Shown: positions 1 through 64,000 of the stretch, in pieces
How positions within the stretch are numbered: position 1 is the stretch's first letter
Layout: each line of letters begins with the position of its first letter
Program-made: the position numbers and the translations under genes
Notes under the pieces: generated by a model
Databases searched by the model: none
What the model saw: the letters and a program-made list of their open reading frames with translations, nothing else
What the model was told of the DNA's origin: nothing
Source: Octopus bimaculoides
Taxonomy: Eukaryota
Direction: 5' to 3'
Length of the DNA: 64,000 nt
Assembly (NCBI RefSeq): GCF_001194135.2
Contig: NC_068983.1
Coordinates: 104,322,214 to 104,386,213, forward strand

Positions 1-291
1 CTTGGTGGACTTGAACTCAGAAGGTAAAGGCAGATGAAATGCCACTGAGCATTTTGTCTGATCTAATGATTTTGCCTTAATGAACAAAATAGTACCTTCA
101 GTATTGTTTTGCATAGTTCGTAATTTGGTAAACGATGGCTCATGGATGTTATCAAAAGCAATGAAGTAAGACTTAATTGACTGTTTTAATATTACCAGAT
201 TATCACTTGCAATATAAATATCTATATATAGTTTGTCTTGTATTAAAAATAAATCTCTTCATGATGATGATGATAATATTTTTCGTTTCAG

Positions 292-3200
292 AGGAATTCA
301 ACTCCATCCTTATTGACAGAACAATTAGCCCCACAGTCCAATATTCCATTCCTCCTCAAGGTTATAAGTCTGCAAACTGGTCTCCAAAAGGGGCAGATGA
401 TGTTGGCAGGTAAAAGCTTGTCCTAATACTTTAGATCTTCACATTATATATAAGCATTTGGATAATTGTTTACATATATAGCTTATTTCACCACCCTACA
501 TTTTTGAAGTCTGTGGATTTATCAATGGATATTACTGAAGTTTTGGGTATTTGTCTCTGACATCAATTACTGAACAATATAATTGTGCAACTTACTGCAT
601 TCCTATTTTTTTACATTGTTTTCTGACAATGCATTTTAACTTATCGTGAATATTATTTTCTCTACTTCTGTAGATGTGTCCTTGCATGCCTGGCCATTGA
701 TCACCGACTCACCATCTGTCGGGAAGATAGATACAGAAGTGTGTGGATTAAAGTAAGTACATGTTTTGTTCATTACAATTAATATCTATTAATTAAATGT
801 GGTGGGCAAGCTACTTAGTTACTCACAAAAAGTGTTGAGATATTTCTTGTAATTTGCTTATGTTAAATATGTCTGTTGTCAGCAAACTAAATTCACAAAA
901 GTGTTCTAACTAAAGTACAAAAGCATGCATAATTAAAGTGAAGATTTAATAACTGGATATTCTTGCTGATTATAACCAGTCAGTCAGTGAATTAACATAT
1001 AAAGCAAGATAGTATGAACTTTGTTATTGTTGTTGTTGGCACTCCGTCGCTTACAACGTCGAGGGTTCCAGTTGATCCGATCAACGGAACAGCCTGCTCG
1101 TGAAATTAATGTGCAAGTGGCTGAGCACTCCACAGACACGTGTATCCTTAACGTAGTTCTCGGGGATATTCAGCGTGACACAGTATGACGAGGCTGACCC
1201 TTTGAAATTACAGGCACAACAGAAACAGGAAGTAAGAGTGAGAGAAAGTTGTGGTGAAAGAGTACAGCAGGGTTCGCCACCATCCCCTGCCGGAGCCTCG
1301 TGAAGCTTTTAGGTGTTTTCGCTCAATAAACACTCACAACGCCCGGTCTGGGAATCGAAACCGCGATCCTATGACCGCGAGTCCACTGCCCTAACCATTG
1401 CGCCTCCAGTATGAACTTTATTTGAAGTCTATTGTCTTGATTTTTCTTTTAAATTTCCAGATAAATTCTAATTTTAACTTTCAGGTCATTGACTGCTCCA
1501 AAGTGTATGAAGACATTTGGAAAAAGAATAACAGCAGTTATTTAAAAGGACAGGAGATTAACTTTGAGTACCTGAAGACAATCTCCTATGCACTAGCAGC
1601 AGTTGGTAAGCTTTTAGTCACTCTCATTTTAGTTTCATCTTTGTTTTGATTTTTTTTACTCATTTTAATTTTTTGATGCAAACCTGTATGAGACTACTTT
1701 TCCATGATACAAAACACTTTGTTGTAAAGGGTTCATATTTCATGTAAAAACTTTCATGCTTGAACAGAGATGTGTAGATTTGTGCTGCATCCAAGAAGTA
1801 AGGTGGAGAGGTGGTTCTGCTAGGTTCCTCACAGGCAAAGAACATAGGTGTAAGATTTTCTGGGCAGGGAACACTAACGGGGTCGGGGGTGTGGGTATAC
1901 TTCTTGCAGAGAAATGGGTTAAGGTAATCAAGATAGAGTCTGATAGAATACTTAAAATTAGATTAGTGCTGCATCATGGGTTAGCAACCATTATCTCAGC
2001 CTATGCCCCTCAGCCGGGGCTACCTGATGGACAGAAAGACCGATTTTATGACACCCTCTTGCATACTACCTCATCGACAAATGACAAGGACCTTTTCTTT
2101 GTGTCTGGTGAGTTCAATGGGCATGTTGGACAAGATGCAGGGGGCTTCCATGGCGTACATGGAGGCTACGGTTTTGGTTCCTACAATGAGGAGGAAACCA
2201 GGCGGCTGGAGTTCTGCAATGCAAATGATCTTATGGTTTGTAACACTAACTTCAAGAATCCTGCCAGTCACCTATTCACCTATGGGAAAGACAGCTACTT
2301 ATAAATGCCAAAACCTTCCCAGGTGAAGAATGCACCCCACAACATAGATTAGTAGTTAGCGACTTCAGGATCAGGGCTAAATGGATGCTCAGAAGACGAC
2401 TAGCATGGAGGAGAAGGGTCTGGAAGCTTAAGGATCCTGCAAATGGATAGAGATTTAGACATATTACTCAAAGCTTTTGACGAAATAGAGGGGGATATAG
2501 CATCACATGATGTGGAAGACAACTGGAGGTTTCTACGGGACAACAAGTTGAGGGCCACTGACCAGATCTGTGGATGGTGCAAAGTCCCCTCTGAAAGTGT
2601 AGCTGCTAGAGTAAGGATAGCCTGGGCAAAGTTCAGAAAGCTCCTACCTCTGCTGGTGACAAAGGGCCTCTTGCTCAGAGTAAAAGGTAGACTGTATGAT
2701 GCATGTGTGCAAACAGCTATGCTACATGGCAGTGAAACATGGGCCGTGACTATTGAGGACATGCATAAGCTTGCAAGGAATGAAGCCAGTATACTCCGCT
2801 GGATGTGTAATATCCGTGTGCATACATGACAGAGTGTAAAAGTTGGACTTAAGAAGCATTAGATGTGGTGTACAAGAGAGACGACTGTGCTGGTGTGGTC
2901 ATGTGTCACGAATGGATGAGGACAGCTGTGTGAAAAAGTGTAACACCCTAGCAGTTGAGGGAACCTGCGGAAGACCTGGGATGAGGTGGTGAAGCACGAC
3001 CTTCAAACATTGGGCCTCACCGAGGCAATGACAAGTGACCAAGACCTTTGGAGATATGCTGTGCTTGAGAAGACCCGGCAAGCCAAGTGAGACCATAACC
3101 GTGGTCTCACTTGGCTTGTGGTGTATAACCAGCCCATTTAAGAGTACCCTTGAATCATTGGACACTAAACTCTGTTTACAAAGACCTGTTGGGGCAAGTG

Positions 3201-6200
3201 AAATCGCTGTCGTGGCCAATGACAGTACTACCTGATTGACAGCATGATCATTGCCAGGGCCAGTGACCGGCTCCTGCGCCAGTGGCACGTAAAAAAGCAC
3301 CATTTGAGCGTGGCCGATGCCAGTACTGCCTTACTGGCCCTCGTGCCAGTGGCACGTAAAAGCACCCACTACACTGTCGGAGTGGTTGGTGTTAGGAAGG
3401 GCATCCAGCTGTAGAAACTTTGCCAGATCTGACTGGAGACTGATGCAGCCTTCTGGCTCACCAGCCCTCAGTCAAACCCATTTCAGCATGGAAAGCGGAC
3501 GTTAAATGATGATGATGACAAAATAATGAAGTTACATATTTGTCTAAATCCCTAACTATTTTTACTTATTTTCAAAATTATTAGAAACACTTAAACAATA
3601 TTTTTCATTAGAAATATAGTCACAAAGGAATTAATCATCTATTTGAAGACATTTTAGAAATAAATTATTTTTAAGAATAAAACAAGAAAATAAGATCCAC
3701 CAGCTCTCCCTTATCAAATTAAATATTTTGTGAATGTCTAAATAATATTCAGGCCTTTCAAGTAGATTTTTAGTCTTAATGTTGTTGCATTTATTTCCTA
3801 ACATTAATTTGAAGCATTTCAAAATGACAAAAATTTTTCCTATATTTGTTTAATAGATCTATTTATAACTAGAAAAGATTTCACTTTTACCTCTTGCTTA
3901 GCTGTCAGAAGGGCAGTTCTTGAAAGTTTATTGCTCTCATGCTCATATGGGGAAATTGATTTATTTACTATATTAAATTCCTGGCTGAAATTAGTAGAAA
4001 AATAAAATAATTTCACTGTTATATATTTTATCATGTTGTAATTTACTATGTTATGCATCATACCTAATATACTTGATTGTTTTCTACTTAGCTATGGCCT
4101 GGTCTAACACATATGAGACATTCCCTGCTATAATACACCCAGATGATCGGAATCTGCTGATGCAAAGTTCCACTGAAAAATCCAAATATTCCATATTTGC
4201 CTCAGCAATGAAAAACGGGGATGTTGTCTTTTGGAAGGTCCACTTTCCTATAATATGCAGGTAAATGAAACTGACTCTACTTTCTCCATTTATTATTATT
4301 ACCTAAACTGTGTATATGTTTAACCCTTTAGCATTCAAATTATTCTGTGAAATGTAATGCTTATTTATTTACAATGCTTTGAATTAATCATGTTTTATCT
4401 TGTAACCTTGAGATTTCATTGATGTTATTGTTTATGTTCAAAACGACATTCTAAGGTAGGTGTGAGATGCCAGATCTGGTCACTTTGAACATAGAACATG
4501 TAGAATATTTTGGCTGAATGTGGCCGGTTTAAATGCTAAAGGGTTAATGTTGCTTTTAACTTTTAAAACTTTTTTTTTTCATACTAATGTGATGAAATGA
4601 TTATTACAAAACTGGCTGTGTGGTTAAGAAGTTAAGCTTTGCAAACCACATAGTGCCAGTTTCAATCCCTCTGCATGGTGCTGTAGCTAAGTGTTTTTCT
4701 ACCTGAGCCTTAAGTTGACCAAAGCCTGGTGAGTGAAATTTAGGAAACAAACTATGCAAAGGATGGCCAATAAGTCACTGCAACAAAAAAAATTACCTTA
4801 CAGTATTTATCTTCAAGTTACATGCTTTTACATAAGATGGACTTAGCCATTCAATACATAAAATAAGAAGCAGGCAGAGTACTGGGGTTAACATGATTGA
4901 CTAAAATACTTGATGATTACCATCAAATAGACTAAAACCAGTAAAGGAATATATTGTTGGAACAATTGCTTTATAGCTGGATGCTTCTCTTTTAGAGCAT
5001 ACCATATGCATCACTGCCTCTCTCAAGTTGAGCTCCATTTTAGAATGAAGCTAGAGGAGAAATGATGAGTATATTTTGTATTAAATTGAAGCTGGTATTA
5101 CTATCAGCAAGGGAAAATGTCTGTCTTGGATCTTTAATCCATCAAGCAAGATGCAACTGATTATATATGTTTTCAAAGAATGGGAAATACCTGTGAAATG
5201 TATAATTACTGAAAAATCAAACCTGCTTACATACCTATATTCATCATCATCATTATCATCATAATCATGGTAAGGGTTGGATGGCTTGACAGGAACTAGC
5301 AAGGCCAGAGGTTGCACCAGGTGTCACAGTCTGTTTTGGCTTGGTTTCTACAGCTGGATGTCCTTCCAAATGCCAACCACTTTACAGTGTACTGGGTGCT
5401 TTTTAGATGGCACTATCACCAGTGCTCCTTACGCGGCACCATCACCTGTGCTTTTTTATGTGGTACCATCACCAGTGCTTTTTACATGGTACCAGCACTG
5501 GTGCATTTTATATGGCACCATCATCAATGCATTTTACATTGCACTATCACCAGTGCTTTTTATGTGGTACCAGCACTGGTACTTTTCACATGGTACCAGC
5601 ACCAGTGCTTTTTACGTGGTACCAGCACCAGTGCTTTTTACGTGGTACCAGCACCAGTGCTTTTCACGTGGTACCAGCACCAGTGCTTTTTAATTGGCAC
5701 CTTGGTTATTTGATATATAATCTCAGCTGCAGCAAGCTAGTATAGAAGATGCTATGCACACACAGACACACACACCAATTTGCTAATGTAATAATTGATT
5801 TTTTTAATATTTGGTTAAATTTGTTTAATTATTTATACTTTAATTATTTTACCATTTTCTTATTTCAGTGGGGACTGTGTATATTTGACCACAGCTTCTA
5901 TACATGACAGCATTCCTACTTCCATGTCATGGTGCCCTTCTCAAGAAGGTAATCTAGAACTATTGTTGTTGATGTTGTATAGCCCTAGGTCAGCCCTAAT
6001 TAAGCCAACCTATGATCAAAGTTTTCCCACCTCCTTATTATATATTTGGGACTATACTGTCTTGTGAATTTTTTTTTTTTTTTGTAAGACAGTAGGGCAT
6101 GATATGAAGAAGATTTTGACTGCTATTTCTAGTAGGTCGAGCACTAATGCAAAGGCTCCCTCAATTGGAGTCTAAAACTCCTTCATCCCTCTATGGTGTA

Positions 6201-9200
6201 GAAACCATTTTAAAATTGTTTATACTCATGCAATTTGTTTTTCAGCTGTTTATTCATTGGTGGTTTACTTTGTCTTATTAACCAGCTTTGTTAACTTATT
6301 CAACCCTTTTTCACTTGGATGTCCTTGAAATTGTACAATCTAGCTGCCCCTCAACCTTTCCTTATCATGCAATCTGACATAGTTGTATGTAGGTCTCTTT
6401 CTCCTTTTTTTCCACTAAATAGCCACATGAAGGATATCTTATCCCTTTATAATGTGGCTTGACATAACCATTATCACCTTCTGGTAATGTCAGTCTTAAC
6501 TGCTTCTACTTTTCTGTGCACCTCATTATGACACACGTGAATCCATAGCATCTTACATAATCAGGGTTGTTTAAACACTAATGCATTCCTTTTAGTTGTT
6601 CATTGTAAAGCAATACAGAACACAGCACAGCAGCATGCATACTCTTACTCTTTTACTTGTTTCAGTCATTTGACTGTGGCCATGCTGGAGCACTGCCTTT
6701 AGTCGAGCAAATCAACCCCGGGACTTATTCTTTGGAAGCCTAGTACTTATTCTATCGGTCGCTTTTGCCAAACCGCTAAGTTACGGGGACATAAACACAC
6801 CAGCATCGTTTGTCAAGCAATGCTAGGGGGACAAACACACACATATACATATATATACATATATACGATGGGCTTCTTTCAGTTTCCGTCTACCAAATCC
6901 ACTCACACGGCTTTGGTTGGCCCGAGGCTATAGTAGAAGACATTTGCCCAAGGTGCCACGTAGTGGGACTGAACCCAGAACCATGTGGTTGGTAAGCAAG
7001 CTACTTACCACACAGCCACTCCTGCGTATGTGCGTTTTTGTGGTGAATGTAGTTATTGCTCTTGTTATTGTTGTTGTTTACTCTCAAGTCAGCCTTTATT
7101 GAACAAATCTATACTCAGAGGCATTCCAGCCGACTTTCTTGTCTCTTTCTTGAGCACAATGAACTTAGAACCACATTATCCAATATGTGTTCTTTTCACT
7201 AAGACAGCATTGTGTGCTTTGAGGGAGATTTGGCAACTAATTCTAGCAGTCAAGTGACCGTTTGGAAGTTGGCTTGTGACATCATTGATTTATTTGAAAG
7301 TTAGAGTGTATATAACATATATAGAGGAAATAATTACTAAAGAGTACATAGGTAAGATGTCAGTGTTGCTGTTGTTGTTGCTTATGTGTTTGATTTTTGT
7401 ATTTGAAGGTTGTTGTTTGCTGATTGTATTGACCATTATTTTAATAATTTCAGATATGATATTAGCTGTGGGCTATTCTGATGGAATGATAAAAGTGATT
7501 CGTTTCAACTTGACATGTGGCATTGTGTCTGACAGCGAAGATGTTTGGGCTGATCCTGATTTAATATCTGTAAATGCTCTCAGTTGGCAATGCCTCGACA
7601 TCCATCAGGTTAGAATGTGATCTTACAATAAATTTTAGTCTTGCATCAATTTACATTTATTTCTTGAATAAACTGCGCTATGACTGCAGGTTTGTGAGCT
7701 GGATTTTTGACCACAGAATTTGGAGGTCATCACTATAGCTATTGGTGGCATATCTTGAGCAAGGCATATAACTCTATTTCACTTTGCCTTACTTGACAAA
7801 AGTTGATTTTTACCTTACTTGACAGTTGACTGGTTAGTAGTAGCAATAGCATTCAACTGTGAAAAAAAATTTTCTTTTGAATTGCTCAGATAAAAGCCAT
7901 CCAATCCATGCAAGTATGGTTAAAAAAAAAGAATATATGCAAAATAACTACAATAAAAAAAAACATAGAAAAATGATATTGTATTTGGAATAGAGAACTA
8001 ACTCTGCTCACCAACACTTGTAGATAGAATCTAGGAAATGTTTAAAGAAAAACATTTATTCATTATTTCTTATGTAACATTTTTCTTTCTTCTGTTCCTT
8101 CTAAATTTTTTGGCCTTATCTCTTCTGCTTTTATGTTTCATCCTACTTTCAGAATCTGTTTTTCTCAGCTCAGCATAATAGCCCCACTATCTTAAAACAG
8201 CATGAACTTAGTACTTCATGTTTGTTCATTTAACCTTTAACCTTTATCAAGCTTATTTCATATTTCACCCTAGCTTCTCATCTTTCAGGACACTTTTCTC
8301 ACAAATGGAAATATCTCTACCTTAACTAATTAAAAAAACAAAAATGCATTAAAGTACATTAAATTAATTTTTGACAAGTGTAAAGAATTATGCATTAAAA
8401 CATTGACGCATAACTGCATAAAGGTTAAGGTTATTGTTGTAGTCTGTCATTTCATAGAATCAGCATCTAACCATGGATGTATTTCCTACTTCAGAAGTCA
8501 TTTACTAGTGGAGTGGTTTATTCAACCTTTATAATGAATGTCAAGCTATATTGCACTATGGACCAGTACACATAAGCATGAGATTTTTCAGTCTCACATA
8601 ATTCTGATATTATTAAGTAGCATATGACAATTATAAAATACCCAGTACCACAACTATCATAAATAGTTAAGCATTTGTTCCACTTTAGATAGATTTAACC
8701 TAACATTGTCTCTCTATCGCAGCTGATTCCTAACTAATTTCCATTTTAGCTCAAAACATCTTAATGCTATTTTCCTTACTGACCTTGTTTTTCCTGTATT
8801 CTACATTATGCTTTTAACATTGCTCATACAACCACCCTTTTGTAGTAAAAGAGAATGACTTTGTTATCAATAAGGTCTATAATTCTCAATATTTCTTGAG
8901 ATCATTTAACTGTTTTAAGTGTCATTAAACATATACCTGAACTGTACAGAATTTGTTACTATAGTTAGTTTTACCATACAATATTCAAAATAGCACAACA
9001 GGTATAGTACCATAATATTGGTAGTGTATATCTAATTTCCTTTTATGTGCTTCTAACCATATATGTTTTTATTTTCTTTACAGGATCAATGGCTTTTGTT
9101 TGCCTCAAAAGATCTTTTTATAATGGCTTTTGTGTTAGACAGAGCTAAATTAACTTGTATTCAAATGGTACACATCAGAGGACAGTACAATCTTTCCTGT

Positions 9201-12200
9201 ACAGGTAAAATATATTCGTAAATATATACATATTAAACTACTTGATGAAAATCATCATCATCTTTATGGGTTTTTTTATGAAGTGAAATTTTGTATATAC
9301 TAATTATTAGGCTTTTGCTTTAAATTTCAGTGAAAGATAAATTAGGGTCAGAACTGTGAGGTTAAGATCACCTCAAAATTAATCAAGTGTTTTATACCTG
9401 AGCCAAGGGCTTTGTGCAATTTGTAAACAGAAATTATGCAAAATGCTGTGTGTGTGTATGTTTGTGTGCATGTATCATGGTGAATGATATATATATCCAT
9501 TGGTTAGAAAATTAATATATCTGTTTGTTGAACCAAAATACCTTGTGAAATTTATCCCCCTAAATTGGAACTTAAGTTCTTGTTACTCTTAACATTGAAA
9601 ATGCAATGAACCAATGATTGGCCCATTAAAAACCAATGACACAGTTTATTACAAAATGTGATATAAATTTCTTTCTGAACTTAAAAAAAATTTAAATATA
9701 TCATCTTCCATCTACAAATTATCTTTATTTTCCAAATGACTTTGTCATTTTACGAGTTTACTAATTTTTAGTAAATTTTTACAAGTTTACTAATTTTCTC
9801 CCATATACTTCGGTTAATTTCATTGTTAATAAGGTTTTAATTGTTATTTTTTACTAATTTTCTTTCAGGTATGTCCTCGCGTAGTGGTACATTGGCTCTC
9901 TCGGCTTCTGATGAAAAGGTTCAACTTATAAAAGCTACAATGAAGGATGAAGGTAAATGATGACACTCCTTATTCTCAAATAGTGGTTAGTGTCTTCTAC
10001 ATTTCCCAGTTATTATAGAATACCTTGTTGGCATTAAAGAATATTACTTATTATCAGGATAGTTATGTTACTAAAACTAAGTAGTTGCATTGATTTGTAC
10101 CACATTCCTGGCAGTGAGGTCTCTTAATTTTCTCTAAGCCTTCTTTTTACTATAATATAGCTTATAAGAGTAAAAGCACTTTATTTTCTATTGCCAAAAT
10201 ATGAATAAGATTTTATAAGTAGACGATATCAACCAACTGAGGGAGTAGGATCAAATAACCTACAATTTAAATCAAAGACCCCTTTTTTAATCCTCAATTT
10301 TAGCCATTTCATTTCTTCTGCTACGCAGTCTTATTTCTCTTTTCCTATAAAGCATACATCAAATAATACATGCAGTCCTTCTTAAGAATTTGTTTTGCTC
10401 TTATGTATTCTCACCAAACGAGACATTTCTAACTCAGTAATATCTATGTTAACCATATATGTGTCACACCAACCTGTCTGATTAAAAAAAAGCCCTTACA
10501 AGCTAATGGGAAGAATCAACCCTCATTTTTCTGAGACAGAGCAACTAAAACAACAGAACAACAGAAGCTACTACTGTCATCTGATATATAATTATATAAT
10601 ATATAATCTGTTGTTAGGTAAATTGGAAACTGCATGAAGATAGTTTTGATGGCATGTAAATTACCTTTGATGATTAGTATGATACTTCATATTCTGGAAT
10701 TGATAAAATGCATTCCAATAATATGAAGGGGTGCTGAAAAGTTCCTGGCTTTGGGTAAAAGAAAATACAGGAGGATCAGTTAATTATGATTTAATTAAAC
10801 ATATTCTCCTCTCGGATTCACACACTTATTTCAGCAGTCCTTCAGTTTTTGTAAACCCTTTAAAAGAAGCCAGAAAGCTGGTCTTCCAACTAGGCCTTTT
10901 GTGATACCCTTAAACCCAGGAACTTTTCAGCATTCCCATGTATACTGATTTGATTCAATCTTTAATTTTTTTACAGTCATTCATCCATGCTTGCATAGCT
11001 GTCAACTTTGTCTTTCATTCCTTCAGGGCTGATAAAATAAAGTACCACTCACATACTGTGACTAATGTAATTGACTTGCCACCCACCTCCTCCAAATTTC
11101 TGTTCTTAAACTATGCAACTGGGCCAGTGTCCCATTCAGAGAGAGTGTTGTAGTCTTGGTCATTTGTATGCCATGGAAAATGGGTAACTAGCCTTATGAA
11201 TCCTAGGGATCAAAAAAATAAAATAGAGGCAATAAGTTGTTTTTTTAAGCAGTTATTTACTTTATCACAATTAGAAATTCTGTACAAATTCTCATATGAA
11301 AAGATAATTTTATAAATATTCAAGACACATGTTTCACAATAAACATTTCCTCCAAAGAATCTAGCTCAAGTTGCAAAACAATACATCATCATCATCATTG
11401 TTTAACGTCCGCTTTCCATGCTAGCATGGGTTGGATGATTTGACTGAGGACTGGTGAAACCAGATAGCTACACCAGGCTCTAATCTGATTTGGCAGTCTC
11501 TCTACAGCTGGATGCCCTTCCTAACGCCAACCACTCTGAGAGTGTAGTAGGTGCTTTTACATGCCACCGGCACGAAGGCCAGTCAGGCGGTACTGGCAAC
11601 GGCCACGCTCAAAATGGTGTATTTTACATGCCATTTGCACAGGAGCCAGTTTGGCAGCACTGGCAACTATTTCGCTCGAATGTCTTTACATGTGCCATCT
11701 GGCACAAATGCCAGGAAGGCAATGCTGGGCACAGGTGCCATTGACAGTTTCGCTTTCGCTTGCCCCAATAGGTCTTCGCAAGCCGAGTTTCGTTTCCAAT
11801 GAAAGAGACGACGTTGGCATGGGTGCCAGTCATCGAATTTAATTCGATTTCGATTTCACTTGCCTCAACAGGTTTTCGCAAGCGAAGTTTAGTGTCTAAT
11901 GAAGGAAGGTACATATAAGTGGGCTGCCTGAGGCCTTCAATTTAGGTCTCACTTGGCTTGCCGGGTCTTCTCACACACAGCATATTTCCAAGGCTTGCCG
12001 GGTCTTCTCATGCACAGCATATTTCCAATACAAGTGATATCAAATTTTAAAATTAATTGAAAATGTCTAAGTAACATTGTAATATAAGCTTTCAGTGTAA
12101 TTCAGACTGCCTCATGGTCCCAGCAGACAAAATGGAAAAGGTGTTGCCCTGGAGGGTAGTGAGGGAGATGTGCTGGAACATCCACTCTGACTCACAGGGC

Positions 12201-15200
12201 TCACACTTGCAGACAGCCATCTCTGCTCTAATAGCAGTGAGCAGGGATGTGATAAAGCAACTAAATTAATGAGTTAAACCAAGCTTATGTTCCAAACTGC
12301 AATTCTCTCCAGCAGTTATTTTGACACCTGGATATCATTTAGGAGTTGAACCACTTTTTTTTCTTCTCATACAAGTTAGGTAGATTGTTTTAGGGTGCAA
12401 CTCTAGTAAGATCTTAACTCATGACCATATACTCAATAGTCCAGTATTTTGACCCCTCAACTAATGTACCTCTTATTTACTTATATAAAATTAGTGTTTA
12501 TAAAAAGATTGTACAATCAATCACTATTTATATTATCAACTACCTATAAAACAGAAGAATATGTGATGAGTTATGACCCTAAGAATGAAATCATTAATAT
12601 TTCAATAGATCAAGGCAGCCAGAATCATTAGCACGCCAGGCAGAATGCTTACTCTTTTACTTGTTTCAGTCATTTGGCTGCGGCCATGCTGGAGCACCAC
12701 CTTTAGTCGAGCAAATCGACCCCCAGGACTTATTCTTTGTAAGCCTAGTACTTATTCTATCGGTCTCTTTTGCTAAACTGCTAAGTTATGGGGACGTAAA
12801 CACACTAGCATTGGTTGTCAAGCAATGGTGGCGGGGGGACAAACACAGACACGCAAACACACATACATATATATATATATACATGTATACGACGGGCTTC
12901 TTTCAGTTTCCGTCTACCAAATTCACTCACAAGGCTTTGGTCGGCCCAAGGCTATAGTAGAAGACACTTGCCCAAGGTGCCACGCAGTGGGACTGAACCC
13001 GGAACCATGTGGTTGGTAAGCAAGCTACTTACCACACAGCCACTCCATCCATCTTTACCTTCAGAGTTCAAATTCCCCAAGGGTCAACTTTGCTTTTCAT
13101 CCTTCCAAGGTCAATAAAATAAGTACCAGTTGAGCATTGGGGTCAATGTAATTGAGTGGACCCTCTCTTGTAATAGCTGCTCTTGTGCCAAAATTTGAAA
13201 TCAATATTTCAATAGATCATGTCAAAATTTTAATGTTTGTTATAATTAATTTTAGAAATAATCTTCAGTTTCTGATTTTGTACTCATTCATTTTCTTTTA
13301 CCCTATTTCCAGAGTTAAAGTTGGATAGTAAATTATTTCCTATAACTATCGACTGCCCTGTTTTTGCTTTACAATACATCGGTGTAGCTCTCTCACCAAA
13401 TGCTTCATTGTTAGCTGTTGTCGCTTGCCCTGCTTGCCCTTTTGATCAGAAGCAATTGAAGGAACCTTTGATGGTAAGCTAAGATGTTGTCATCTTTTTA
13501 TTATATGTCATTTTCCAGACTTTCAGCATCCCCCCCTTAGCCTAATTGTCATTTATTCATATCTAATAGTAAACAGTAAGATCTACCTTATACATGGAGA
13601 AATACAAAAAAATTGAGTGGATCACATCTTCATACACATGTAAAGAAACAAAAAACATACTCTTACAATTACAACATGATACACATATTTGTATATAAAT
13701 TCAAAAAAGGATAAAAATCTTTTACAAGAATTTTATCAGGAAGCCAGTGTGTAAAAAAATTCATAAGGGAAATTTCTATTCCCAAGAATATAATTATTCG
13801 TTTATATTTATATAAGGGCATTACTACAGAATAATGCTACACAACAGTTGTGTGACATTATTCTGTAGTAATGCCCTTATATAAATATATATATATATAC
13901 GCACACACACACACATTCTCTATTACTATTTTGTACATTTACATGAAAAAGATACTCTTAAAATTAGATCAGTTATTAGAGGTAAGTACACATGCACGCA
14001 CATCTTACATTGTAATGTTACTATGCAAAAGTAGTTCAATTTTTGCTTCTATGATATAATATTACTTTTTATACAACCTTCCCCTGCACTCTTTCTTTTC
14101 TCTCTCTCTCCTTATTTTTTCTCTGTCTATAAGTCTAGGAGCTTTTGCTTATGTAAGAAATTACTATTTTTTGTCTCTGTTTATTTTTATAGCTGTGTGT
14201 CAGCCGTCTGAGCTTGTGGCCAGAATACCCTGATATTCTGCAGCTCTCTGAACATAGTAAGTAGTTTTTTGATTTGTATCGATCATGACTAAATGTGAGA
14301 GTAAATATACATCATTTTTTGAGCGAGATCATTGCCAGTGCCCCTGGACTGGCTCTTGTGCGGGTGACACATAAAATACACCATTTTGAGCATGGCCGTT
14401 GCCAGTACCGCCTGACTGGCCTTAGTGCCGGTAGCACGTAAAAGCACCCACTACACTCTCGGAGTGGTTGGCGTTAGGAAGGGCATTCAGCTGTAGAAAT
14501 TCTGCCAAATCAGATTGAAGAGGGGTGTAGCAATCTGGTTTCACCAGTCCTCAGCCAAATCGTCCAACCCATGCTAGCATGGAAAGCGGACATTAAACGA
14601 TGATGATGATGGTGTGAAATAATACATGCTTGAATATATAATGAGTAGAAATCTTAATACAGTTATTGTTTTATGTTCCTTTTCTATCCACGTTTATCTG
14701 CTTTCATTAGTTGAATGGTTAACAACCTACAGTAAAATATATTTTTTACACCAGTTCAAATAAATCAATTTATACTTTTGCAAGTATCCAACTTTAATGT
14801 CACGAAAAGTATGTAACATGAAGAATAAAGTAAATGATGAAATTTAAGGTGTGCAAGGGAGTGCTGAAAAGTTCCTGGCTTTATGGGTATTGCAAAAGGC
14901 CTAGCTGGAGGCCCAGTCTTCTGAATTCTTTTACAGGGCTTAGAAAAACTGAAAGACCCCTGCAATAAGCGTATGAATCTGAGAGGGGAATATGTTCAAT
15001 AAAATCATAATTAACTGATCCTCCTGTATTTTCTTTTACCCAAAGCTAGGAATTTTTCATCACCCCTCTTATATGTATATAACACATCACTGGTATCACA
15101 AGCCAGCTTCTAAATGGTCACTTGACTGCTAGAAATAGTAGCCAAATTTCCATCAAATCACACACTGCTGTCTTAGAAAAACGAATACATTGGATAATGT

Positions 15201-18200
15201 GGTTCTAGGTTCATTGTGCCTGGGAAAGAGACAAGAAAGTCAATGTTGGAATGCCTCTGAGCATAGATTTTCTCAACCAAAGCTGACTTAGGAGTAAATA
15301 ACTACAATAACAAGAATAATAGCTATATTGGTCACAAAGATGCACATGCATACTGCTCTGCTGTGCTCTGTATTGCTTTACAACGAATGACTAAAATCAT
15401 AATTAACTGATCCCCTGCATTTTCTCTTACCCAAAGCCAGGAACTTTTCAACACCCCTTGTATGTTGTTTAAGGTACTAGATTATAGTTTAGTCAAAAAC
15501 TAAGATAACCTTATGTACCAACTTTATTATGTTACAAATAAAAGATTTATTGTTCCACTTTGTATCAGCATTAGAAAATGGCAGATGCATTCTGACATAT
15601 GTTTATGTCTCAGTTGGCACCACTGTAAAATAGGGGATGTAAATTACACTCTGTAACACAATTTTAGTCCTTGGGTAGCAATTGTTATTTCCTATTTGCT
15701 TACCCCTAAAAAGTATGAAACTTGGCTAATATTTCCTTCAAACTTTGCTTTTGTTACATTTATTCAAACCCCAAAGATGATACTCCCCCACTACTCCTGC
15801 TCATGATCAGAGATGCACATATTGTCAGCCACTAAGGGACATGCTCAAGTAGTTACGGTCAAGCAAATGACAAGCAAATCTGTGGTATTGAGCAGAATAT
15901 TTGCTATAAGGATATTTCTGCTTCAGCAACTCAGTGCTGAATCTGTCTGAAATGTAATGGAAAATAGGTCAGTTTCAAAACATTGATGTCCAGGTCACAA
16001 AAACAAAGTTTAAAGGGAATAGTATTAATTTCCTTTGATTTTTTGACAGAAACAAATAAGAAATAACACTTATTGACTAAAGACAATAAAAAAAGATTAG
16101 ATTTTGTGAGACTGTGTTATCAAACTGTTTTTATGGAAAGAGGGAGAATGGGCAGAAATGGTCAAAGAGAGTGGCTGAATGAAAGCCTGAACTGTCTAAA
16201 ATATTTCTCTTCATTAAATTGTTAACTATATTGCAGCTCACATTTACTGTTTTACAATGCTTGTTTGTTAGCCAAATTACAGACTTTTATTTCTATTCAA
16301 AGATTAAAGAAAGTGAATATTTATATGTTCCTTCTATTACCATGATGATGAGACTGCCTTTTAAAAGGTATTGAGATATGAACCTGTGAGTAATTATCTA
16401 AGTGGTCAATCAATCCACTAGAAATAGAAGCCAAACCTCACTCAAATCACATGCTGCCTTCTTAAAAAAAGGTTGGATAATGTAATCCAGGGTACATTTT
16501 CCCTGAAAAAAAGGGGATTGTCATAATTTTAATGTCTTTGATTGTAGGTTTGCTTAATCAGAGTTGACCTGGGGCTAAACAACTACTAGATAATGTGGTG
16601 TTATGGATGACTTATAGTCATACACAGTGAAGAGTAAGTGAAGCATAAGTTGGTTTCTAGTTTATTCTAATATTCATTATAGTTGTTTGGCTCCTCACTT
16701 GTATATTACTTAGCAATTCATTCTTTGTTTTCCATGAAAATAACTTAATTATCAAAAGTTGTTTCTCTGTATTATTATTTACTAATTGTTCTTGTCTGTT
16801 TCAGGGGGAATTCGAGATATCCATGATGTACTGCTTCTTTATCTATGGGGTTTGATGAATGACAAACCTCTGATAGCTCCATCTGTGTTGCACCTTCTCA
16901 CAGATATGGACTCCTGGCCTGGTCTCTCTCTCACTCAACTACGAATGATCAGGTATTTATGTTATTCTAAATGTTTTACATTATTTCCGATTTCATCATC
17001 CATCGTTTTAAATTCGGGGTTTGTCCCCATTAACGGGGATGTCCGGAACTACCTCAATACCATAGCAACTGCCCTCACACCATCTCGCCATCTTGCCCAG
17101 TTTTGGGTGTCCTCCCTTCTCAAGCCAACCCTCCCAATCTCCTCCTCCACTTGTCCCCTCCACATTTTCCTCGGTATACCTCACTTTCACTGTCCTTTTA
17201 CCTCAAACTCTAGCACCCTCTTCAGTACATGCTCCTCATCACATGCCCATACCACCACACTCCATTCACCCTTGCCAGCCATTCTACTGATTCCTCCAAC
17301 CCCAGCATCCCCATCAAGTCCTCAGTCCTCCTCTTATCAAACAGCCTCAGGCCATGCATTTCTCTCACCATTGCTCTCTCAGTCCTCAAAATTGCCATCT
17401 CTCTCTCTCTCTCAAACACCATGTCTCACTCCCATACAGCATTGCAGCTCTCACACAACTCCTATAGACCTTTCCTTTCGTTTTCAATGAGAACCTTTTC
17501 CCGTATAACAACACTCCACATTCCCTGAACTTCACCCAGCCAAGTCTCACTCGTGCTGTCACAGCTGCTTCACATCCATCGCTTACATTCACCCTATCTC
17601 CCAAATAACAAACCCTGTCACTGTCTCCATCTCATCACCTCATCCAGCCTTCCAGCTCCTTTCTCATATCTCCTACAAACAACCTCTCTCACCAGTCTTG
17701 GGGTCACCTTCTTCATTTTCATACATCTATCATGAATCCATTTCTCACATCATTAGAAATTTATTAAAACAAAGAATAATTTTTTCTTTTTTAAATTCAA
17801 TGATTGATTAATTCATTTTTAGATGCCTTTTATCACTGGATAAAAATACACGCAAACTTATAATCATGGGGGAACATAGCTTTGATCTTGTAAGTATTTC
17901 TTTTTCCTCCTTTTTTGACTTTGTTAATTTAATAAAAATGGCATTTTTTTAATGTAGGTAAAATGGCCTAGTAGTTAAAGTATTGAATTGCAATATCTTG
18001 TATAGTTACTTCAAATTTGTTTCAATTTTAATGTTGTGTTGTTGCTGCTTCAATTGAAGTTCATTGTTGCAATTTGAGTTGAAGATATTCTGCTACTTTC
18101 CTGGATTGTTTTACTGTATTTAGATTAGCAGGACAGTTAGGAAGTATGGGACAATTGCAATCTGGACAAACGTTGGTGATTTCTAGTTCTATTTGACTGC

Positions 18201-21200
18201 AGTAGTTCTTCAACATGAACCAGAAACTGTTGTGCAATTGTGCTAGTATTTTTTATGTTTTCAGTGGTAGGCATCCTTCTTTCTTATTGATCATAAGTTG
18301 GTCAGGTGATTAATATTCAAAGCAAGTAACCCTAAAGTGCATTTTCAACTGCTAAGCAGTAAAATTTCTTTGTTGTAGTCTCTTTGCTTTTCATTGCTAA
18401 TAAATTTCTAGACTATATGAATTTTATTGAATTTTGTGAATATACTTACCTTTCTTTTTTTGTCTGGATCTGAAAATAATTGGAGATATGTGGGATATCT
18501 GTTGTGGTATTGAGCTAGGTATTTGCACACTCAGAAAGTATGAGTATGATTGTACTTTCAGAATTTTTGCTTTGTGATGTAGCGGTCTTCAGCTGCTATT
18601 TTGACGCAACTTGTGGCCACTCAAAGAAATCTCTTACTATGATCTCTAAGGCCTTGAATTGTGGTACTTTAAGAACAACAGTTTCTGCTGTTTTTGCTTT
18701 TGTTTTCTGTCTTTCAGATTTTGCTCGGTAGAAACCTTTTTGTTGTAAAGCGGTCTTTTACCACTGTTGTATCTGTCTTTTGACGATGGTTGTCACTCTG
18801 AAAGATATTGTTATATTCTGACGTCGTCGATAGAGTGTTTCTATCTGGCACTGTATGACCCCCAGTTGTACAATGTTAATATCCTCAAAAGGTTGGATCG
18901 ATATAACGTCCACACAGTATCACAGTATAATTACTATATCAGCTCAGACATGACTATCAACACAGTCTATATGTACTCTCATCCTTCCTGACCTTCTGGC
19001 GTCGACCGGCTATTGGTTTCTTTATAGTGGCTGACTACTACCACTTTTTACGAGGAGAGGTGTATGGTTTCACTTTACAACACTTTCAAATGGCCTTTAC
19101 TTTCACACTTGTAGCAGTTGAGTTTTTTTGTTGTGATTCATCAGTCTCATTGCTTTTATTTCTGCACCCATGCTGGGACACAGATTTAGAGTAGCTCTGT
19201 GGCTATTAGGACTTACATATCCAAGTAGGCTGCACCCATTCATATTGTTTCTAGTTTCCCTGGTACTCACTATGTGCTTATGCTGTGCCACAAAGATGAC
19301 AATGAGCCAAAGTTCAACATCATTGCCAATGGCCTTCACCATCACCTCATGTTTGTATTGTCTCCTGTTTTCTAACACTAACCTATGGGCAGGTTTATGA
19401 CACACTAGCTCAGCCTGTTTTCTTACTTCAGTGTCAGCTTTGAAAGCCAAGAATGACATTTCTCTATGCTCAATCCCAGCTGAAGTAGGAGGTATCACTC
19501 AACACATCAACCAGGACTACCTCTAGTTGCTGCTTTGAGGGCATAAGGAAAACCCCTGTGTTTTTAAACTGACAAAAATATGTAATCTTCTTTTTCACCT
19601 TTGGTTAAAGACTATGAGAGGGGAAGCATTTTCTTGATCACATATCTCTTGTTAAGTCACTCGTGTTTAGTGTCTTTCTATTACTACCAATGTTAGTGAA
19701 GGAGTTATGTTGCTTAACCCTTTAGTGTTTAAACCGGCTATATCCGGCCCAAATATTCTACTCATTTTAGGCTCAAACTGGCCAGAACCAGTATCTCACA
19801 CCTACCCTGCAATGTCATTCTAAAAATAAACAATTACATCTTTCCACTCTTGAAGCTACAAGATAATACCAGATTAATTTTTTTTTAATGTAAATGAATA
19901 AGGATTACTTTTGACATATTAATTTGAACGTTAAAGGGTTAAAACAACGCTTTCATTAAAATTGGCCTGTTTTCTTCACTCTGTGAAATGTGTATTGTTG
20001 TTAATTGACATTTTTAACTGTTAAGATATTATTTTTTCATGTTCAATGTGCAGGTTGCTTTGAAATTAAAATTTGCTTTCTATGTAATGTTCATTTTTCA
20101 CTTTTTTTTTTCTTTCTTTTTTTTAATTTTTGAGTGAGTATTTTCTCTGATAAGTTATCTTGAGTTGATTGTAAACAAAAGCAGAAAAATAAGATTGTAT
20201 CAAAAACATCAGCTCTTGTGTCTCCCCTGTACTAAATGAGACATTCAATGTATTCCAGGACAATCCCTATTGAAAACTATCCCTAAGGAAATATTTTTCT
20301 TTCAGTTGCGCTTAGTGAAAAATCTAAAATTCTTAGAGTAAGATGGAAATACATCTGCTCATAATAATATTTAATCATCTTTTCTACTATAAGCACAAGG
20401 TTTGCAGTTCTAGGGGAGGGTGCTAGTTGATTACAGCAGCCCATTACTTAACTGGTACTTATTTCATTGACGCTCTCCAAGGATGAAAGCCAAAATCAAC
20501 TTCAATGGAATTTAAACTCAGAACATAAATCTAAAGTGCCAGGAGAAATGCTGCTAAGCATTTTGTCTGGCATGCTAATGATTCTGCCAGCTAGCTGCCT
20601 TATAATAACATTTAATAATAAAAAGACTAATGATTTATAATAATAATAATAATAATTTCAAATTTTGGCACAAGGCCAGCAATTTCAAGGGAGGAGGTAA
20701 GTTGATTCCATCGACTCCGGTGCTCAACTGATACTTATTTCATTGACCCCAGAAGGATGAAAGTGAGCAAAATGCCAATAAGCATTTTGCCTAGCATGCT
20801 AATGATTTCCAATAATAATAATAATCCTTTCTACTATAAGCACAAGGCCTGAAATTTTGTGGGAGTGGGCTAGTTGATTACAATGACACTGGTGCATAAC
20901 AGGTGCTTATTTCATTGACTCCAAAAGGGTGAAAGGCAAAGTCGACCTTGGCAGAATTTAAACTCAGAAGAAAGACAGACGAAATGCCACTAAGCATTTT
21001 GCCCGGTGTGCTAACAATTCTGCCAGCTCGCTGCCTAAGAAGAAGTGGTGGTGGTGGTGGCAGCAGTGGTTATAATAATTATAATAATAATAGCTGTTGT
21101 TGTTGTTTCTAGCATGGTCAATCTTCTCAACCATCACTTTCATCATCAAGTTCATCATTTGCATCTAACAATAAAGAATCACTGAAGTATCTTCATACTC

Positions 21201-24200
21201 TGCTCATGTTCAAGTTTATCCAGCCTTATATTGTCAATACTTTGATCCCACGTATCACAGAACTGGATAATTTAGGTAAGTGCTCATAATGAAAGATTCC
21301 TTGCAGTATTTTAGATTTTTGCTTCTCACAGATGATTTGTATTATTCATATTTGCCTTTTTACATTGAAATGGTTTATGTCAGCACATAACACTATATTA
21401 GTTTAGGTTTATGTTCTGCAAAATTAATTCTTAGGCAATTTTCTTTTCTTTCATCATCATCATCATCATTTAATGTCCACTTTACATGCTAGCATGGGTT
21501 GGACGATTTGGCTGAGGACTGGTGAACCAGATGGCTACACCAGGCTCCAATCTGATTTGGCAGAGTTTCTACAGCTGGATGCCCTTCCTAATGCCAACCA
21601 CTCCGAGAGTGTAGTGGGTGCTTTTATGTGCCACTGGCATGAAGGCAAGTCAGGTGGTACTGGCAACGGCCACACTCAAAATGGTGTATTTTACATGCCA
21701 CCTGCACAGGAGCCAGTCCAGCGGCACTTTTCTTTGTTGACTCAAAATAAGAATTGACTTGGGCCAACTCATGTAAGCATGAAAAGCAGATATAAAATGG
21801 GGATACAATGCCTCTGTATGTGTGTGTGTGTGTGTGTATGTGTGTGTAGTAATAAGAAAAACAGGAAATGTAATTGGCATTTCTAAGCTTTATATCACAT
21901 ACATATGTTTTATTAAGCCAACTGACATGCTTCCTTATTATTATAGCAAAAAAATGCAATATGATGTTTGTTGCATGTATGTACCCTAGTCATGTGTATT
22001 ATGCATAAGCATAATAGAGGGTGATAGAAAGAGAGATAGTGGAATAATCTTAAATTTGATATATGTCATTACTATGATCATAGTCATTATTTAATGTCCA
22101 TTTTCCATACTGGCATGATTTGGCTGGTTTGACAGGAACTGGCAAATCAGAAGATTGCACCAAGCTCTCCTGTCTGCTTTGGCATGGTTTTACAGTGTAC
22201 TGAGTGCTTTTTACATTACACCAGCAATTGTTAAGTCACTGAGTAACTTGCAAAATAGGACACTGCAACTGAGTGGGAAGAGTAGTAGCAAGAGACAGAA
22301 AAAAGGTGTCTTGCAGTAGAAAAGAAACATGGCTGTCTTGTGGGGTGGGGGAGAAGATGATGGAAATGTTATGGTGGTGTTGGGGAGACTTATACCTTAG
22401 TTACAGGTTGGTGTACATAGCAAAGTGGACTGGAGATTGGTGAGGGTAAGTGGGTGAGTTCACAATATTGTAAACAGAGAGTAGGAGATGGAAGGTGGAG
22501 GAAAGTGCAGCTAGTAGATAGAGGGAGGGGTGTACTTGAAGGATATATTGTGGGAGAAGAGATTCAATAAGGACAAAGTGTGTGCCAGTAGGTTTGTACA
22601 GGAGAGTGAGAGATAAAGGGGCAGGGAATACAGTGGATGATGAGTCCAATTTGGAGAGGTGGAGATGTTGGAAGATGAGTTATGAGGTAGAGGTTTGTCT
22701 GGGGACAGATTGTGTGCAGAGGGGGTAGGCATGGGCATAAAGGACATGCCTTTTTGATGTTTTCTCTATCTTTTTCTTTCTATATATCTTCCACCTTTGA
22801 TTTCTGTTTATTCTTTCAAAACTTGCATTTTTGCTAACTTAAAGCCATTGCCTTTTTATCTTTTATACAGAATTACGAATTATTTCTTCAATCTGCCAAT
22901 GGTTAAACGCCCGGATGTACCACTTCTCCAGATGGGATTCTATTGCAGCAGCGGTCAAGAAAATGCTCTCTTCCATAGAACATTCAATCATCATATTTGA
23001 AGAAGATTGTCCAATTTGTGGAGAACATATCCTTTTTTCTTGTTAAATTAACAGATAAAGTAAAGTCATTTTATATTTTGTCTTGTTTCAGTCATTGAAC
23101 CACAGCCATGCTGGAGTATTGCGATAAACGGTTCTATTTAAAAGAATCGACCCAAAGGCAATGTGTTTTTTTAAAGCCTGGTACTTAGTTTATTGGTCAG
23201 CAGTGGCATTTTATAGTGTGTCCGATAATTTATTTGGCTTCTTCCCCTCAGTCTTGTTTATGCCTCTGATGACTAATTAGTTTATTGGGTATCTTTTGCT
23301 GAACCACTAAGTTACAGCAATGTAAGCAAACCAACACCAGTTGTCGAGCAGAGGTGGGGGACAAAGACACACACACACACATACACATATACAACAGGCT
23401 TCTTTCAGATTCCATCTACCAAATCCACTCATAAGGCTTTGGTTGGTCCAGTGCTATAATAGAAAACACAATGAAGGTGGCGAGCTGGCAGAAACGTTAG
23501 CACGCCGCGCGAAATGCTTAGCAGTATTTCGTCTGCCACTACGTTCTGAGTTCAAATTCCGCCGAGGTCGACTTCGCCTTTCATCCTTTCAGGGTCGATT
23601 AAATAAATACCAGTTACGCATTGGGGTCGATGTAATCGACTTAATCCGTTTGTCTGTCCTTGTTTGTCCCTTCTATGTTTAGCCCCTTGTGGGCAATAAA
23701 TAATTATATAATAGAAAACACTTGTTCAAGATGCCATGCGGTTGGGAAGCAAATTTCTTACCATACAGCCACACCTGTGCCTATTTTATAAATTATTAGT
23801 TTCTTTTAAATGCAGAGAATTTGATTTTTATATTCTCATTAGAAGTAGGGTTAGTATTAATAATAGTGAACTATAAGTATTATATAATATTTAGTTTCAT
23901 CCCTCTGGGTTCTGAGTTTGAATCTTATAAGGCTTGACTTTGACACTCATCTGGTTCAGTCCTACTACGTGACACTTTGGGCAGGTGTCTTACTATAGCC
24001 TTGAGCCAACCAAAGCCTTGTGAGTGGATTTGACAGACAGAAACTGAAAGAAGCCCATTGCATGTATATGTGTGTGTGTATGTGTGTTACCACCGCTTGA
24101 TAATTGATGTTGGTTTGTTTAAATCCCTGTAACTTAGTGGTTTGACTAAAAGTTCTTCAAAGTAGTGCCCCAGCAGGGCTGCAGTATAATGACTGAACAG

Positions 24201-26066
24201 ATAAAAATGTGATGCAAAGGAAATTTGGCTGCTATTTCAAGCGGGTCAAGTAACCCTCTAGAGCAATGGTTCATGACATTTTTTTGTAGCACCCTCCCAC
24301 TCCTAATCCACCCCTGTAAGTAGTTGTTATGCCTAACACCTACATAAGTGGCAAGTGAGGTATGATAACTAAAGTAACATTCTCCATGGATGATAATTTA
24401 TAAATTTTTCTCTAAAAATGGATCATGTAAGCTTTTAACTGTGAAATGATAAAAAATTAATAAAGATAAAAGTTATAAATTTTCTTTATACATTGCAAGT
24501 TAATGACTTTTCCGTGCCTTATGAAACCTCATTTTATTTTAATAACCATTACTAGTTTTACCCTCTATGATATAATTACTACAACAGGTAAAATTTGTTA
24601 CATCACCACCCTCTAAAACCTAATACCCTTTTCTTTGGGGATGGTACTACCCAAGTTTAGGACCTCTGATCTAGAGGCTCCCTCATTAGCTTGAATAGTT
24701 TTTTGGCTTACTTGCTATGTTTTAACTGTGTTCTATGTTAACAGGATTGTAATTTATTAGTTTATTAACCTCATCTTTAGAGATCACTTTTTTTTTTTTA
24801 ATGTTTACATCTACAATTCAACTGATTTCATCTTTTTCCTGGATGTTTACATAGTATCAGACTGGATTTGAACTAAGAATCTTTATTTCTAAACTATGGT
24901 TAACACTTTCGTTACCAACCCGGCTGAAACCGGCTCTGGCTCTGAGTACAAATGTCTTGCTTTCATAAGTTTTGAATTAAAATCTTCCACCAAACCTTAG
25001 TCACAATTTATGTTCCTAACACTAGCTTAATGATAACTAAGTTATTTTACTAAATTCTTTGTTATATTTAAAGTAATTGAAAGAAACACAGAGCATCTCA
25101 AAATAAATACAGTAACGAAAGGGTTAATAATGTTTTTTATCCACTAGGCCACTTGAACATTTTAAAGTTGTACCTATGTTGTATGCTTAAAGTTGTATGC
25201 TTAAAAATTGGTAAAAATTCTGTTGAACTTGTTATTTAATGTGGTCTTCAAATATTGTGCAAGCTACGTTTGGAAGAACTGGGACACATTATCAGTGATG
25301 TATCCTGAAGTCATCAGGTGTTTTGAGCTTTTCAACATCAGACATCTTCACCCAGTGAACCCAACTGAGGTTCATTAGATCTCTCCACTTGCATCCCAGA
25401 AGCAGTCCATAGATCAGCACTTTTTATCCAAATTACATCTGGTAGTTTTCTCTACCATCTCTATGAAGCCCAAGTGGTTGAGAATTGGCCTTCTTCTTCA
25501 CCCTTTCAATGAAGCCAAATTGGTTGAGGGCTTTGCAAGGTGAACACCCTAAAAAGACTCTGGTGCCCACCTCTATCGGCTTTTAATGGATATTCTTAAA
25601 TAGTTAGTGGGATTTATTGATATACAATACGATACCATTCATGGAAATTGAACAACATCAATATTTGAAACAAATTTTGTTGAAAACAATGTCCAGTATT
25701 AAGGTCAAATGTGGACTTGGCTTTCATTTTGAAATGTTGAATTGCTCCTTAACTATCTTACTTCTTGAAGATGTGGATGTTATGTCAGTAGCCTGTTCTG
25801 GAAACCACACATTTGGTAAGAGTTTTCTCTCTTTAATTTCTATATCATGTACAGAGTTTCAAATGATGGTGATGGATCTCTTCATTTGAAAATGAAGCTT
25901 CAGTTGTTCAATCGACTGAATTCATGTGTAAGTGGGCAGAACATTACACTGACATGTGTATGTTCAACATATTTCTCAGACTGATTGGGAAGTCTGTATG
26001 CAAGTGCCCAAATATTTCAACTGGCTGGAAAAATGCAATGGCTATTGAAGTCCTTTGAACTCAACA

Positions 26067-26106
<40 letters not shown>

Positions 26107-27475
26107 NNNNNNNNNNNNNNNNNNNNNNNNNNNNNNNNNNNNNNNNNNNNNNNNNNNNNNNNNNNNNNNNNNNNNNNNNNNNNNNNNNNNNNNNNNNNNN
26201 NNNNNNNNNNNNNNNNNNNNNNNNNNNNNNNNNNNNNNNNNNNNNNNNNNNNNNNNNNNNNNNNNNNNNNNNNNNNNNNNNNNNNNNNNNNNNNNNNNNN
26301 NNNNNNNNNNNNNNNNNNNNNNNNNNNNNNNNNNNNNNNNNNNNNNNNNNNNNNNNNNNNNNNNNNNNNNNNNNNNNNNNNNNNNNNNNNNNNNNNNNNN
26401 NNNNNNNNNNNNNNNNNNNNNNNNNNNNNNNNNNNNNNNNNNNNNNNNNNNNNNNNNNNNNNNNNNNNNNNNNNNNNNNNNNATATATATATATATATAT
26501 ATATATTAATCAATAATTGTGAGTCTGACAAAATATATTCTGTCAGAGTTATGGATTAAAATTTTGACTTTCAAACTTCTTACTTTGAGTTCTTGATTCT
26601 AAATAGTCTGACAGTGTTTCTTTCAACCTGCCACTTTCTGATATATATATAGATACACACACACACACATACATTTCAGTATCACTGCTAAAAGCAGGCA
26701 GCACTAAACTAAAGTTAATCGGTTTATTCTGGTTTCTTTGAAAATATCTTGTTCAACTATTACAGGTCGATGCTGTAAATCCTTACTTCCCTGTAAGGAG
26801 ATTCCTTACCGAAGATGTTCTCTCTGTAGTAGTGTTGCTATGCCGATAAGTGTAACTACTGGTAAGTATATATTTATCTTTCTAAGTACTTTTTCAGTTT
26901 CAGTCTTTCTAGTCATTTTTATGCTTTTAGATTTCAGAAGTTACATGTATTTTATCATTGAATACAGTGTATCTAGTCCTCAGATTTTTTTTGGGGTGGG
27001 GTTATAATTAGTTTGACATTTTGAATCAAATTATTTCATAATAAGTTTACCAAGGTCACAGAATAAACTCACTACACACTAACAAGATAACCATAGCCAC
27101 AGCCACTTCACTTTGCAAAAATAAAGAATAAAGAATAAAAACTACAAAAACATCAGTTGTAAAATAATTACACCAATAATTAGTGCAAATGTGAATTTAG
27201 CCAATCATCATGTCTATTCTAGTATTCAAAGGAAAGTGTAAATAACATTAAGCAAAAAAAAATGTTATGATATGTTATACATTCATGCTATATTTGGTTT
27301 GTAAATTGTAATGTATCAACAAATCAACTACCTTTTAAAAATGTCTATTTTTTCTAAGCTAAAATTGTCTTTTTTTTCTTTTTCACCACCAGATGCAGCA
27401 GGTCTGTGTACAATTGACCCTCATAGTTGTACTTTTTGTGAAGATTCCCTTTGTGGATCAAGATATTTAGTTTAA
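292..27475 (+). CDS. GTF3C4: General transcription factor 3C polypeptide 4 (TFIIIC90/delta) ortholog, 5'-partial, 17 exons: 292-409, 674-752, 1485-1605, 4092-4260, 5869-5948, 7454-7608, 9084-9204, 9869-9952, 13313-13473, 14193-14256, 16805-16952, 17823-17889, 21113-21275, 22871-23026, 25762-25815, 26766-26861, 27393-27475(TAA)
   Basis: The exons join in frame (1919 nt, about 638 aa plus stop) using GT-AG sites and one AT-AC intron. Peptides match remembered GTF3C4 motifs: GYKSANWSPKGADDVGRCVLACLAIDHRLTI (cf. GFKYTSWSPMGCDANGRCLLAALTMDNRLTI), AMKNGDVVFWKVHFP, IGVALSPNASLLAVV, and the C-terminal Cys-rich domain EEDCPICGELLEDVDVMSVACSGNHTFGRCCKSLLPCKEIPYRRCSLC...SCTFCEDSL. An AATAAA follows near 27572. 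Confidence 0.9.
1023..1407 (-). mobile_element. tRNA-derived SINE (octopus OR1-like) with (CAA)n tail
   Basis: tRNA-like head with A/B boxes on the minus strand (GGAGGCGCAATGG...GGTTTCGATTCCCAGACC). 12-bp TSD AGTATGAACTTT at 1011-1022 and 1408-1419. Nearly identical to 28579-28952. Confidence 0.85.
1745..3517 (+). mobile_element. RTE-clade LINE, internally deleted and decayed (APE endonuclease, post-RT C-terminus, 3' UTR, (GAT)n tail)
   Basis: ORF 1756-2304 has AP-endonuclease motifs (CCIQEVRW, GVGGVGILL, IISAYAPQ, GEFNGHVG). ORF 2443-2829 has ARVRIAWAKFRKLLPLL...KGRLYDACVQTAMLHGSETW. The element ends TTAAATGATGATGATGA. Confidence 0.85.
4320..4546. mobile_element. piggyBac-type MITE family (similar elements about 19715-19941, 24900-25107, 33395-33605, 46317-46440, 47228-47562, 48376-48512)
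   Basis: Ends TTAA-CCCTTTAGCATT ... AATGCTAAAGGG-TTAA, i.e. CCC/GGG termini within TTAA. Confidence 0.7.
5400..5692. repeat. Minisatellite, about 26-bp unit GTGGTACCAGCACCAGTGCTTTT(T)AC, about 11 copies
   Basis: Directly visible tandem units with no unique spacers, inside an RTE-tail repeat. Confidence 0.9.
6648..7025 (-). mobile_element. Abundant tRNA-headed SINE with internal (TA/CA)n (other copies about 12650-13045 -, 23085-23780 -, 23945-24205 +, 28265-28430 -, 29520-29765 -, 32650-32822 -, 49225-49375 +, 58225-58608 +)
   Basis: Head GGCTGTGTGGTAAG...GGGTTCAGTCCCACT, then GGCACCTTGGGCAAGTGTCTTCTACTATAGCC, and tail GACTGAAACAAGTAAAAGAGTA, repeated throughout the window. Confidence 0.8.
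10724..10940. mobile_element. mariner-type MITE family (other copies about 14853-15072, 15390-15460 partial, 55333-55560)
   Basis: TIR GAGGGGTGCTGAAAAGTTCCTGG / CCAGGAACTTTTCAGCA and a shared internal sequence among copies. Confidence 0.7.
11385..12030 (-). mobile_element. RTE 3'-UTR-derived repeat with (GAT)n tail (other copies about 5255-5700 -, 14325-14610 +, 21458-21730 -, 49380-49680 +, 56540-56770 -, 57835-58175 +; related subfamily about 28050-28260, 29320-29520, 31975-32200, 35380-35630)
   Basis: Shares CAGCTGGATGCCCTTCCTAACGCCAACCAC and GGAAAGCGGACGTTAAACGATGATG with the 3' end of the RTE at 3300-3517. Confidence 0.8.
16990..17745 (-). mobile_element. RTE-type LINE 3' fragment in GTF3C4 intron 11
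   Basis: Minus-strand peptides VTARVRLGWVKFRECGVLL...KGKVYRSCVRAAMLYGSETW and WYGHVMR, with frameshifts. Confidence 0.8.
23470..23710 (+). mobile_element. Second tRNA-headed SINE family, nested in an older SINE (other copies about 32450-32625 +, 36410-36642 -, 37705-37916 -; three degenerate tandem copies 20383-21040 -)
   Basis: GGCGAGCTGGCAGAAACGTTAGCACGCC...GAGTTCAAATTCCGCCGAGGTCGAC...GCCCCTTGTGGGCAATAAA, with 11-bp TSD ATAGAAAACAC at 23459-23469 and 23711-23721. Confidence 0.8.
24264..24668. mobile_element. Older hAT (Charlie-like) MITE
   Basis: Degenerate CAATGGTTC.../...GGACCTCTG ends flanked by CTCTAGAG and ATCTAGAG (NTCTAGAN target). Confidence 0.55.
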
Positions 27476-28578
27476 TTCAGTCACTTCTCCACCATCTGAA
27501 TTCATTATCATTTAGTAATCTCAGAATATTCAATCACTGTAATTCAGTATTTCAGTGCTTTCGGGCTTAAAATAAAGTCATTTTATACTTTTTGCCATAT
27601 TGAACTCCCGCCTCTCTGTTTATTATACTACTTGAATTGTTATACCACTTGATCAAAGAACCAGCAATTAAGCTTCTACTTAAATTACTGCATTTTCTGG
27701 GATCCAAGTGAAATTTTTCAGTTCAAATTTTGCAGCCAAAAATGGTAGGTTAACTTATATACCAAGATGATTTTGGAGGACCAAAAATTCTATGTGAAAT
27801 GCAGCAGGATTTGGAAATATAGTGACAATGTTTGAATATTTACACTGTGTGCAATGTCAGCTTGTATGCTGGAAAATATGGTTATGTGACCAATGATTTT
27901 CGTTCATGAATCCCTTGCAAGTACAAACTCTCCATGTTCAAAACTTCAGTACCAATTGATGCATACCAAGAAGATAGATTAAGTTCCAGAAATGGTCAGT
28001 TAATACAAAGTGAACAGGTTTTGTGGATACATATCATCAACATTTACTGCCCACTTTTCCATGCTTGCATGGGCCAGATGAAATTTGTTGAGGTAAATAT
28101 TTTATGGCCCTTCCTGTCACCAACTCTCACCTGTTTCCAAGCAAGATAATATTTTCCATTAGTTAGACATGTTTTTCACAGAAGATTGGAAACAAATGAT
28201 CTTGCTTGTATATTATGATGCTCATTTACAGCCATCACATGATGTCTAGACAAGGAAGCACACACACACAAAAACAGGCTTCTTTCAGCTTCCATCTATA
28301 AAATCCATTCACAAGGTTTTCGTCTGCTTGAAGCTATAGTAGAAGACACTTGGCCAAGGTGCTGTGTAATGGAACTGAACTTAAGACCACATGATTGGAA
28401 AACAAGCTTCTTAACCACACAGCCTACTTCTGCACATACAGATTTCAGTTAATTTGTTCAACAAAATTAAATACCTGCTCATTTATAACTCTCATGTTCA
28501 TCATAGTCATTCATTAAAAAACATGATGAGGAAGAAAGCAGCAACAACTTAGAATAGTAGAGGAGATGCTGAAAGTAT

Positions 28579-28952
28579 TGTTGTTGTTGGCACTCCGTCG
28601 CTTACGACGTTGAGGGTTCCAGTTGATCCGATCAACGGAACAGCCTGCTCATGAAATTAACGTGCAAGTGGCTGAGCACTCCACAGACACGTGTACCCTT
28701 AAAGTAGTTCTTGAGGATATTCAGCGTGACACAGTGTGACAAGGCTGACCCTCTGAATTACAGGCACAACAGAAACAGGAAGTAAGAGTGAGAGAAAGTT
28801 GTGGTGAAAGAGTACAGCAGGGTTCGCCACCATCCCCTGCCAGAGCCTCGTGGAGCTTTAGGTGTTTTCGCTCAATAAACACTCACAATGCCCGGTCTGG
28901 GAATCGAAACCACGAGTCCGCTGCCCTAACCACTGGGCCATTGCGCCTCCAC
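28579..28952 (-). mobile_element. tRNA-derived SINE (octopus OR1-like), second copy
   Basis: Same sequence as 1023-1407. 12-bp TSD TGCTGAAAGTAT at 28567-28578 and 28953-28964. Confidence 0.85.
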
Positions 28953-30224
28953 TGCTGAAAGTATAAGGCTGAGTTAACAAAACACTTGTTATTTGCTTGT
29001 AAAGTATATATTTACATAAACTTTGGTGAATTGTCATATCTTTAACTTCTCAGTAGAGAAAGTTTACTCATTAATACCATTGCTCCAAAAGCTAACACAT
29101 TCATTTCTCCATTATGTCCATCTTTGTTTTTTGTTTTTTTTTCTATACATATTAAATCTATTTTACAAAATTCTTTCAAACCTTTTCACATTTAAAATTG
29201 TAAACAGTAAAATATGTCTTTATTACAAACAAAATAATTGGTCCTAATAACATTTCAGCAATTGCACTTCTACATTACTGAGGTCATTCTCATCTTTATT
29301 ATCAGCATCATTGTTCTAATGTTCACTTTTCCATGCTTGCATGGGTTGGAAGGAATTTGTTGAGGCAGATTTTTCTATGGCAAGATGCCCTTCCTATCAC
29401 CAACCCTCACAAGGAACTTCACTTGTATGATAGTGACACTCATAACTATCCCATGATGTCAAGTCAAGGAGACTCTCATTCACTCACTCACACACACATG
29501 CGTGTGCACACCACACACACACACACACACAGATTTCTTCCAATTTCCATGTAAGAAATCCACTCTCACGGCTTTGGTTGGCACATTTTACATAGATATA
29601 TCAGTATAGAAATTAGGTTTGTACATGAGCAAAGTGTTTAATATCAGATGAAATTCAATCATGAATATGTTGAGAAAGAGATGCCAAAGGTGCCATGCTG
29701 TGATACTGAACCTGAAACCATGTGATTGGGAAGTGAACTTCTTAACCACACAGCCATACCTGCACCTACTACAGTCCAAGCCTGAATTAAACCATATTTT
29801 TTTTTCTTTCATCATGAACCTACCTAAGAATACCACAACTGTGAAAATATCTTAATCAACCTTCATTCTTATAGACATTGAAATATGATTATTTACAACT
29901 TCCTCACAGAGTAATTTGATTTGAAACTGTGTCCAATATCCAATACTTCATTGGGTATTTTCAAATCACTTCCACAACCCTTTTCTTCCTATAAAATCAA
30001 TTATCTCTTTGCTAATATTTTTAGCTGCATATATTTATGTCATCAATTTGTAGCTTAGGTAACTCCTATCCAAACCAAACATCTAATATCACAAATGACA
30101 TCTTTACACATTCAGCAATAATGACATAGCATTTTGGGACCAACACTAATGCTTTTTACATGGCACCTTGGCTTTAGAATATCAAGTCTGTGAGTCTGTT
30201 ATGTTGGGCAGATCTTGAGTACAA

Positions 30225-30826
30225 CAATGTTCTACAACTGGATGCCCTTCCTAACGCCAACCACTCAGAGAGTGTAGTGGGTGCTTTTACGTGTCACCCG
30301 CACGAAAACGGCCACGCTCGAAATGGTGTCTTTTATGTGCCACCCGCACAAGCCAGTCCAGGGGCACTGGCAACGATCTCGCTCGAAAATCCTACGGGAG
30401 CCAGTCAGGCGGTACTGGCAACGCCCACGCTCAAAATGGTGCATCTCATGTGCCACCCGCACAAGAACCAGTCCAGGGGCACTGGCAACGATCTTACTTG
30501 GCTTGCCGGGTCTTCTCACGCACAGCACATTTCCAAAGGTCTCGGTCAGTAGTCATCGCCTCGGTGAGGCCCAATGTACGAAGGTCTTGCCTCACCACCT
30601 CAGCCCAGGTCTTCCTGGGCCTACCTCTTCCACGGGTTCCCTCAACTGTTAGGGTGTGGCACTTTTTCACGCAGCTATCCTCATCCATTCTCACATGTCC
30701 ATACCAGCGCAATCGTCTCTCTTGCACACCACAACTGATGCTTCTAATGTTCAGCTTTTCTCTCAAGATACTTACACTCTGACGGGTATTCACATTGACA
30801 TTACACATCCAACGGAGCATACCTAC
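30225..30826 (-). mobile_element. RTE LINE 3' fragment about 100 bp downstream of the LRRC14-like stop codon
   Basis: ORF 30494-30820 (MLRWMCNV...RRLRWYGHVRMDEDSCVKKC...GRGRPRKTW) followed by the RTE 3' UTR also seen at 3050-3517. Confidence 0.85.
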
Positions 30827-30931
30827 AATGAAATTCTTATTTCACAAAATATAGATGATACATGTTTTGATTTCAAATATTATTTATATATGAATGCTTT
30901 ATAAAATCAGGAACAATGTACAAAATGCAAA

Positions 30932-33900
30932 TTAGTAAGTATCAGGAGTAATTTTAAAATAGACTTTAAGTCCTGTATTTCTTCTGTTCTGTAGAAGTAT
31001 TGTGTGAATTTGTTTTGGTATATCTCCTGCTATGAAACCAGTGCTGTCTATACTGAGACCCATCTCAATATGACTAGTAAAACATATGTGTTTTAAGTTA
31101 GCAGCATTGCAGATTGTTCGTAACAATTTAAACATGTCAGACTCACAAATTACTGTTGAACACAAATTTAGGTACTCAAGTTTTTCCATTTGACAAACCA
31201 TTCTCCCAAGATCTTCCATATGATGACTTGAAAGCCTGGAATTTTGTACTTCAAAATGCTTTAAGTTTTTGCGAGCTGCACTTAAAAATTCTAACATGGG
31301 TTGTAATTTGTCACTTAAATTGTTTTCACTCAAGTCCAAATGAATCAGGCCAGTGGTGTGAATGCATTTGGACAGATAGTTTAAATCTCCAATAGATATA
31401 CTGCAACCAGAGATACAGAGAGATTCAAGAGGCTGTGATATTCTAGAAAGTAGTAAATGAAGGTTTCCTTTTATCCAGTTGTTGCTCATATTCAGTTCTT
31501 TCAAGCAGCTGAGCTGTGCAAAAAGTTCTCCTAGAATTTGTGTACCAAAGTTAAAATGATCCTGTAGGCGTATGTTGTTGCAAGACAGATCTAGATGGGT
31601 CAACCTTGTCATTATTCGAAGGAAAGGTGACAAGGCTACTACTCCACGCACCATCAAATGGTTGTACCTCAGAGTGATTTCATGAATATACTGTAAATTG
31701 AAAAGAAAGAAATTTAGCAGAACAACAATATTAATCATAATTAATAAGACACATAACATCAAATTCTGCATAAGACACCATTTCCATCCACATCATTGAA
31801 CACGAAGTCGAACAAGAAATTATATACATGTACATACATATTTTACTTGATATTTCATTTAAAAAAGGATAGCTTAGTACCTATAAACTTTTGATGATCA
31901 CATAAGTTGTGAACAGAAAAGCAGGCTGATATTAATAATAATTAACATTTCACTTAAGTTGTTGAGTACTTTGTATCATCATCATTTTAATGTCCACATT
32001 TCTATGCTTGCTTGGGTTGCACAGTGCTTATTGAGGCAGATTTTCTATAGCCAGAGGCCTTTCTTGTCACCAGCTCTCACCTATTTTCAAGTAAGGTAAT
32101 ATTTCCTCTTTGGCCAGACATGCTTTTGTAGAATATTGGAAAAGAATGACAGCGACATTTGTTTACAACCATGTGATGTCAAGACAAAGATACATACACA
32201 CACACACACACACACACATATACATATATATATATATATCATCATCATCATTTAGCATCCGTTTTTCATGAATTTACAACTGGATGGCCTTCCTATTATC
32301 AACCACTCCACAGAGTGTACTGGGTGTCTTTTACATGTCATCGGCAAGGGTACCTTTCACATGGCACTGGCCACAACTACGATTTCACTTAGCTCGATGT
32401 GGCTTCTCAAGCACAGGAAATTGCCAGGAATCACAGTAAGGCGGCGAGCTAGCAGAAACATTAGCACGCCAGGCGAAATGCTTAGCGGTAGTTTGTCTGC
32501 CATTACGTTCGTCCTTTCGGGGTCGATAAATTAAGTACCAGTTACTCACTGGGGGTCGATGTAATCGATTTAATCCCTTTGTTTGTCCCCTCTATGTTTA
32601 GCCCCTTGTGGGCAATAAAGAAATAAAAAATCTCAGTCACTAGTGATATATGATAGGCTTCTTTCAGATTCCATTTAGCAAATAAGAGCTAATTCATGGG
32701 TGGAAAATGATGAGCTTCAATGCAGTGAAAGACTCTTGCCCAAGGTACCACACATTGAGGTTCAACTTGAGATCATGTGGTTGGGAAGCAAACTTCTTGA
32801 CCACACATCTACACCTGCACCTATAGTGCAATTAAATTCTTGAGCTGAATCTGGGGTTCATTTCAATTGTTAGTTCTGTTATACATTCACTTATACCACT
32901 GTTGCTTCTACATTGTACCCCTATGCTTGTCTAATCAAATATAGGTGCACCACCTTTACTGCATGAGTGGACAAACCTCTATCTGTTCTAATTCTAACAA
33001 CTCTTAGATGAATTACCCATATATTTACTTTTATTCTAACATACATTTGCTTTGTTATCTTGGTCCATGTCCTATCTTGTATGAAATGAAAAAAAAAGAA
33101 AAACTGAAGCTCAACATTTTCCAGCCATGAATTAGCTCTTAAATAGAGTTGATTCATCATTACAATCAGCTGATGTTCTGCACCCAACACTTTCTACTTG
33201 ACCTTGATTGCAAAGCTAAGGAAGTAATATCACTTCCTCAAAGTGGAATGAAGGAAGTGTGTTATTCTTTCATTCTAGTTTAGAAAATGACTATTTGATA
33301 GTATATAAGATGCACAATTTTTTTTCCCCAAAATAAAGGTCTCTAAAAAAATCACTCCAGGCCCTATATGTGAAGTTGGGTCTTCCAAAAGCTTTAACCC
33401 TTAAGCATTCAGATTACTTTGTCAAATATAATGCTTATTTATTCACATTGTTTTGAATTAGTCACACATTATTTCACAGCTTCAAAATTTTGATGATGTG
33501 ATTGTTTATTTTTAGAATGACATTGAAAGATATGTGTGAGAGGCTGGATCTGGTTGGTTTGAACATAAAACAAGTTGAATATTTTGGCCAGTTTGAAGGG
33601 TTAATTTACTAAAAAAATTTATCCTGCATATGTGCTGCTGATATTGGGGGTGTAACTAATATGTCTGCATTTTTTATGCCATCAAATACAGTACTTTTAA
33701 AAAATAAAAATTCAGTTACCTCTCTGCCACTCAGTAGTTCCAGCAAACGTTTGATAACAATGTATGGCATTGATCGAATGTCTAGTCTGTTGATTTGTAT
33801 TTTTAAGCGACAATTCATACATTTTGCCAAAGCTTCTCCCAGTTTTTTGAAAGTATCTGCTCTGGTCAAAACAGCATTTAACCGTATTGCCACTGAAAAA

Positions 33901-36900
33901 TAAAACATCAGAGAAATTACGCCATATATTTTTGAAATAAAGATTCATTGATAATATACATACAGATTTAAGACTTTGTATTTTTCTTTGCTTATTACCA
34001 TATTGGTACAAAATTAGCCGATGAAAGAGAATTGTTGCAGCAGTGTGATTAGCTGTCGGAGAAGACTAATGAATACAGATATATTAGTACAGAAATTAGG
34101 TTTGCACATGAGTAAAATGTTGAATAGTAGCTGAAATTCAATCATGAATATGTTGAGAAAGAGATGACCTGACATAAGTTAAAAAATTGCAAATGTTTCA
34201 ATTAAATTAGATAAGGTTAGGCAATAGCAAGTGACATTGTAAGAATTGAAGTCACTAAATATGAAACATTACAAATGAGGATTGGTGCTTTGGTCTATTT
34301 GATTCCTACCCTGAGGATTCTTTCGAGCAATGAAAGCAAATATTCATTAGTAATATTTTGCCACTCCTCTTGTAAGAGTGTCCAGAGGGTTTCTGCACTA
34401 CTTGGTTGTTGCTTTTTGACTCTCTGATCCAATTTATCCCACACAATTTCAATGGGATTGCAATCGGGATCCCATTACAGTCAACTTTTTTTGCATAGCT
34501 TAGAAGTATGTTTAGGATCATTATCTTGCATCAGCACAAAATTATCACTGATCAGTCTCATCCCAGATGGACTGCCATGATGCTGGAGGATAGAGTGATA
34601 CCTGTTTTGGTTCAATATTCTTGCTACCAGATGAACATCTCCAGCACTATTGCATGTAAAACATCCCCAGATCATCACATTCCCCCCACCACCACCACCA
34701 CCATGCTTTACAGTTGGAACTATACACTCAGGAGTCACCTGTTCACCAATTCTTCACCTCACATAAATTACATTGGAATCCGAATCAGTCCAGAAGACAC
34801 ATTTGTATTGATCAATGGTCCAGGGTTGGTGTTTTTTGGCCCATATGATTCACTTACGTTTATTCACAGGTTAAAGCAGTGATTCTCTGGCAGCACAATA
34901 ATCATTTAGACCGGCAGCAATAAGTCTACTCCTCACAGTTGTAGGAGACATATTAGCTTTGCCAGCTTCACTTATTTGTACAATTTCATTTGCTGTCAGG
35001 TGCCTGTTTTGGAGACTAGTGACTCTGATGAATTAATTTATCCTGTGATTTAGGAGTTTCTTTTGGATGACATGACAGAGCTGTTGTTATTTTTTCCTGT
35101 TTCATTATACCATACAATAGTGGAGTAGAAATATGACTATTAGCATATAAAACATGTAGTGTAGGAAACTTTAACTTCTTTGGCTATATCTTGAAAACTA
35201 TAACCTTCACTACATAATGTGACAATGCTTTGTCTCTTTTCAGGTGATAAATTACTGGTTTTGCCTATCTTTAGGTTGATTTTTAGGAATTTCACTAATT
35301 TTACTTGATTTTAATAATTGAACCTGAAAGAAGCAATAACACATTTAATGCAGTCATTAAATGATGTTATTTCAACCGACAGCACATAAAGAGTGTAAAT
35401 AATCAAAATGTATTGCAATGTTGCCAAAATGATTGTCACCATCATGTAAGCATGTTCTTTGTTTCCAATCTTCCATGAAAAATATATCTGGTCATGAAGA
35501 AATATTACCTTGCTTGGAAACATATGAAAACCAGTGACAGGAAGGATAGCCAACCATAGATAATCTGCTTCAACAAATTCCATTCAACCCATGCAAGCAT
35601 GGAAAAGTGGACATTAAAATGAGTGATGATGAAATGAGTGGGATAAAATTCAAACTAGGAAATTTAGTCCAGTACTCTAACACTAATTAATAACAATTAA
35701 ACCATTTACAGTTAATCTAAACTATTACAGTTGTTAGAAAAAAGAAGTTTCAAAACAAAAATATATGAACTTGTACAAGATTATAAAATATAGTTTCTGT
35801 TGTCTTTGGAGTTCTTTCGTCTTTGTAAACACCGGAGGTGTTTACAAAAGTGGAAAATTCTTTCTATTCTAGGTACAAGGCCTGGAATTTTGTGGGAGGG
35901 AGCTAAATTACATCAACCCAGTACTTGACTGGTACTTATTTTATTGACCCTGCCAAAAAGATGTAAGGTAAAGTCGACCTCAGCTGACATTGAAATCTGA
36001 TTGTAATGAGAAATACCACTAAGCATTTTCTCTGACATACAAACAATTCTGTCAGCTTGCTTGCTACCTTGGAAAACATAATATAATGAAAGCTATTGAA
36101 TTTATGCCATCAAACAATTATAAGAATACACTGAAATTTAATTGATTGAAAGAACTGTTTTATTGTTCTTACCAGATTGTATATTTTTTCTAGGAGTAAA
36201 GTTTTGATTTCCAATGACATATTCACACAGTTTCAGCAGTTTAGGGTCATCTGAAATAAATATCAGTAAAAAATAATTTCCAAAAGAAACAAAATTGTTT
36301 TCTTTATGAATAGAGTTAGTCATTTACTATTTGGTTACATTCAGTCAAATGAGTCAACAAAGGAACTTCGAAATAGTAACTCTACCAAGCCAAAACTTAA
36401 ATTGCGGTTTCTTTATTGCCCACAAGGGGCTAAACATAGAGGGGGCAAACAAGGACAGACAAACGGATTAAGTCAATTATATCGACCCCAGTGCATAACT
36501 GGTACTTATTTAATTGACCCCGAAAGGATGAAAGGCAAAGTCGACCTCGGCGGAATTTGAACTCAGAACGTAGCGGCAGACGAAATACCGCTAAGCATTT
36601 CGCCCAGCATGCTAACGATTCTGCCAGCTTCCCGCCTTCCAAAACTTAAATTGCATCTCACATTGCACTTAACCATCTTAAAAAGGACCAATACATTAGA
36701 TAATGTAATCCTGAAATAACTTTGATTACAGATCTGCTCAATCAGGGCTGACATGGAGATAAGCAATATCATCATTCAGTCCTTTAAACTTCTTTAAAAT
36801 ATATTTTAATTACCATTCTTATGATGGTCAATGGCAGAATCTACAGAGCAGCAAAGTGCTTTGTGGTATTCAGTTACTCCCCTTCATGTAGAATTCAAAT

Positions 36901-38184
36901 CTTACTATGATTAATTTTACTTTTCATTCTCATGTGGTTAATAAGTACCAGTCATGTACTAAAGTTGAAAAAGAAAAGTTTTTCTCCCATAAAAGTGGTC
37001 TAGTACATCATCTTCAAAGAGACTCTGACAAGCTGATCAAGTAGCTGGTTTGTTCCAGAGGACTTTCAGGCTAGGGCCCATGGATAATTTCCAGAAATCC
37101 CTTATCTGACAGTGCTACTGAGGAGCACTGCCAACTAAAGATAAACTCCACAGTGGCACCTGCCTGAGATGCAGGCACAGCAATGAAATTGTTCTGTATG
37201 CACTCACCCTGTACCCAAACACTGCTAACTTGTGGAGTTATGTTGAACATCTAGTCACATGTAGGATGGATTTTGTCATTAAATGAGTTTGTTGTGGAGA
37301 TCATCTCACAACTTTCCTTTGGCCAGAAATGACAGGCAGTATTCATTTGTCTGGTGACTCTTGCAAAAAGAGGTTCTGTAGTAGACCAGATTGAAAAGAC
37401 TGAAGACAGACACCGCCACCTTCTTTGGCCAAGCTCTCATCAACTTTTACAATTGTTTTGAAAAAGAAAGCGAAAGTAGAGAGGGAAGGTCTACCTTCCA
37501 GTGAATTTGTTAAAAGGTAGTGGTGAATACAATCCGAGTAAATAGCCACCTTTAGAATGAATGAAGACAACAGAGAGAAGGCACTTGTCTTAGTGGTCAG
37601 AGTGACATGGTTTTGCATGGTTTCCAGATGTAGCTTTCAGAAGCCTCCCTCTTTTGGGTAATTATTCATTATTGTAATTTACTGCCAATTTTATTTTTCT
37701 TATTTCTTTATTGCCCACAAGGGGCTAAACATAGAGGGGACAAACGGATTAAGTCGATTATATCGACCTCCGTGCATAACTGGTACTTATTTAATCGACC
37801 TCGAAAGTATGAAAGGCAAAGTCGACCTCGGCGGAATTTGAACTCAGAACGTAACGGCAGATGAAATACCGCTAAGCATTTCGCCTGATGTGTTAACGTT
37901 TCTGCCAGCTCGCCGCATTTTTATTTTTCTGTTTACGCACTCTTTCATGTAATACCACATTTTATTGTTCTTGATCATTTTGTGAACCTTTAGTGGTTAA
38001 CAAAGAAAATGTTGTGTGGAAGGTATTTATAAGCTATTTAGGAAACACACAAAAGCCGTTAGATTCACTTCAACATTTAAATTTAATTTGCCAAAATATT
38101 TTCATCGCTTTGAGACCCTGACCTGTTCACTGACAAAATTCTGTGCTGCATCTGAGAAAGTAACAGTTCATGATATATATGTAC

Positions 38185-38224
<40 letters not shown>

Positions 38225-38658
38225 GTGCGTGTGTGTGTATATATGTATGTATGTATGTGTGTGTACATGTATGTGCGTATGCATGTGTATATGCGTATGC
38301 ATGTGTGCATGCCTTTATGCATGTATGTATGTATGTACTTATGTATGTACGTGAGTATTTAGGTAAGTGTGTAGACGTGTCTGTGTGTGTACATGTGAAC
38401 GTATGTTTATGTACTAACGTGTGTCTGTACAAGTTCTATACATGACTGTTACTTTGTTGATTGTATATACACACATATACATATGCGTGTGAGTTTTTCT
38501 CTCTCACCATTGTCTAATGGTGAATGGATACGTCTTAGATACATATAGGCACATATAACCTTACTTATACATATAGACAAGTACACACAATCATATAGAC
38601 ACTCACACACACTTACAAATATATGTAAAATCTTAAAGTATACACACATACGCTTATC

Positions 38659-38723
<65 letters not shown>

Positions 38724-41700
38724 CACTATTTTCAAGGACAATGGTTAAAATTCAAATTTGCTTTATTTTATTTTATTCTTTTTTTTTACACGCATACATA
38801 TACACTAACATATTCACACAACACATACACACGCATACATCTACACGTGTATTTTAGTATCATGCATCTCAACATGTGTGTATGGATTTCCACATGTAAA
38901 TGAGAGAGAGGGGTGGTTATAGAGGGGTACTCCCGAGTGGCATCTGAATGTTACCCCATTCGGATTTACAGTTGAGAGTGAGTTTGTATTCTTGTATACA
39001 GACAGCTTCAGTGACTTGTCTCAGCATTGCATCAGTGGGATGTGTGGATAAGATGTTTAACTTAAGTTTCCCTAAGGAGCCCTTGTGGCAGTCTACAGCA
39101 TGCTGATAGAAGATGGAGGTTGGTTTCTTTTCAATGTAGTTGTCCAGGTGTTCTTTGAACCTATCATTGATACTCCTAGAAGTCTCACTAATGTATGACT
39201 CTGGGTTACTCGCGCAAACTCCTTCTTGGTATTTAATCTGGTATACAGTGCTCTTGGTTTTGAAGTTTACATGTGGGTTTGGAGAACATACTGCACAATT
39301 ATTTTGACACGTGATTCTATCAAATGGATATGATCTACATAATACAGATTTGATAGTCCTACCTGTCTTTTCTACAACTTTGATCTTAAGGCCAGTTGTG
39401 CGCAAGATTTTCTTGAATGCTTTACTTAATTTGTTCTTAGGTGTGGCATCAACAAACATTACACAGTGTATATACATACATACATACATACATACATACA
39501 TACATACATACACACATACATACGTACATATATATCATGAACTAACTGTTACTTTCTCAGATGTCACACAGAATTTTGTCAGTGAACAGGTCGCAGTCTC
39601 AAAGCAATGAAAATATTTTGGCAAATTAAATTTAAATGTTGAAGTGAATCTAACGGTTTTTGTGTGTTTCTTAAATGGCTTATAAACATCTCCCACACTG
39701 CATTTGTTTTCGTTCCAGCACACGATTTCAGATCAGGTCACTTGTTATGCAAGTACATCTCTGTAAAGAAAATGTTATTTTTTATTATTATCCTTTTTAT
39801 CCCTTTTCATTATTATTATTTTTAAACTCTTTATTCTGTTTCCTCCCTATACAAACAACATAAAATACATACATTCTTTGCACAATGTAAAGAGGTATGA
39901 CTTAATGCTAGTTTGATGAAGTGCCACTACATGCAATGTAGTTTGAATGGAGTGGTACAGAAACAACTGTAAGAAATATCAAACTTGTACTATATTTGCT
40001 CTCCATCTCCTTATATGGTACATTTCATAATGCTTATATACCGCTTTTACCAGTAAAGCACTTGGAGTTTGTACATCAGTGGATTTCCAATTTTTCTCAG
40101 TTATTGTATAAGAGTGTAGATAGCCAAGAGCTCATATAGAGTGCTGTATTGGAAATACACTGATTTTTTTTTACCCTACCAGGATCTATACTATATACAT
40201 ATAAATTACACACATAGATACACATGAAATTGATAATTCATTCTGATGTTGTTAAGACTTTTTTGCAATATGCAATCTTTCTGGCAACGAAATGATCACA
40301 CAAAGAGACACTCAGAATAATGATGGAGTGAATAATCAGCTTCAAAACTTTATATACATGAGGTGAAAATATTTCAAATGTATACTTGCATGGTGTGGAA
40401 CAAATATACTGCATATATTTGTTTCACACCATGCTTTTACATGCATGTCAACTTTGTTTTTCTGCTCTTAAAAGGTTAATAAGTTTCTGGGTTTTACCTC
40501 TTAAAATAAGTGCCAGAGGTCAATACAACTACAACCTTTTGAAGGTGATGCCCCAGCATGGCTGCAATCCAATGATTGAATCCAATAAAAGAGTATATGC
40601 ATTAAGCAATTACATAGTTCAATGTCTACAGACTCTGTACTTAGACACATCACTAGTATTGAATCCTGGAGCTACTGGATGTTTTGGGTCTTACAACATA
40701 TGGTGCTCTACTAACCCCATAACTCACCTCTCTTCAATTAGAACTAAGTAGATACTTTCTCAGCAACCTCTAAGTTGTTCTAGATGGTTCTTCTTCTGCT
40801 CATTCCTGTAATGCCCAATGTTTGATCTGCAAATCATTGATTGCCCACCTTCTGGAACTCAGCTCTCTTCCTCTCCCAATATACAGTTAACTCCACTAGG
40901 ATGAGCTAACTTGTTGCTTCAGAAACCAAAATATCTGGTATCAACACATTCTCAGTCATATTTGATGTAAATTTTAGCTCATTCTCTAGCTCAACTTTCA
41001 TCACGCAGTCATGTGCTGTAGAAATCAAGCTATCAGAGATATCCTTGGTTCATTTTTCAGCCATGCTCCCTTTCTTTAACGTAGTGTGGACATTTCTGCT
41101 GTCACTTGATCCTCTTGCTGAACATCACTTGAGAATCTAAATGTGAAGGCAGTCACAGTGTCCTTCATTTAGTGCCTCAGAACAGCTGCTTTGAATGTGT
41201 TCGGGAGGGCGGGGGCTCTCTTAGAACAGGGGTTTTCAAACTGTGGCCCGCGGACCACAGGGGGTCCGCAAGGACAAGACGGGATCCGTAGACAGCAAAT
41301 AGTTTTTATGGGCAATTTGATTTTATATATGTTTTTTAATCGAAATCTTTTGACAATAAACCTATTCGTTAAATACTGTTAAATAAATAAATGTAAAAAT
41401 GTTATTTTAAGCAAATATTTATGTATAAATTTCATAAGCGTTTATAAGGGGGTCCCTAAGGTAAAACCTGAAATATAAAGGGGTCCGCAAGTCAAAAAGT
41501 TTGAAAACCCTTGTCTTAGAACACAAGTGTCATGCAGGTGTTTTCATTTCTGTCTTATGTAAACAGGTTGGATGGTCTGGGAAGGACATCATAAACCCTC
41601 TGTAGGTTCTACTTTTACATCCACCAGGTGACATTCTGCTCTATCGTCTACTGCCACTTCATTCAGACACATTTTCTGCCTTGCCCCCATTCTTTCTCCA

Positions 41701-44700
41701 ATGATTCTCACACATCTTCAAGTACCAACTTCCCCTCTCCTTCCAATTAGTTGTGTCATATCGAGTTGATGCACCTCTGGGTCCAGATTACTATATAAAG
41801 TTCTACAAATAGTCTTGAAAGAAAAATTTACCATATATGATTTGATATATAAATCTTTATTGAATAGAATATAAGAAATAGAATTAGTTATTTTACAATA
41901 ACTAGTTTACAATACTATTGGGTTGGTGCATAATTATTGCGGCTTTTTTTCAACAAAAACAATAACATGGAACAAAAACATCTTTAAATGATTATTCTGG
42001 AGCATATTCACTATCTACTTCAATTTAAAGATATTGTTAAATATTGTTATTGTTTTTGTTGAATAAAATTTGTAGAAAACAAAAAAAAAAGCCGCAATAA
42101 TTATGCACCAACCTAGTAGCATAACAAAAGAGAAAGTAAACAATTGCAGTAAGAAAGCGGAGTGTAGTTTAGAGTTATTCCCCTTCAGTCTTCCTGCTAG
42201 GTGGCAGTAGTGGTGACTAATATAAATTGCACCTCAAGCCTCGTTTCGGTCTTTCTGACTAAAGATGCCGAAGCAGAAGTTTGAGAGGAAGAAGTCTTCT
42301 ATGAATGATGTTATTACTAAGGAATGTACCATTCATCTACACAAGAAAGTCTATGGCGTGAAGCTGAAGAAAAAGGCACCAAAAGCCATAAAAAAGATCA
42401 AGTTGTTCGCCGAAAAGATGATGCGAACCAGGGACGTTCGTATTGACACAAAGCTGAACAAACACATTTGGTCTAAAGGTATCCGACATGTACCTTTCCG
42501 CGTTCGTGTTAAGCTTTCTCGCCGACGTAATGAAGATGAAGATTCACCACACAAACTCTACACACTTGTCTCTCATGTTCCATGTGCTACTTTCAAAAAT
42601 CTTCAGACAATGAATGTAGATAATGAATGAAGAACTTTTTTCTCCATCCGTGTTAACGAACACGTGGCTCTCAATTCCCCCGATTGGCCTTATTAACCAA
42701 TTTGGCTTCGTTTAACAACACAAGGGAAAAAGACACACCTGTGAAAAATGACTGTTTAGACTTTAATTTTTTTTTTCTAATTATTCTAATCAGAAATTGT
42801 TCATTTTCACGCAATGCGTGTCAAGAATAAAGGAGTGTATTGGAGGTATAATTTTCTTTACTTTAATTTTGTGTTCGCTGTTCATGAAAATATCCTGTTT
42901 CTACCATCATTATTTACGTTGTCATTTATATCCATTGAACACGTAATATGTCTGATTTATTCGATATTCTTATTTGATTTCCATTTAAAAATCCTATTTC
43001 ACTTATCGGTTAACATTCTGAATTTCGTTCCGACAATATGGATGCCATTTTTATTCTGAAGCGAGGCTCGCATGGCGGTCAATAGCTTTCAATCACTTAG
43101 AGCCAAAATTGCAATACTGCCGTTACGTTCTTACCTAATTAAAAGGTTTACTGTAAAAGAATAGTGTGTCCCCATAGACACTAAACAGGGTTACGTTTAC
43201 CCTGTGGATCCATATAAAAACGGGGGGGGGGGATCGAAATTTTGAAATTGAGATTTTTGAAAAATTTTTTTTTCAGAATCGGAATCTCCATAGCCTAAAA
43301 CGTGGGATTCTGTAAAAAAAAAAAGGGGAGGAAGGGTTCAGATTTACATATAGTCCATCTGGACCGACGGTATTCCCTAACCCTAACACCCTAACGAAGA
43401 TCGTGCGGGTGTTAATCTGAAAAATTACCCACAATCCATGTCTTGTATTAAATTCTGAATTCTTTAATGTATTTTATTACTATTTATAATATACATAGCA
43501 TATTGATTGGTAATGAAGTGATACGAACGAGTTAGGTTGGCTCGTGCAATTTAATGGCGTACACGTGGTTCGTTTTCATAGTAATAAATGTAATACCTAG
43601 AGTTTTATGACTTGCGATGATGCAAATTGTAAAGCCATATCGGTTATGCAGGCGATAAAGTAGTTCATGTTCGACTGGGTTCTCAGATTAGTGACCAGTG
43701 ATTTAGCTTTATAATCTATTCCCCCGAACATTCAGTTTGATTACTCTAAAAACCATCCCAATCTTCATTTGTTTGTGCACTATATATCTTAGTCGAAAAG
43801 GTGGGGGTGCGGTCCATGCCCTTTACCTTCGGATAGCTCGCTCAGGGGGTGTTTCGGAATAATTCATCCATATTTGTTTCATTTTCTCCGTTTTGTGTGT
43901 TTGTGCATCCGTAGATTTCTACTGAAGCAACAAACCGGCAAATGAAGCCCTCAACAGAAAACCCGTTATGCTAAAAATAACAGCTACCGGTACACAGAAG
44001 TATGCTTATTAAGACAACTTATCTGTTGCATACGATTTTTTTAAAGTTCCCAGGTAAACGTTTCTAATAGGCAGAAGCATAAATAACGAATATACACGCT
44101 CAGTTAGAAGTGTAAAGTATAATTTGTAGATCTATTCTATCTCAATCACAGATTATTTTTTTAATTGATTTTGCTACATAATTTTTAATAAACATGATAT
44201 TGAATGAAATAATTCCCCGTTTGAACTTTTTTTCATTACGTGTGTGTGTGTAGAAAACTACGGATGCACAAAGTGGAGAATATAAAATATAGACAACTTG
44301 TTCCGAAACACCCTCGAATGGGGATTGGTCCTCAAAAGTAATGCCCGAAATTCCTGTCCTCGGAATTTGCAGGGAATTTCATTTAAAAATATCCAAGACC
44401 CCCCCCCCCCAAATCGTATATTCGGAATCTACACATTCGCAGAAAATTTTATTTAAAAAATATCCATTTTCTCCAAAGTTATGATCATCGAAAGTCGGAG
44501 GGGCAGAAATCTGTAGTTATGTCTTTAGATGTACCATTTTATCAGCTGTAAGACCAAAATAAAAACTCAATATTTCGTGTGTATATACTGACGTTGAAAT
44601 TATTCATAATTAACCAAACAAGAGTGGTGAAATGTAAGTCAAGTAACATTTGTGTTTTTAACACAATGTAGATACATTTTACTTAAGCGTTTTTGCGTGT

Positions 44701-45674
44701 TGGTAAAATAGAAAACGAGAAAATGTCCGTCTCATAAGGAAATTGTCTTAAGTTATAGCTCTAAAAACCCATTGCCAACGATAGTCATCCACACCTCGGA
44801 TATATTTTTGTCAGATCCCCCTAACCATTTCATTTATTAGCTGACTGTTGACAAACCACACGTCAATGCCTGCATCAAGAAAGTCAAACGATCTTGATTC
44901 TTATTTAAAATCGTTTTGGTAATAGTTTGACTATTACAATTCTGTAGAGATGAGGATAAATTTTTTAAGTTCAGGGACTTGTAAACATGCAAACTAGTGA
45001 TCCTAAACAGAATGAAAAAGCTGGCAGGGTCTGCAGAAATTGCAGGTAATAAACTGAAAGAGTGAAACTGATTTTTGTGGAAAATGACTTGATTACAAAC
45101 ATATTCTTTAACAGTTAAAGATTTTGAGAAAGTGGCCCAGAGGCAATATGAGAAATAATACAAAGTACCAGTCATTTGATTTTTAAAAAATATATTGATT
45201 TCATATGAAATGTCAAAGTACTTAGCACTTACCTATATTAAAACCGCTTAAGTCCAACAACTGCAATGTTAGAGGAAGTTCCCTTTCTAAGCAATGAAGA
45301 AGTTTATGAACAAATGTTGTAATAATGAAGTTGGGTAAGTAGTATTTCTCTTCTGCCCATGTACAAGGTACTACTGTACTAAATGATGTATAATGATCAT
45401 GAACTAAATCAAAGACACTCATTTTCTGATCTGGCCAGTTTGGTAATAAGAAGTTTAAAGCCCTATCTCGATGGCCAACAACTGCAAATCCTGTGAGAGT
45501 TCTATAGAGGTGTGATGGAAGATAATCCAAGGCTTGCAAAGTTAATGAGGCATGTTGAACAACATATTGGCAGCAAAGGTCAAGAAGAGAGTTTGATCGA
45601 ATGTTACTTGTATTGATATAAAGATCCTGGTCATATGTGTAAGTACACACTCCTTCAACATGGTGCACTAACAT
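30932..45674 (-). CDS. LRRC14: LRRC14/PRAME-family leucine-rich-repeat protein, about 483 aa; coding exons 45674-45233, 36250-36173, 33892-33720, 31690-30932
   Basis: GT-AG boundaries with consistent phases (442+78+173+759 nt). The N-terminus [12 protein letters not shown]...[13 protein letters not shown]...LQLLDLSG and the C-terminal LRRs ([56 protein letters not shown]) match the remembered LRRC14/PRAME architecture. A CAG acceptor 8 nt before the ATG implies an upstream UTR exon. Confidence 0.8.
34330..35200 (-). mobile_element. Tc1-family transposase pseudogene in LRRC14-like intron 2
   Basis: [29 protein letters not shown] and [14 protein letters not shown], plus upstream HTH-like [13 protein letters not shown]; stops and frameshifts present. 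Confidence 0.8.
38175..38720. repeat. Compound microsatellite field (GT)n/(GTAT)n/(CT)n/(TA)n
   Basis: Directly visible; explains the low-complexity ORFs in the track. Confidence 0.9.
38917..39465 (-). mobile_element. Penelope-like element 3' fragment with GIY-YIG endonuclease domain
   Basis: VMFVDATP...[16 protein letters not shown]...STVYQIK...[16 protein letters not shown]...HAVDCH...RQVTEAVCI...LNCKSEW. This is the remembered PLE GIY-YIG layout, with decayed YIG (YIS) and Cys positions. Confidence 0.8.
41227..41513. mobile_element. hAT (Charlie-like) MITE
   Basis: TIRs CAGGGGTTTTCAAACT / AGTTTGAAAACCCTTG and perfect 8-bp TSD TCTTAGAA on both sides. Confidence 0.85.
41918..42116. mobile_element. 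mariner-type (MADE1/Hsmar1-like) MITE upstream of RPL31
   Basis: About 30-bp TIRs TTGGGTTGGTGCATAATTATTGCGGCTTTTTT / AAAAAAGCCGCAATAATTATGCACCAACCTAG, flanked by TA on both sides. Confidence 0.8.
42221..42258 (+). promoter_or_regulatory. Candidate core promoter of the RPL31 copy: TATA box plus TCT/5'TOP initiator
   Basis: TATAAAT at 42221-42227 and T-C(42251)-TTTCT exactly 30 nt downstream, 14 nt before the ATG. A possible polyA signal AATAAA lies at 42826-42831. Confidence 0.55.
42265..42630 (+). CDS. RPL31: 60S ribosomal protein L31 (eL31), intact intronless diverged copy nested antisense in intron 1 of the LRRC14-like gene
   Basis: 121-aa ORF with signature segments [46 protein letters not shown] and [11 protein letters not shown]; no stops, frameshifts or introns. 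Confidence 0.92.
43846..44314. mobile_element. MITE with terminal and internal inverted repeats
   Basis: GGGTGTTTCGGAA / TTCCGAAACACCC at the ends and internal TTTGTGCATCCGTAG / CTACGGATGCACAAA. Confidence 0.55.
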
Positions 45675-48600
45675 CGTTGCTTCTGCTTAATGTACACAAG
45701 ATATCTTAGTTGGTCATTGTATCTTTAATGTATGGCTTTTGTGATTTTCTGGTAGCCTGCAAATTGAAAAGTCAAAGTAATATAAATTAATGTCTTATGG
45801 CAATAGTTGTAAAAAGAAACTAGCAAGTCTCATTTTAAAGTTGATGTGGATTTTTATTTAGTAATTCAATGATTACTTGTATGAAGTGCTCTTGCCATTT
45901 ATCGACTCTAACAATATGCAAACAACCAAATTTCTTTTCTTTTTGGCTGGTTGAGAACTTTTTTACATGCTCAGTGGAGTGAAATGTCAATGCAAATTTA
46001 GATACTGTATACTATTTAGACAAAAATGCTTACAGCAAGAAACTGAATGCTGTTAAATAGACACTATACCTATTCTAATTTTAAATATTTGGAAACGTTT
46101 TTTTTTTTTACAATGTAATATTTGAAATGATTCATTACCAACAGCTATAAAGGTGAAGACTCCCTTTGGTCATGAATGACTATGGGATTGCACCTAGAAA
46201 GTTCGGTAGAGGCCAGTAGAGATGGACTATATGTAACCTGAACCTTTCCCCACCTTATTTATTAATTTTTTTTTACGGAATCCCAATTTTGAAAAATTTA
46301 AGTTATGGGTTCTAACTTGACCCTTTAGCATCTAAATGACCAAATCCAGCCTCTCACATTTACTCTACGTTATTCTAAAAGTAAACAACCATGTCATTGA
46401 AGTCTCAAAGCTACAAGAATTCTGGATGCTAAAGGGTTAAAGCAAATACTTAATACTCTGATTTGTAGAGTAGATCTTGAGCAATTTTAGTTATCCCTTT
46501 ATATTGCTTTCCTGTTTCAAATGAGATATCAGTTTTCGAAAAGTATTAACTTAGGAGTGAAATATGTTGAAAACAAAAACATCTGTAGAATAGCTATAGA
46601 AAAATATCAGTCAGTGAAGTTGCTTAACCTGCAAGAAATTGCACTCTAATATCCCTTAATTCATACCTTGTTGCCTTAAAAAATAAATATGTTAGATAAA
46701 TTAAGTCCTAGACAGATGGTGGAGGCTGGAATGCTCAATCAGATGCATGGGAAATGAAGAGAATATTTTGCATTGAAAAAATGTCTTTCAATTAGAATAC
46801 AGTTTGTATGTGCTGCTGGAGAGATTAATTTTAGCAACACCTTTAATTAGAGAGGTAGATACAAAGTTCATGAATTCTTGTTGCAGACCTCACATTGCCA
46901 CAACTCTAGTTTCATTTTTATGAAGGAATGAAACTTTTCTAGTGTACAGTACAATGAAATGCACCAGTCCATGTTGTAAAATGGTTGACAAGATAAGGAA
47001 GGGCATCCAGCTGTAAAAGGTCATTCCAAGAAGAATCAAAGGCGACATTAGAAATGATGTCGCAGTACAACAAAGTTAGCCACATTTCATTGTTGCAGGT
47101 TCCAGATGACAATGTTTGAGATTTTGTACAGCCCATCCAAACTATGTCAGCAAGGGAAAAGACAAAATGAATGTGACAGTTTATTTGATTAACTGCTTGG
47201 TGAAAGAAAATATTTAATGAAGGGGCATTTAAACCAACCAAAATATTCTACCCATTTTATGTTCAAACCAGTCGGATCCAGCCTCTCACACTTATCCTAC
47301 TATATCATTCTGAAAAATAAACAATCACAGCCATCAAAATTTTGAATCTGAGATAATGCATGATTAATTCAAAACATTATTAATAAATGAGCATTACATT
47401 TGAGAGTCAGAGTTAAAGTATTTCTCTGGCCCAAAAATTTTACCTGTACTTAGTTCAATCTGATTGGATTCACCCTTGTAACTACCCTACAATATCACTC
47501 TCAAAATAAGCAACTACATCATCAAAACTATAAGATAATGCATGAATATGCTAAAGGGTTAAAGAAGGTAGGATGAGTACAGCATAAATGCTTACTATGA
47601 AGTCTCTTTATGTGGATTCACTTGGTTTATGATATTCAGTAATAAAAGCAACCTTATTTTACATCTATTAATTTTATTTTATTTCGCTTTGTTTTTCAGT
47701 TAGTCCATTTGTACACTGCTAATCAATCCAGACAAAGAGTGAAACAAAAAAAAAGGCAATGTGCATTTTTCAAGAGTGCAATACAGAATATAGATACATG
47801 TTAAATATATTTCTGTAATGCTGGGTTGAACTTTTACCACATTGTATTAACATTTGTAAAACTAAAATATATAATTAATGAATGAAAAATTCCTGGGACA
47901 CTTGATGATCTATATCAGTTATGGGCAAACTGCAGCCTGCAATACTTCACAAACAGCATGCAAATGAAAAAATACGTTGAATTTTTTAGTAGTGCAACCC
48001 ACCTGGTGACAAGCTCACTTGTCAAGAATGTTGGCCCATGCCTAATCTAAATGACTGGAAAGATATCTTCATTTGTTTCAAATTGCAATAAAGAGTACAA
48101 GAAATTACTGACTCTAGCATTCTCGCCATTACTTTTCTTTTTATGTCCCTTGCTTTGCAACTAAAGCAATCATGCCAAGTTTATAAATGGATTTTTATGA
48201 CTGAAAAAAAAACATCATTTAAAATCTTCCAGTACTTTCTTTTCATTTTTCACCCCACTGCTCCAACAAGGTCTCTGAAACCTTATTATTTTATTTCTTT
48301 ATGTACGCATTAGGCCCACACATCTATCAAGCTATGATTTTTGTTGTAGCTACTGCAATCTTTATTGCTATTTCTAACCCTTTAGCATTTAAACCAGCCA
48401 TATCTGGCCGAAATATTCTACCGGTTTTGTGCCAGATCCATCCTTTCATACCTACAATACAATGTTATTTTTAAAAAAAGTATTACATTTGACAGAGTAA
48501 TCTGAATGGTAAAGAGTCTTTCACTGCATTCTTTTAGAAGGTAACTTTTTCTTCAAATAGAAAAATTGTTTTAGATCTTGCATTGTGAATTACACAAGTG

Positions 48601-51447
48601 CATATCGTAATTTCTTTTATTTTTATGTATGGAGGACGAACAATACTTAGTTATTTTAAAAAGAGAAAAAGGTGTTAATGGTATTTCACACAGAAATACT
48701 GTTAACATGAATCTGATCAAATATATATTAAAGTGCTCAAACTATATAAAGATTATGCTTTGTCTCAAATACAATTAATTTGATAATTATATAAATCATT
48801 TAACCAGACCTAATGTATTGATTGGTGGACATAAATGCAAGAAAGTTTTTATTTTATATATGAAAACTGCAGAGGAATAAATGCATAATTTGGGTGAAAG
48901 CTGAGTAAAGAAGTCGGGTTGGTTTTGAGTAGACAAGATTCTTTATATTGCACTTCAAGAATTATCAAACATAGCACCATATTAATCCTGGAACTCTAAT
49001 GAGAAATGGTTGGAATAATGACTTTTTACAAAGCACATATTCTAAATTGTTAAGATTGAAATTATACAAATTTCATGATATAATCTGCATTTCAATGAGG
49101 GATCAAAACCAGCAGACAAGAGTGACTTGAATACTGTAGCAAGATAGTTTAAGTGAAAAAAGACCTAAAGAAATATAGAAAATTATGCAGGTCCTTCTTA
49201 GACAAATAATTTTAGAATACATTGGTCTAAAAAGCTTCCCAACCATGTAGTTTGGGATTGAGGTATACTGGACGGCACTTCCGGCAAGTGTCTTCCATAA
49301 CATAGGGCCGACCAATGCTTTTTAAGTGGATTTGGTAGGCGGAAAGTGAAAGAAACCGTTGTGTATATATATTATATAGTGTGCTGGTGGCACGTAGAGA
49401 ACACCTTTCGAGCGTTGGGCCTCACGGAGGCAATGACCAAGACCTTTGGCATTATGCCGCGCTTGAGAAGACCCATCAAGCCGAGCAAAATTGCAGTCGT
49501 AGCAGATAACGGTGTCACGCAAATTGGCACGTAAAAGCACCCATTACACTCTCGGAGTGGTTGACGTTAGGGGCCTCCAGCCATAGAAAACCACGCCAAA
49601 TCAGACTGGAGTCTGGTGCAGCCCGGTCAAACCGTACAAGCCATGCCAACATGGACAACGGACATTAAATGACGATGATGATTTTTCTCTCCTACAACCG
49701 GTTCGGAAAAAGTGAATGATAGAATATGTACTAGACTTAAAAGCATAAGTGTTGGAATCGATTTGGGCGAAGGTAAAGAATACGCACACCATCCGTTTTC
49801 GGCGGTTAGGGTTGGGGTTACGCCGAAAATCTACCGCGATTTGTTTGACTAAACCCTTCAATGTGGTGCCCCAGTATGGCCACTGCCCATAAAGTGAAAC
49901 AAGCAAAAGATAGTCAACAATGGAAAGTTGAGGAAAATATTCCAAGAGAAAAAATATTAAGATTGTGCTATCAATAATAAAAGAAAAACAAACTTCAGAA
50001 ATAGAAAATTTCCAATCCAAGGGAAGTAATCACAGAAAACCGGTTAAAATTTTGTCATAAAACTTCTCTTGAGATTGTTTTAAATATTTCTTCGATAAAA
50101 TCTAGACATTTAAAAAGTACTTAAATAAATCGGTAGAGACAGACTATATGTAATCTGAACCTTTCCCCCCCCCCCCACTTATTTATTAATTTTTTTTTAC
50201 GGAATCCCACGTTTTAGGCTATGGAGATTCCGATTCTGAAAAAAAATTGTTTGAAAAATTTCAATTCCTCCCCACCACCACCAAGCAGGCTATTTACATA
50301 CTAGAATTAACAGCCAAATCTCACAAAACTAGTGTTAGGGTTTGAGTTAGGGTTAGGTTTACTCTGTGGATCTATATAAAAACCGGGGGGGGAGGAATCG
50401 AAATTATGAAATTGAGATTTTTGAAAAAAAATTTCAGAATCGGAATCTCCATAGCCTAAAACGTGGGATTCCGTAAAAAAAAAAAAGATAAAATAAGGGG
50501 CGAAAGGTTCAGATTACATATTGTCCATCTGGACCAATAAATCTTTAAAACTTAAGACAGGTTCGACATATCTAGATAGGCTTCACTAAAATCAATGAAG
50601 AGTTCGTTTTCATTATTTATCGACATTATCAAAAGAAACTAAAAAAAAATGGCGTCAAAAGCAAGACAGAAACTTAAAATTTATAACTCGAAGAAAACAC
50701 GTTTTAAAAAGTTCATTTGCTGAACTATTAATTTTGATGCTTGAAACATGTTTCTTATATGCATTTTTATTAATTTAGTGAACATAAGATCGAAGCATAA
50801 CTGCTGAGATAGCAAACAATAAAACCTAAGCAATTAATACTTACCCATGCAGAGGAACCCCTCAAAACAATTAATAAGCTACGAATCATGGTTAACATTC
50901 AAATATAACGCGAATGGTAAAAATGCAAATAATAATTTTTATGATAAAAATGAAAGCGTTTTATTTAAGAAATTAACGTAATGATTGTTAAACTCAATAA
51001 TGATTTATTAAACTCAATTGCTGATATTTGTTTAAATATGAGCATTATAAGTGCTCAATTCTTACACTTTATACTGAAAATATTATACTGATTTTATCAT
51101 TGTATATAGAGATCAAGAATTAGAATGGATGCACGTGTCTTCTGTCGAAACTCTAATTCATTATTCATAACACGTACTTACAGATGATTTATTTCAATAA
51201 ACATACTGTGCGACTGATCCGAACTTCCTTCTAATGAACTGAACAACATAAACATCATACTAGCAAGAAATATTGAGTCACTCGGAGTCTTGCTAGTTTC
51301 ATTTGTTGTTATTACTATTATTATTTTAAATATATAATTCAAGAATGAAAGAATAAAATAGTACTATCACTCATTAACACTTTCTCCCACTCTAACTTAT
51401 GTCGTGCTACAACAGTGCAGAGACAGACTAATATCAATGCAACTTAC

Positions 51448-51610
51448 CGAAGTTGGTAAATGTCGATTGCTGTGCGGCTTCTGAAGATATCTGGATGATG
51501 GCTGAAGCTTTTTATTATTATTTTCACTGGCAAAGCGGCCTTTGTTGATTTTTCGGAAGACACCGATAGCCGCAATGGAAAGAAAACAGTCAACCGTTCA
51601 GAAAGTCTCC
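51448..51610 (-). other. Possible non-coding first exon of the LRRC14-like gene
   Basis: Strong donor TCG|GTAAGT at 51448/51447 in a CpG-richer region. A second donor TGG|GTAAGT lies at 50845/50844. No transcript evidence. Confidence 0.25.
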
Positions 51611-52048
51611 CTATAAACTTTTCACATAACCATTTATTTACTTGCAGCTTACATTGATTTAAATATTCTTTTGCACTTAATTATTTACTAAGATGCTTTA
51701 TTGCTATTAAAATTTTTTTTTTACCGTTGCATGTAAGACTGCTTTTAATGTGTTAGCGCACACTCAATTACACATGCACACATATATACATGCATGCACA
51801 TTTGTCTGTATCAATGCACGCTACTCTCTGTACTACAGGTGTCTTCAATTAATTGACGTCTTTCATTCAGCCTTGACTGCTTAATCATGATTTCATCAAG
51901 TCTAAAGTAATCAATTTTAGTAGCAGTCACATATAATTTATCTGTTTTATTCAAGTGATAAAGGAAATCACATTTTCGAATGTAAATGTTTAAATCTATT
52001 CGAATGAAATCATCTGCTCGTTTGGCAAAATTGTTTCTGCCAAACTCC

Positions 52049-52354
52049 TGCAGATAAGTTTAATTGGTACTACTAAAGCAGCGCGGACCCGAACGCGCAG
52101 TCGCGCTAGCTAGTCGTGAGTGGTCGATCCTAACCCTAAACACGTATTCATTTGCACACGCGGGTTAGGGTTAGGATCGACCACTCAAGACTAGCTGGCG
52201 CGACTGCNNNNNNNNNNNNNNNNNNNNNNNNNNNNNNNNNNNNNNNNNNNNNNNNNNNNNNNNNNNNNNNNNNNNNNNNNNNNNNNNNNNNNNNNNNNNN
52301 NNNNNNNNNTTCGGGTCCGCGCTGCTTTAGTAGTACCAATTAAACTTATCTGCA
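52049..52354. mobile_element. GC-rich foldback/MITE element with (TTAGGG) repeats at the inner ends of its arms; spans an N-gap
   Basis: The left arm TGCAGATAAG...GGTCGATCCTAACCCTAA is mirrored by TTAGGGTTAGGATCGACC...[N]...CTTATCTGCA, with a spacer of about 24 nt. Confidence 0.7.
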
Positions 52355-53133
52355 AGAAACAACGAAGGTTGACAGAGAACTTTAAAAAATGAAAAATGTA
52401 ACAATTATCAATTTATGTCTTATTTTATAGTTTATATTTTGTAACAAGGTAAATAAACAGTTGTTCGCCCCTTGTTTGGATTATTTAGCTTCACAGGACA
52501 CGTTTCGATGCATATAATAGTCTTTTCTTTGGTTGTGACATTGTTCATCGAGTCAATTCCAGTATATTACTGGCTCTCACTTTTCCACTTGAAGGGATTT
52601 AAAACTCAAAATTCATTCCAGCGTTTGGTTCATTGTACTAGGATTTCTACCATCTTGCTACTTTTGATATTTATAATCGTGTATAAAGAGGTGAAAAAAA
52701 AATAGCAATACTGATTTATCAACTAGGGCTGGGTATGGGTTTTAGATATACCACATGAATTTGCTCAGTTTGAGGGCGAGTGAGCCAAAGAAATGTCAAA
52801 TAGTGCTCATGCAAGGACACATATAATGAGTTCTGTTGTAATTTAGTCTTTGCTGGTATATGCCAGACAAGTATGTAATATATAAAAAAAAATTAACAGA
52901 ATTTCACACACACACACACACCCTTAATGCATATAACAGTGGTGCATCATGTGATGATAGTTATGACATGTTTCACAGCCTCTGTGAATGGACTGATGTG
53001 TTGCTGCAAATTGATATTTGGAGGCAGTTATTGCAGTGGTGAAATTTGATTGGTTAATTTCGTAAGTCTAGAAAGAGTTTTTGAGACACCGTTTGTACCC
53101 GAAATATAATAATAATAATTTCTAACTTTAACA

Positions 53134-53279
53134 CTGTGGTTCCCAACCTTTTCACTACCAGTTTTCCCACAGACCCCTTTTAATATGCTTATCCTTATGT
53201 ATATGTATATATATGAAATTTTGAATTTAGTTCACGGACTTCCAGTACTACCTTTGCGTACACAGGTTGGGAACCACTG
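53134..53279. mobile_element. hAT MITE
   Basis: TIRs CTGTGGTTCCCAACCT / AGGTTGGGAACCACTG and 8-bp TSD CTTTAACA on both sides. Confidence 0.8.
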
Positions 53280-53899
53280 CTTTAACACAAGACCACAAAT
53301 TTGTAAGAGAGTGAAGTTGATTGAGATAACCCTTATACATTATTTTATTGATCCTGCAAAACTAGACAGAAAATCAGCCCCACTGAAATTTGAACTCAAT
53401 ATCACATAGAATTTAGCATACTATTTCTATCACTCCAGCAGCCTCATTATCATAATTATAATTACCGTAATTTCTCATATTGTCCCAAGACAATATGAAG
53501 AAGGGTAAAGTCGATTGAATCAACTTAACATGTTTGTTCACAACCCCAAAAGATGGCAGGTAAAATGGTCCTTGGTAGGATTTGGATTCAAAAAGTAAGG
53601 AGAGAAATAAACTTGTATAATGAAATGCCTTTACACCATCGCTGTTATTCTCCCATTTAATGATAATGATTGTTTCTAAAACAGGCACAAGGCCAGAAAT
53701 TTGGCGAAAGGGATATAATTGATTAAACAGATCTCCATACTTTATTTTAGCATCCAGGAAGGACTTGACTGGTACTTTATTTCAGTAGCCAGGAAGAATG
53801 AAAGGCAAATTTGACCTCTGAAACGTTTGTATTCAAAATGTTAATGACCAGAATAAATATGAGAATTGATTTTGTATAATGATCTAACAATTCTACCTA

Positions 53900-54480
53900 T
53901 CCATTGTTTTAGTAATAATGTTGAAAATGGATAACAACATGTGCAATCAGTACAATAAAACAAATAAACATATCTTTTCTGGCTGCCCAATCTTTGCCTA
54001 GTTTGCATGGATACAATGGAGTCATCAGCTATATCCACTGTAAAAAGGCATAAGAAGCAGTATAAATATGTCCCAAATGCAGTACATGACAATTACCTGA
54101 TCACAATTATCTGGAATATGCTTGTTCTGGCTGACAAGGGGATTAAGGCAAAACATCCAGATTTTATTCTCAAAAACTGGAATGAAAATGTCTGTACTCC
54201 AATGATCAAAACATTTCCCAGAAGGAGGAAGAGAAATTGACAAAGTACCAGGAACTTGGAATTCAAACAAGCAAAACAATACCAATAATAATTGGAGCTT
54301 TAAACATGATTAAAATTAACAAAATCATAAAAAGTACCTCAGGGCTCACAATGTTAAATACAATCCAAAAGATTGGTTGGGTTGGAGTACCTTATAACAA
54401 CTACCTTCTACACTTTGTATTGGAACATGATACATCCAAAAGTGTCAGTAAACATCCTGGGATGTATGAGACAAAGTAAA
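53900..54480 (+). mobile_element. R4/Dong/NeSL-like LINE 3' fragment with restriction-like endonuclease domain
   Basis: Frameshifted peptides IIWNMLVLADKGIKAKHPDFIL...EKLTKYQEL...TIPIIIGALNMI...TIQK resemble the remembered RLE motif W-x-TD-x-RPD...EK..KY..L...PIIIGALG. Confidence 0.65.
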
Positions 54481-57160
54481 AGGCATCCCATGTCCTCTAA
54501 GCATTTCAGTTTCAATGAGGTTGCCATAAGTAATATATCATCAGAGTGTCTTTTGAGTTCTGGTCTTGTTTTTTCCCCCTTAACACTTCATCTTCCTTCT
54601 TACCATACATTATTCTCATCCATTACTTATTGGTATTTGATGCAACCATGAATCTCATGTCACCCTAGGTTTTGATGTGCTTCTCACTTCATGAGTCTTA
54701 ACTCCCTGTTTTAGCCACATTTCTTTTATCCCTTCTTCCCTTACTTTTTGTCCTTTAGGAGAGTTTGTCGCTGCTTTCAAACCTCTATGCTTCTTATTGC
54801 AAGATGATGGGGTGGTACAGCTGGAAGGGAGCCTCTTGACTTCCTAGTCATCTCAGTGTCAAGTGCCAAGAGCTCCTGATACTGAGATGGTCTATTTTTA
54901 TCACAATGGGGTAATCCCTCACTTTTGAACATCGATTACATCTTCCTGAACTTCTTTCTCTTTTGACCTCTAGCAATTATAATATTGCTACAAACACAAT
55001 CAACACTAATTAGGATATTCAAGTAGCAGAAATTATTTAACAATGTCTAGTGAGACACATGAGCACTTCATAGATGCACCTGTTACTGAGTGCATCTGTG
55101 TATCTTTAAGATCTAATGCCCTGATGCTGTCAGTCTCAGAAATCCCAATGCATCTCACTTTTCTATTCCTTTCTTCCTCTGTACTGAATTCCTACCGATG
55201 ACTTTTCTACATAAGAAGCAAAATCGCTTTCTGGATGTCACTGAGATTATGTATTCACTCTAACATTTTGGTTTTCGCAGTGTTGACATCAAGGCTTAGG
55301 AGTTTTGATCATGCTTCCGAGTTTCTCAGTCTGTAGATTTTGTGCATGCATATGAGGGGGTGCTGAAAAGTTCCTGGCTTTAAGGGTATCATGAAAGGTT
55401 TGGTTGGAGGCCCAGCCTGAGTTCTTTTACAGGGCTTAGTGAACCTGAATGTCTGCTTCAATAAATGTGAATCTGGGAGGGGAATATGCTGAATAAAATC
55501 ACAACTGGTCTTCCTGTATTTTCTTTTCTTCAAAGCCAGGAACATTTCAGCATCACCTCATTTATTTTTATATATACACACTTACACTCGTGTGTGTGCT
55601 TATATGGCAACCAGTGAGTGGTAACATCATGAACAGGCTGTCTGTATTGGTGAGGACAAAGGCTTTTGTGAGGTCAATGAAAGTTACACTGACTAATTTA
55701 TGTCAATGGTGGACCTGTTGGTGCAGAAACCTCATTGTAACACAGGATATACTCTGTAAATTTCTGAAACCTTTACAGAACTATTCTGATGAAGAGTTTG
55801 TTGGTTATTCTAAGAATCAATAGGTTCTGTAGTTATTGTAGCTTTAAAATGGTGGCATCCTGCATATCTTGCATATCAGGGGAAGTTTAAGCAAGGTTGG
55901 TTTGCCACTTTCTAAAACTTTAGATAAGATACTGTTTATTGTAACTTCTGTTTTAACTGGGTATATAAGACTAAATCTAGAGTTGATCCTTTACTGTAAT
56001 ATAAACTGCTTGTCCAAATCAACATTAATTTCTGTTATCTAATCTTACTTTGTTAGTAATATATTTAGTCACTTTTATATATATTTAAATTTCATTAAAT
56101 GTCATTGTAACTCTAAGTAGTTGTCTTTTTATAGTTTTTGAGAGCTTCCTTATATATATTTAGGTCTAATTTGTATAGATTATTATTTTTGTCAGAAAAT
56201 AGAATTAGTTTTTAATCTTCTTGATATCAGATGTAAGATTTTGGGTGTATGACAAGATTCCACCATTTAAAAAAAAAAAAAGCCAAATGCATACATAAAT
56301 AAACCAAGAGCCACTATTTGAAAAATCTATACAACTGAAGTTCTTTCTGCATTTTTCAGGTTTTTTTTTTTGTTTTATCACACTCAATGGCAAAGTGGTT
56401 AAGTGGTATGTTTTCCAACGATGTGGAAACTGGAACTATAGCAGATGAGCTGAGGTGTTGTCCACCTACTTTCGTCCCGGCCACTCAAAGTCTTGTGAGT
56501 GACTCTGTTAGCTGCTATATTTCTGTCTCATTAATGTCATCATCATTATATAACATCTGCTTTCCATGCTGCCATGGGTTGGATGGTTTGACTGAAAACT
56601 AGTAAGCTGAGGAGCTGCACCAGGTTCCATTCTGATTTGGGAAGGTCTCTACAGCTGGATGCTCTTCCTAATGTTGCCCACTCCAAGAGTGTAGTGGGTG
56701 CTTTTTATGTGCCACTGGCATGAGTGCCATTGATGTGACACCGACATTAGCCATGACTATGATCTCACATATTGCACACTAATTTTATTTATGTTAGGCT
56801 ATTAACCATTGACAATATTCCATACCTGAAACAATGAACTTCAATTGATATTGGCAAATTTTGTAGTTTTACCTCTTAAATAGGGTCACTAAGATTTTCT
56901 GTAGCATTCTCTGAATAGGATGCTGTGATTATATCTTGAGGGTTTTGATCAAGAAATGACTTATGAAATCCTAATTAATGTAACTGTGGTTGTCATGGTA
57001 CTCAGAGAGGATATGTAGAATACAAATTGATTCAAGCCTGGTTACCATAACAACACAGCAAATTTATTTACTTAGTTTGTAACTTATCTTTCCTTTCAAT
57101 ATTAACACTTGGCTTTTTGGAATCAAGCCTCATAATATAATGGGAAGTATAACATATACA

Positions 57161-57575
57161 TATATACATACATATAAAGAATAGTAATAAATGGAGCAAA
57201 ACGCATATAATCAATAAGATTATATGCGTTTTGCTCCATTTATTACTATTCTTTATATCCACTCAAAATACATCACTTTAACATGGAATTTCTACCCATT
57301 AAGCGGGTATGATATCCCAGTTTTTGTGTGATTTTTGCTACCCTGGTAACTATTAACATATTTGCATTATCGAAGTTTTTCAACCAAGATAATATTAATA
57401 TATACATAAATTAAAATACGTACATACATACATATAAAGAATAGTAATAAATGGAGCAAAACGCATATAATCAATAAGATTATATGCGTTTTGCTCCATT
57501 TATTACTATTCTTTATATCCACTCAAAATACATCACTTTAACATGGAATTTCTACCCATTAAGCGGGTATGATAT
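57161..57575. repeat. 260-bp-period tandem duplication, each copy with a perfect 41-bp-stem hairpin
   Basis: 57161-57315 is repeated at 57421-57575, where it runs into an N-gap. Hairpins at 57172-57258 and 57432-57518 have loop AATAA. Confidence 0.9.
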
Positions 57576-57689
57576 NNNNNNNNNNNNNNNNNNNNNNNNN
57601 NNNNNNNNNNNNNNNNNNNNNNNNNNNNNNNNNNNNNNNNNNNNNNNNNNNNNNNNNNNNNNNNNNNNNNNNNNNNNNNNNNNNNNNNN

Positions 57690-57721
<32 letters not shown>

Positions 57722-58184
57722 TACACACACACATAACACATGTATATATATATGAATGTATGTATTTATATATATATATATATACATATATATGTGTGTG
57801 TGTGTGTGTACATATATATATTTCCTTTTGATCATTGGACCTCATGAAGGCAAAGTGGCTGAGTTTCTTTCGAGTGTTGGACCTCACAGAGGCAATGACT
57901 GAGGCCTTTGGCATTATGCCATGATTAAGAAAAAGACTTATCAAGCTGAGCAAAATCACAGTCGTGGCAGATACCAGTGCCGTGCAAATTGGCACCCATG
58001 CTGGTGGCACGTAAAAGCACCCATTACACTCTCAGAGTTGTTGGTATTAGGAGGGCATCCTGCTGTAGAAAACCATGCCAAATCAGACTGGAGTCTGGTG
58101 CAGCCTTCCAGCATGTCAAACCATCCAACCCATGCCAGCATAGACAACAGACATTAAATGGTGATGGTGATCATGATGATGATG

Positions 58185-58222
<38 letters not shown>

Positions 58223-61200
58223 TTAGGCGCAGGCATGGCTGTGTGGTAAGAAGCTTGCTTCCTAACCACATAGTTCTGGTTTCAGTCCCACTGTGTAGCA
58301 CCATGGGCAAGTGTCTCCTACTATAGCCTTGGGCCAACCAAAGCTTTGTGAGTGGATTTGGTAGACAGAAATGGAAAGAAGCCTTTCATATATATATGTA
58401 TATGTTTATGAGAGTTCCCCCACCATCGCTCGACAATTGATGTTGGTGTTTTTATGTCCCTGTAACTTAGTGGTTTGGCAAAAGAGATCAATAGAATAAG
58501 TACTAGGCTTACAAAGAATAAGTCCTGGTGTTGATTTCTTCATTCAAAGAACCCTGTAATGTGGTGCTCCAGCATAGCCACAGTCAAATGACTGAAACAA
58601 GTAAAAGAATATATATATTTCATTATAATACATATATATCATAATACATTTTTTTTTCTAATTTAATTCTTTGTCTTTTTTTAGTTGTTATGTACTGCTG
58701 CCTTTATATTTTAATATGTCACATGATCCAGCAAATTCCATCAGTTGCTATGGGTATTGGATAGATAATCTTCCCAACAGTAAAAGTGTGTGTACTGAGG
58801 AAGATACTGTATTTGAACATGGTATTAACAAATAAGTGTAATCATCTTTAGAGAACAATATGCCATTTTTATAAACAGTACAAAAATTGAGAAACATAGA
58901 ATTACCATTGAAGTGTATTGATAATACATTAAGTTTCATCATTTTTAATCAGTAAATTATTTCTGAATCAATAGACTTATAAGTTATCTGACTGTAAAGA
59001 GAAAATGTCTGAGTGAATAATGTATTGGATTACAATGCTTTCAAAGTTCAAATCTGGCATCTAGGTTTTATTCAACATCTGGGCAAAACATTAACTTCTA
59101 CAGGTTTCATTTTATATATTTCATTATCTGAAATATATGCTCTATATGCTCTATCAGAATATTATCTGCAATATATTGGAATCATATTTATAAGTGTTTT
59201 TATCTCTCATCTGTTTAACTGAATCAGGAACCAAACACTGTAGCCAATGGAAACTTCAGTGAGTGTCCAATCACAAGATATAAAATCCTTAAATAGAATG
59301 TAAAATAAAATAGCTATAAATATTTCTTATGTTAAAATCTAATAAACATGCTTGCTGACTATTTCTGTCTTTTGTTAGTTATTTTACTATTTTCAATTCT
59401 TTAATGTCAACTTCAGCAGTATCTTTCTAATTTTTGTTTAACCATCTAAATATCAATTCAGAATTTCTTTTCATTCAGTTCTCACAATTTATTTGCATTA
59501 CGTATTCGCCCTTAAACCAATAAAAAATTTCCACTACATAGCAATTAAACCTGTTAGAAATCGTTACCAAACCCCCCTTTAATCACATATCTAGTGTTTT
59601 AAAAAAGAGACGCATTCAATAACATAAATATCCTATGTTTAAAAAGAAATAAAAGATGGGTGGGCACAACTAAAACAACTTTGTTCATAGGTAAGTTTGA
59701 TATCAATTGGCTTGGTGTTAAAAAGGTATTGAAATTATTTTTTTTGTCAAAAATTATCTCTGAATTCCAGCAACCTATACAGTTTCAACAGGCATTCTAT
59801 CTTTTCTAAACCAGATTGTATGTTTAACAATCGCTGTTTTCTTTTTATTTTACTCCTTTCCAAACTCTTATAAACACCGATTTATCTCAAATAACAGTCT
59901 TTTCCTTCCCAGTTCCAAAAAAACATATTGCTTTAAGAATGTCTTTTTCCTAGTGTATCACTTTCTCAAATCCTATTTCCAATTAGTTGAAAATTTAGAA
60001 TTTTCTTATCTAGTCAAATACATAATTTGCACTTTCTCATTCATGTACGGAGCACCACCATGCATATTCTTATAAACAGAAATACTCTACATGATTGCCT
60101 TCCTCCTTGTCATTGTCATCATCATCATCATCATCATCACCACCACCATCATTTTTATGGCCAATTTTTCATAAGTTATACCGATCAATTTCAGTGTAGC
60201 ACCTCTACATTTGTTGCAATCTTTTGCCATCTCTTTTGTGAGGCTCAGGATTCTAAAGTCATTGAAAGCCACTTTTGTCCACCTCTTCTGCTTCTGTAAC
60301 CTCCTTCTACACACACAGTTTTCACCTAACTATAAATTTTCATGCACATACATTGCAGTCTTATGTGCTCATTCACAAAAATTTTATATACTTTTCTATT
60401 CATTCTAATATCTGCAGTAACAGTGCGACTATCCTTCGCTGATGAAGTTCAATAAGATCGAAATTTACCTAAAGTTGTCGCTGTACAGCTAAAGGCCAGT
60501 GCCTTTCCTTTCTCGCTACATTCTATATTTAATTAATTTTAATTTATTAAAATTTTAGGATTGTTTCTTTGGATTTTTGAACAAAGTCATTTAGAAAATT
60601 TTTCTCATCGTTAAGGGTGTAATTTTATCTAATCAAAATTTCTTGGTGTATTACGTCAAGTACGCTAGCGTCTAGTTTTCGTATAGTTACTTCCCTTGAT
60701 CACTAACTCTTATTTCACTATGTCGTAGTCGGTTGTGTTTCGTTCCTTCATAGTAGCCGTATATACATACATATATATATATATATTATTATATATTTTT
60801 TATATGAAATCACCATAGAGTTTGGTTTATTCATGTTTAACAAACCTAAGGAAAAGAAACTCATAACATTGTAAGTGAATCTTAGTAAGTTTACTTGGAA
60901 TGTATTTTACCTGTTGGTTGTGTGTTGTTCAGTGACTTTGTTGATTTGTTTCCTCCTCACCCTCTTGTTCGTTTGTAAGTCATCGTGATAAATTATTGAT
61001 TGGGAAAAAACTCTTTCAGAGTAACCAAAAAAAAAAAAAAAAAAACTTGAAAATCGTATGAAATCATTTGTCAACTATTACATGTCGTTATGTATTAAAT
61101 AACAAAACTCTCCAAATGTGTTTGGTTCTGTGCATGTATGTTACTTGTTACCATTGTGCCATCTAGAACATTTCCGTGTTGATATTAGAAAAAACAAAAC

Positions 61201-61553
61201 AAAAAAAAACCCCCTGATATTTTATTAATATTATCGTTTTCTTCTAATCACATTATTTTATGCTGGAGCTGTCTTTCAAGAAATCCGTGCTGTTATTTAT
61301 CGCAATACACAGTGACAGCAGCAAGAATTTGTTTAAATCTTCTGTCGATGTAATTGCATATTGAAACAACAGAATCAGAATAAACATAACTTTATTCTGT
61401 AATAAGCGAGACGTATTTACTATAGAGATTTGAGTTAATGTATTTTATAAGTTGGCGTAATTCAACGGACGGGCAAATTACACACAATTCTCGTTTTGTT
61501 GTTTGTTATTACAGTAGTTTTGTAATTTATCGGTCTTAAACACACACACACAC

Positions 61554-61585
<32 letters not shown>

Positions 61586-62737
61586 ATGCAGGCAGATCAG
61601 TATATATGTGTGTGTATGCAGACAGATCAGTAGATATATGTGTGCGCATGTATGTTGCACACATGAATCTATGCATGTGTGTGGGTGTAACACGGTGGTT
61701 GGTAAAGTTATGTCAGACCCAATTTCTACAATGATGTAAATTCTCACTTGAGACTTGTCCTGTCATACAAGAAAACTTCGTCGGACCTACTAAAAATAGT
61801 AACTAAATCTCCCTCAGATCGCAGCCAACCAGTTTTAATATAAAGAACGAACACATTGGATGATGTGATCCTAAGCATACCCCTAAAATAAAAAGACGGC
61901 TGTAAGGCCTTTTTATCAAGTCTGCAGAATCAGGGTTAACTAGGGGTTTAAACAACAGCTCTTGGAAGATGACAAATTTTCTGTTAGACTTAAATTTTTG
62001 TATATATTACTTGCCAAAACTCAAACAACACCCACGAAAGTGCGAACACCGCCCATTCTCATTCTCTGCTATCCTGTGGATTCTACGCCGTGTTCTTGCA
62101 AAGGCGGTGGAACTGATACAGTGTGTGTATGTGAGAGAGAGTCTTTATGTGTTTTGTTTAAATTTAGTCAGTTTTAGAGAGAGGTGGAAGTTAGTAAGAT
62201 AGGATCTTTTAAAATGCTGTTATTGATTCAATCGATTATATCACGTCCATTTTCAAACTTGCATTTCTTTTATTGTTATTAATGAGTCTAGAGTGAAGTG
62301 GCCATAGCCTTTATGTACATTCCTTAGTGTTTTTCTTCTTTCTTCAGGTTTGGGATATCTGGGTGGGTGGGTGGTGCATGAGTAAACGAGAAGATCTGGA
62401 GCAGAAGGGAAATTTCATGCCCGCATTTAAACTTGAAATTGCTAGATCAAAACTTATTTAATGTTATATCTTTGAGTCTGAAAATTAAGATTCATTGTTT
62501 TGTTGTTTATTTTTTTCAGTGCAGATCTATCCTTACAGGTTCTTATGCACCTGCAATTCACCTTTGGTACTATAAAGCCCACTTCTGTTCTAGCTGGATG
62601 GTGTACTGGAGAGTATTGATAAGTGTTTAGAATGAGAGAAAAGTGTGATACTATGATCGGGCAAGAAAAAGAAAAGAAAATCAACAAACGGATTTAGGTG
62701 GATGTAATATATATATATATATATATATATACGCACG

Positions 62738-62773
<36 letters not shown>

Positions 62774-63363
62774 NNNNNNNNNNNNNNNNNNNNNNNNNNN
62801 NNNNNNNNNNNNNNNNNNNNNNNNNNNNNNNNNNNNNNNNNNNNNNNNNNNNNNNNNNNNNNNNNNNNNNNNNNNNNNNNNNNNNNNNNNNNNNNNNNNN
62901 NNNNNNNNNNNNNNNNNNNNNNNNNNNNNNNNNNNNNNNNNNNNNNNNNNNNNNNNNNNNNNNNNNNNNNNNNNNNNNNNNNNNNNNNNNNNNNNNNNNN
63001 NNNNNNNNNNNNNNNNNNNNNNNNNNNNNNNNNNNNNNNNNNNNNNNNNNNNNNNNNNNNNNNNNNNNNNNNNNNNNNNNNNNNNNNNNNNNNNNNNNNN
63101 NNNNNNNNNNNNNNNNNNNNNNNNNNNNNNNNNNNNNNNNNNNNNNNNNNNNNNNNNNNNNNNNNNNNNNNNNNNNNNNNNNNNNNNNNNNNNNNNNNNN
63201 NNNNNNNNNNNNNNNNNNNNNNNNNNNNNNNNNNNNNNNNNNNNNNNNNNNNNNNNNNNNNNNNNNNNNNNNNNNNNNNNNNNNNNNNNNNNNNNNNNNN
63301 NNNNNNNNNNNNNNNNNNNNNNNNNNNATATATATATAAATATATATATAAATATATATATAA

Positions 63364-63400
<37 letters not shown>

Positions 63401-63420
63401 GATGTGACACTTATTCGGTA

Positions 63421-63491
63421 GCCATGATAAAACTCCGAGTTTCGGATGCCGAGGCGGAAACCCACACTGCCATCTCTTCAGTTATCTGGCC
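63421..63491 (-). ncRNA. Candidate type I hammerhead ribozyme (Penelope-associated small/dimeric type)
   Basis: The minus strand reads GCCAGATAA-CTGAAGA-GATG...CATC-C-GAAA-CTC-G-GAG-T-T|TTATC-A-TGGC. Both core motifs are in the correct order. Stem I is GATAA/TTATC plus GCCA/TGGC with one bulge, stem III is CTC/GAG with a 1-nt loop, stem II is GATG/CATC. Confidence 0.55.
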
Positions 63492-64000
63492 ATTGAAAAT
63501 TCTTATCTAGGAGTTTTGTCATGGCTACTGAATAAGTGTCACATGTTTTTACAGATAAATTTCTCTATTTACATAATGTCGAGGTCTATTTCTTTCTTTT
63601 GTTGTCTTTTCTATCAATATATGTATAAACATATAAACAATATATGAGTATATGCATATATATGTACATGTATGTACATACCTTCATCTACATGTACATA
63701 TAGATACATAACTGGGTACATGACGTGGCAAAAGAACATGGACAAAATGATAAACAGGTACAACAAACAAGCAAGCCACATAGAAACATCTCCTTCATCA
63801 GCTGCCACCATTAAAACACCGGCGTTTCGAAGAATTAAGGCAGTACGCATCGTTGAAATGGTTCTTCCCACGAACACAAATTAAATTATTTTCGTGGAGG
63901 GTAGTGGCGGACGGAAAACAAGACAGGAAAACGAACGGTGAATAAACAACAAGCAAAAAGGCTGTACAGCCAGATGTGAAGTGTGTATGTATTGAACGCT

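What the first reader, a model, noticed from the sequence alone, without database searches (positions are those of the whole stretch)
23027..25770. AT-AC minor intron in GTF3C4 overlaid by an in-frame GT-AG alternative: possible U12-to-U2 conversion intermediate
Seen in sequence: a consensus U12 donor (ATATCCTTTT, 23027), branch site (TCCTTAAC, 25746-25753) and AC end (25761) split the C-terminal zinc-finger region. A GT (GTTAAA, 23042) lies 15 nt inside the donor and an AG (25769-25770) lies 9 nt past the acceptor. Splicing that pair also keeps the frame (net +2 codons: CGEHILFSYVDVM instead of CGELLEDVDVM). Retention stops at TAA 23044-23046 and removes most of the finger. Established: AT-AC introns are rare, are spliced by the minor spliceosome and are often rate-limiting; splice-site shifts are a proposed route of U12-to-U2 conversion. 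Inference: this Pol III factor may be under minor-spliceosome control with a major-spliceosome bypass. GT-AG-only gene predictors would misannotate this junction.
Basis: partly seen in the sequence, partly recalled or inferred. Interest (0 to 1): 0.75.

Follow-up and report, generated by a model that had tools for sequence, protein, structure and literature searches.

The report
Ancient AT-AC minor intron in GTF3C4
This is a real, cleanly spliced minor-spliceosome (AT-AC) intron in the octopus GTF3C4 gene; it dates back to early bilaterian animals and is already in the public gene model, and the proposed major-spliceosome "bypass" is not used in any RNA data examined.

Summary
RNA-seq confirms the AT-AC junction 23026|25762. 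It is carried by 161 split reads in three raw-read runs. It is also carried by transcript contigs of eight older runs under three species labels.

The proposed in-frame GT-AG alternative (23041|25771) has 0 of 161 reads. Its donor matches only 4 of 9 consensus positions, against 6-8 of 9 for all 15 real GT donors of this gene. A pair like it arises by chance in 43% of shuffles, and it falls out of frame in cuttlefish. Unspliced reads are about 1%, no more than at the neighbouring U2-type introns.

The window encodes residues 89-726 of NCBI's Octopus bimaculoides GTF3C4 isoform X1 exactly. That model already uses the AT-AC junction.

The same intron (third codon after the CxxC, phase 1) is AT-AC with U12-type signals in cuttlefish, limpet, two bivalves, a hemichordate and a sea star. 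It is absent in an annelid, a tick, a fish and amphioxus. In a chiton it is a U2-type GT-AG intron at the identical position, which is an in-place conversion.

Verdict: this is an ordinary, ancient, constitutive U12-type intron. The dual-use and "conversion intermediate" reading is not supported.

The parts
294..27475 (+). GTF3C4 (TFIIIC90) gene, the part inside the window: 17 exons encoding residues 89-726 plus the stop codon. Residues 1-88 lie upstream of the window.
   Evidence: An exact spliced match to P0001, which NCBI names 'general transcription factor 3C polypeptide 4 isoform X1 [Octopus bimaculoides]'. Pfam TFIIIC_delta scores 5.6e-9 and zf-TFIIIC 7e-8. Human GTF3C4 (8cli_B) matches at 2.8e-10 and 1.4e-5.
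22871..23026 (+). Exon upstream of the minor intron. It ends ...EEDCPICGE plus the first base of the next codon.
   Evidence: RNA depth rises at 22870 and stops at 23026.
23027..25761 (+). U12-type AT-AC intron, 2735 nt, phase 1. It is the only non-GT-AG intron among the 16 in the window.
   Evidence: 161 split reads in X21-X23 (reported as 23024|25760 with 2 ambiguous letters, loose ends behind 23026). Transcript contigs of X1 and X6, X2, X3 and X14, and X4, X8 and X11. Intron table.
23027..23035 (+). U12-type 5' splice site ATATCCTTT, a 9 of 9 match to the AT-AC consensus.
   Evidence: The ATATCCT core is conserved in six other species.
25746..25753 (+). U12-type branch-point sequence TCCTTAAC. 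The branch A at 25752 lies 9 nt before the last intron base.
25760..25761 (+). Terminal AC of the intron.
25762..25815 (+). 54-nt exon (LLEDVDVMSVACSGNHTF...), followed by a GT-AG intron at 25816-26765.
23042..23043 (+). Intronic GT (CTT|GTTAAA) proposed as an alternative U2-type donor. It is not used.
   Evidence: No read ends at 23041. The only 2 reads covering 23030-23059 run on beyond it. It matches 4 of 9 positions of CAG|GTAAGT.
25769..25770 (+). Exonic AG (within the GAA GAT codons) proposed as an alternative acceptor. It is not used.
   Evidence: There is no step in depth at 25771 and no loose ends there.
23284..25221 (.). High-copy interspersed repeats inside the intron (about 23284-23739, 23968-24195 and 24880-25221), including an inverted pair at 23364-23461 / 23991-24088.
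   Evidence: Depth is 10-100x that of the exons, and comes from reads only 95-99% alike. Contig depth is enormous. Inverted repeats are listed.

Best explanation
The feature is a constitutive U12-type (minor-spliceosome) AT-AC intron in the Octopus bimaculoides orthologue of GTF3C4 (TFIIIC90). It interrupts the C-terminal zinc finger in the third codon after the CxxC, in phase 1.

Shown: the junction 23026|25762 is the only one used in the RNA examined. It restores the same Cys-x13-Cys spacing as the human protein. The same intron, with the same U12-type signals, is present in other molluscs and in ambulacrarian deuterostomes, so it predates the protostome-deuterostome split.

Inferred from the consensus signals (established knowledge of U12-type introns): U11 pairs with ATATCCTT, U12 pairs with TCCTTAAC, and U4atac/U6atac-U5 catalyse removal.

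The nearby GT and AG are incidental dinucleotides, not a second splice-site pair.
For: - Sequence: a perfect 5' splice site and branch-point consensus, and a branch A to 3' end distance of 9 nt.
- Raw reads: 75, 37 and 49 split reads in three raw-read runs. The loose-end consensus behind 23026 is TTCTTGAAGATG... with agreement of 0.97 or more.
- Contigs: the same junction appears in contigs of X1, X2, X3 and X14 (organism A), X4, X8 and X11 (organism B), and X6 (organism C).
- Protein: the alignment to human GTF3C4 residues 742-796 is ungapped across the junction.
- Annotation: the public protein P0001 carries CGELLEDVDVM, and the window reproduces it exactly with 15 GT-AG introns and 1 AT-AC intron.
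- Orthologues: AT-AC introns at the same codon and phase occur in Acanthosepion pharaonis, Patella vulgata, Solemya velum, Potamilus streckersoni, Ptychodera flava and Acanthaster planci.
- Alternative pair: 0 of 161 reads, a 4 of 9 donor match, 43% chance expectation, and out of frame in cuttlefish.
Against: - Dependence on the minor spliceosome is inferred from sequence signals and was not tested.
- Only about 6% of each of three raw-read runs was read. All three come from one study, so rare or condition-specific isoforms below about 2% cannot be excluded.
- The libraries look like ordinary cDNA RNA-seq, which says little about splicing kinetics.
- The acceptors in Solemya and Potamilus are inferred from sequence and reading frame, not from RNA.
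Confidence: 0.93

Rival explanations
1. The AT-AC intron is overlaid by a functional in-frame GT-AG pair (23042...25770) that the major spliceosome uses as a bypass. This would make the locus a U12-to-U2 conversion intermediate.
For: The GT and AG exist and keep the frame. The Cys-Cys loop length varies from 12 to about 19 residues among orthologues, so a +2 aa isoform could be tolerated. Cryptic U2-type sites around minor introns are known to be used when the minor spliceosome is impaired (bioRxiv 10.1101/2020.05.18.101246, abstract seen).
Against: - 0 of 161 junction reads, and no contig in 8 further runs.
- The donor CTT|GTTAAA matches 4 of 9 consensus positions, against 6-8 of 9 for all 15 real donors.
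- 43% of shuffles give such a pair.
- In cuttlefish the intronic GT is offset by 17 nt rather than 15, so the pair is out of frame.
- Documented conversions occur in place. The chiton orthologue shows exactly that.
Confidence: 0.04
2. The intron is a U2-dependent AT-AC intron, removed by the major spliceosome despite its termini.
For: U2-type AT-AC introns exist, for example in sodium-channel genes.
Against: Those introns carry G at +5 and lack the U12 branch motif. Here +5 and +6 are CC, the donor is a perfect ATATCCTTT, and TCCTTAAC sits 9 nt from the 3' end. Both motifs are conserved across phyla.
Confidence: 0.02
3. The junction is an artefact, such as reverse-transcriptase template switching at the 2-nt AC microhomology, or a mis-assembly.
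For: The join has 2 ambiguous letters (AC) on both sides.
Against: The same join appears in 11 runs from several studies and three species labels. It preserves the reading frame and the homology to human GTF3C4. It coincides with consensus U12 signals that are conserved in other phyla.
Confidence: 0.01

Closest known systems
Canonical U12-type AT-AC introns of the minor spliceosome, as catalogued by U12DB, IAOD/intronIC and MIDB
   Same: It has the /ATATCCTT 5' splice site, a TCCTTAAC branch site about 10 nt from the 3' end, AT-AC termini, a single such intron among many U2-type introns in the gene, and deep evolutionary conservation of position and type.
   Different: Nothing mechanistic differs. 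The host gene is not on the human or mouse lists of minor-intron genes (0 occurrences of GTF3C4 in the Olthof 2019 supplements), because the one vertebrate examined, a fish, lacks the intron. No searched paper pairs GTF3C4 with 'minor intron'.
Twintrons, or nested U2/U12 site pairs that are both used. Examples are Drosophila dURP (Lin et al. 2010, PMC2831892) and prospero (from my own knowledge, not checked here).
   Same: A GT..AG pair lies close to the AT..AC pair.
   Different: In twintrons both junctions are seen in RNA and both site sets are conserved. Here the GT-AG junction has no reads, its donor is weak, and its frame is not conserved.
U12-to-U2 intron conversion (Burge et al. 1998 as summarised in Lin et al. 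2010)
   Same: The orthologous intron in the chiton Liolophura sinensis is a U2-type GT-AG intron (G|GTAAGA...T11AAAAG|) at the identical codon and phase. The other molluscs examined and two ambulacrarians keep AT-AC.
   Different: The octopus intron shows no step toward conversion: no GT at +1 and no G at +5. Loss is more frequent than conversion in the literature, and the same holds here (4 losses against 1 conversion).
Cryptic U2-type splice-site activation around minor introns when the minor spliceosome is defective (Olthof et al.)
   Same: This would be the only plausible setting in which 23042 or 25770 might be used.
   Different: It has not been observed here, and no minor-spliceosome-deficient cephalopod data are available.

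Membership tests
U12-type (minor) intron, AT-AC subtype | 5' splice site matching /ATATCCTT immediately after the exon | tested here: met
   ATATCCTTT at 23027-23035 is a 9 of 9 match. The exon end at 23026 is fixed by 161 reads.
U12-type (minor) intron, AT-AC subtype | Branch-point sequence TCCTTRAY roughly 8-15 nt upstream of the 3' splice site | tested here: met
   TCCTTAAC at 25746-25753; the branch A lies 9 nt before the last intron base.
U12-type (minor) intron, AT-AC subtype | AT...AC termini actually used in mature RNA | tested here: met
   The junction is 23026|25762. The 2-nt ambiguity allows only AT-AC as a recognised terminal pair.
U12-type (minor) intron, AT-AC subtype | Conservation of U12-type signals at the orthologous position | tested here: met
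   An ATATCCT donor and a TCCTTAAC-like branch site are found in 6 other species from 3 phyla.
U12-type (minor) intron, AT-AC subtype | Removal depends on U11, U12 and U4atac/U6atac snRNPs | not testable with these tools
   This needs knock-down or inhibition experiments. No snRNA gene lies in the window (Rfam: 0 matches).
Dual-spliceosome intron / twintron (both U2 and U12 site pairs functional) | Both junctions present in RNA | tested here: not met
   161 AT-AC reads against 0 GT-AG reads. The 2 reads covering 23030-23059 run on past 23041.
Dual-spliceosome intron / twintron (both U2 and U12 site pairs functional) | U2-type donor of usable strength, and conservation of the alternative sites | tested here: not met
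   The donor matches 4 of 9 consensus positions, against 6-8 of 9 for the real donors. The cuttlefish GT is shifted by 2 nt, which puts the pair out of frame. Chance expectation is 43%.
U12-to-U2 conversion intermediate | Degenerating U12 signals or a subtype switch (G at +1, G at +5) at the same intron position | tested here: not met
   The octopus keeps the perfect consensus. Completed in-place conversion is seen only in the chiton locus L005.
GTF3C4 / TFIIIC90 | N-terminal TFIIIC_delta beta-propeller plus C-terminal zf-TFIIIC domain, and orthology to human GTF3C4 | tested here: met
   PF12657 scores 5.6e-9 and PF12660 7e-8. Human 8cli_B aligns at residues 145-207 and 742-796. The window gives an exact match to NCBI's O. 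bimaculoides GTF3C4 isoform X1.

The most novel reading that the evidence does not exclude
The GT(23042)-AG(25770) pair could be a conditional bypass, used only when minor-spliceosome activity is limiting or in an unsampled tissue or stage. It would yield a +2-aa zinc-finger isoform of TFIIIC90 and couple Pol III transcription to minor-spliceosome status. The data exclude use above about 2% in the sampled libraries, but not conditional use.
Probability: 0.03. Interest if true: 0.5.

Novelty: new member of a known kind. Interest (0 to 1): 0.17.

Why it matters
For the scan, this is a textbook minor intron that the public octopus gene model already handles correctly, so it should rank low.

Two modest points have practical value.

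First, GTF3C4 carries an ancient bilaterian AT-AC intron that the fish examined lacks, which fits the gene's absence from the human and mouse minor-intron gene lists. Several non-RefSeq mollusc annotations (Solemya velum, Potamilus streckersoni) break at exactly this junction. They lose or corrupt part of the zinc finger, so annotators should allow AT-AC introns here.

Second, the chiton orthologue is a clean natural example of in-place U12-to-U2 conversion, while its molluscan relatives keep AT-AC. This supports the classical conversion model rather than the shifted-site model proposed for this locus.

Tried and rejected
- a word-indexed protein search with the 101-aa C-terminal peptide found nothing, even though the exact protein is in the collection. 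The index is lossy for short queries.
- a 2770-aa pseudo-protein made of stop-free segments gave no PDB hit. A curated exon concatenate worked.
- a profile search with a 40-sequence alignment returned only 3 proteins, but it did supply the NCBI names.
- the bird GTF3C4 protein was not on record, so the only vertebrate locus examined is a fish. The human exon structure was not checked directly. The only human evidence is the absence of GTF3C4 from the Olthof 2019 lists.
- the IAOD and MIDB-2024 supplements were not held or had no entry, so I could not confirm whether automated minor-intron databases already list this intron.
- no paper pairs GTF3C4 with 'minor intron', or 'U12-type' with 'cephalopod'.
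- Rfam found nothing in the window.
- RNA editing in the intronic inverted repeats: considered and rejected. There are many A>G and T>C differences, but the reads there are 95-99% alike and at 10-100x exon depth. They therefore come from paralogous repeat copies, not from this locus.
- Template-switch artefact at the AC microhomology: considered and rejected (see the rival explanations).
Full report
OBSERVATION. The sequence is as described. The exon ends ...TGT GGA GAA C at 23026. ATATCCTTTT starts at 23027, TCCTTAAC occupies 25746-25753, the intron ends AC at 25760-25761, and the next exon starts TTCTTGAAGATG at 25762. A GT lies at 23042-23043 (CTT|GTTAAA) and an AG at 25769-25770. Joining 23026|25762 reads CGELLEDVDVM. 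Joining 23041|25771 reads CGEHILFSYVDVM. Read-through stops at TAA 23044-23046. Taken singly, the two U12 motifs are not rarer than chance in 64 kb: 1 match against 2.06 expected, and 2 against 2.28 expected. The significance lies in their placement at in-frame exon ends, and in the RNA evidence.

RNA EVIDENCE. Three raw-read RNA-seq runs of the same species label (X21-X23, about 6% of each read) give one exon-exon junction across this region. The tool reports it as 23024|25760 with 2 ambiguous letters. It is therefore equivalent to 23026|25762, and AT...AC is the only recognised terminal pair among the three possible placements. Read counts are 75, 37 and 49, or 161 in total.

On the donor alone, 75, 38 and 48 reads leave the genome exactly behind 23026 and continue TTCTTGAAGATGTGGATG... 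with agreement of 0.97 or more. In 23030-23059 there are only 2 reads, both in X21, and both run on past 23041, so they are unspliced RNA rather than alternative-donor products. X22 and X23 have none there.

On the acceptor side, depth is 0 in 25714-25758 in all three runs. It is already full from 25762, with no step at 25771. The GT-AG alternative therefore has 0 of 161 reads, roughly below 2% at 95% confidence.

Transcript contigs from eight older runs carry the same AT-AC junction: X1, X2, X3 and X14 of organism A, X4, X8 and X11 of organism B, and X6 of organism C.

Unspliced signal at the U12 intron is at most 2 of about 163 reads at the donor and 0 at the acceptor. That is no higher than at the 3' end of the upstream GT-AG intron, which has 4 reads in X21. 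These libraries give no sign of inefficient or rate-limiting removal, although ordinary cDNA libraries are a poor measure of splicing kinetics.

GENE AND MODEL. The exons flanking the intron match Pfam zf-TFIIIC (7e-8). They align without gaps to human GTF3C4 residues 742-796 (1.4e-5), so the AT-AC product keeps the human Cys-x13-Cys spacing. Exons at 294-409 and 674-752 match TFIIIC_delta (5.6e-9) and human residues 145-207 (2.8e-10).

A full HMMER scan found a 726-aa protein, P0001 (1.1e-171). NCBI names it 'general transcription factor 3C polypeptide 4 isoform X1 [Octopus bimaculoides]'. A spliced alignment shows that the window encodes its residues 89-726 exactly. There are 17 exons between 294 and 27475, with 15 GT-AG introns and this single AT-AC intron in phase 1. 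P0001 contains CGELLEDVDVM, so the public annotation already uses the AT-AC junction.

THE GT-AG PAIR IS INCIDENTAL. Within +-20 nt of the true sites there are three in-frame, stop-free GT..AG pairs, and 43% of composition-matched shuffles give at least one. The proposed donor CTT|GTTAAA matches 4 of 9 positions of CAG|GTAAGT. All 15 genuine GT donors of this gene match 6-8 of 9. In the cuttlefish orthologue the first intronic GT is offset by 17 nt rather than 15, which puts the pair out of frame.

EVOLUTION. Genomic loci of orthologues were fetched and the junctions read directly (summarised). At the same position (third codon after the CxxC, phase 1) the intron is AT-AC with U12-type signals in six other species:
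- Acanthosepion pharaonis: C|ATATCCTCTT...TTTCTTTAACATTTGCAC|
- Patella vulgata: A|ATATCCTTTT...TTCTTAACAATTAAC|
- Solemya velum: T|ATATCCTTTC...CCCTTAACTGAAGTAC|
- Potamilus streckersoni: G|ATATCCTTGA...TCCTTAACACAACCAAC|
- Ptychodera flava (hemichordate): A|ATATCCTTTA...TCCCTAACTCTATGATTAC|
- Acanthaster planci (sea star): A|ATATCCTCTG...TCCTTGACTATGTCATAC|

In Patella, Ptychodera, Acanthaster and the cuttlefish, these boundaries reproduce the annotated proteins. In the two bivalves the acceptors are my inference from motif and reading frame.

The intron is absent in Owenia fusiformis, Ixodes scapularis and the fish Mugilogobius chulae, where the zinc-finger coding sequence is contiguous. 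In Branchiostoma belcheri the whole gene is intronless. That fits the absence of GTF3C4 from the human and mouse minor-intron gene lists of Olthof et al. 2019.

In the chiton Liolophura sinensis the same position and phase holds a U2-type intron, G|GTAAGATTTT...T11AAAAG|A. The other molluscs examined and two ambulacrarians keep AT-AC. The simplest reading is an ancestral bilaterian AT-AC intron, with several losses and one in-place U12-to-U2 conversion.

This matches the published picture. Loss outnumbers conversion, and conversion keeps position and phase, proceeding by a subtype switch and then a +5 C>G change (Lin et al. 2010, PMC2831892). It does not match the shifted-site route proposed for this locus.

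ANNOTATION POINT. The public Solemya model reads CQICGG-YILSMQYTLHVRLQSS, which is straight through T|ATATCCTT, and skips the exon SLKEDNLVVTCSRGHLFG. The Potamilus model reads CAICEQ-DILECM..., straight through the donor and on into the intron. The octopus model is correct.

COMPARISON AND VERDICT. Every sequence-level and RNA-level criterion for a U12-type AT-AC intron is met. Actual dependence on the U11/U12 snRNPs is inferred and was not tested. The criteria for a dual-spliceosome intron or twintron are not met: both junctions seen in RNA, a usable U2-type donor, and conserved alternative sites. Nor are the criteria for a conversion intermediate met (degenerating or switched U12 signals).

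The feature is an ordinary, ancient, constitutively spliced minor intron that is already implicit in the public annotation. Interest is low. The residual novel reading is a conditional bypass under minor-spliceosome limitation, which I rate at about 3%.

Noticed in passing
L005 28734-30043 (Liolophura sinensis, GCA_032854445.2): The chiton orthologue has a U2-type GT-AG intron (G|GTAAGA...T11AAAAG|) at exactly the codon and phase where the other molluscs and two ambulacrarians examined have an AT-AC U12 intron. This is a clean natural case of in-place U12-to-U2 conversion.
   Followed up: partly
L002 58769-59309 (Solemya velum) and L006 61958-62721 (Potamilus streckersoni): The public gene models read through the ATATCCTT donor (protein ...CGGYILSMQ... 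and ...CEQDILECM...). They skip or corrupt the next zinc-finger exon, which is likely a mis-annotation by GT-AG-only prediction. Other models also lack the CxxC half of the finger (Gigantopelta isoform X2 P0004, Saccostrea P0016). Those were not examined at DNA level.
   Followed up: partly
L001 1-2851, L002 1-821, L003 1-303, L005 1-170, L009 1-180 (all on the minus strand, just upstream of GTF3C4): A Methyltransf_16-family gene lies head-to-head immediately upstream of GTF3C4 in cuttlefish, Solemya, Patella, chiton and sea star. This is conserved microsynteny and possibly a shared bidirectional promoter across bilaterians. The octopus window starts inside GTF3C4, so it could not be checked there.
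   Followed up: no
L007 301-2271 (Branchiostoma belcheri): The amphioxus GTF3C4-like gene is a single uninterrupted ORF of 656 codons. The gene is intronless there, possibly through replacement by a retrocopy.
   Followed up: no
window 23284-23739, 23968-24195, 24880-25221: High-copy interspersed repeats lie inside the minor intron and include an inverted pair (23364-23461 / 23991-24088, 80% complementary). RNA reads there are at 10-100x exon depth, only 95-99% alike, with many chimeric joints. They come from paralogous copies elsewhere, so the A>G and T>C differences are not evidence of editing at this locus.
   Followed up: partly
window 26040-26530 (N run 26107-26482); further N runs at 52208-52309, 57576-57689 and 62774-63327: There are assembly gaps. 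The first sits in a (TA)n microsatellite inside the next GTF3C4 intron (25816-26765), so that intron's true length is uncertain.
   Followed up: no
window 30932-31771 (-): A single-exon ORF of 279 aa carries leucine-rich repeats (Pfam LRR_1 1.4e-7, LRR_4 3.4e-7). It lies downstream of GTF3C4 on the opposite strand. Its expression and identity were not examined.
   Followed up: partly
window 1708-2826 (+), 17222-17604 (-), 30494-30820 (-), 34481-34738 (-): These ORF fragments look by eye like transposable-element remnants: LINE-like (...LYGSETW...) and Tc1/mariner-like. They lie in GTF3C4 introns and downstream of the gene. Pfam gave no hit for the two fragments tested.
   Followed up: partly

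Follow-up and report, generated by a model that had tools for sequence, protein, structure and literature searches.

An intron-free gene for the ribosomal protein eL31 (RPL31), read on the opposite strand within the intron of an unrelated gene, raises the question of whether it is an additional copy with a special role or simply the eL31 gene of its genome. The locus lies in a stretch of 64,000 nucleotides from Octopus bimaculoides (the window; all coordinates below refer to it), which maps to chromosome CM046603.1 of assembly GCA_001194135.2. A preliminary description of this DNA proposed a tissue-specific paralog belonging to a specialised ribosome. We compared the gene, its promoter and its surroundings with those of other octopods, cuttlefish and more distant molluscs, and the protein with its counterparts in other animals.

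The eL31 gene and its host

The coding sequence is complete:

42265-42630, + strand: eL31 coding sequence, single exon, 121 codons plus TGA, uninterrupted from ATG to TGA

The open reading frame (ORF) matches Pfam Ribosomal_L31e (PF01198) over profile positions 1-81 of 82 (E = 7.7e-39; score 132.2 bits, curated threshold 25). It is collinear over its full length with eL31 from eukaryotic ribosome structures and matches 56 distinct PDB sequences, with values of 1.5e-49 for the Drosophila chain of 4v6w and 3.9e-48 for the widely deposited 125-aa chain 22tu (222 entries), which appears from a reading of its sequence to be of mammalian type. The coding sequence is framed by promoter and untranslated elements that are conserved among octopods:

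42196-42250, + strand: conserved core promoter, 75-81% identical between Octopus and Argonauta, random level further upstream
42196-42207, + strand: GCTAGGTGGCAG motif, CTCF-like, with an E-box inside, part of the conserved core promoter
42221-42227, + strand: TATAAAT box, its T at -30 if the start is C 42251
42250-42256, + strand: TCTTTCT polypyrimidine initiator (TCT/5'TOP-type), identical in O. sinensis and Argonauta, predicted start C 42251
42251-42264, + strand: predicted 14-nt 5'UTR CTTTCTGACTAAAG, its last 8-10 nt (GRCTAAAG) shared with the second exon of cuttlefish
42631-42860, + strand: 3'UTR and end of the conserved block, 76% identical (ungapped) to Argonauta until ~42860 and random beyond
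42659-42669, + strand: 11-mer AACACGTGGCT within the 3'UTR
42826-42831, + strand: AATAAA signal, 196 nt past the stop codon

Similarity between Octopus and Argonauta begins abruptly at 42196. The initiator follows the YC(+1)TTTYY motif, has G at position -2 and is conserved in three octopods; both the transcription start placed there and the poly(A) site are predictions from motifs and conservation. The combined pattern TATA(20-24 nt)YCTTTYY occurs once on the two strands of the window, at the eL31 gene; with a chance expectation of 0.35 per window the count by itself is not significant, and the pattern carries weight because it lies 14 nt ahead of the ATG and is conserved in Argonauta. A TATA box at -30 and a TCT initiator would together direct an mRNA beginning CTTTCT, a putative 5'TOP mRNA. 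TOP mRNAs are usually under growth-dependent translational control, which would in that case apply to the eL31 mRNA. A cuttlefish mRNA contig (L018) starts in a C/T-rich tract, CTTTTCCCCCC, equivalent to the octopus initiator; in the cuttlefish promoter, position -30 lacks a TATA box. Downstream, GTCAAGAATAAAGGAGTGTA is kept in the 3'UTR of three octopods. The rather long 3'UTR was the motive for an Rfam scan of the whole window and a tRNA scan, which revealed no snoRNA or other RNA. No A-tract follows the AATAAA (42826-42831), and the unit is not flanked by a direct repeat of the kind left by target-site duplication. From promoter to poly(A) signal the locus would form a self-contained, single-exon transcription unit of ~600 nt.

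The unit lies antisense within intron 1 of a PRAME_C/leucine-rich repeat (LRR) gene of 483 aa on the - strand (exon borders marked by a slash):

45233-45674, - strand: host coding exon 1, ATG to G/GTAAGT, 81% identical to Argonauta (L002 12925-13412)
36251-45232, - strand: host intron 1, enclosing the whole eL31 unit (42196-42860)
36173-36250, - strand: host coding exon 2, borders CAG/ and /GTAAGA, conserved block 89% identical to Argonauta
33720-33892, - strand: host coding exon 3, splice borders present, block 82% identical to Argonauta
30932-31690, - strand: host coding exon 4, leucine-rich repeats (Pfam LRR_1, LRR_4, LRR_6) and stop codon, 86% identical to Argonauta

The four exons total exactly 483 codons, the length of the annotated product. 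When 13 further large ORFs of the window were scanned against Pfam, the only matches were the LRR matches of the last host exon; host exons 1 and 3 alone gave no Pfam match. Comparison of Octopus with Argonauta shows a single conserved block in host intron 1, 42196-42860, which extends from the core promoter to the poly(A) signal. In O. sinensis and Argonauta hians, too, this 483-aa PRAME_C gene encloses the same uninterrupted 366-nt eL31 gene on the opposite strand, and the nested antisense arrangement has been retained across Octopoda. The architecture given in the preliminary description is thereby confirmed: an intron-free ORF of 121 aa, TATAAAT 30 nt before TCTTTCT, AATAAA about 200 nt past the stop, neither poly(A) tract nor obvious target-site duplication, and antisense nesting in the intron of an LRR gene.

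Canonical gene or additional copy

Intronless copies of ribosomal protein genes in animal genomes are usually pseudogenes, and mammals also have functional ribosomal-protein retrogene paralogs, e.g., RPL10L and RPL39L. A dead processed pseudogene or a chance ORF is ruled out for practical purposes here by an ORF intact in three octopods, a dN/dS of 0.03-0.07, a conserved promoter and poly(A) signal, and identity to the octopus ribosome model described below. Pairwise dN/dS values (NG86) are 0.074 between O. bimaculoides and Argonauta and 0.029 between O. sinensis and Argonauta, nowhere near 1; against cuttlefish, dN is 0.05-0.07 with dS saturated. These data support an old locus under strong purifying selection.

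The proposal of a retrogene paralog, used in particular tissues beside an intron-containing canonical RPL31, draws on the intron-free coding sequence, on the new genomic context of a gene nested in an intron and on numerous substitutions at otherwise invariant sites; averaged over 118 other animals, identity is 0.64 for octopus eL31 versus 0.71-0.75 for typical lophotrochozoan or echinoderm eL31. The changes themselves can be placed by comparison with other coleoids (Octopus, Argonauta and three cuttlefish sequence types were sampled). K28, Y30, K33, L34, K37, K40, K44, R54 and C107 are common to all of them, and at these nine sites other animals differ in at least 92% of the 118 sequences. 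KL in place of GF is confined to coleoids and appears in none of the 118 others. Lysine for arginine at seven positions, KL for GF and the remaining unusual residues are the state of all sampled coleoids, not marks of a paralog. The residues first noted as diverged are shared by Argonauta and cuttlefish. Two finer points did not survive comparison. The differences are not mostly conservative R-to-K changes, which account for 7 of the 39 differences from the metazoan majority, and the Y-to-C change is not radical, since 31% of other animals carry C at that site.

Against a paralog, the product of this locus is the sequence modelled in the octopus ribosome. Chain d of PDB 9EHO ("Large ribosomal subunit protein eL31"), from a 3.2 Å cryo-EM model of O. 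bimaculoides ribosomes (bioRxiv 10.64898/2026.06.25.734654), is 100% identical to the ORF (121/121 residues), an identity that reflects the sequence chosen by the depositors and rests on their assignment, not on independent peptide evidence. The predicted eL31 mRNA encodes the 121-aa protein modelled into the octopus 60S subunit. Cuttlefish, long diverged from octopods, express the same protein type, as their orthologue was assembled from whole-animal and larval RNA-seq, and RefSeq names the O. sinensis orthologue (XP_029633486) "60S ribosomal protein L31".

An ancestral-type cephalopod eL31 was sought by two protein database searches. With the octopus protein as query, no other cephalopod eL31 was among the matches listed; with chiton eL31 as query, none was among the best 120 of 1989 matches, all of which are at least 72% identical to chiton, compared with 67.5% for the octopus gene. 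These searches covered protein sequences, and a second, unannotated eL31 gene is compatible with them. A coexisting canonical paralog was not found, and only near-identical fragments were seen. UniProt A0A0L8GYI3 (P0123), a fragment of 70 aa, dates from the first annotation of O. bimaculoides and has 2 residues unlike those of the window protein; in contig L014, a 98.7%-identical coding sequence and 3'UTR are fused to unrelated upstream sequence. Therefore, extra partial copies or assembly chimeras exist.

The same sequence in 9EHO and the same gene with the same odd residues across coleoids indicate that the intron-free, lysine-rich eL31 is the coleoid-wide canonical gene. We conclude that the locus is very probably the canonical eL31 gene of O. 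bimaculoides and, as far as can be tested, the only functional one. A tissue-restricted paralog serving a specialised ribosome, as first suggested, now seems very improbable: the protein is identical to the eL31 of 9EHO, its residues recur in Argonauta and cuttlefish and, within the two protein searches, this is the only RPL31 and the canonical one. A false lead is thereby removed, as the locus offers no evidence for a specialised-ribosome paralog in octopus. The gene is already annotated, and what remains is a modest evolutionary footnote.

Origin of the intron-free coding sequence

Cuttlefish contigs carry the same uninterrupted coding sequence, both in genomic reads of Acanthosepion esculentum (run ERR12945500, Acanthosepion (Sepia) esculentum) and in RNA-seq of Sepia esculenta and S. 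pharaonis. The genomic contigs contain a 5'UTR intron (GTAAGT...AAAG) of roughly 120-130 nt, 18 nt before the ATG, that has been spliced out precisely in contigs L006, L018 and L019. The transcriptome run behind L018 is identified; the same exact junction is the reason for treating L006 and L019 as derived from RNA. The intron is absent in octopods and present and spliced in the cuttlefish orthologues. The eL31 genes of chiton, abalone and clam span 4.5-6.9 kb and have three coding introns each at shared positions, with a splice acceptor 0-4 nt ahead of the ATG. The shared introns show that the intron-free coleoid coding sequence is derived. The octopus gene has its own conserved core promoter, and the more general wording of the preliminary description, an old retrogene under purifying selection or an intron-lost locus, is a fair account of it.

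Most likely, the three coding introns were removed together by way of a reverse-transcribed mRNA before the octopod-decapod split; cuttlefish would have kept the 5'UTR intron and octopods would have lost it later, such that the start site now adjoins the ATG. We give equal weight to two ways in which this could have come about, each a serious candidate although short of probable. In the first, cDNA of the eL31 mRNA recombined with the ancestral locus, erasing the three coding introns and leaving the 5'-most intron and the promoter in place. An intact 5'-most intron is the classical mark of intron loss through reverse transcriptase. The cuttlefish 5'UTR intron, spliced 18 nt before the ATG, lies near the acceptor position of chiton, abalone and clam, and this ancestral-like position is what makes intron loss in place equally likely. 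The T-rich stretch before the coleoid start codon (...CTAAAG/ATG) also resembles a fossil acceptor.

The surroundings of the gene weigh against loss in place. In chiton, abalone and clam, eL31 stands alone, with no other gene, PRAME-like and TFIIIC-like genes included, overlapping it or closer than 10 kb, and no host-like exons nearby, although divergence is deep and the flanks are short. Therefore, the nested position is probably not ancestral, which is easier to reconcile with relocation than with intron loss in place; under the latter, nesting in the PRAME-like gene needs a separate explanation. The host exons found no match on the cuttlefish contigs, which are 3 kb or less. A burst of substitutions at invariant sites is likewise more typical of a relocated duplicate.

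In the second, retroposition was followed by loss of the parent, making the gene an "orphan" retrogene. The source could have been a fully processed mRNA, with a promoter and, in cuttlefish, a 5' exon acquired afterwards, or a semi-processed, upstream-initiated transcript carrying intron 1 and the promoter. The three coding introns disappeared all together, the gene sits antisense within an intron of an unrelated gene, a position not seen in the other molluscs, and its evolution accelerated on the coleoid stem and was then tightly constrained. A full-length ribosomal-protein retrocopy would also carry most of its own TCT initiator, as the motif starts at +1. Missing from such an account are a known relic of the parent, a poly(A) remnant and a target-site duplication; the last two are expected to have decayed at an age shared with cuttlefish, and their absence is weak evidence against a retrocopy. 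The fully processed version would further require the new cuttlefish intron to have arisen almost exactly at the ancestral position. A literature search on intron loss in cephalopod ribosomal-protein genes and on orphan ribosomal-protein retrogenes returned nothing specific.

A fuller scenario can be sketched, albeit tentatively and as one that we regard as doubtful: on the coleoid stem, the intron-bearing eL31 may have been replaced by a reverse-transcribed copy in the PRAME-like intron, undergone a short burst of change at ~10 otherwise invariant sites (seven of them R-to-K) and then been fixed as the sole eL31 in ribosomes of the squid, cuttlefish and octopus type. The GF-to-KL change lies exactly at the former first coding exon junction. 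More speculatively, some lysine codons that are arginine in all other animals could be edited back to arginine by the heavy A-to-I editing of coleoids, K-to-R being a one-step edit, with residues 19, 28, 37, 40, 46, 63 and 83 as candidates; if true, this would mean editing-dependent ribosome heterogeneity.

The locus provides a core ribosomal-protein gene that lost all coding introns across an entire animal clade and that combines nesting with clade-specific substitutions at near-universally conserved sites; it is of some use for the study of intron loss or retrogene replacement. Whether the changes that coleoid eL31 shows near the exit tunnel have any functional effect may be of interest for lineage-specific features of cephalopod ribosomes.

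Comparison with known systems

Compared with canonical metazoan RPL31/eL31 (human RPL31; chiton, abalone and clam), the octopus gene belongs to the same family over its full length, has the same place in the 60S subunit and shares a predicted TOP/TCT-type pyrimidine start and strong purifying selection. It differs in lacking coding introns (three are conserved in other molluscs) and a 5'UTR intron, in its nested antisense position, and in the roughly ten coleoid-specific substitutions at sites at least 90% conserved elsewhere. TCT promoters in flies are typically TATA-less, whereas TATA-like boxes occur in some ribosomal-protein promoters of mammals. The octopus promoter resembles those of Drosophila and human ribosomal protein genes in the YC(+1)TTTYY-like TCTTTCT at its predicted start and differs in its consensus TATA box at -30.

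Rodent preproinsulin I (Ins1) is the textbook semi-processed functional retrogene and coexists with its parent, Ins2. If octopus eL31 arose by retroposition, the two would be alike in having lost the downstream introns, in keeping a 5'UTR intron (as in cuttlefish) and in having a promoter of their own. They differ in that the parent Ins2 is present; for octopus eL31 no parent is seen, and retroposition itself is only a proposal. Retrocopies that replace the parental gene have been described for mammals. The term "orphan" retrogene is used for them in PMC11295320. Octopus eL31 is similar to these as a single, intron-free, functional housekeeping gene with no detectable intron-containing parent, and the cuttlefish intron sets it apart.

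Paralogs of the RPL10L, RPL39L and RPL3L type occur beside a canonical copy and are confined to certain tissues. Octopus eL31 is like them in being intron-free and under selection; it differs in that it is apparently the canonical copy itself.

The eL31 gene and its product

The window, which maps by exact sequence to O. bimaculoides chromosome CM046603.1 near 104.36 Mb (GCA_001194135.2), carries an uninterrupted 121-codon ORF for the ribosomal protein eL31 (RPL31). This ORF matches Pfam Ribosomal_L31e over the entire domain (score 132 bits, cut-off 25; E = 7.7e-39). The signals listed in the preliminary description, namely the 121-aa ORF, the TATA(-30)/TCT promoter (42221-42256), an AATAAA about 200 nt past the stop and the lack of a poly(A) tract, are all present:

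42221-42227, +, TATA box TATAAAT (sequence motif)
42250-42256, +, polypyrimidine TCT initiator TCTTTCT (sequence motif)
42265-42630, +, eL31 CDS, ATG to TGA
42826-42831, +, poly(A) signal AATAAA, 196 nt 3' of the stop, with no A-tract 3' of it

With C 42251 as the start, the TATA box is at -30 and the 5'UTR spans 14 nt; transcription from the TCT initiator, directed by the TATA box, would yield a 5'TOP mRNA. The pattern TATA(20-24 nt)YCTTTYY occurs once on the two strands of the 64-kb window, at the eL31 gene. Because first-order Markov simulation predicts 0.35 occurrences per window, this count alone is unremarkable; the weight of the pattern is in its position at eL31 and its conservation.

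The encoded protein is identical (121/121, 100%) to chain d of PDB 9EHO, which is named "Large ribosomal subunit protein eL31"; that entry is a cryo-EM model, at 3.2 Å, of purified O. bimaculoides ribosomes (bioRxiv 10.64898/2026.06.25.734654). The 90% cluster of the encoded protein includes O. sinensis XP_029633486 (RefSeq "60S ribosomal protein L31") and an Argonauta hians protein. The eL31 modelled in the octopus ribosome is shown to be the product of the window gene, whose sequence is what the field already treats as octopus eL31. As the gene is annotated and present in a published structure, little about it is new; what stays of interest is the loss of introns across coleoids, the nesting and the substitutions specific to the lineage.

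Neither the octopus nor the chiton eL31, used as query against predicted proteins, brought up another cephalopod eL31 among the best 120 hits listed. The named hits of the chiton search came from many lophotrochozoans, arthropods and vertebrates, and all 120 were at least 72% identical to chiton; the octopus gene is at 67.5% (tblastn). An annotated octopus paralog of ancestral type should have appeared among them. UniProt A0A0L8GYI3, which dates from the first O. bimaculoides annotation, is a fragment of 70 aa with two residue differences from the window protein (K56 and V16L). A contig from SRR16213285 matches window 42269-42795 (CDS and 3'UTR) over its positions 759-1286 at 98.7% identity; it has 745 nt of unrelated upstream sequence, its reading frame begins MIKAKQK... 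because the usual ATG is replaced, and residue 56 is K as in other octopods (R in the window). Either a retrocopy truncated at the 5' end or a chimera of RNA-seq or assembly could account for this contig. Neither sequence is an intron-bearing parent.

Nesting and conservation across Octopoda

In both O. sinensis and Argonauta hians, eL31 is again a single 366-nt exon lying antisense within a host gene that encodes a PRAME_C/LRR protein of 483 aa. The exons of this host gene in the window were derived from splice sites and conservation:

45233-45674, -, host coding exon
36173-36250, -, host coding exon
33720-33892, -, host coding exon
30932-31690, -, host coding exon

Together they total exactly 483 codons, and eL31 therefore sits in host intron 1. 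Of this 9-kb intron, only the block 42196-42860 can be aligned between Octopus and Argonauta.

Identity to Argonauta along host intron 1
before 42196, upstream flank, random level
42196-42250, core promoter, 75-81%
42265-42630, eL31 CDS, 91%
42631-42860, eL31 3'UTR, 76% (ungapped)
after 42860, downstream flank, random level

Judged by alignment, this block appears to delimit a compact eL31 transcription unit whose core promoter is short; of the promoter elements, GCTAGGTGGCAG, the TATA box and the TCT initiator are kept in Argonauta. The structure, position and sequence of eL31 are thus shown to be conserved across Octopoda.

The element GCTAGGTGGCAG (42196-42207; GCCAGGTGGCAG in Argonauta contig L002, ~9932-9945) forms the 5' edge of the promoter block, ~50 nt upstream of the predicted start. 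Compared visually, it is similar to a CTCF-type core (CCASYAGRKGGCRS, agreeing at 12-13 of 14 positions), and a CAGGTG E-box lies within it. An 11-mer, AACACGTGGCT, lies 25-50 nt 3' of the eL31 stop in Octopus (42659-42669), Argonauta (L002 3'UTR) and all cuttlefish contigs (~1634-1644 in L004) and includes a CACGTG E-box; the remaining 3'UTR is unalignable between octopods and cuttlefish, and we roughly estimate the chance of a common 11-mer at a few percent.

Other features of the locus are as follows:

25728-25819, 26764-26875 and 27390-27477, +, blocks 79-88% identical to the last exons of an Argonauta TFIIIC_delta-domain protein gene (L002 1-3682)
41912-42122, palindromic MITE-like element, ~130 bp upstream of the eL31 start
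38100-38450, long (TG/CA)n-type microsatellite
3377-3434, 11384-11540, 14458-14616, 21451-21607, 30230-30270, 58031-58183 and others, both orientations, ~150-bp dispersed SINE-like repeat

The three TFIIIC_delta-like blocks indicate that the host gene has the same upstream neighbour in Octopus and Argonauta. The MITE-like element, with 39-nt outer arms (92% complementary) and a second inverted repeat nested inside, has a counterpart at the same site in O. sinensis and could not be aligned to Argonauta. The SINE-like repeat has many copies in the window and several in the Argonauta locus (68-88% identity), and the microsatellite generates spurious C/V/H/T-rich ORFs on both strands.

Cuttlefish orthologues and coleoid substitutions

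The next-closest protein, from cuttlefish, is 88% identical and is encoded on dozens of short-read contigs, including those of ERR12945500 (Acanthosepion (Sepia) esculentum), SRR25097173 (Sepia esculenta larval RNA-seq) and SRR3011300 (Sepia pharaonis whole-animal transcriptome), identified from the respective papers. The 366-nt CDS is uninterrupted in all these contigs. Genomic contigs contain an intron, GTAAGT...TTTTAAAG, which is roughly 120-130 nt long and has its 3' end 18 nt upstream of the ATG, and three contigs (L006, L018 and L019) are without exactly that segment. L018 is from an identified transcriptome run, and its 5' end falls within a CTTTTCCCCCC tract, a TOP-type 5' end; L006 and L019 are taken as RNA-derived because they have the same exact junction. 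Cuttlefish eL31 is therefore expressed and has two exons, exon 1 being non-coding and exon 2 carrying all else. In L017 (ERR4009593; 1-300), the 3' end of an apparent eL43 (RPL37A-like) mRNA, terminating in AATAAA, is joined to the eL31 5'UTR at a T-run, which looks like an assembly chimera of two abundant ribosomal-protein mRNAs; L016 has a similarly odd junction within codons 3-4.

Nei-Gojobori dN/dS values bear out the proposed purifying selection:

O. bimaculoides vs Argonauta, 0.074
O. sinensis vs Argonauta, 0.029
O. bimaculoides vs O. sinensis, 0.21 (only 5 non-synonymous and 6 synonymous differences)
octopods vs cuttlefish, dN 0.05-0.07, dS saturated

Octopus, Argonauta and cuttlefish have K19, K28, Y30, K33, L34, K37, K40, K44, R54 and C107 in common, sites at which 92-99% of 118 other animal eL31 sequences carry another residue. 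Coleoid eL31 has a mean identity to other animals of 0.64, below the 0.71-0.75 reached by chiton, brachiopod, annelid, nemertean and sea-urchin sequences, and a K/(K+R) ratio of 0.69 (highest elsewhere, 0.63). It is measurably faster-evolved than its relatives, and this is a trait of the lineage's one eL31 gene, not of a side copy.

The intron-free CDS and unusual residues common to octopus and cuttlefish show a coleoid state, not an octopus paralog. The proposal of a tissue-specific paralog for a specialised ribosome does not fit this sharing, the identity to 9EHO chain d or the protein searches, within whose reach the gene is the only and canonical RPL31; the description of an old, selected, promoter-bearing gene, intron-lost or retro-derived, stands.

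Origin of the intron-free gene

The eL31 genes of chiton (L015, span 5.0 kb), abalone (L026, 4.6 kb) and clam (L027, 6.9 kb) each have three CDS introns at common positions; the first follows the codon that corresponds to octopus V32, and the other two lie near codons 75 and 113. In all three genes a polypyrimidine-CAG acceptor precedes the ATG by 0-4 nt, a motif that points to a 5'UTR intron. The sole change unique to coleoids, GF to KL at codons 33-34 (42361-42366), occupies the first two codons past the position of the ancestral first CDS intron; outside coleoids, G and F are 95-96% conserved, and K or L occurs in no other sequence. It may be a coincidence or a scar of intron removal.

We propose that the three CDS introns were lost together via reverse-transcribed mRNA before the octopod-decapod split, and that octopods would later have lost the remaining 5'UTR intron, bringing the promoter within 14 nt of the ATG. 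Intron loss at the ancestral locus, somewhat short of an even chance in our judgement, is favoured by the cuttlefish 5'UTR intron, which lies almost where other molluscs have theirs, the classical 5'-intron-sparing signature. Retroposition followed by loss of the parent, a comparably plausible course, is favoured by the burst of substitutions and by the new nested position: in chiton, abalone and clam (3/3) eL31 has no overlapping gene, no called gene within 10 kb and no host-like exons nearby. A semi-processed transcript, like that of Ins1, would reconcile the 5'UTR intron with the new position and the substitution burst.
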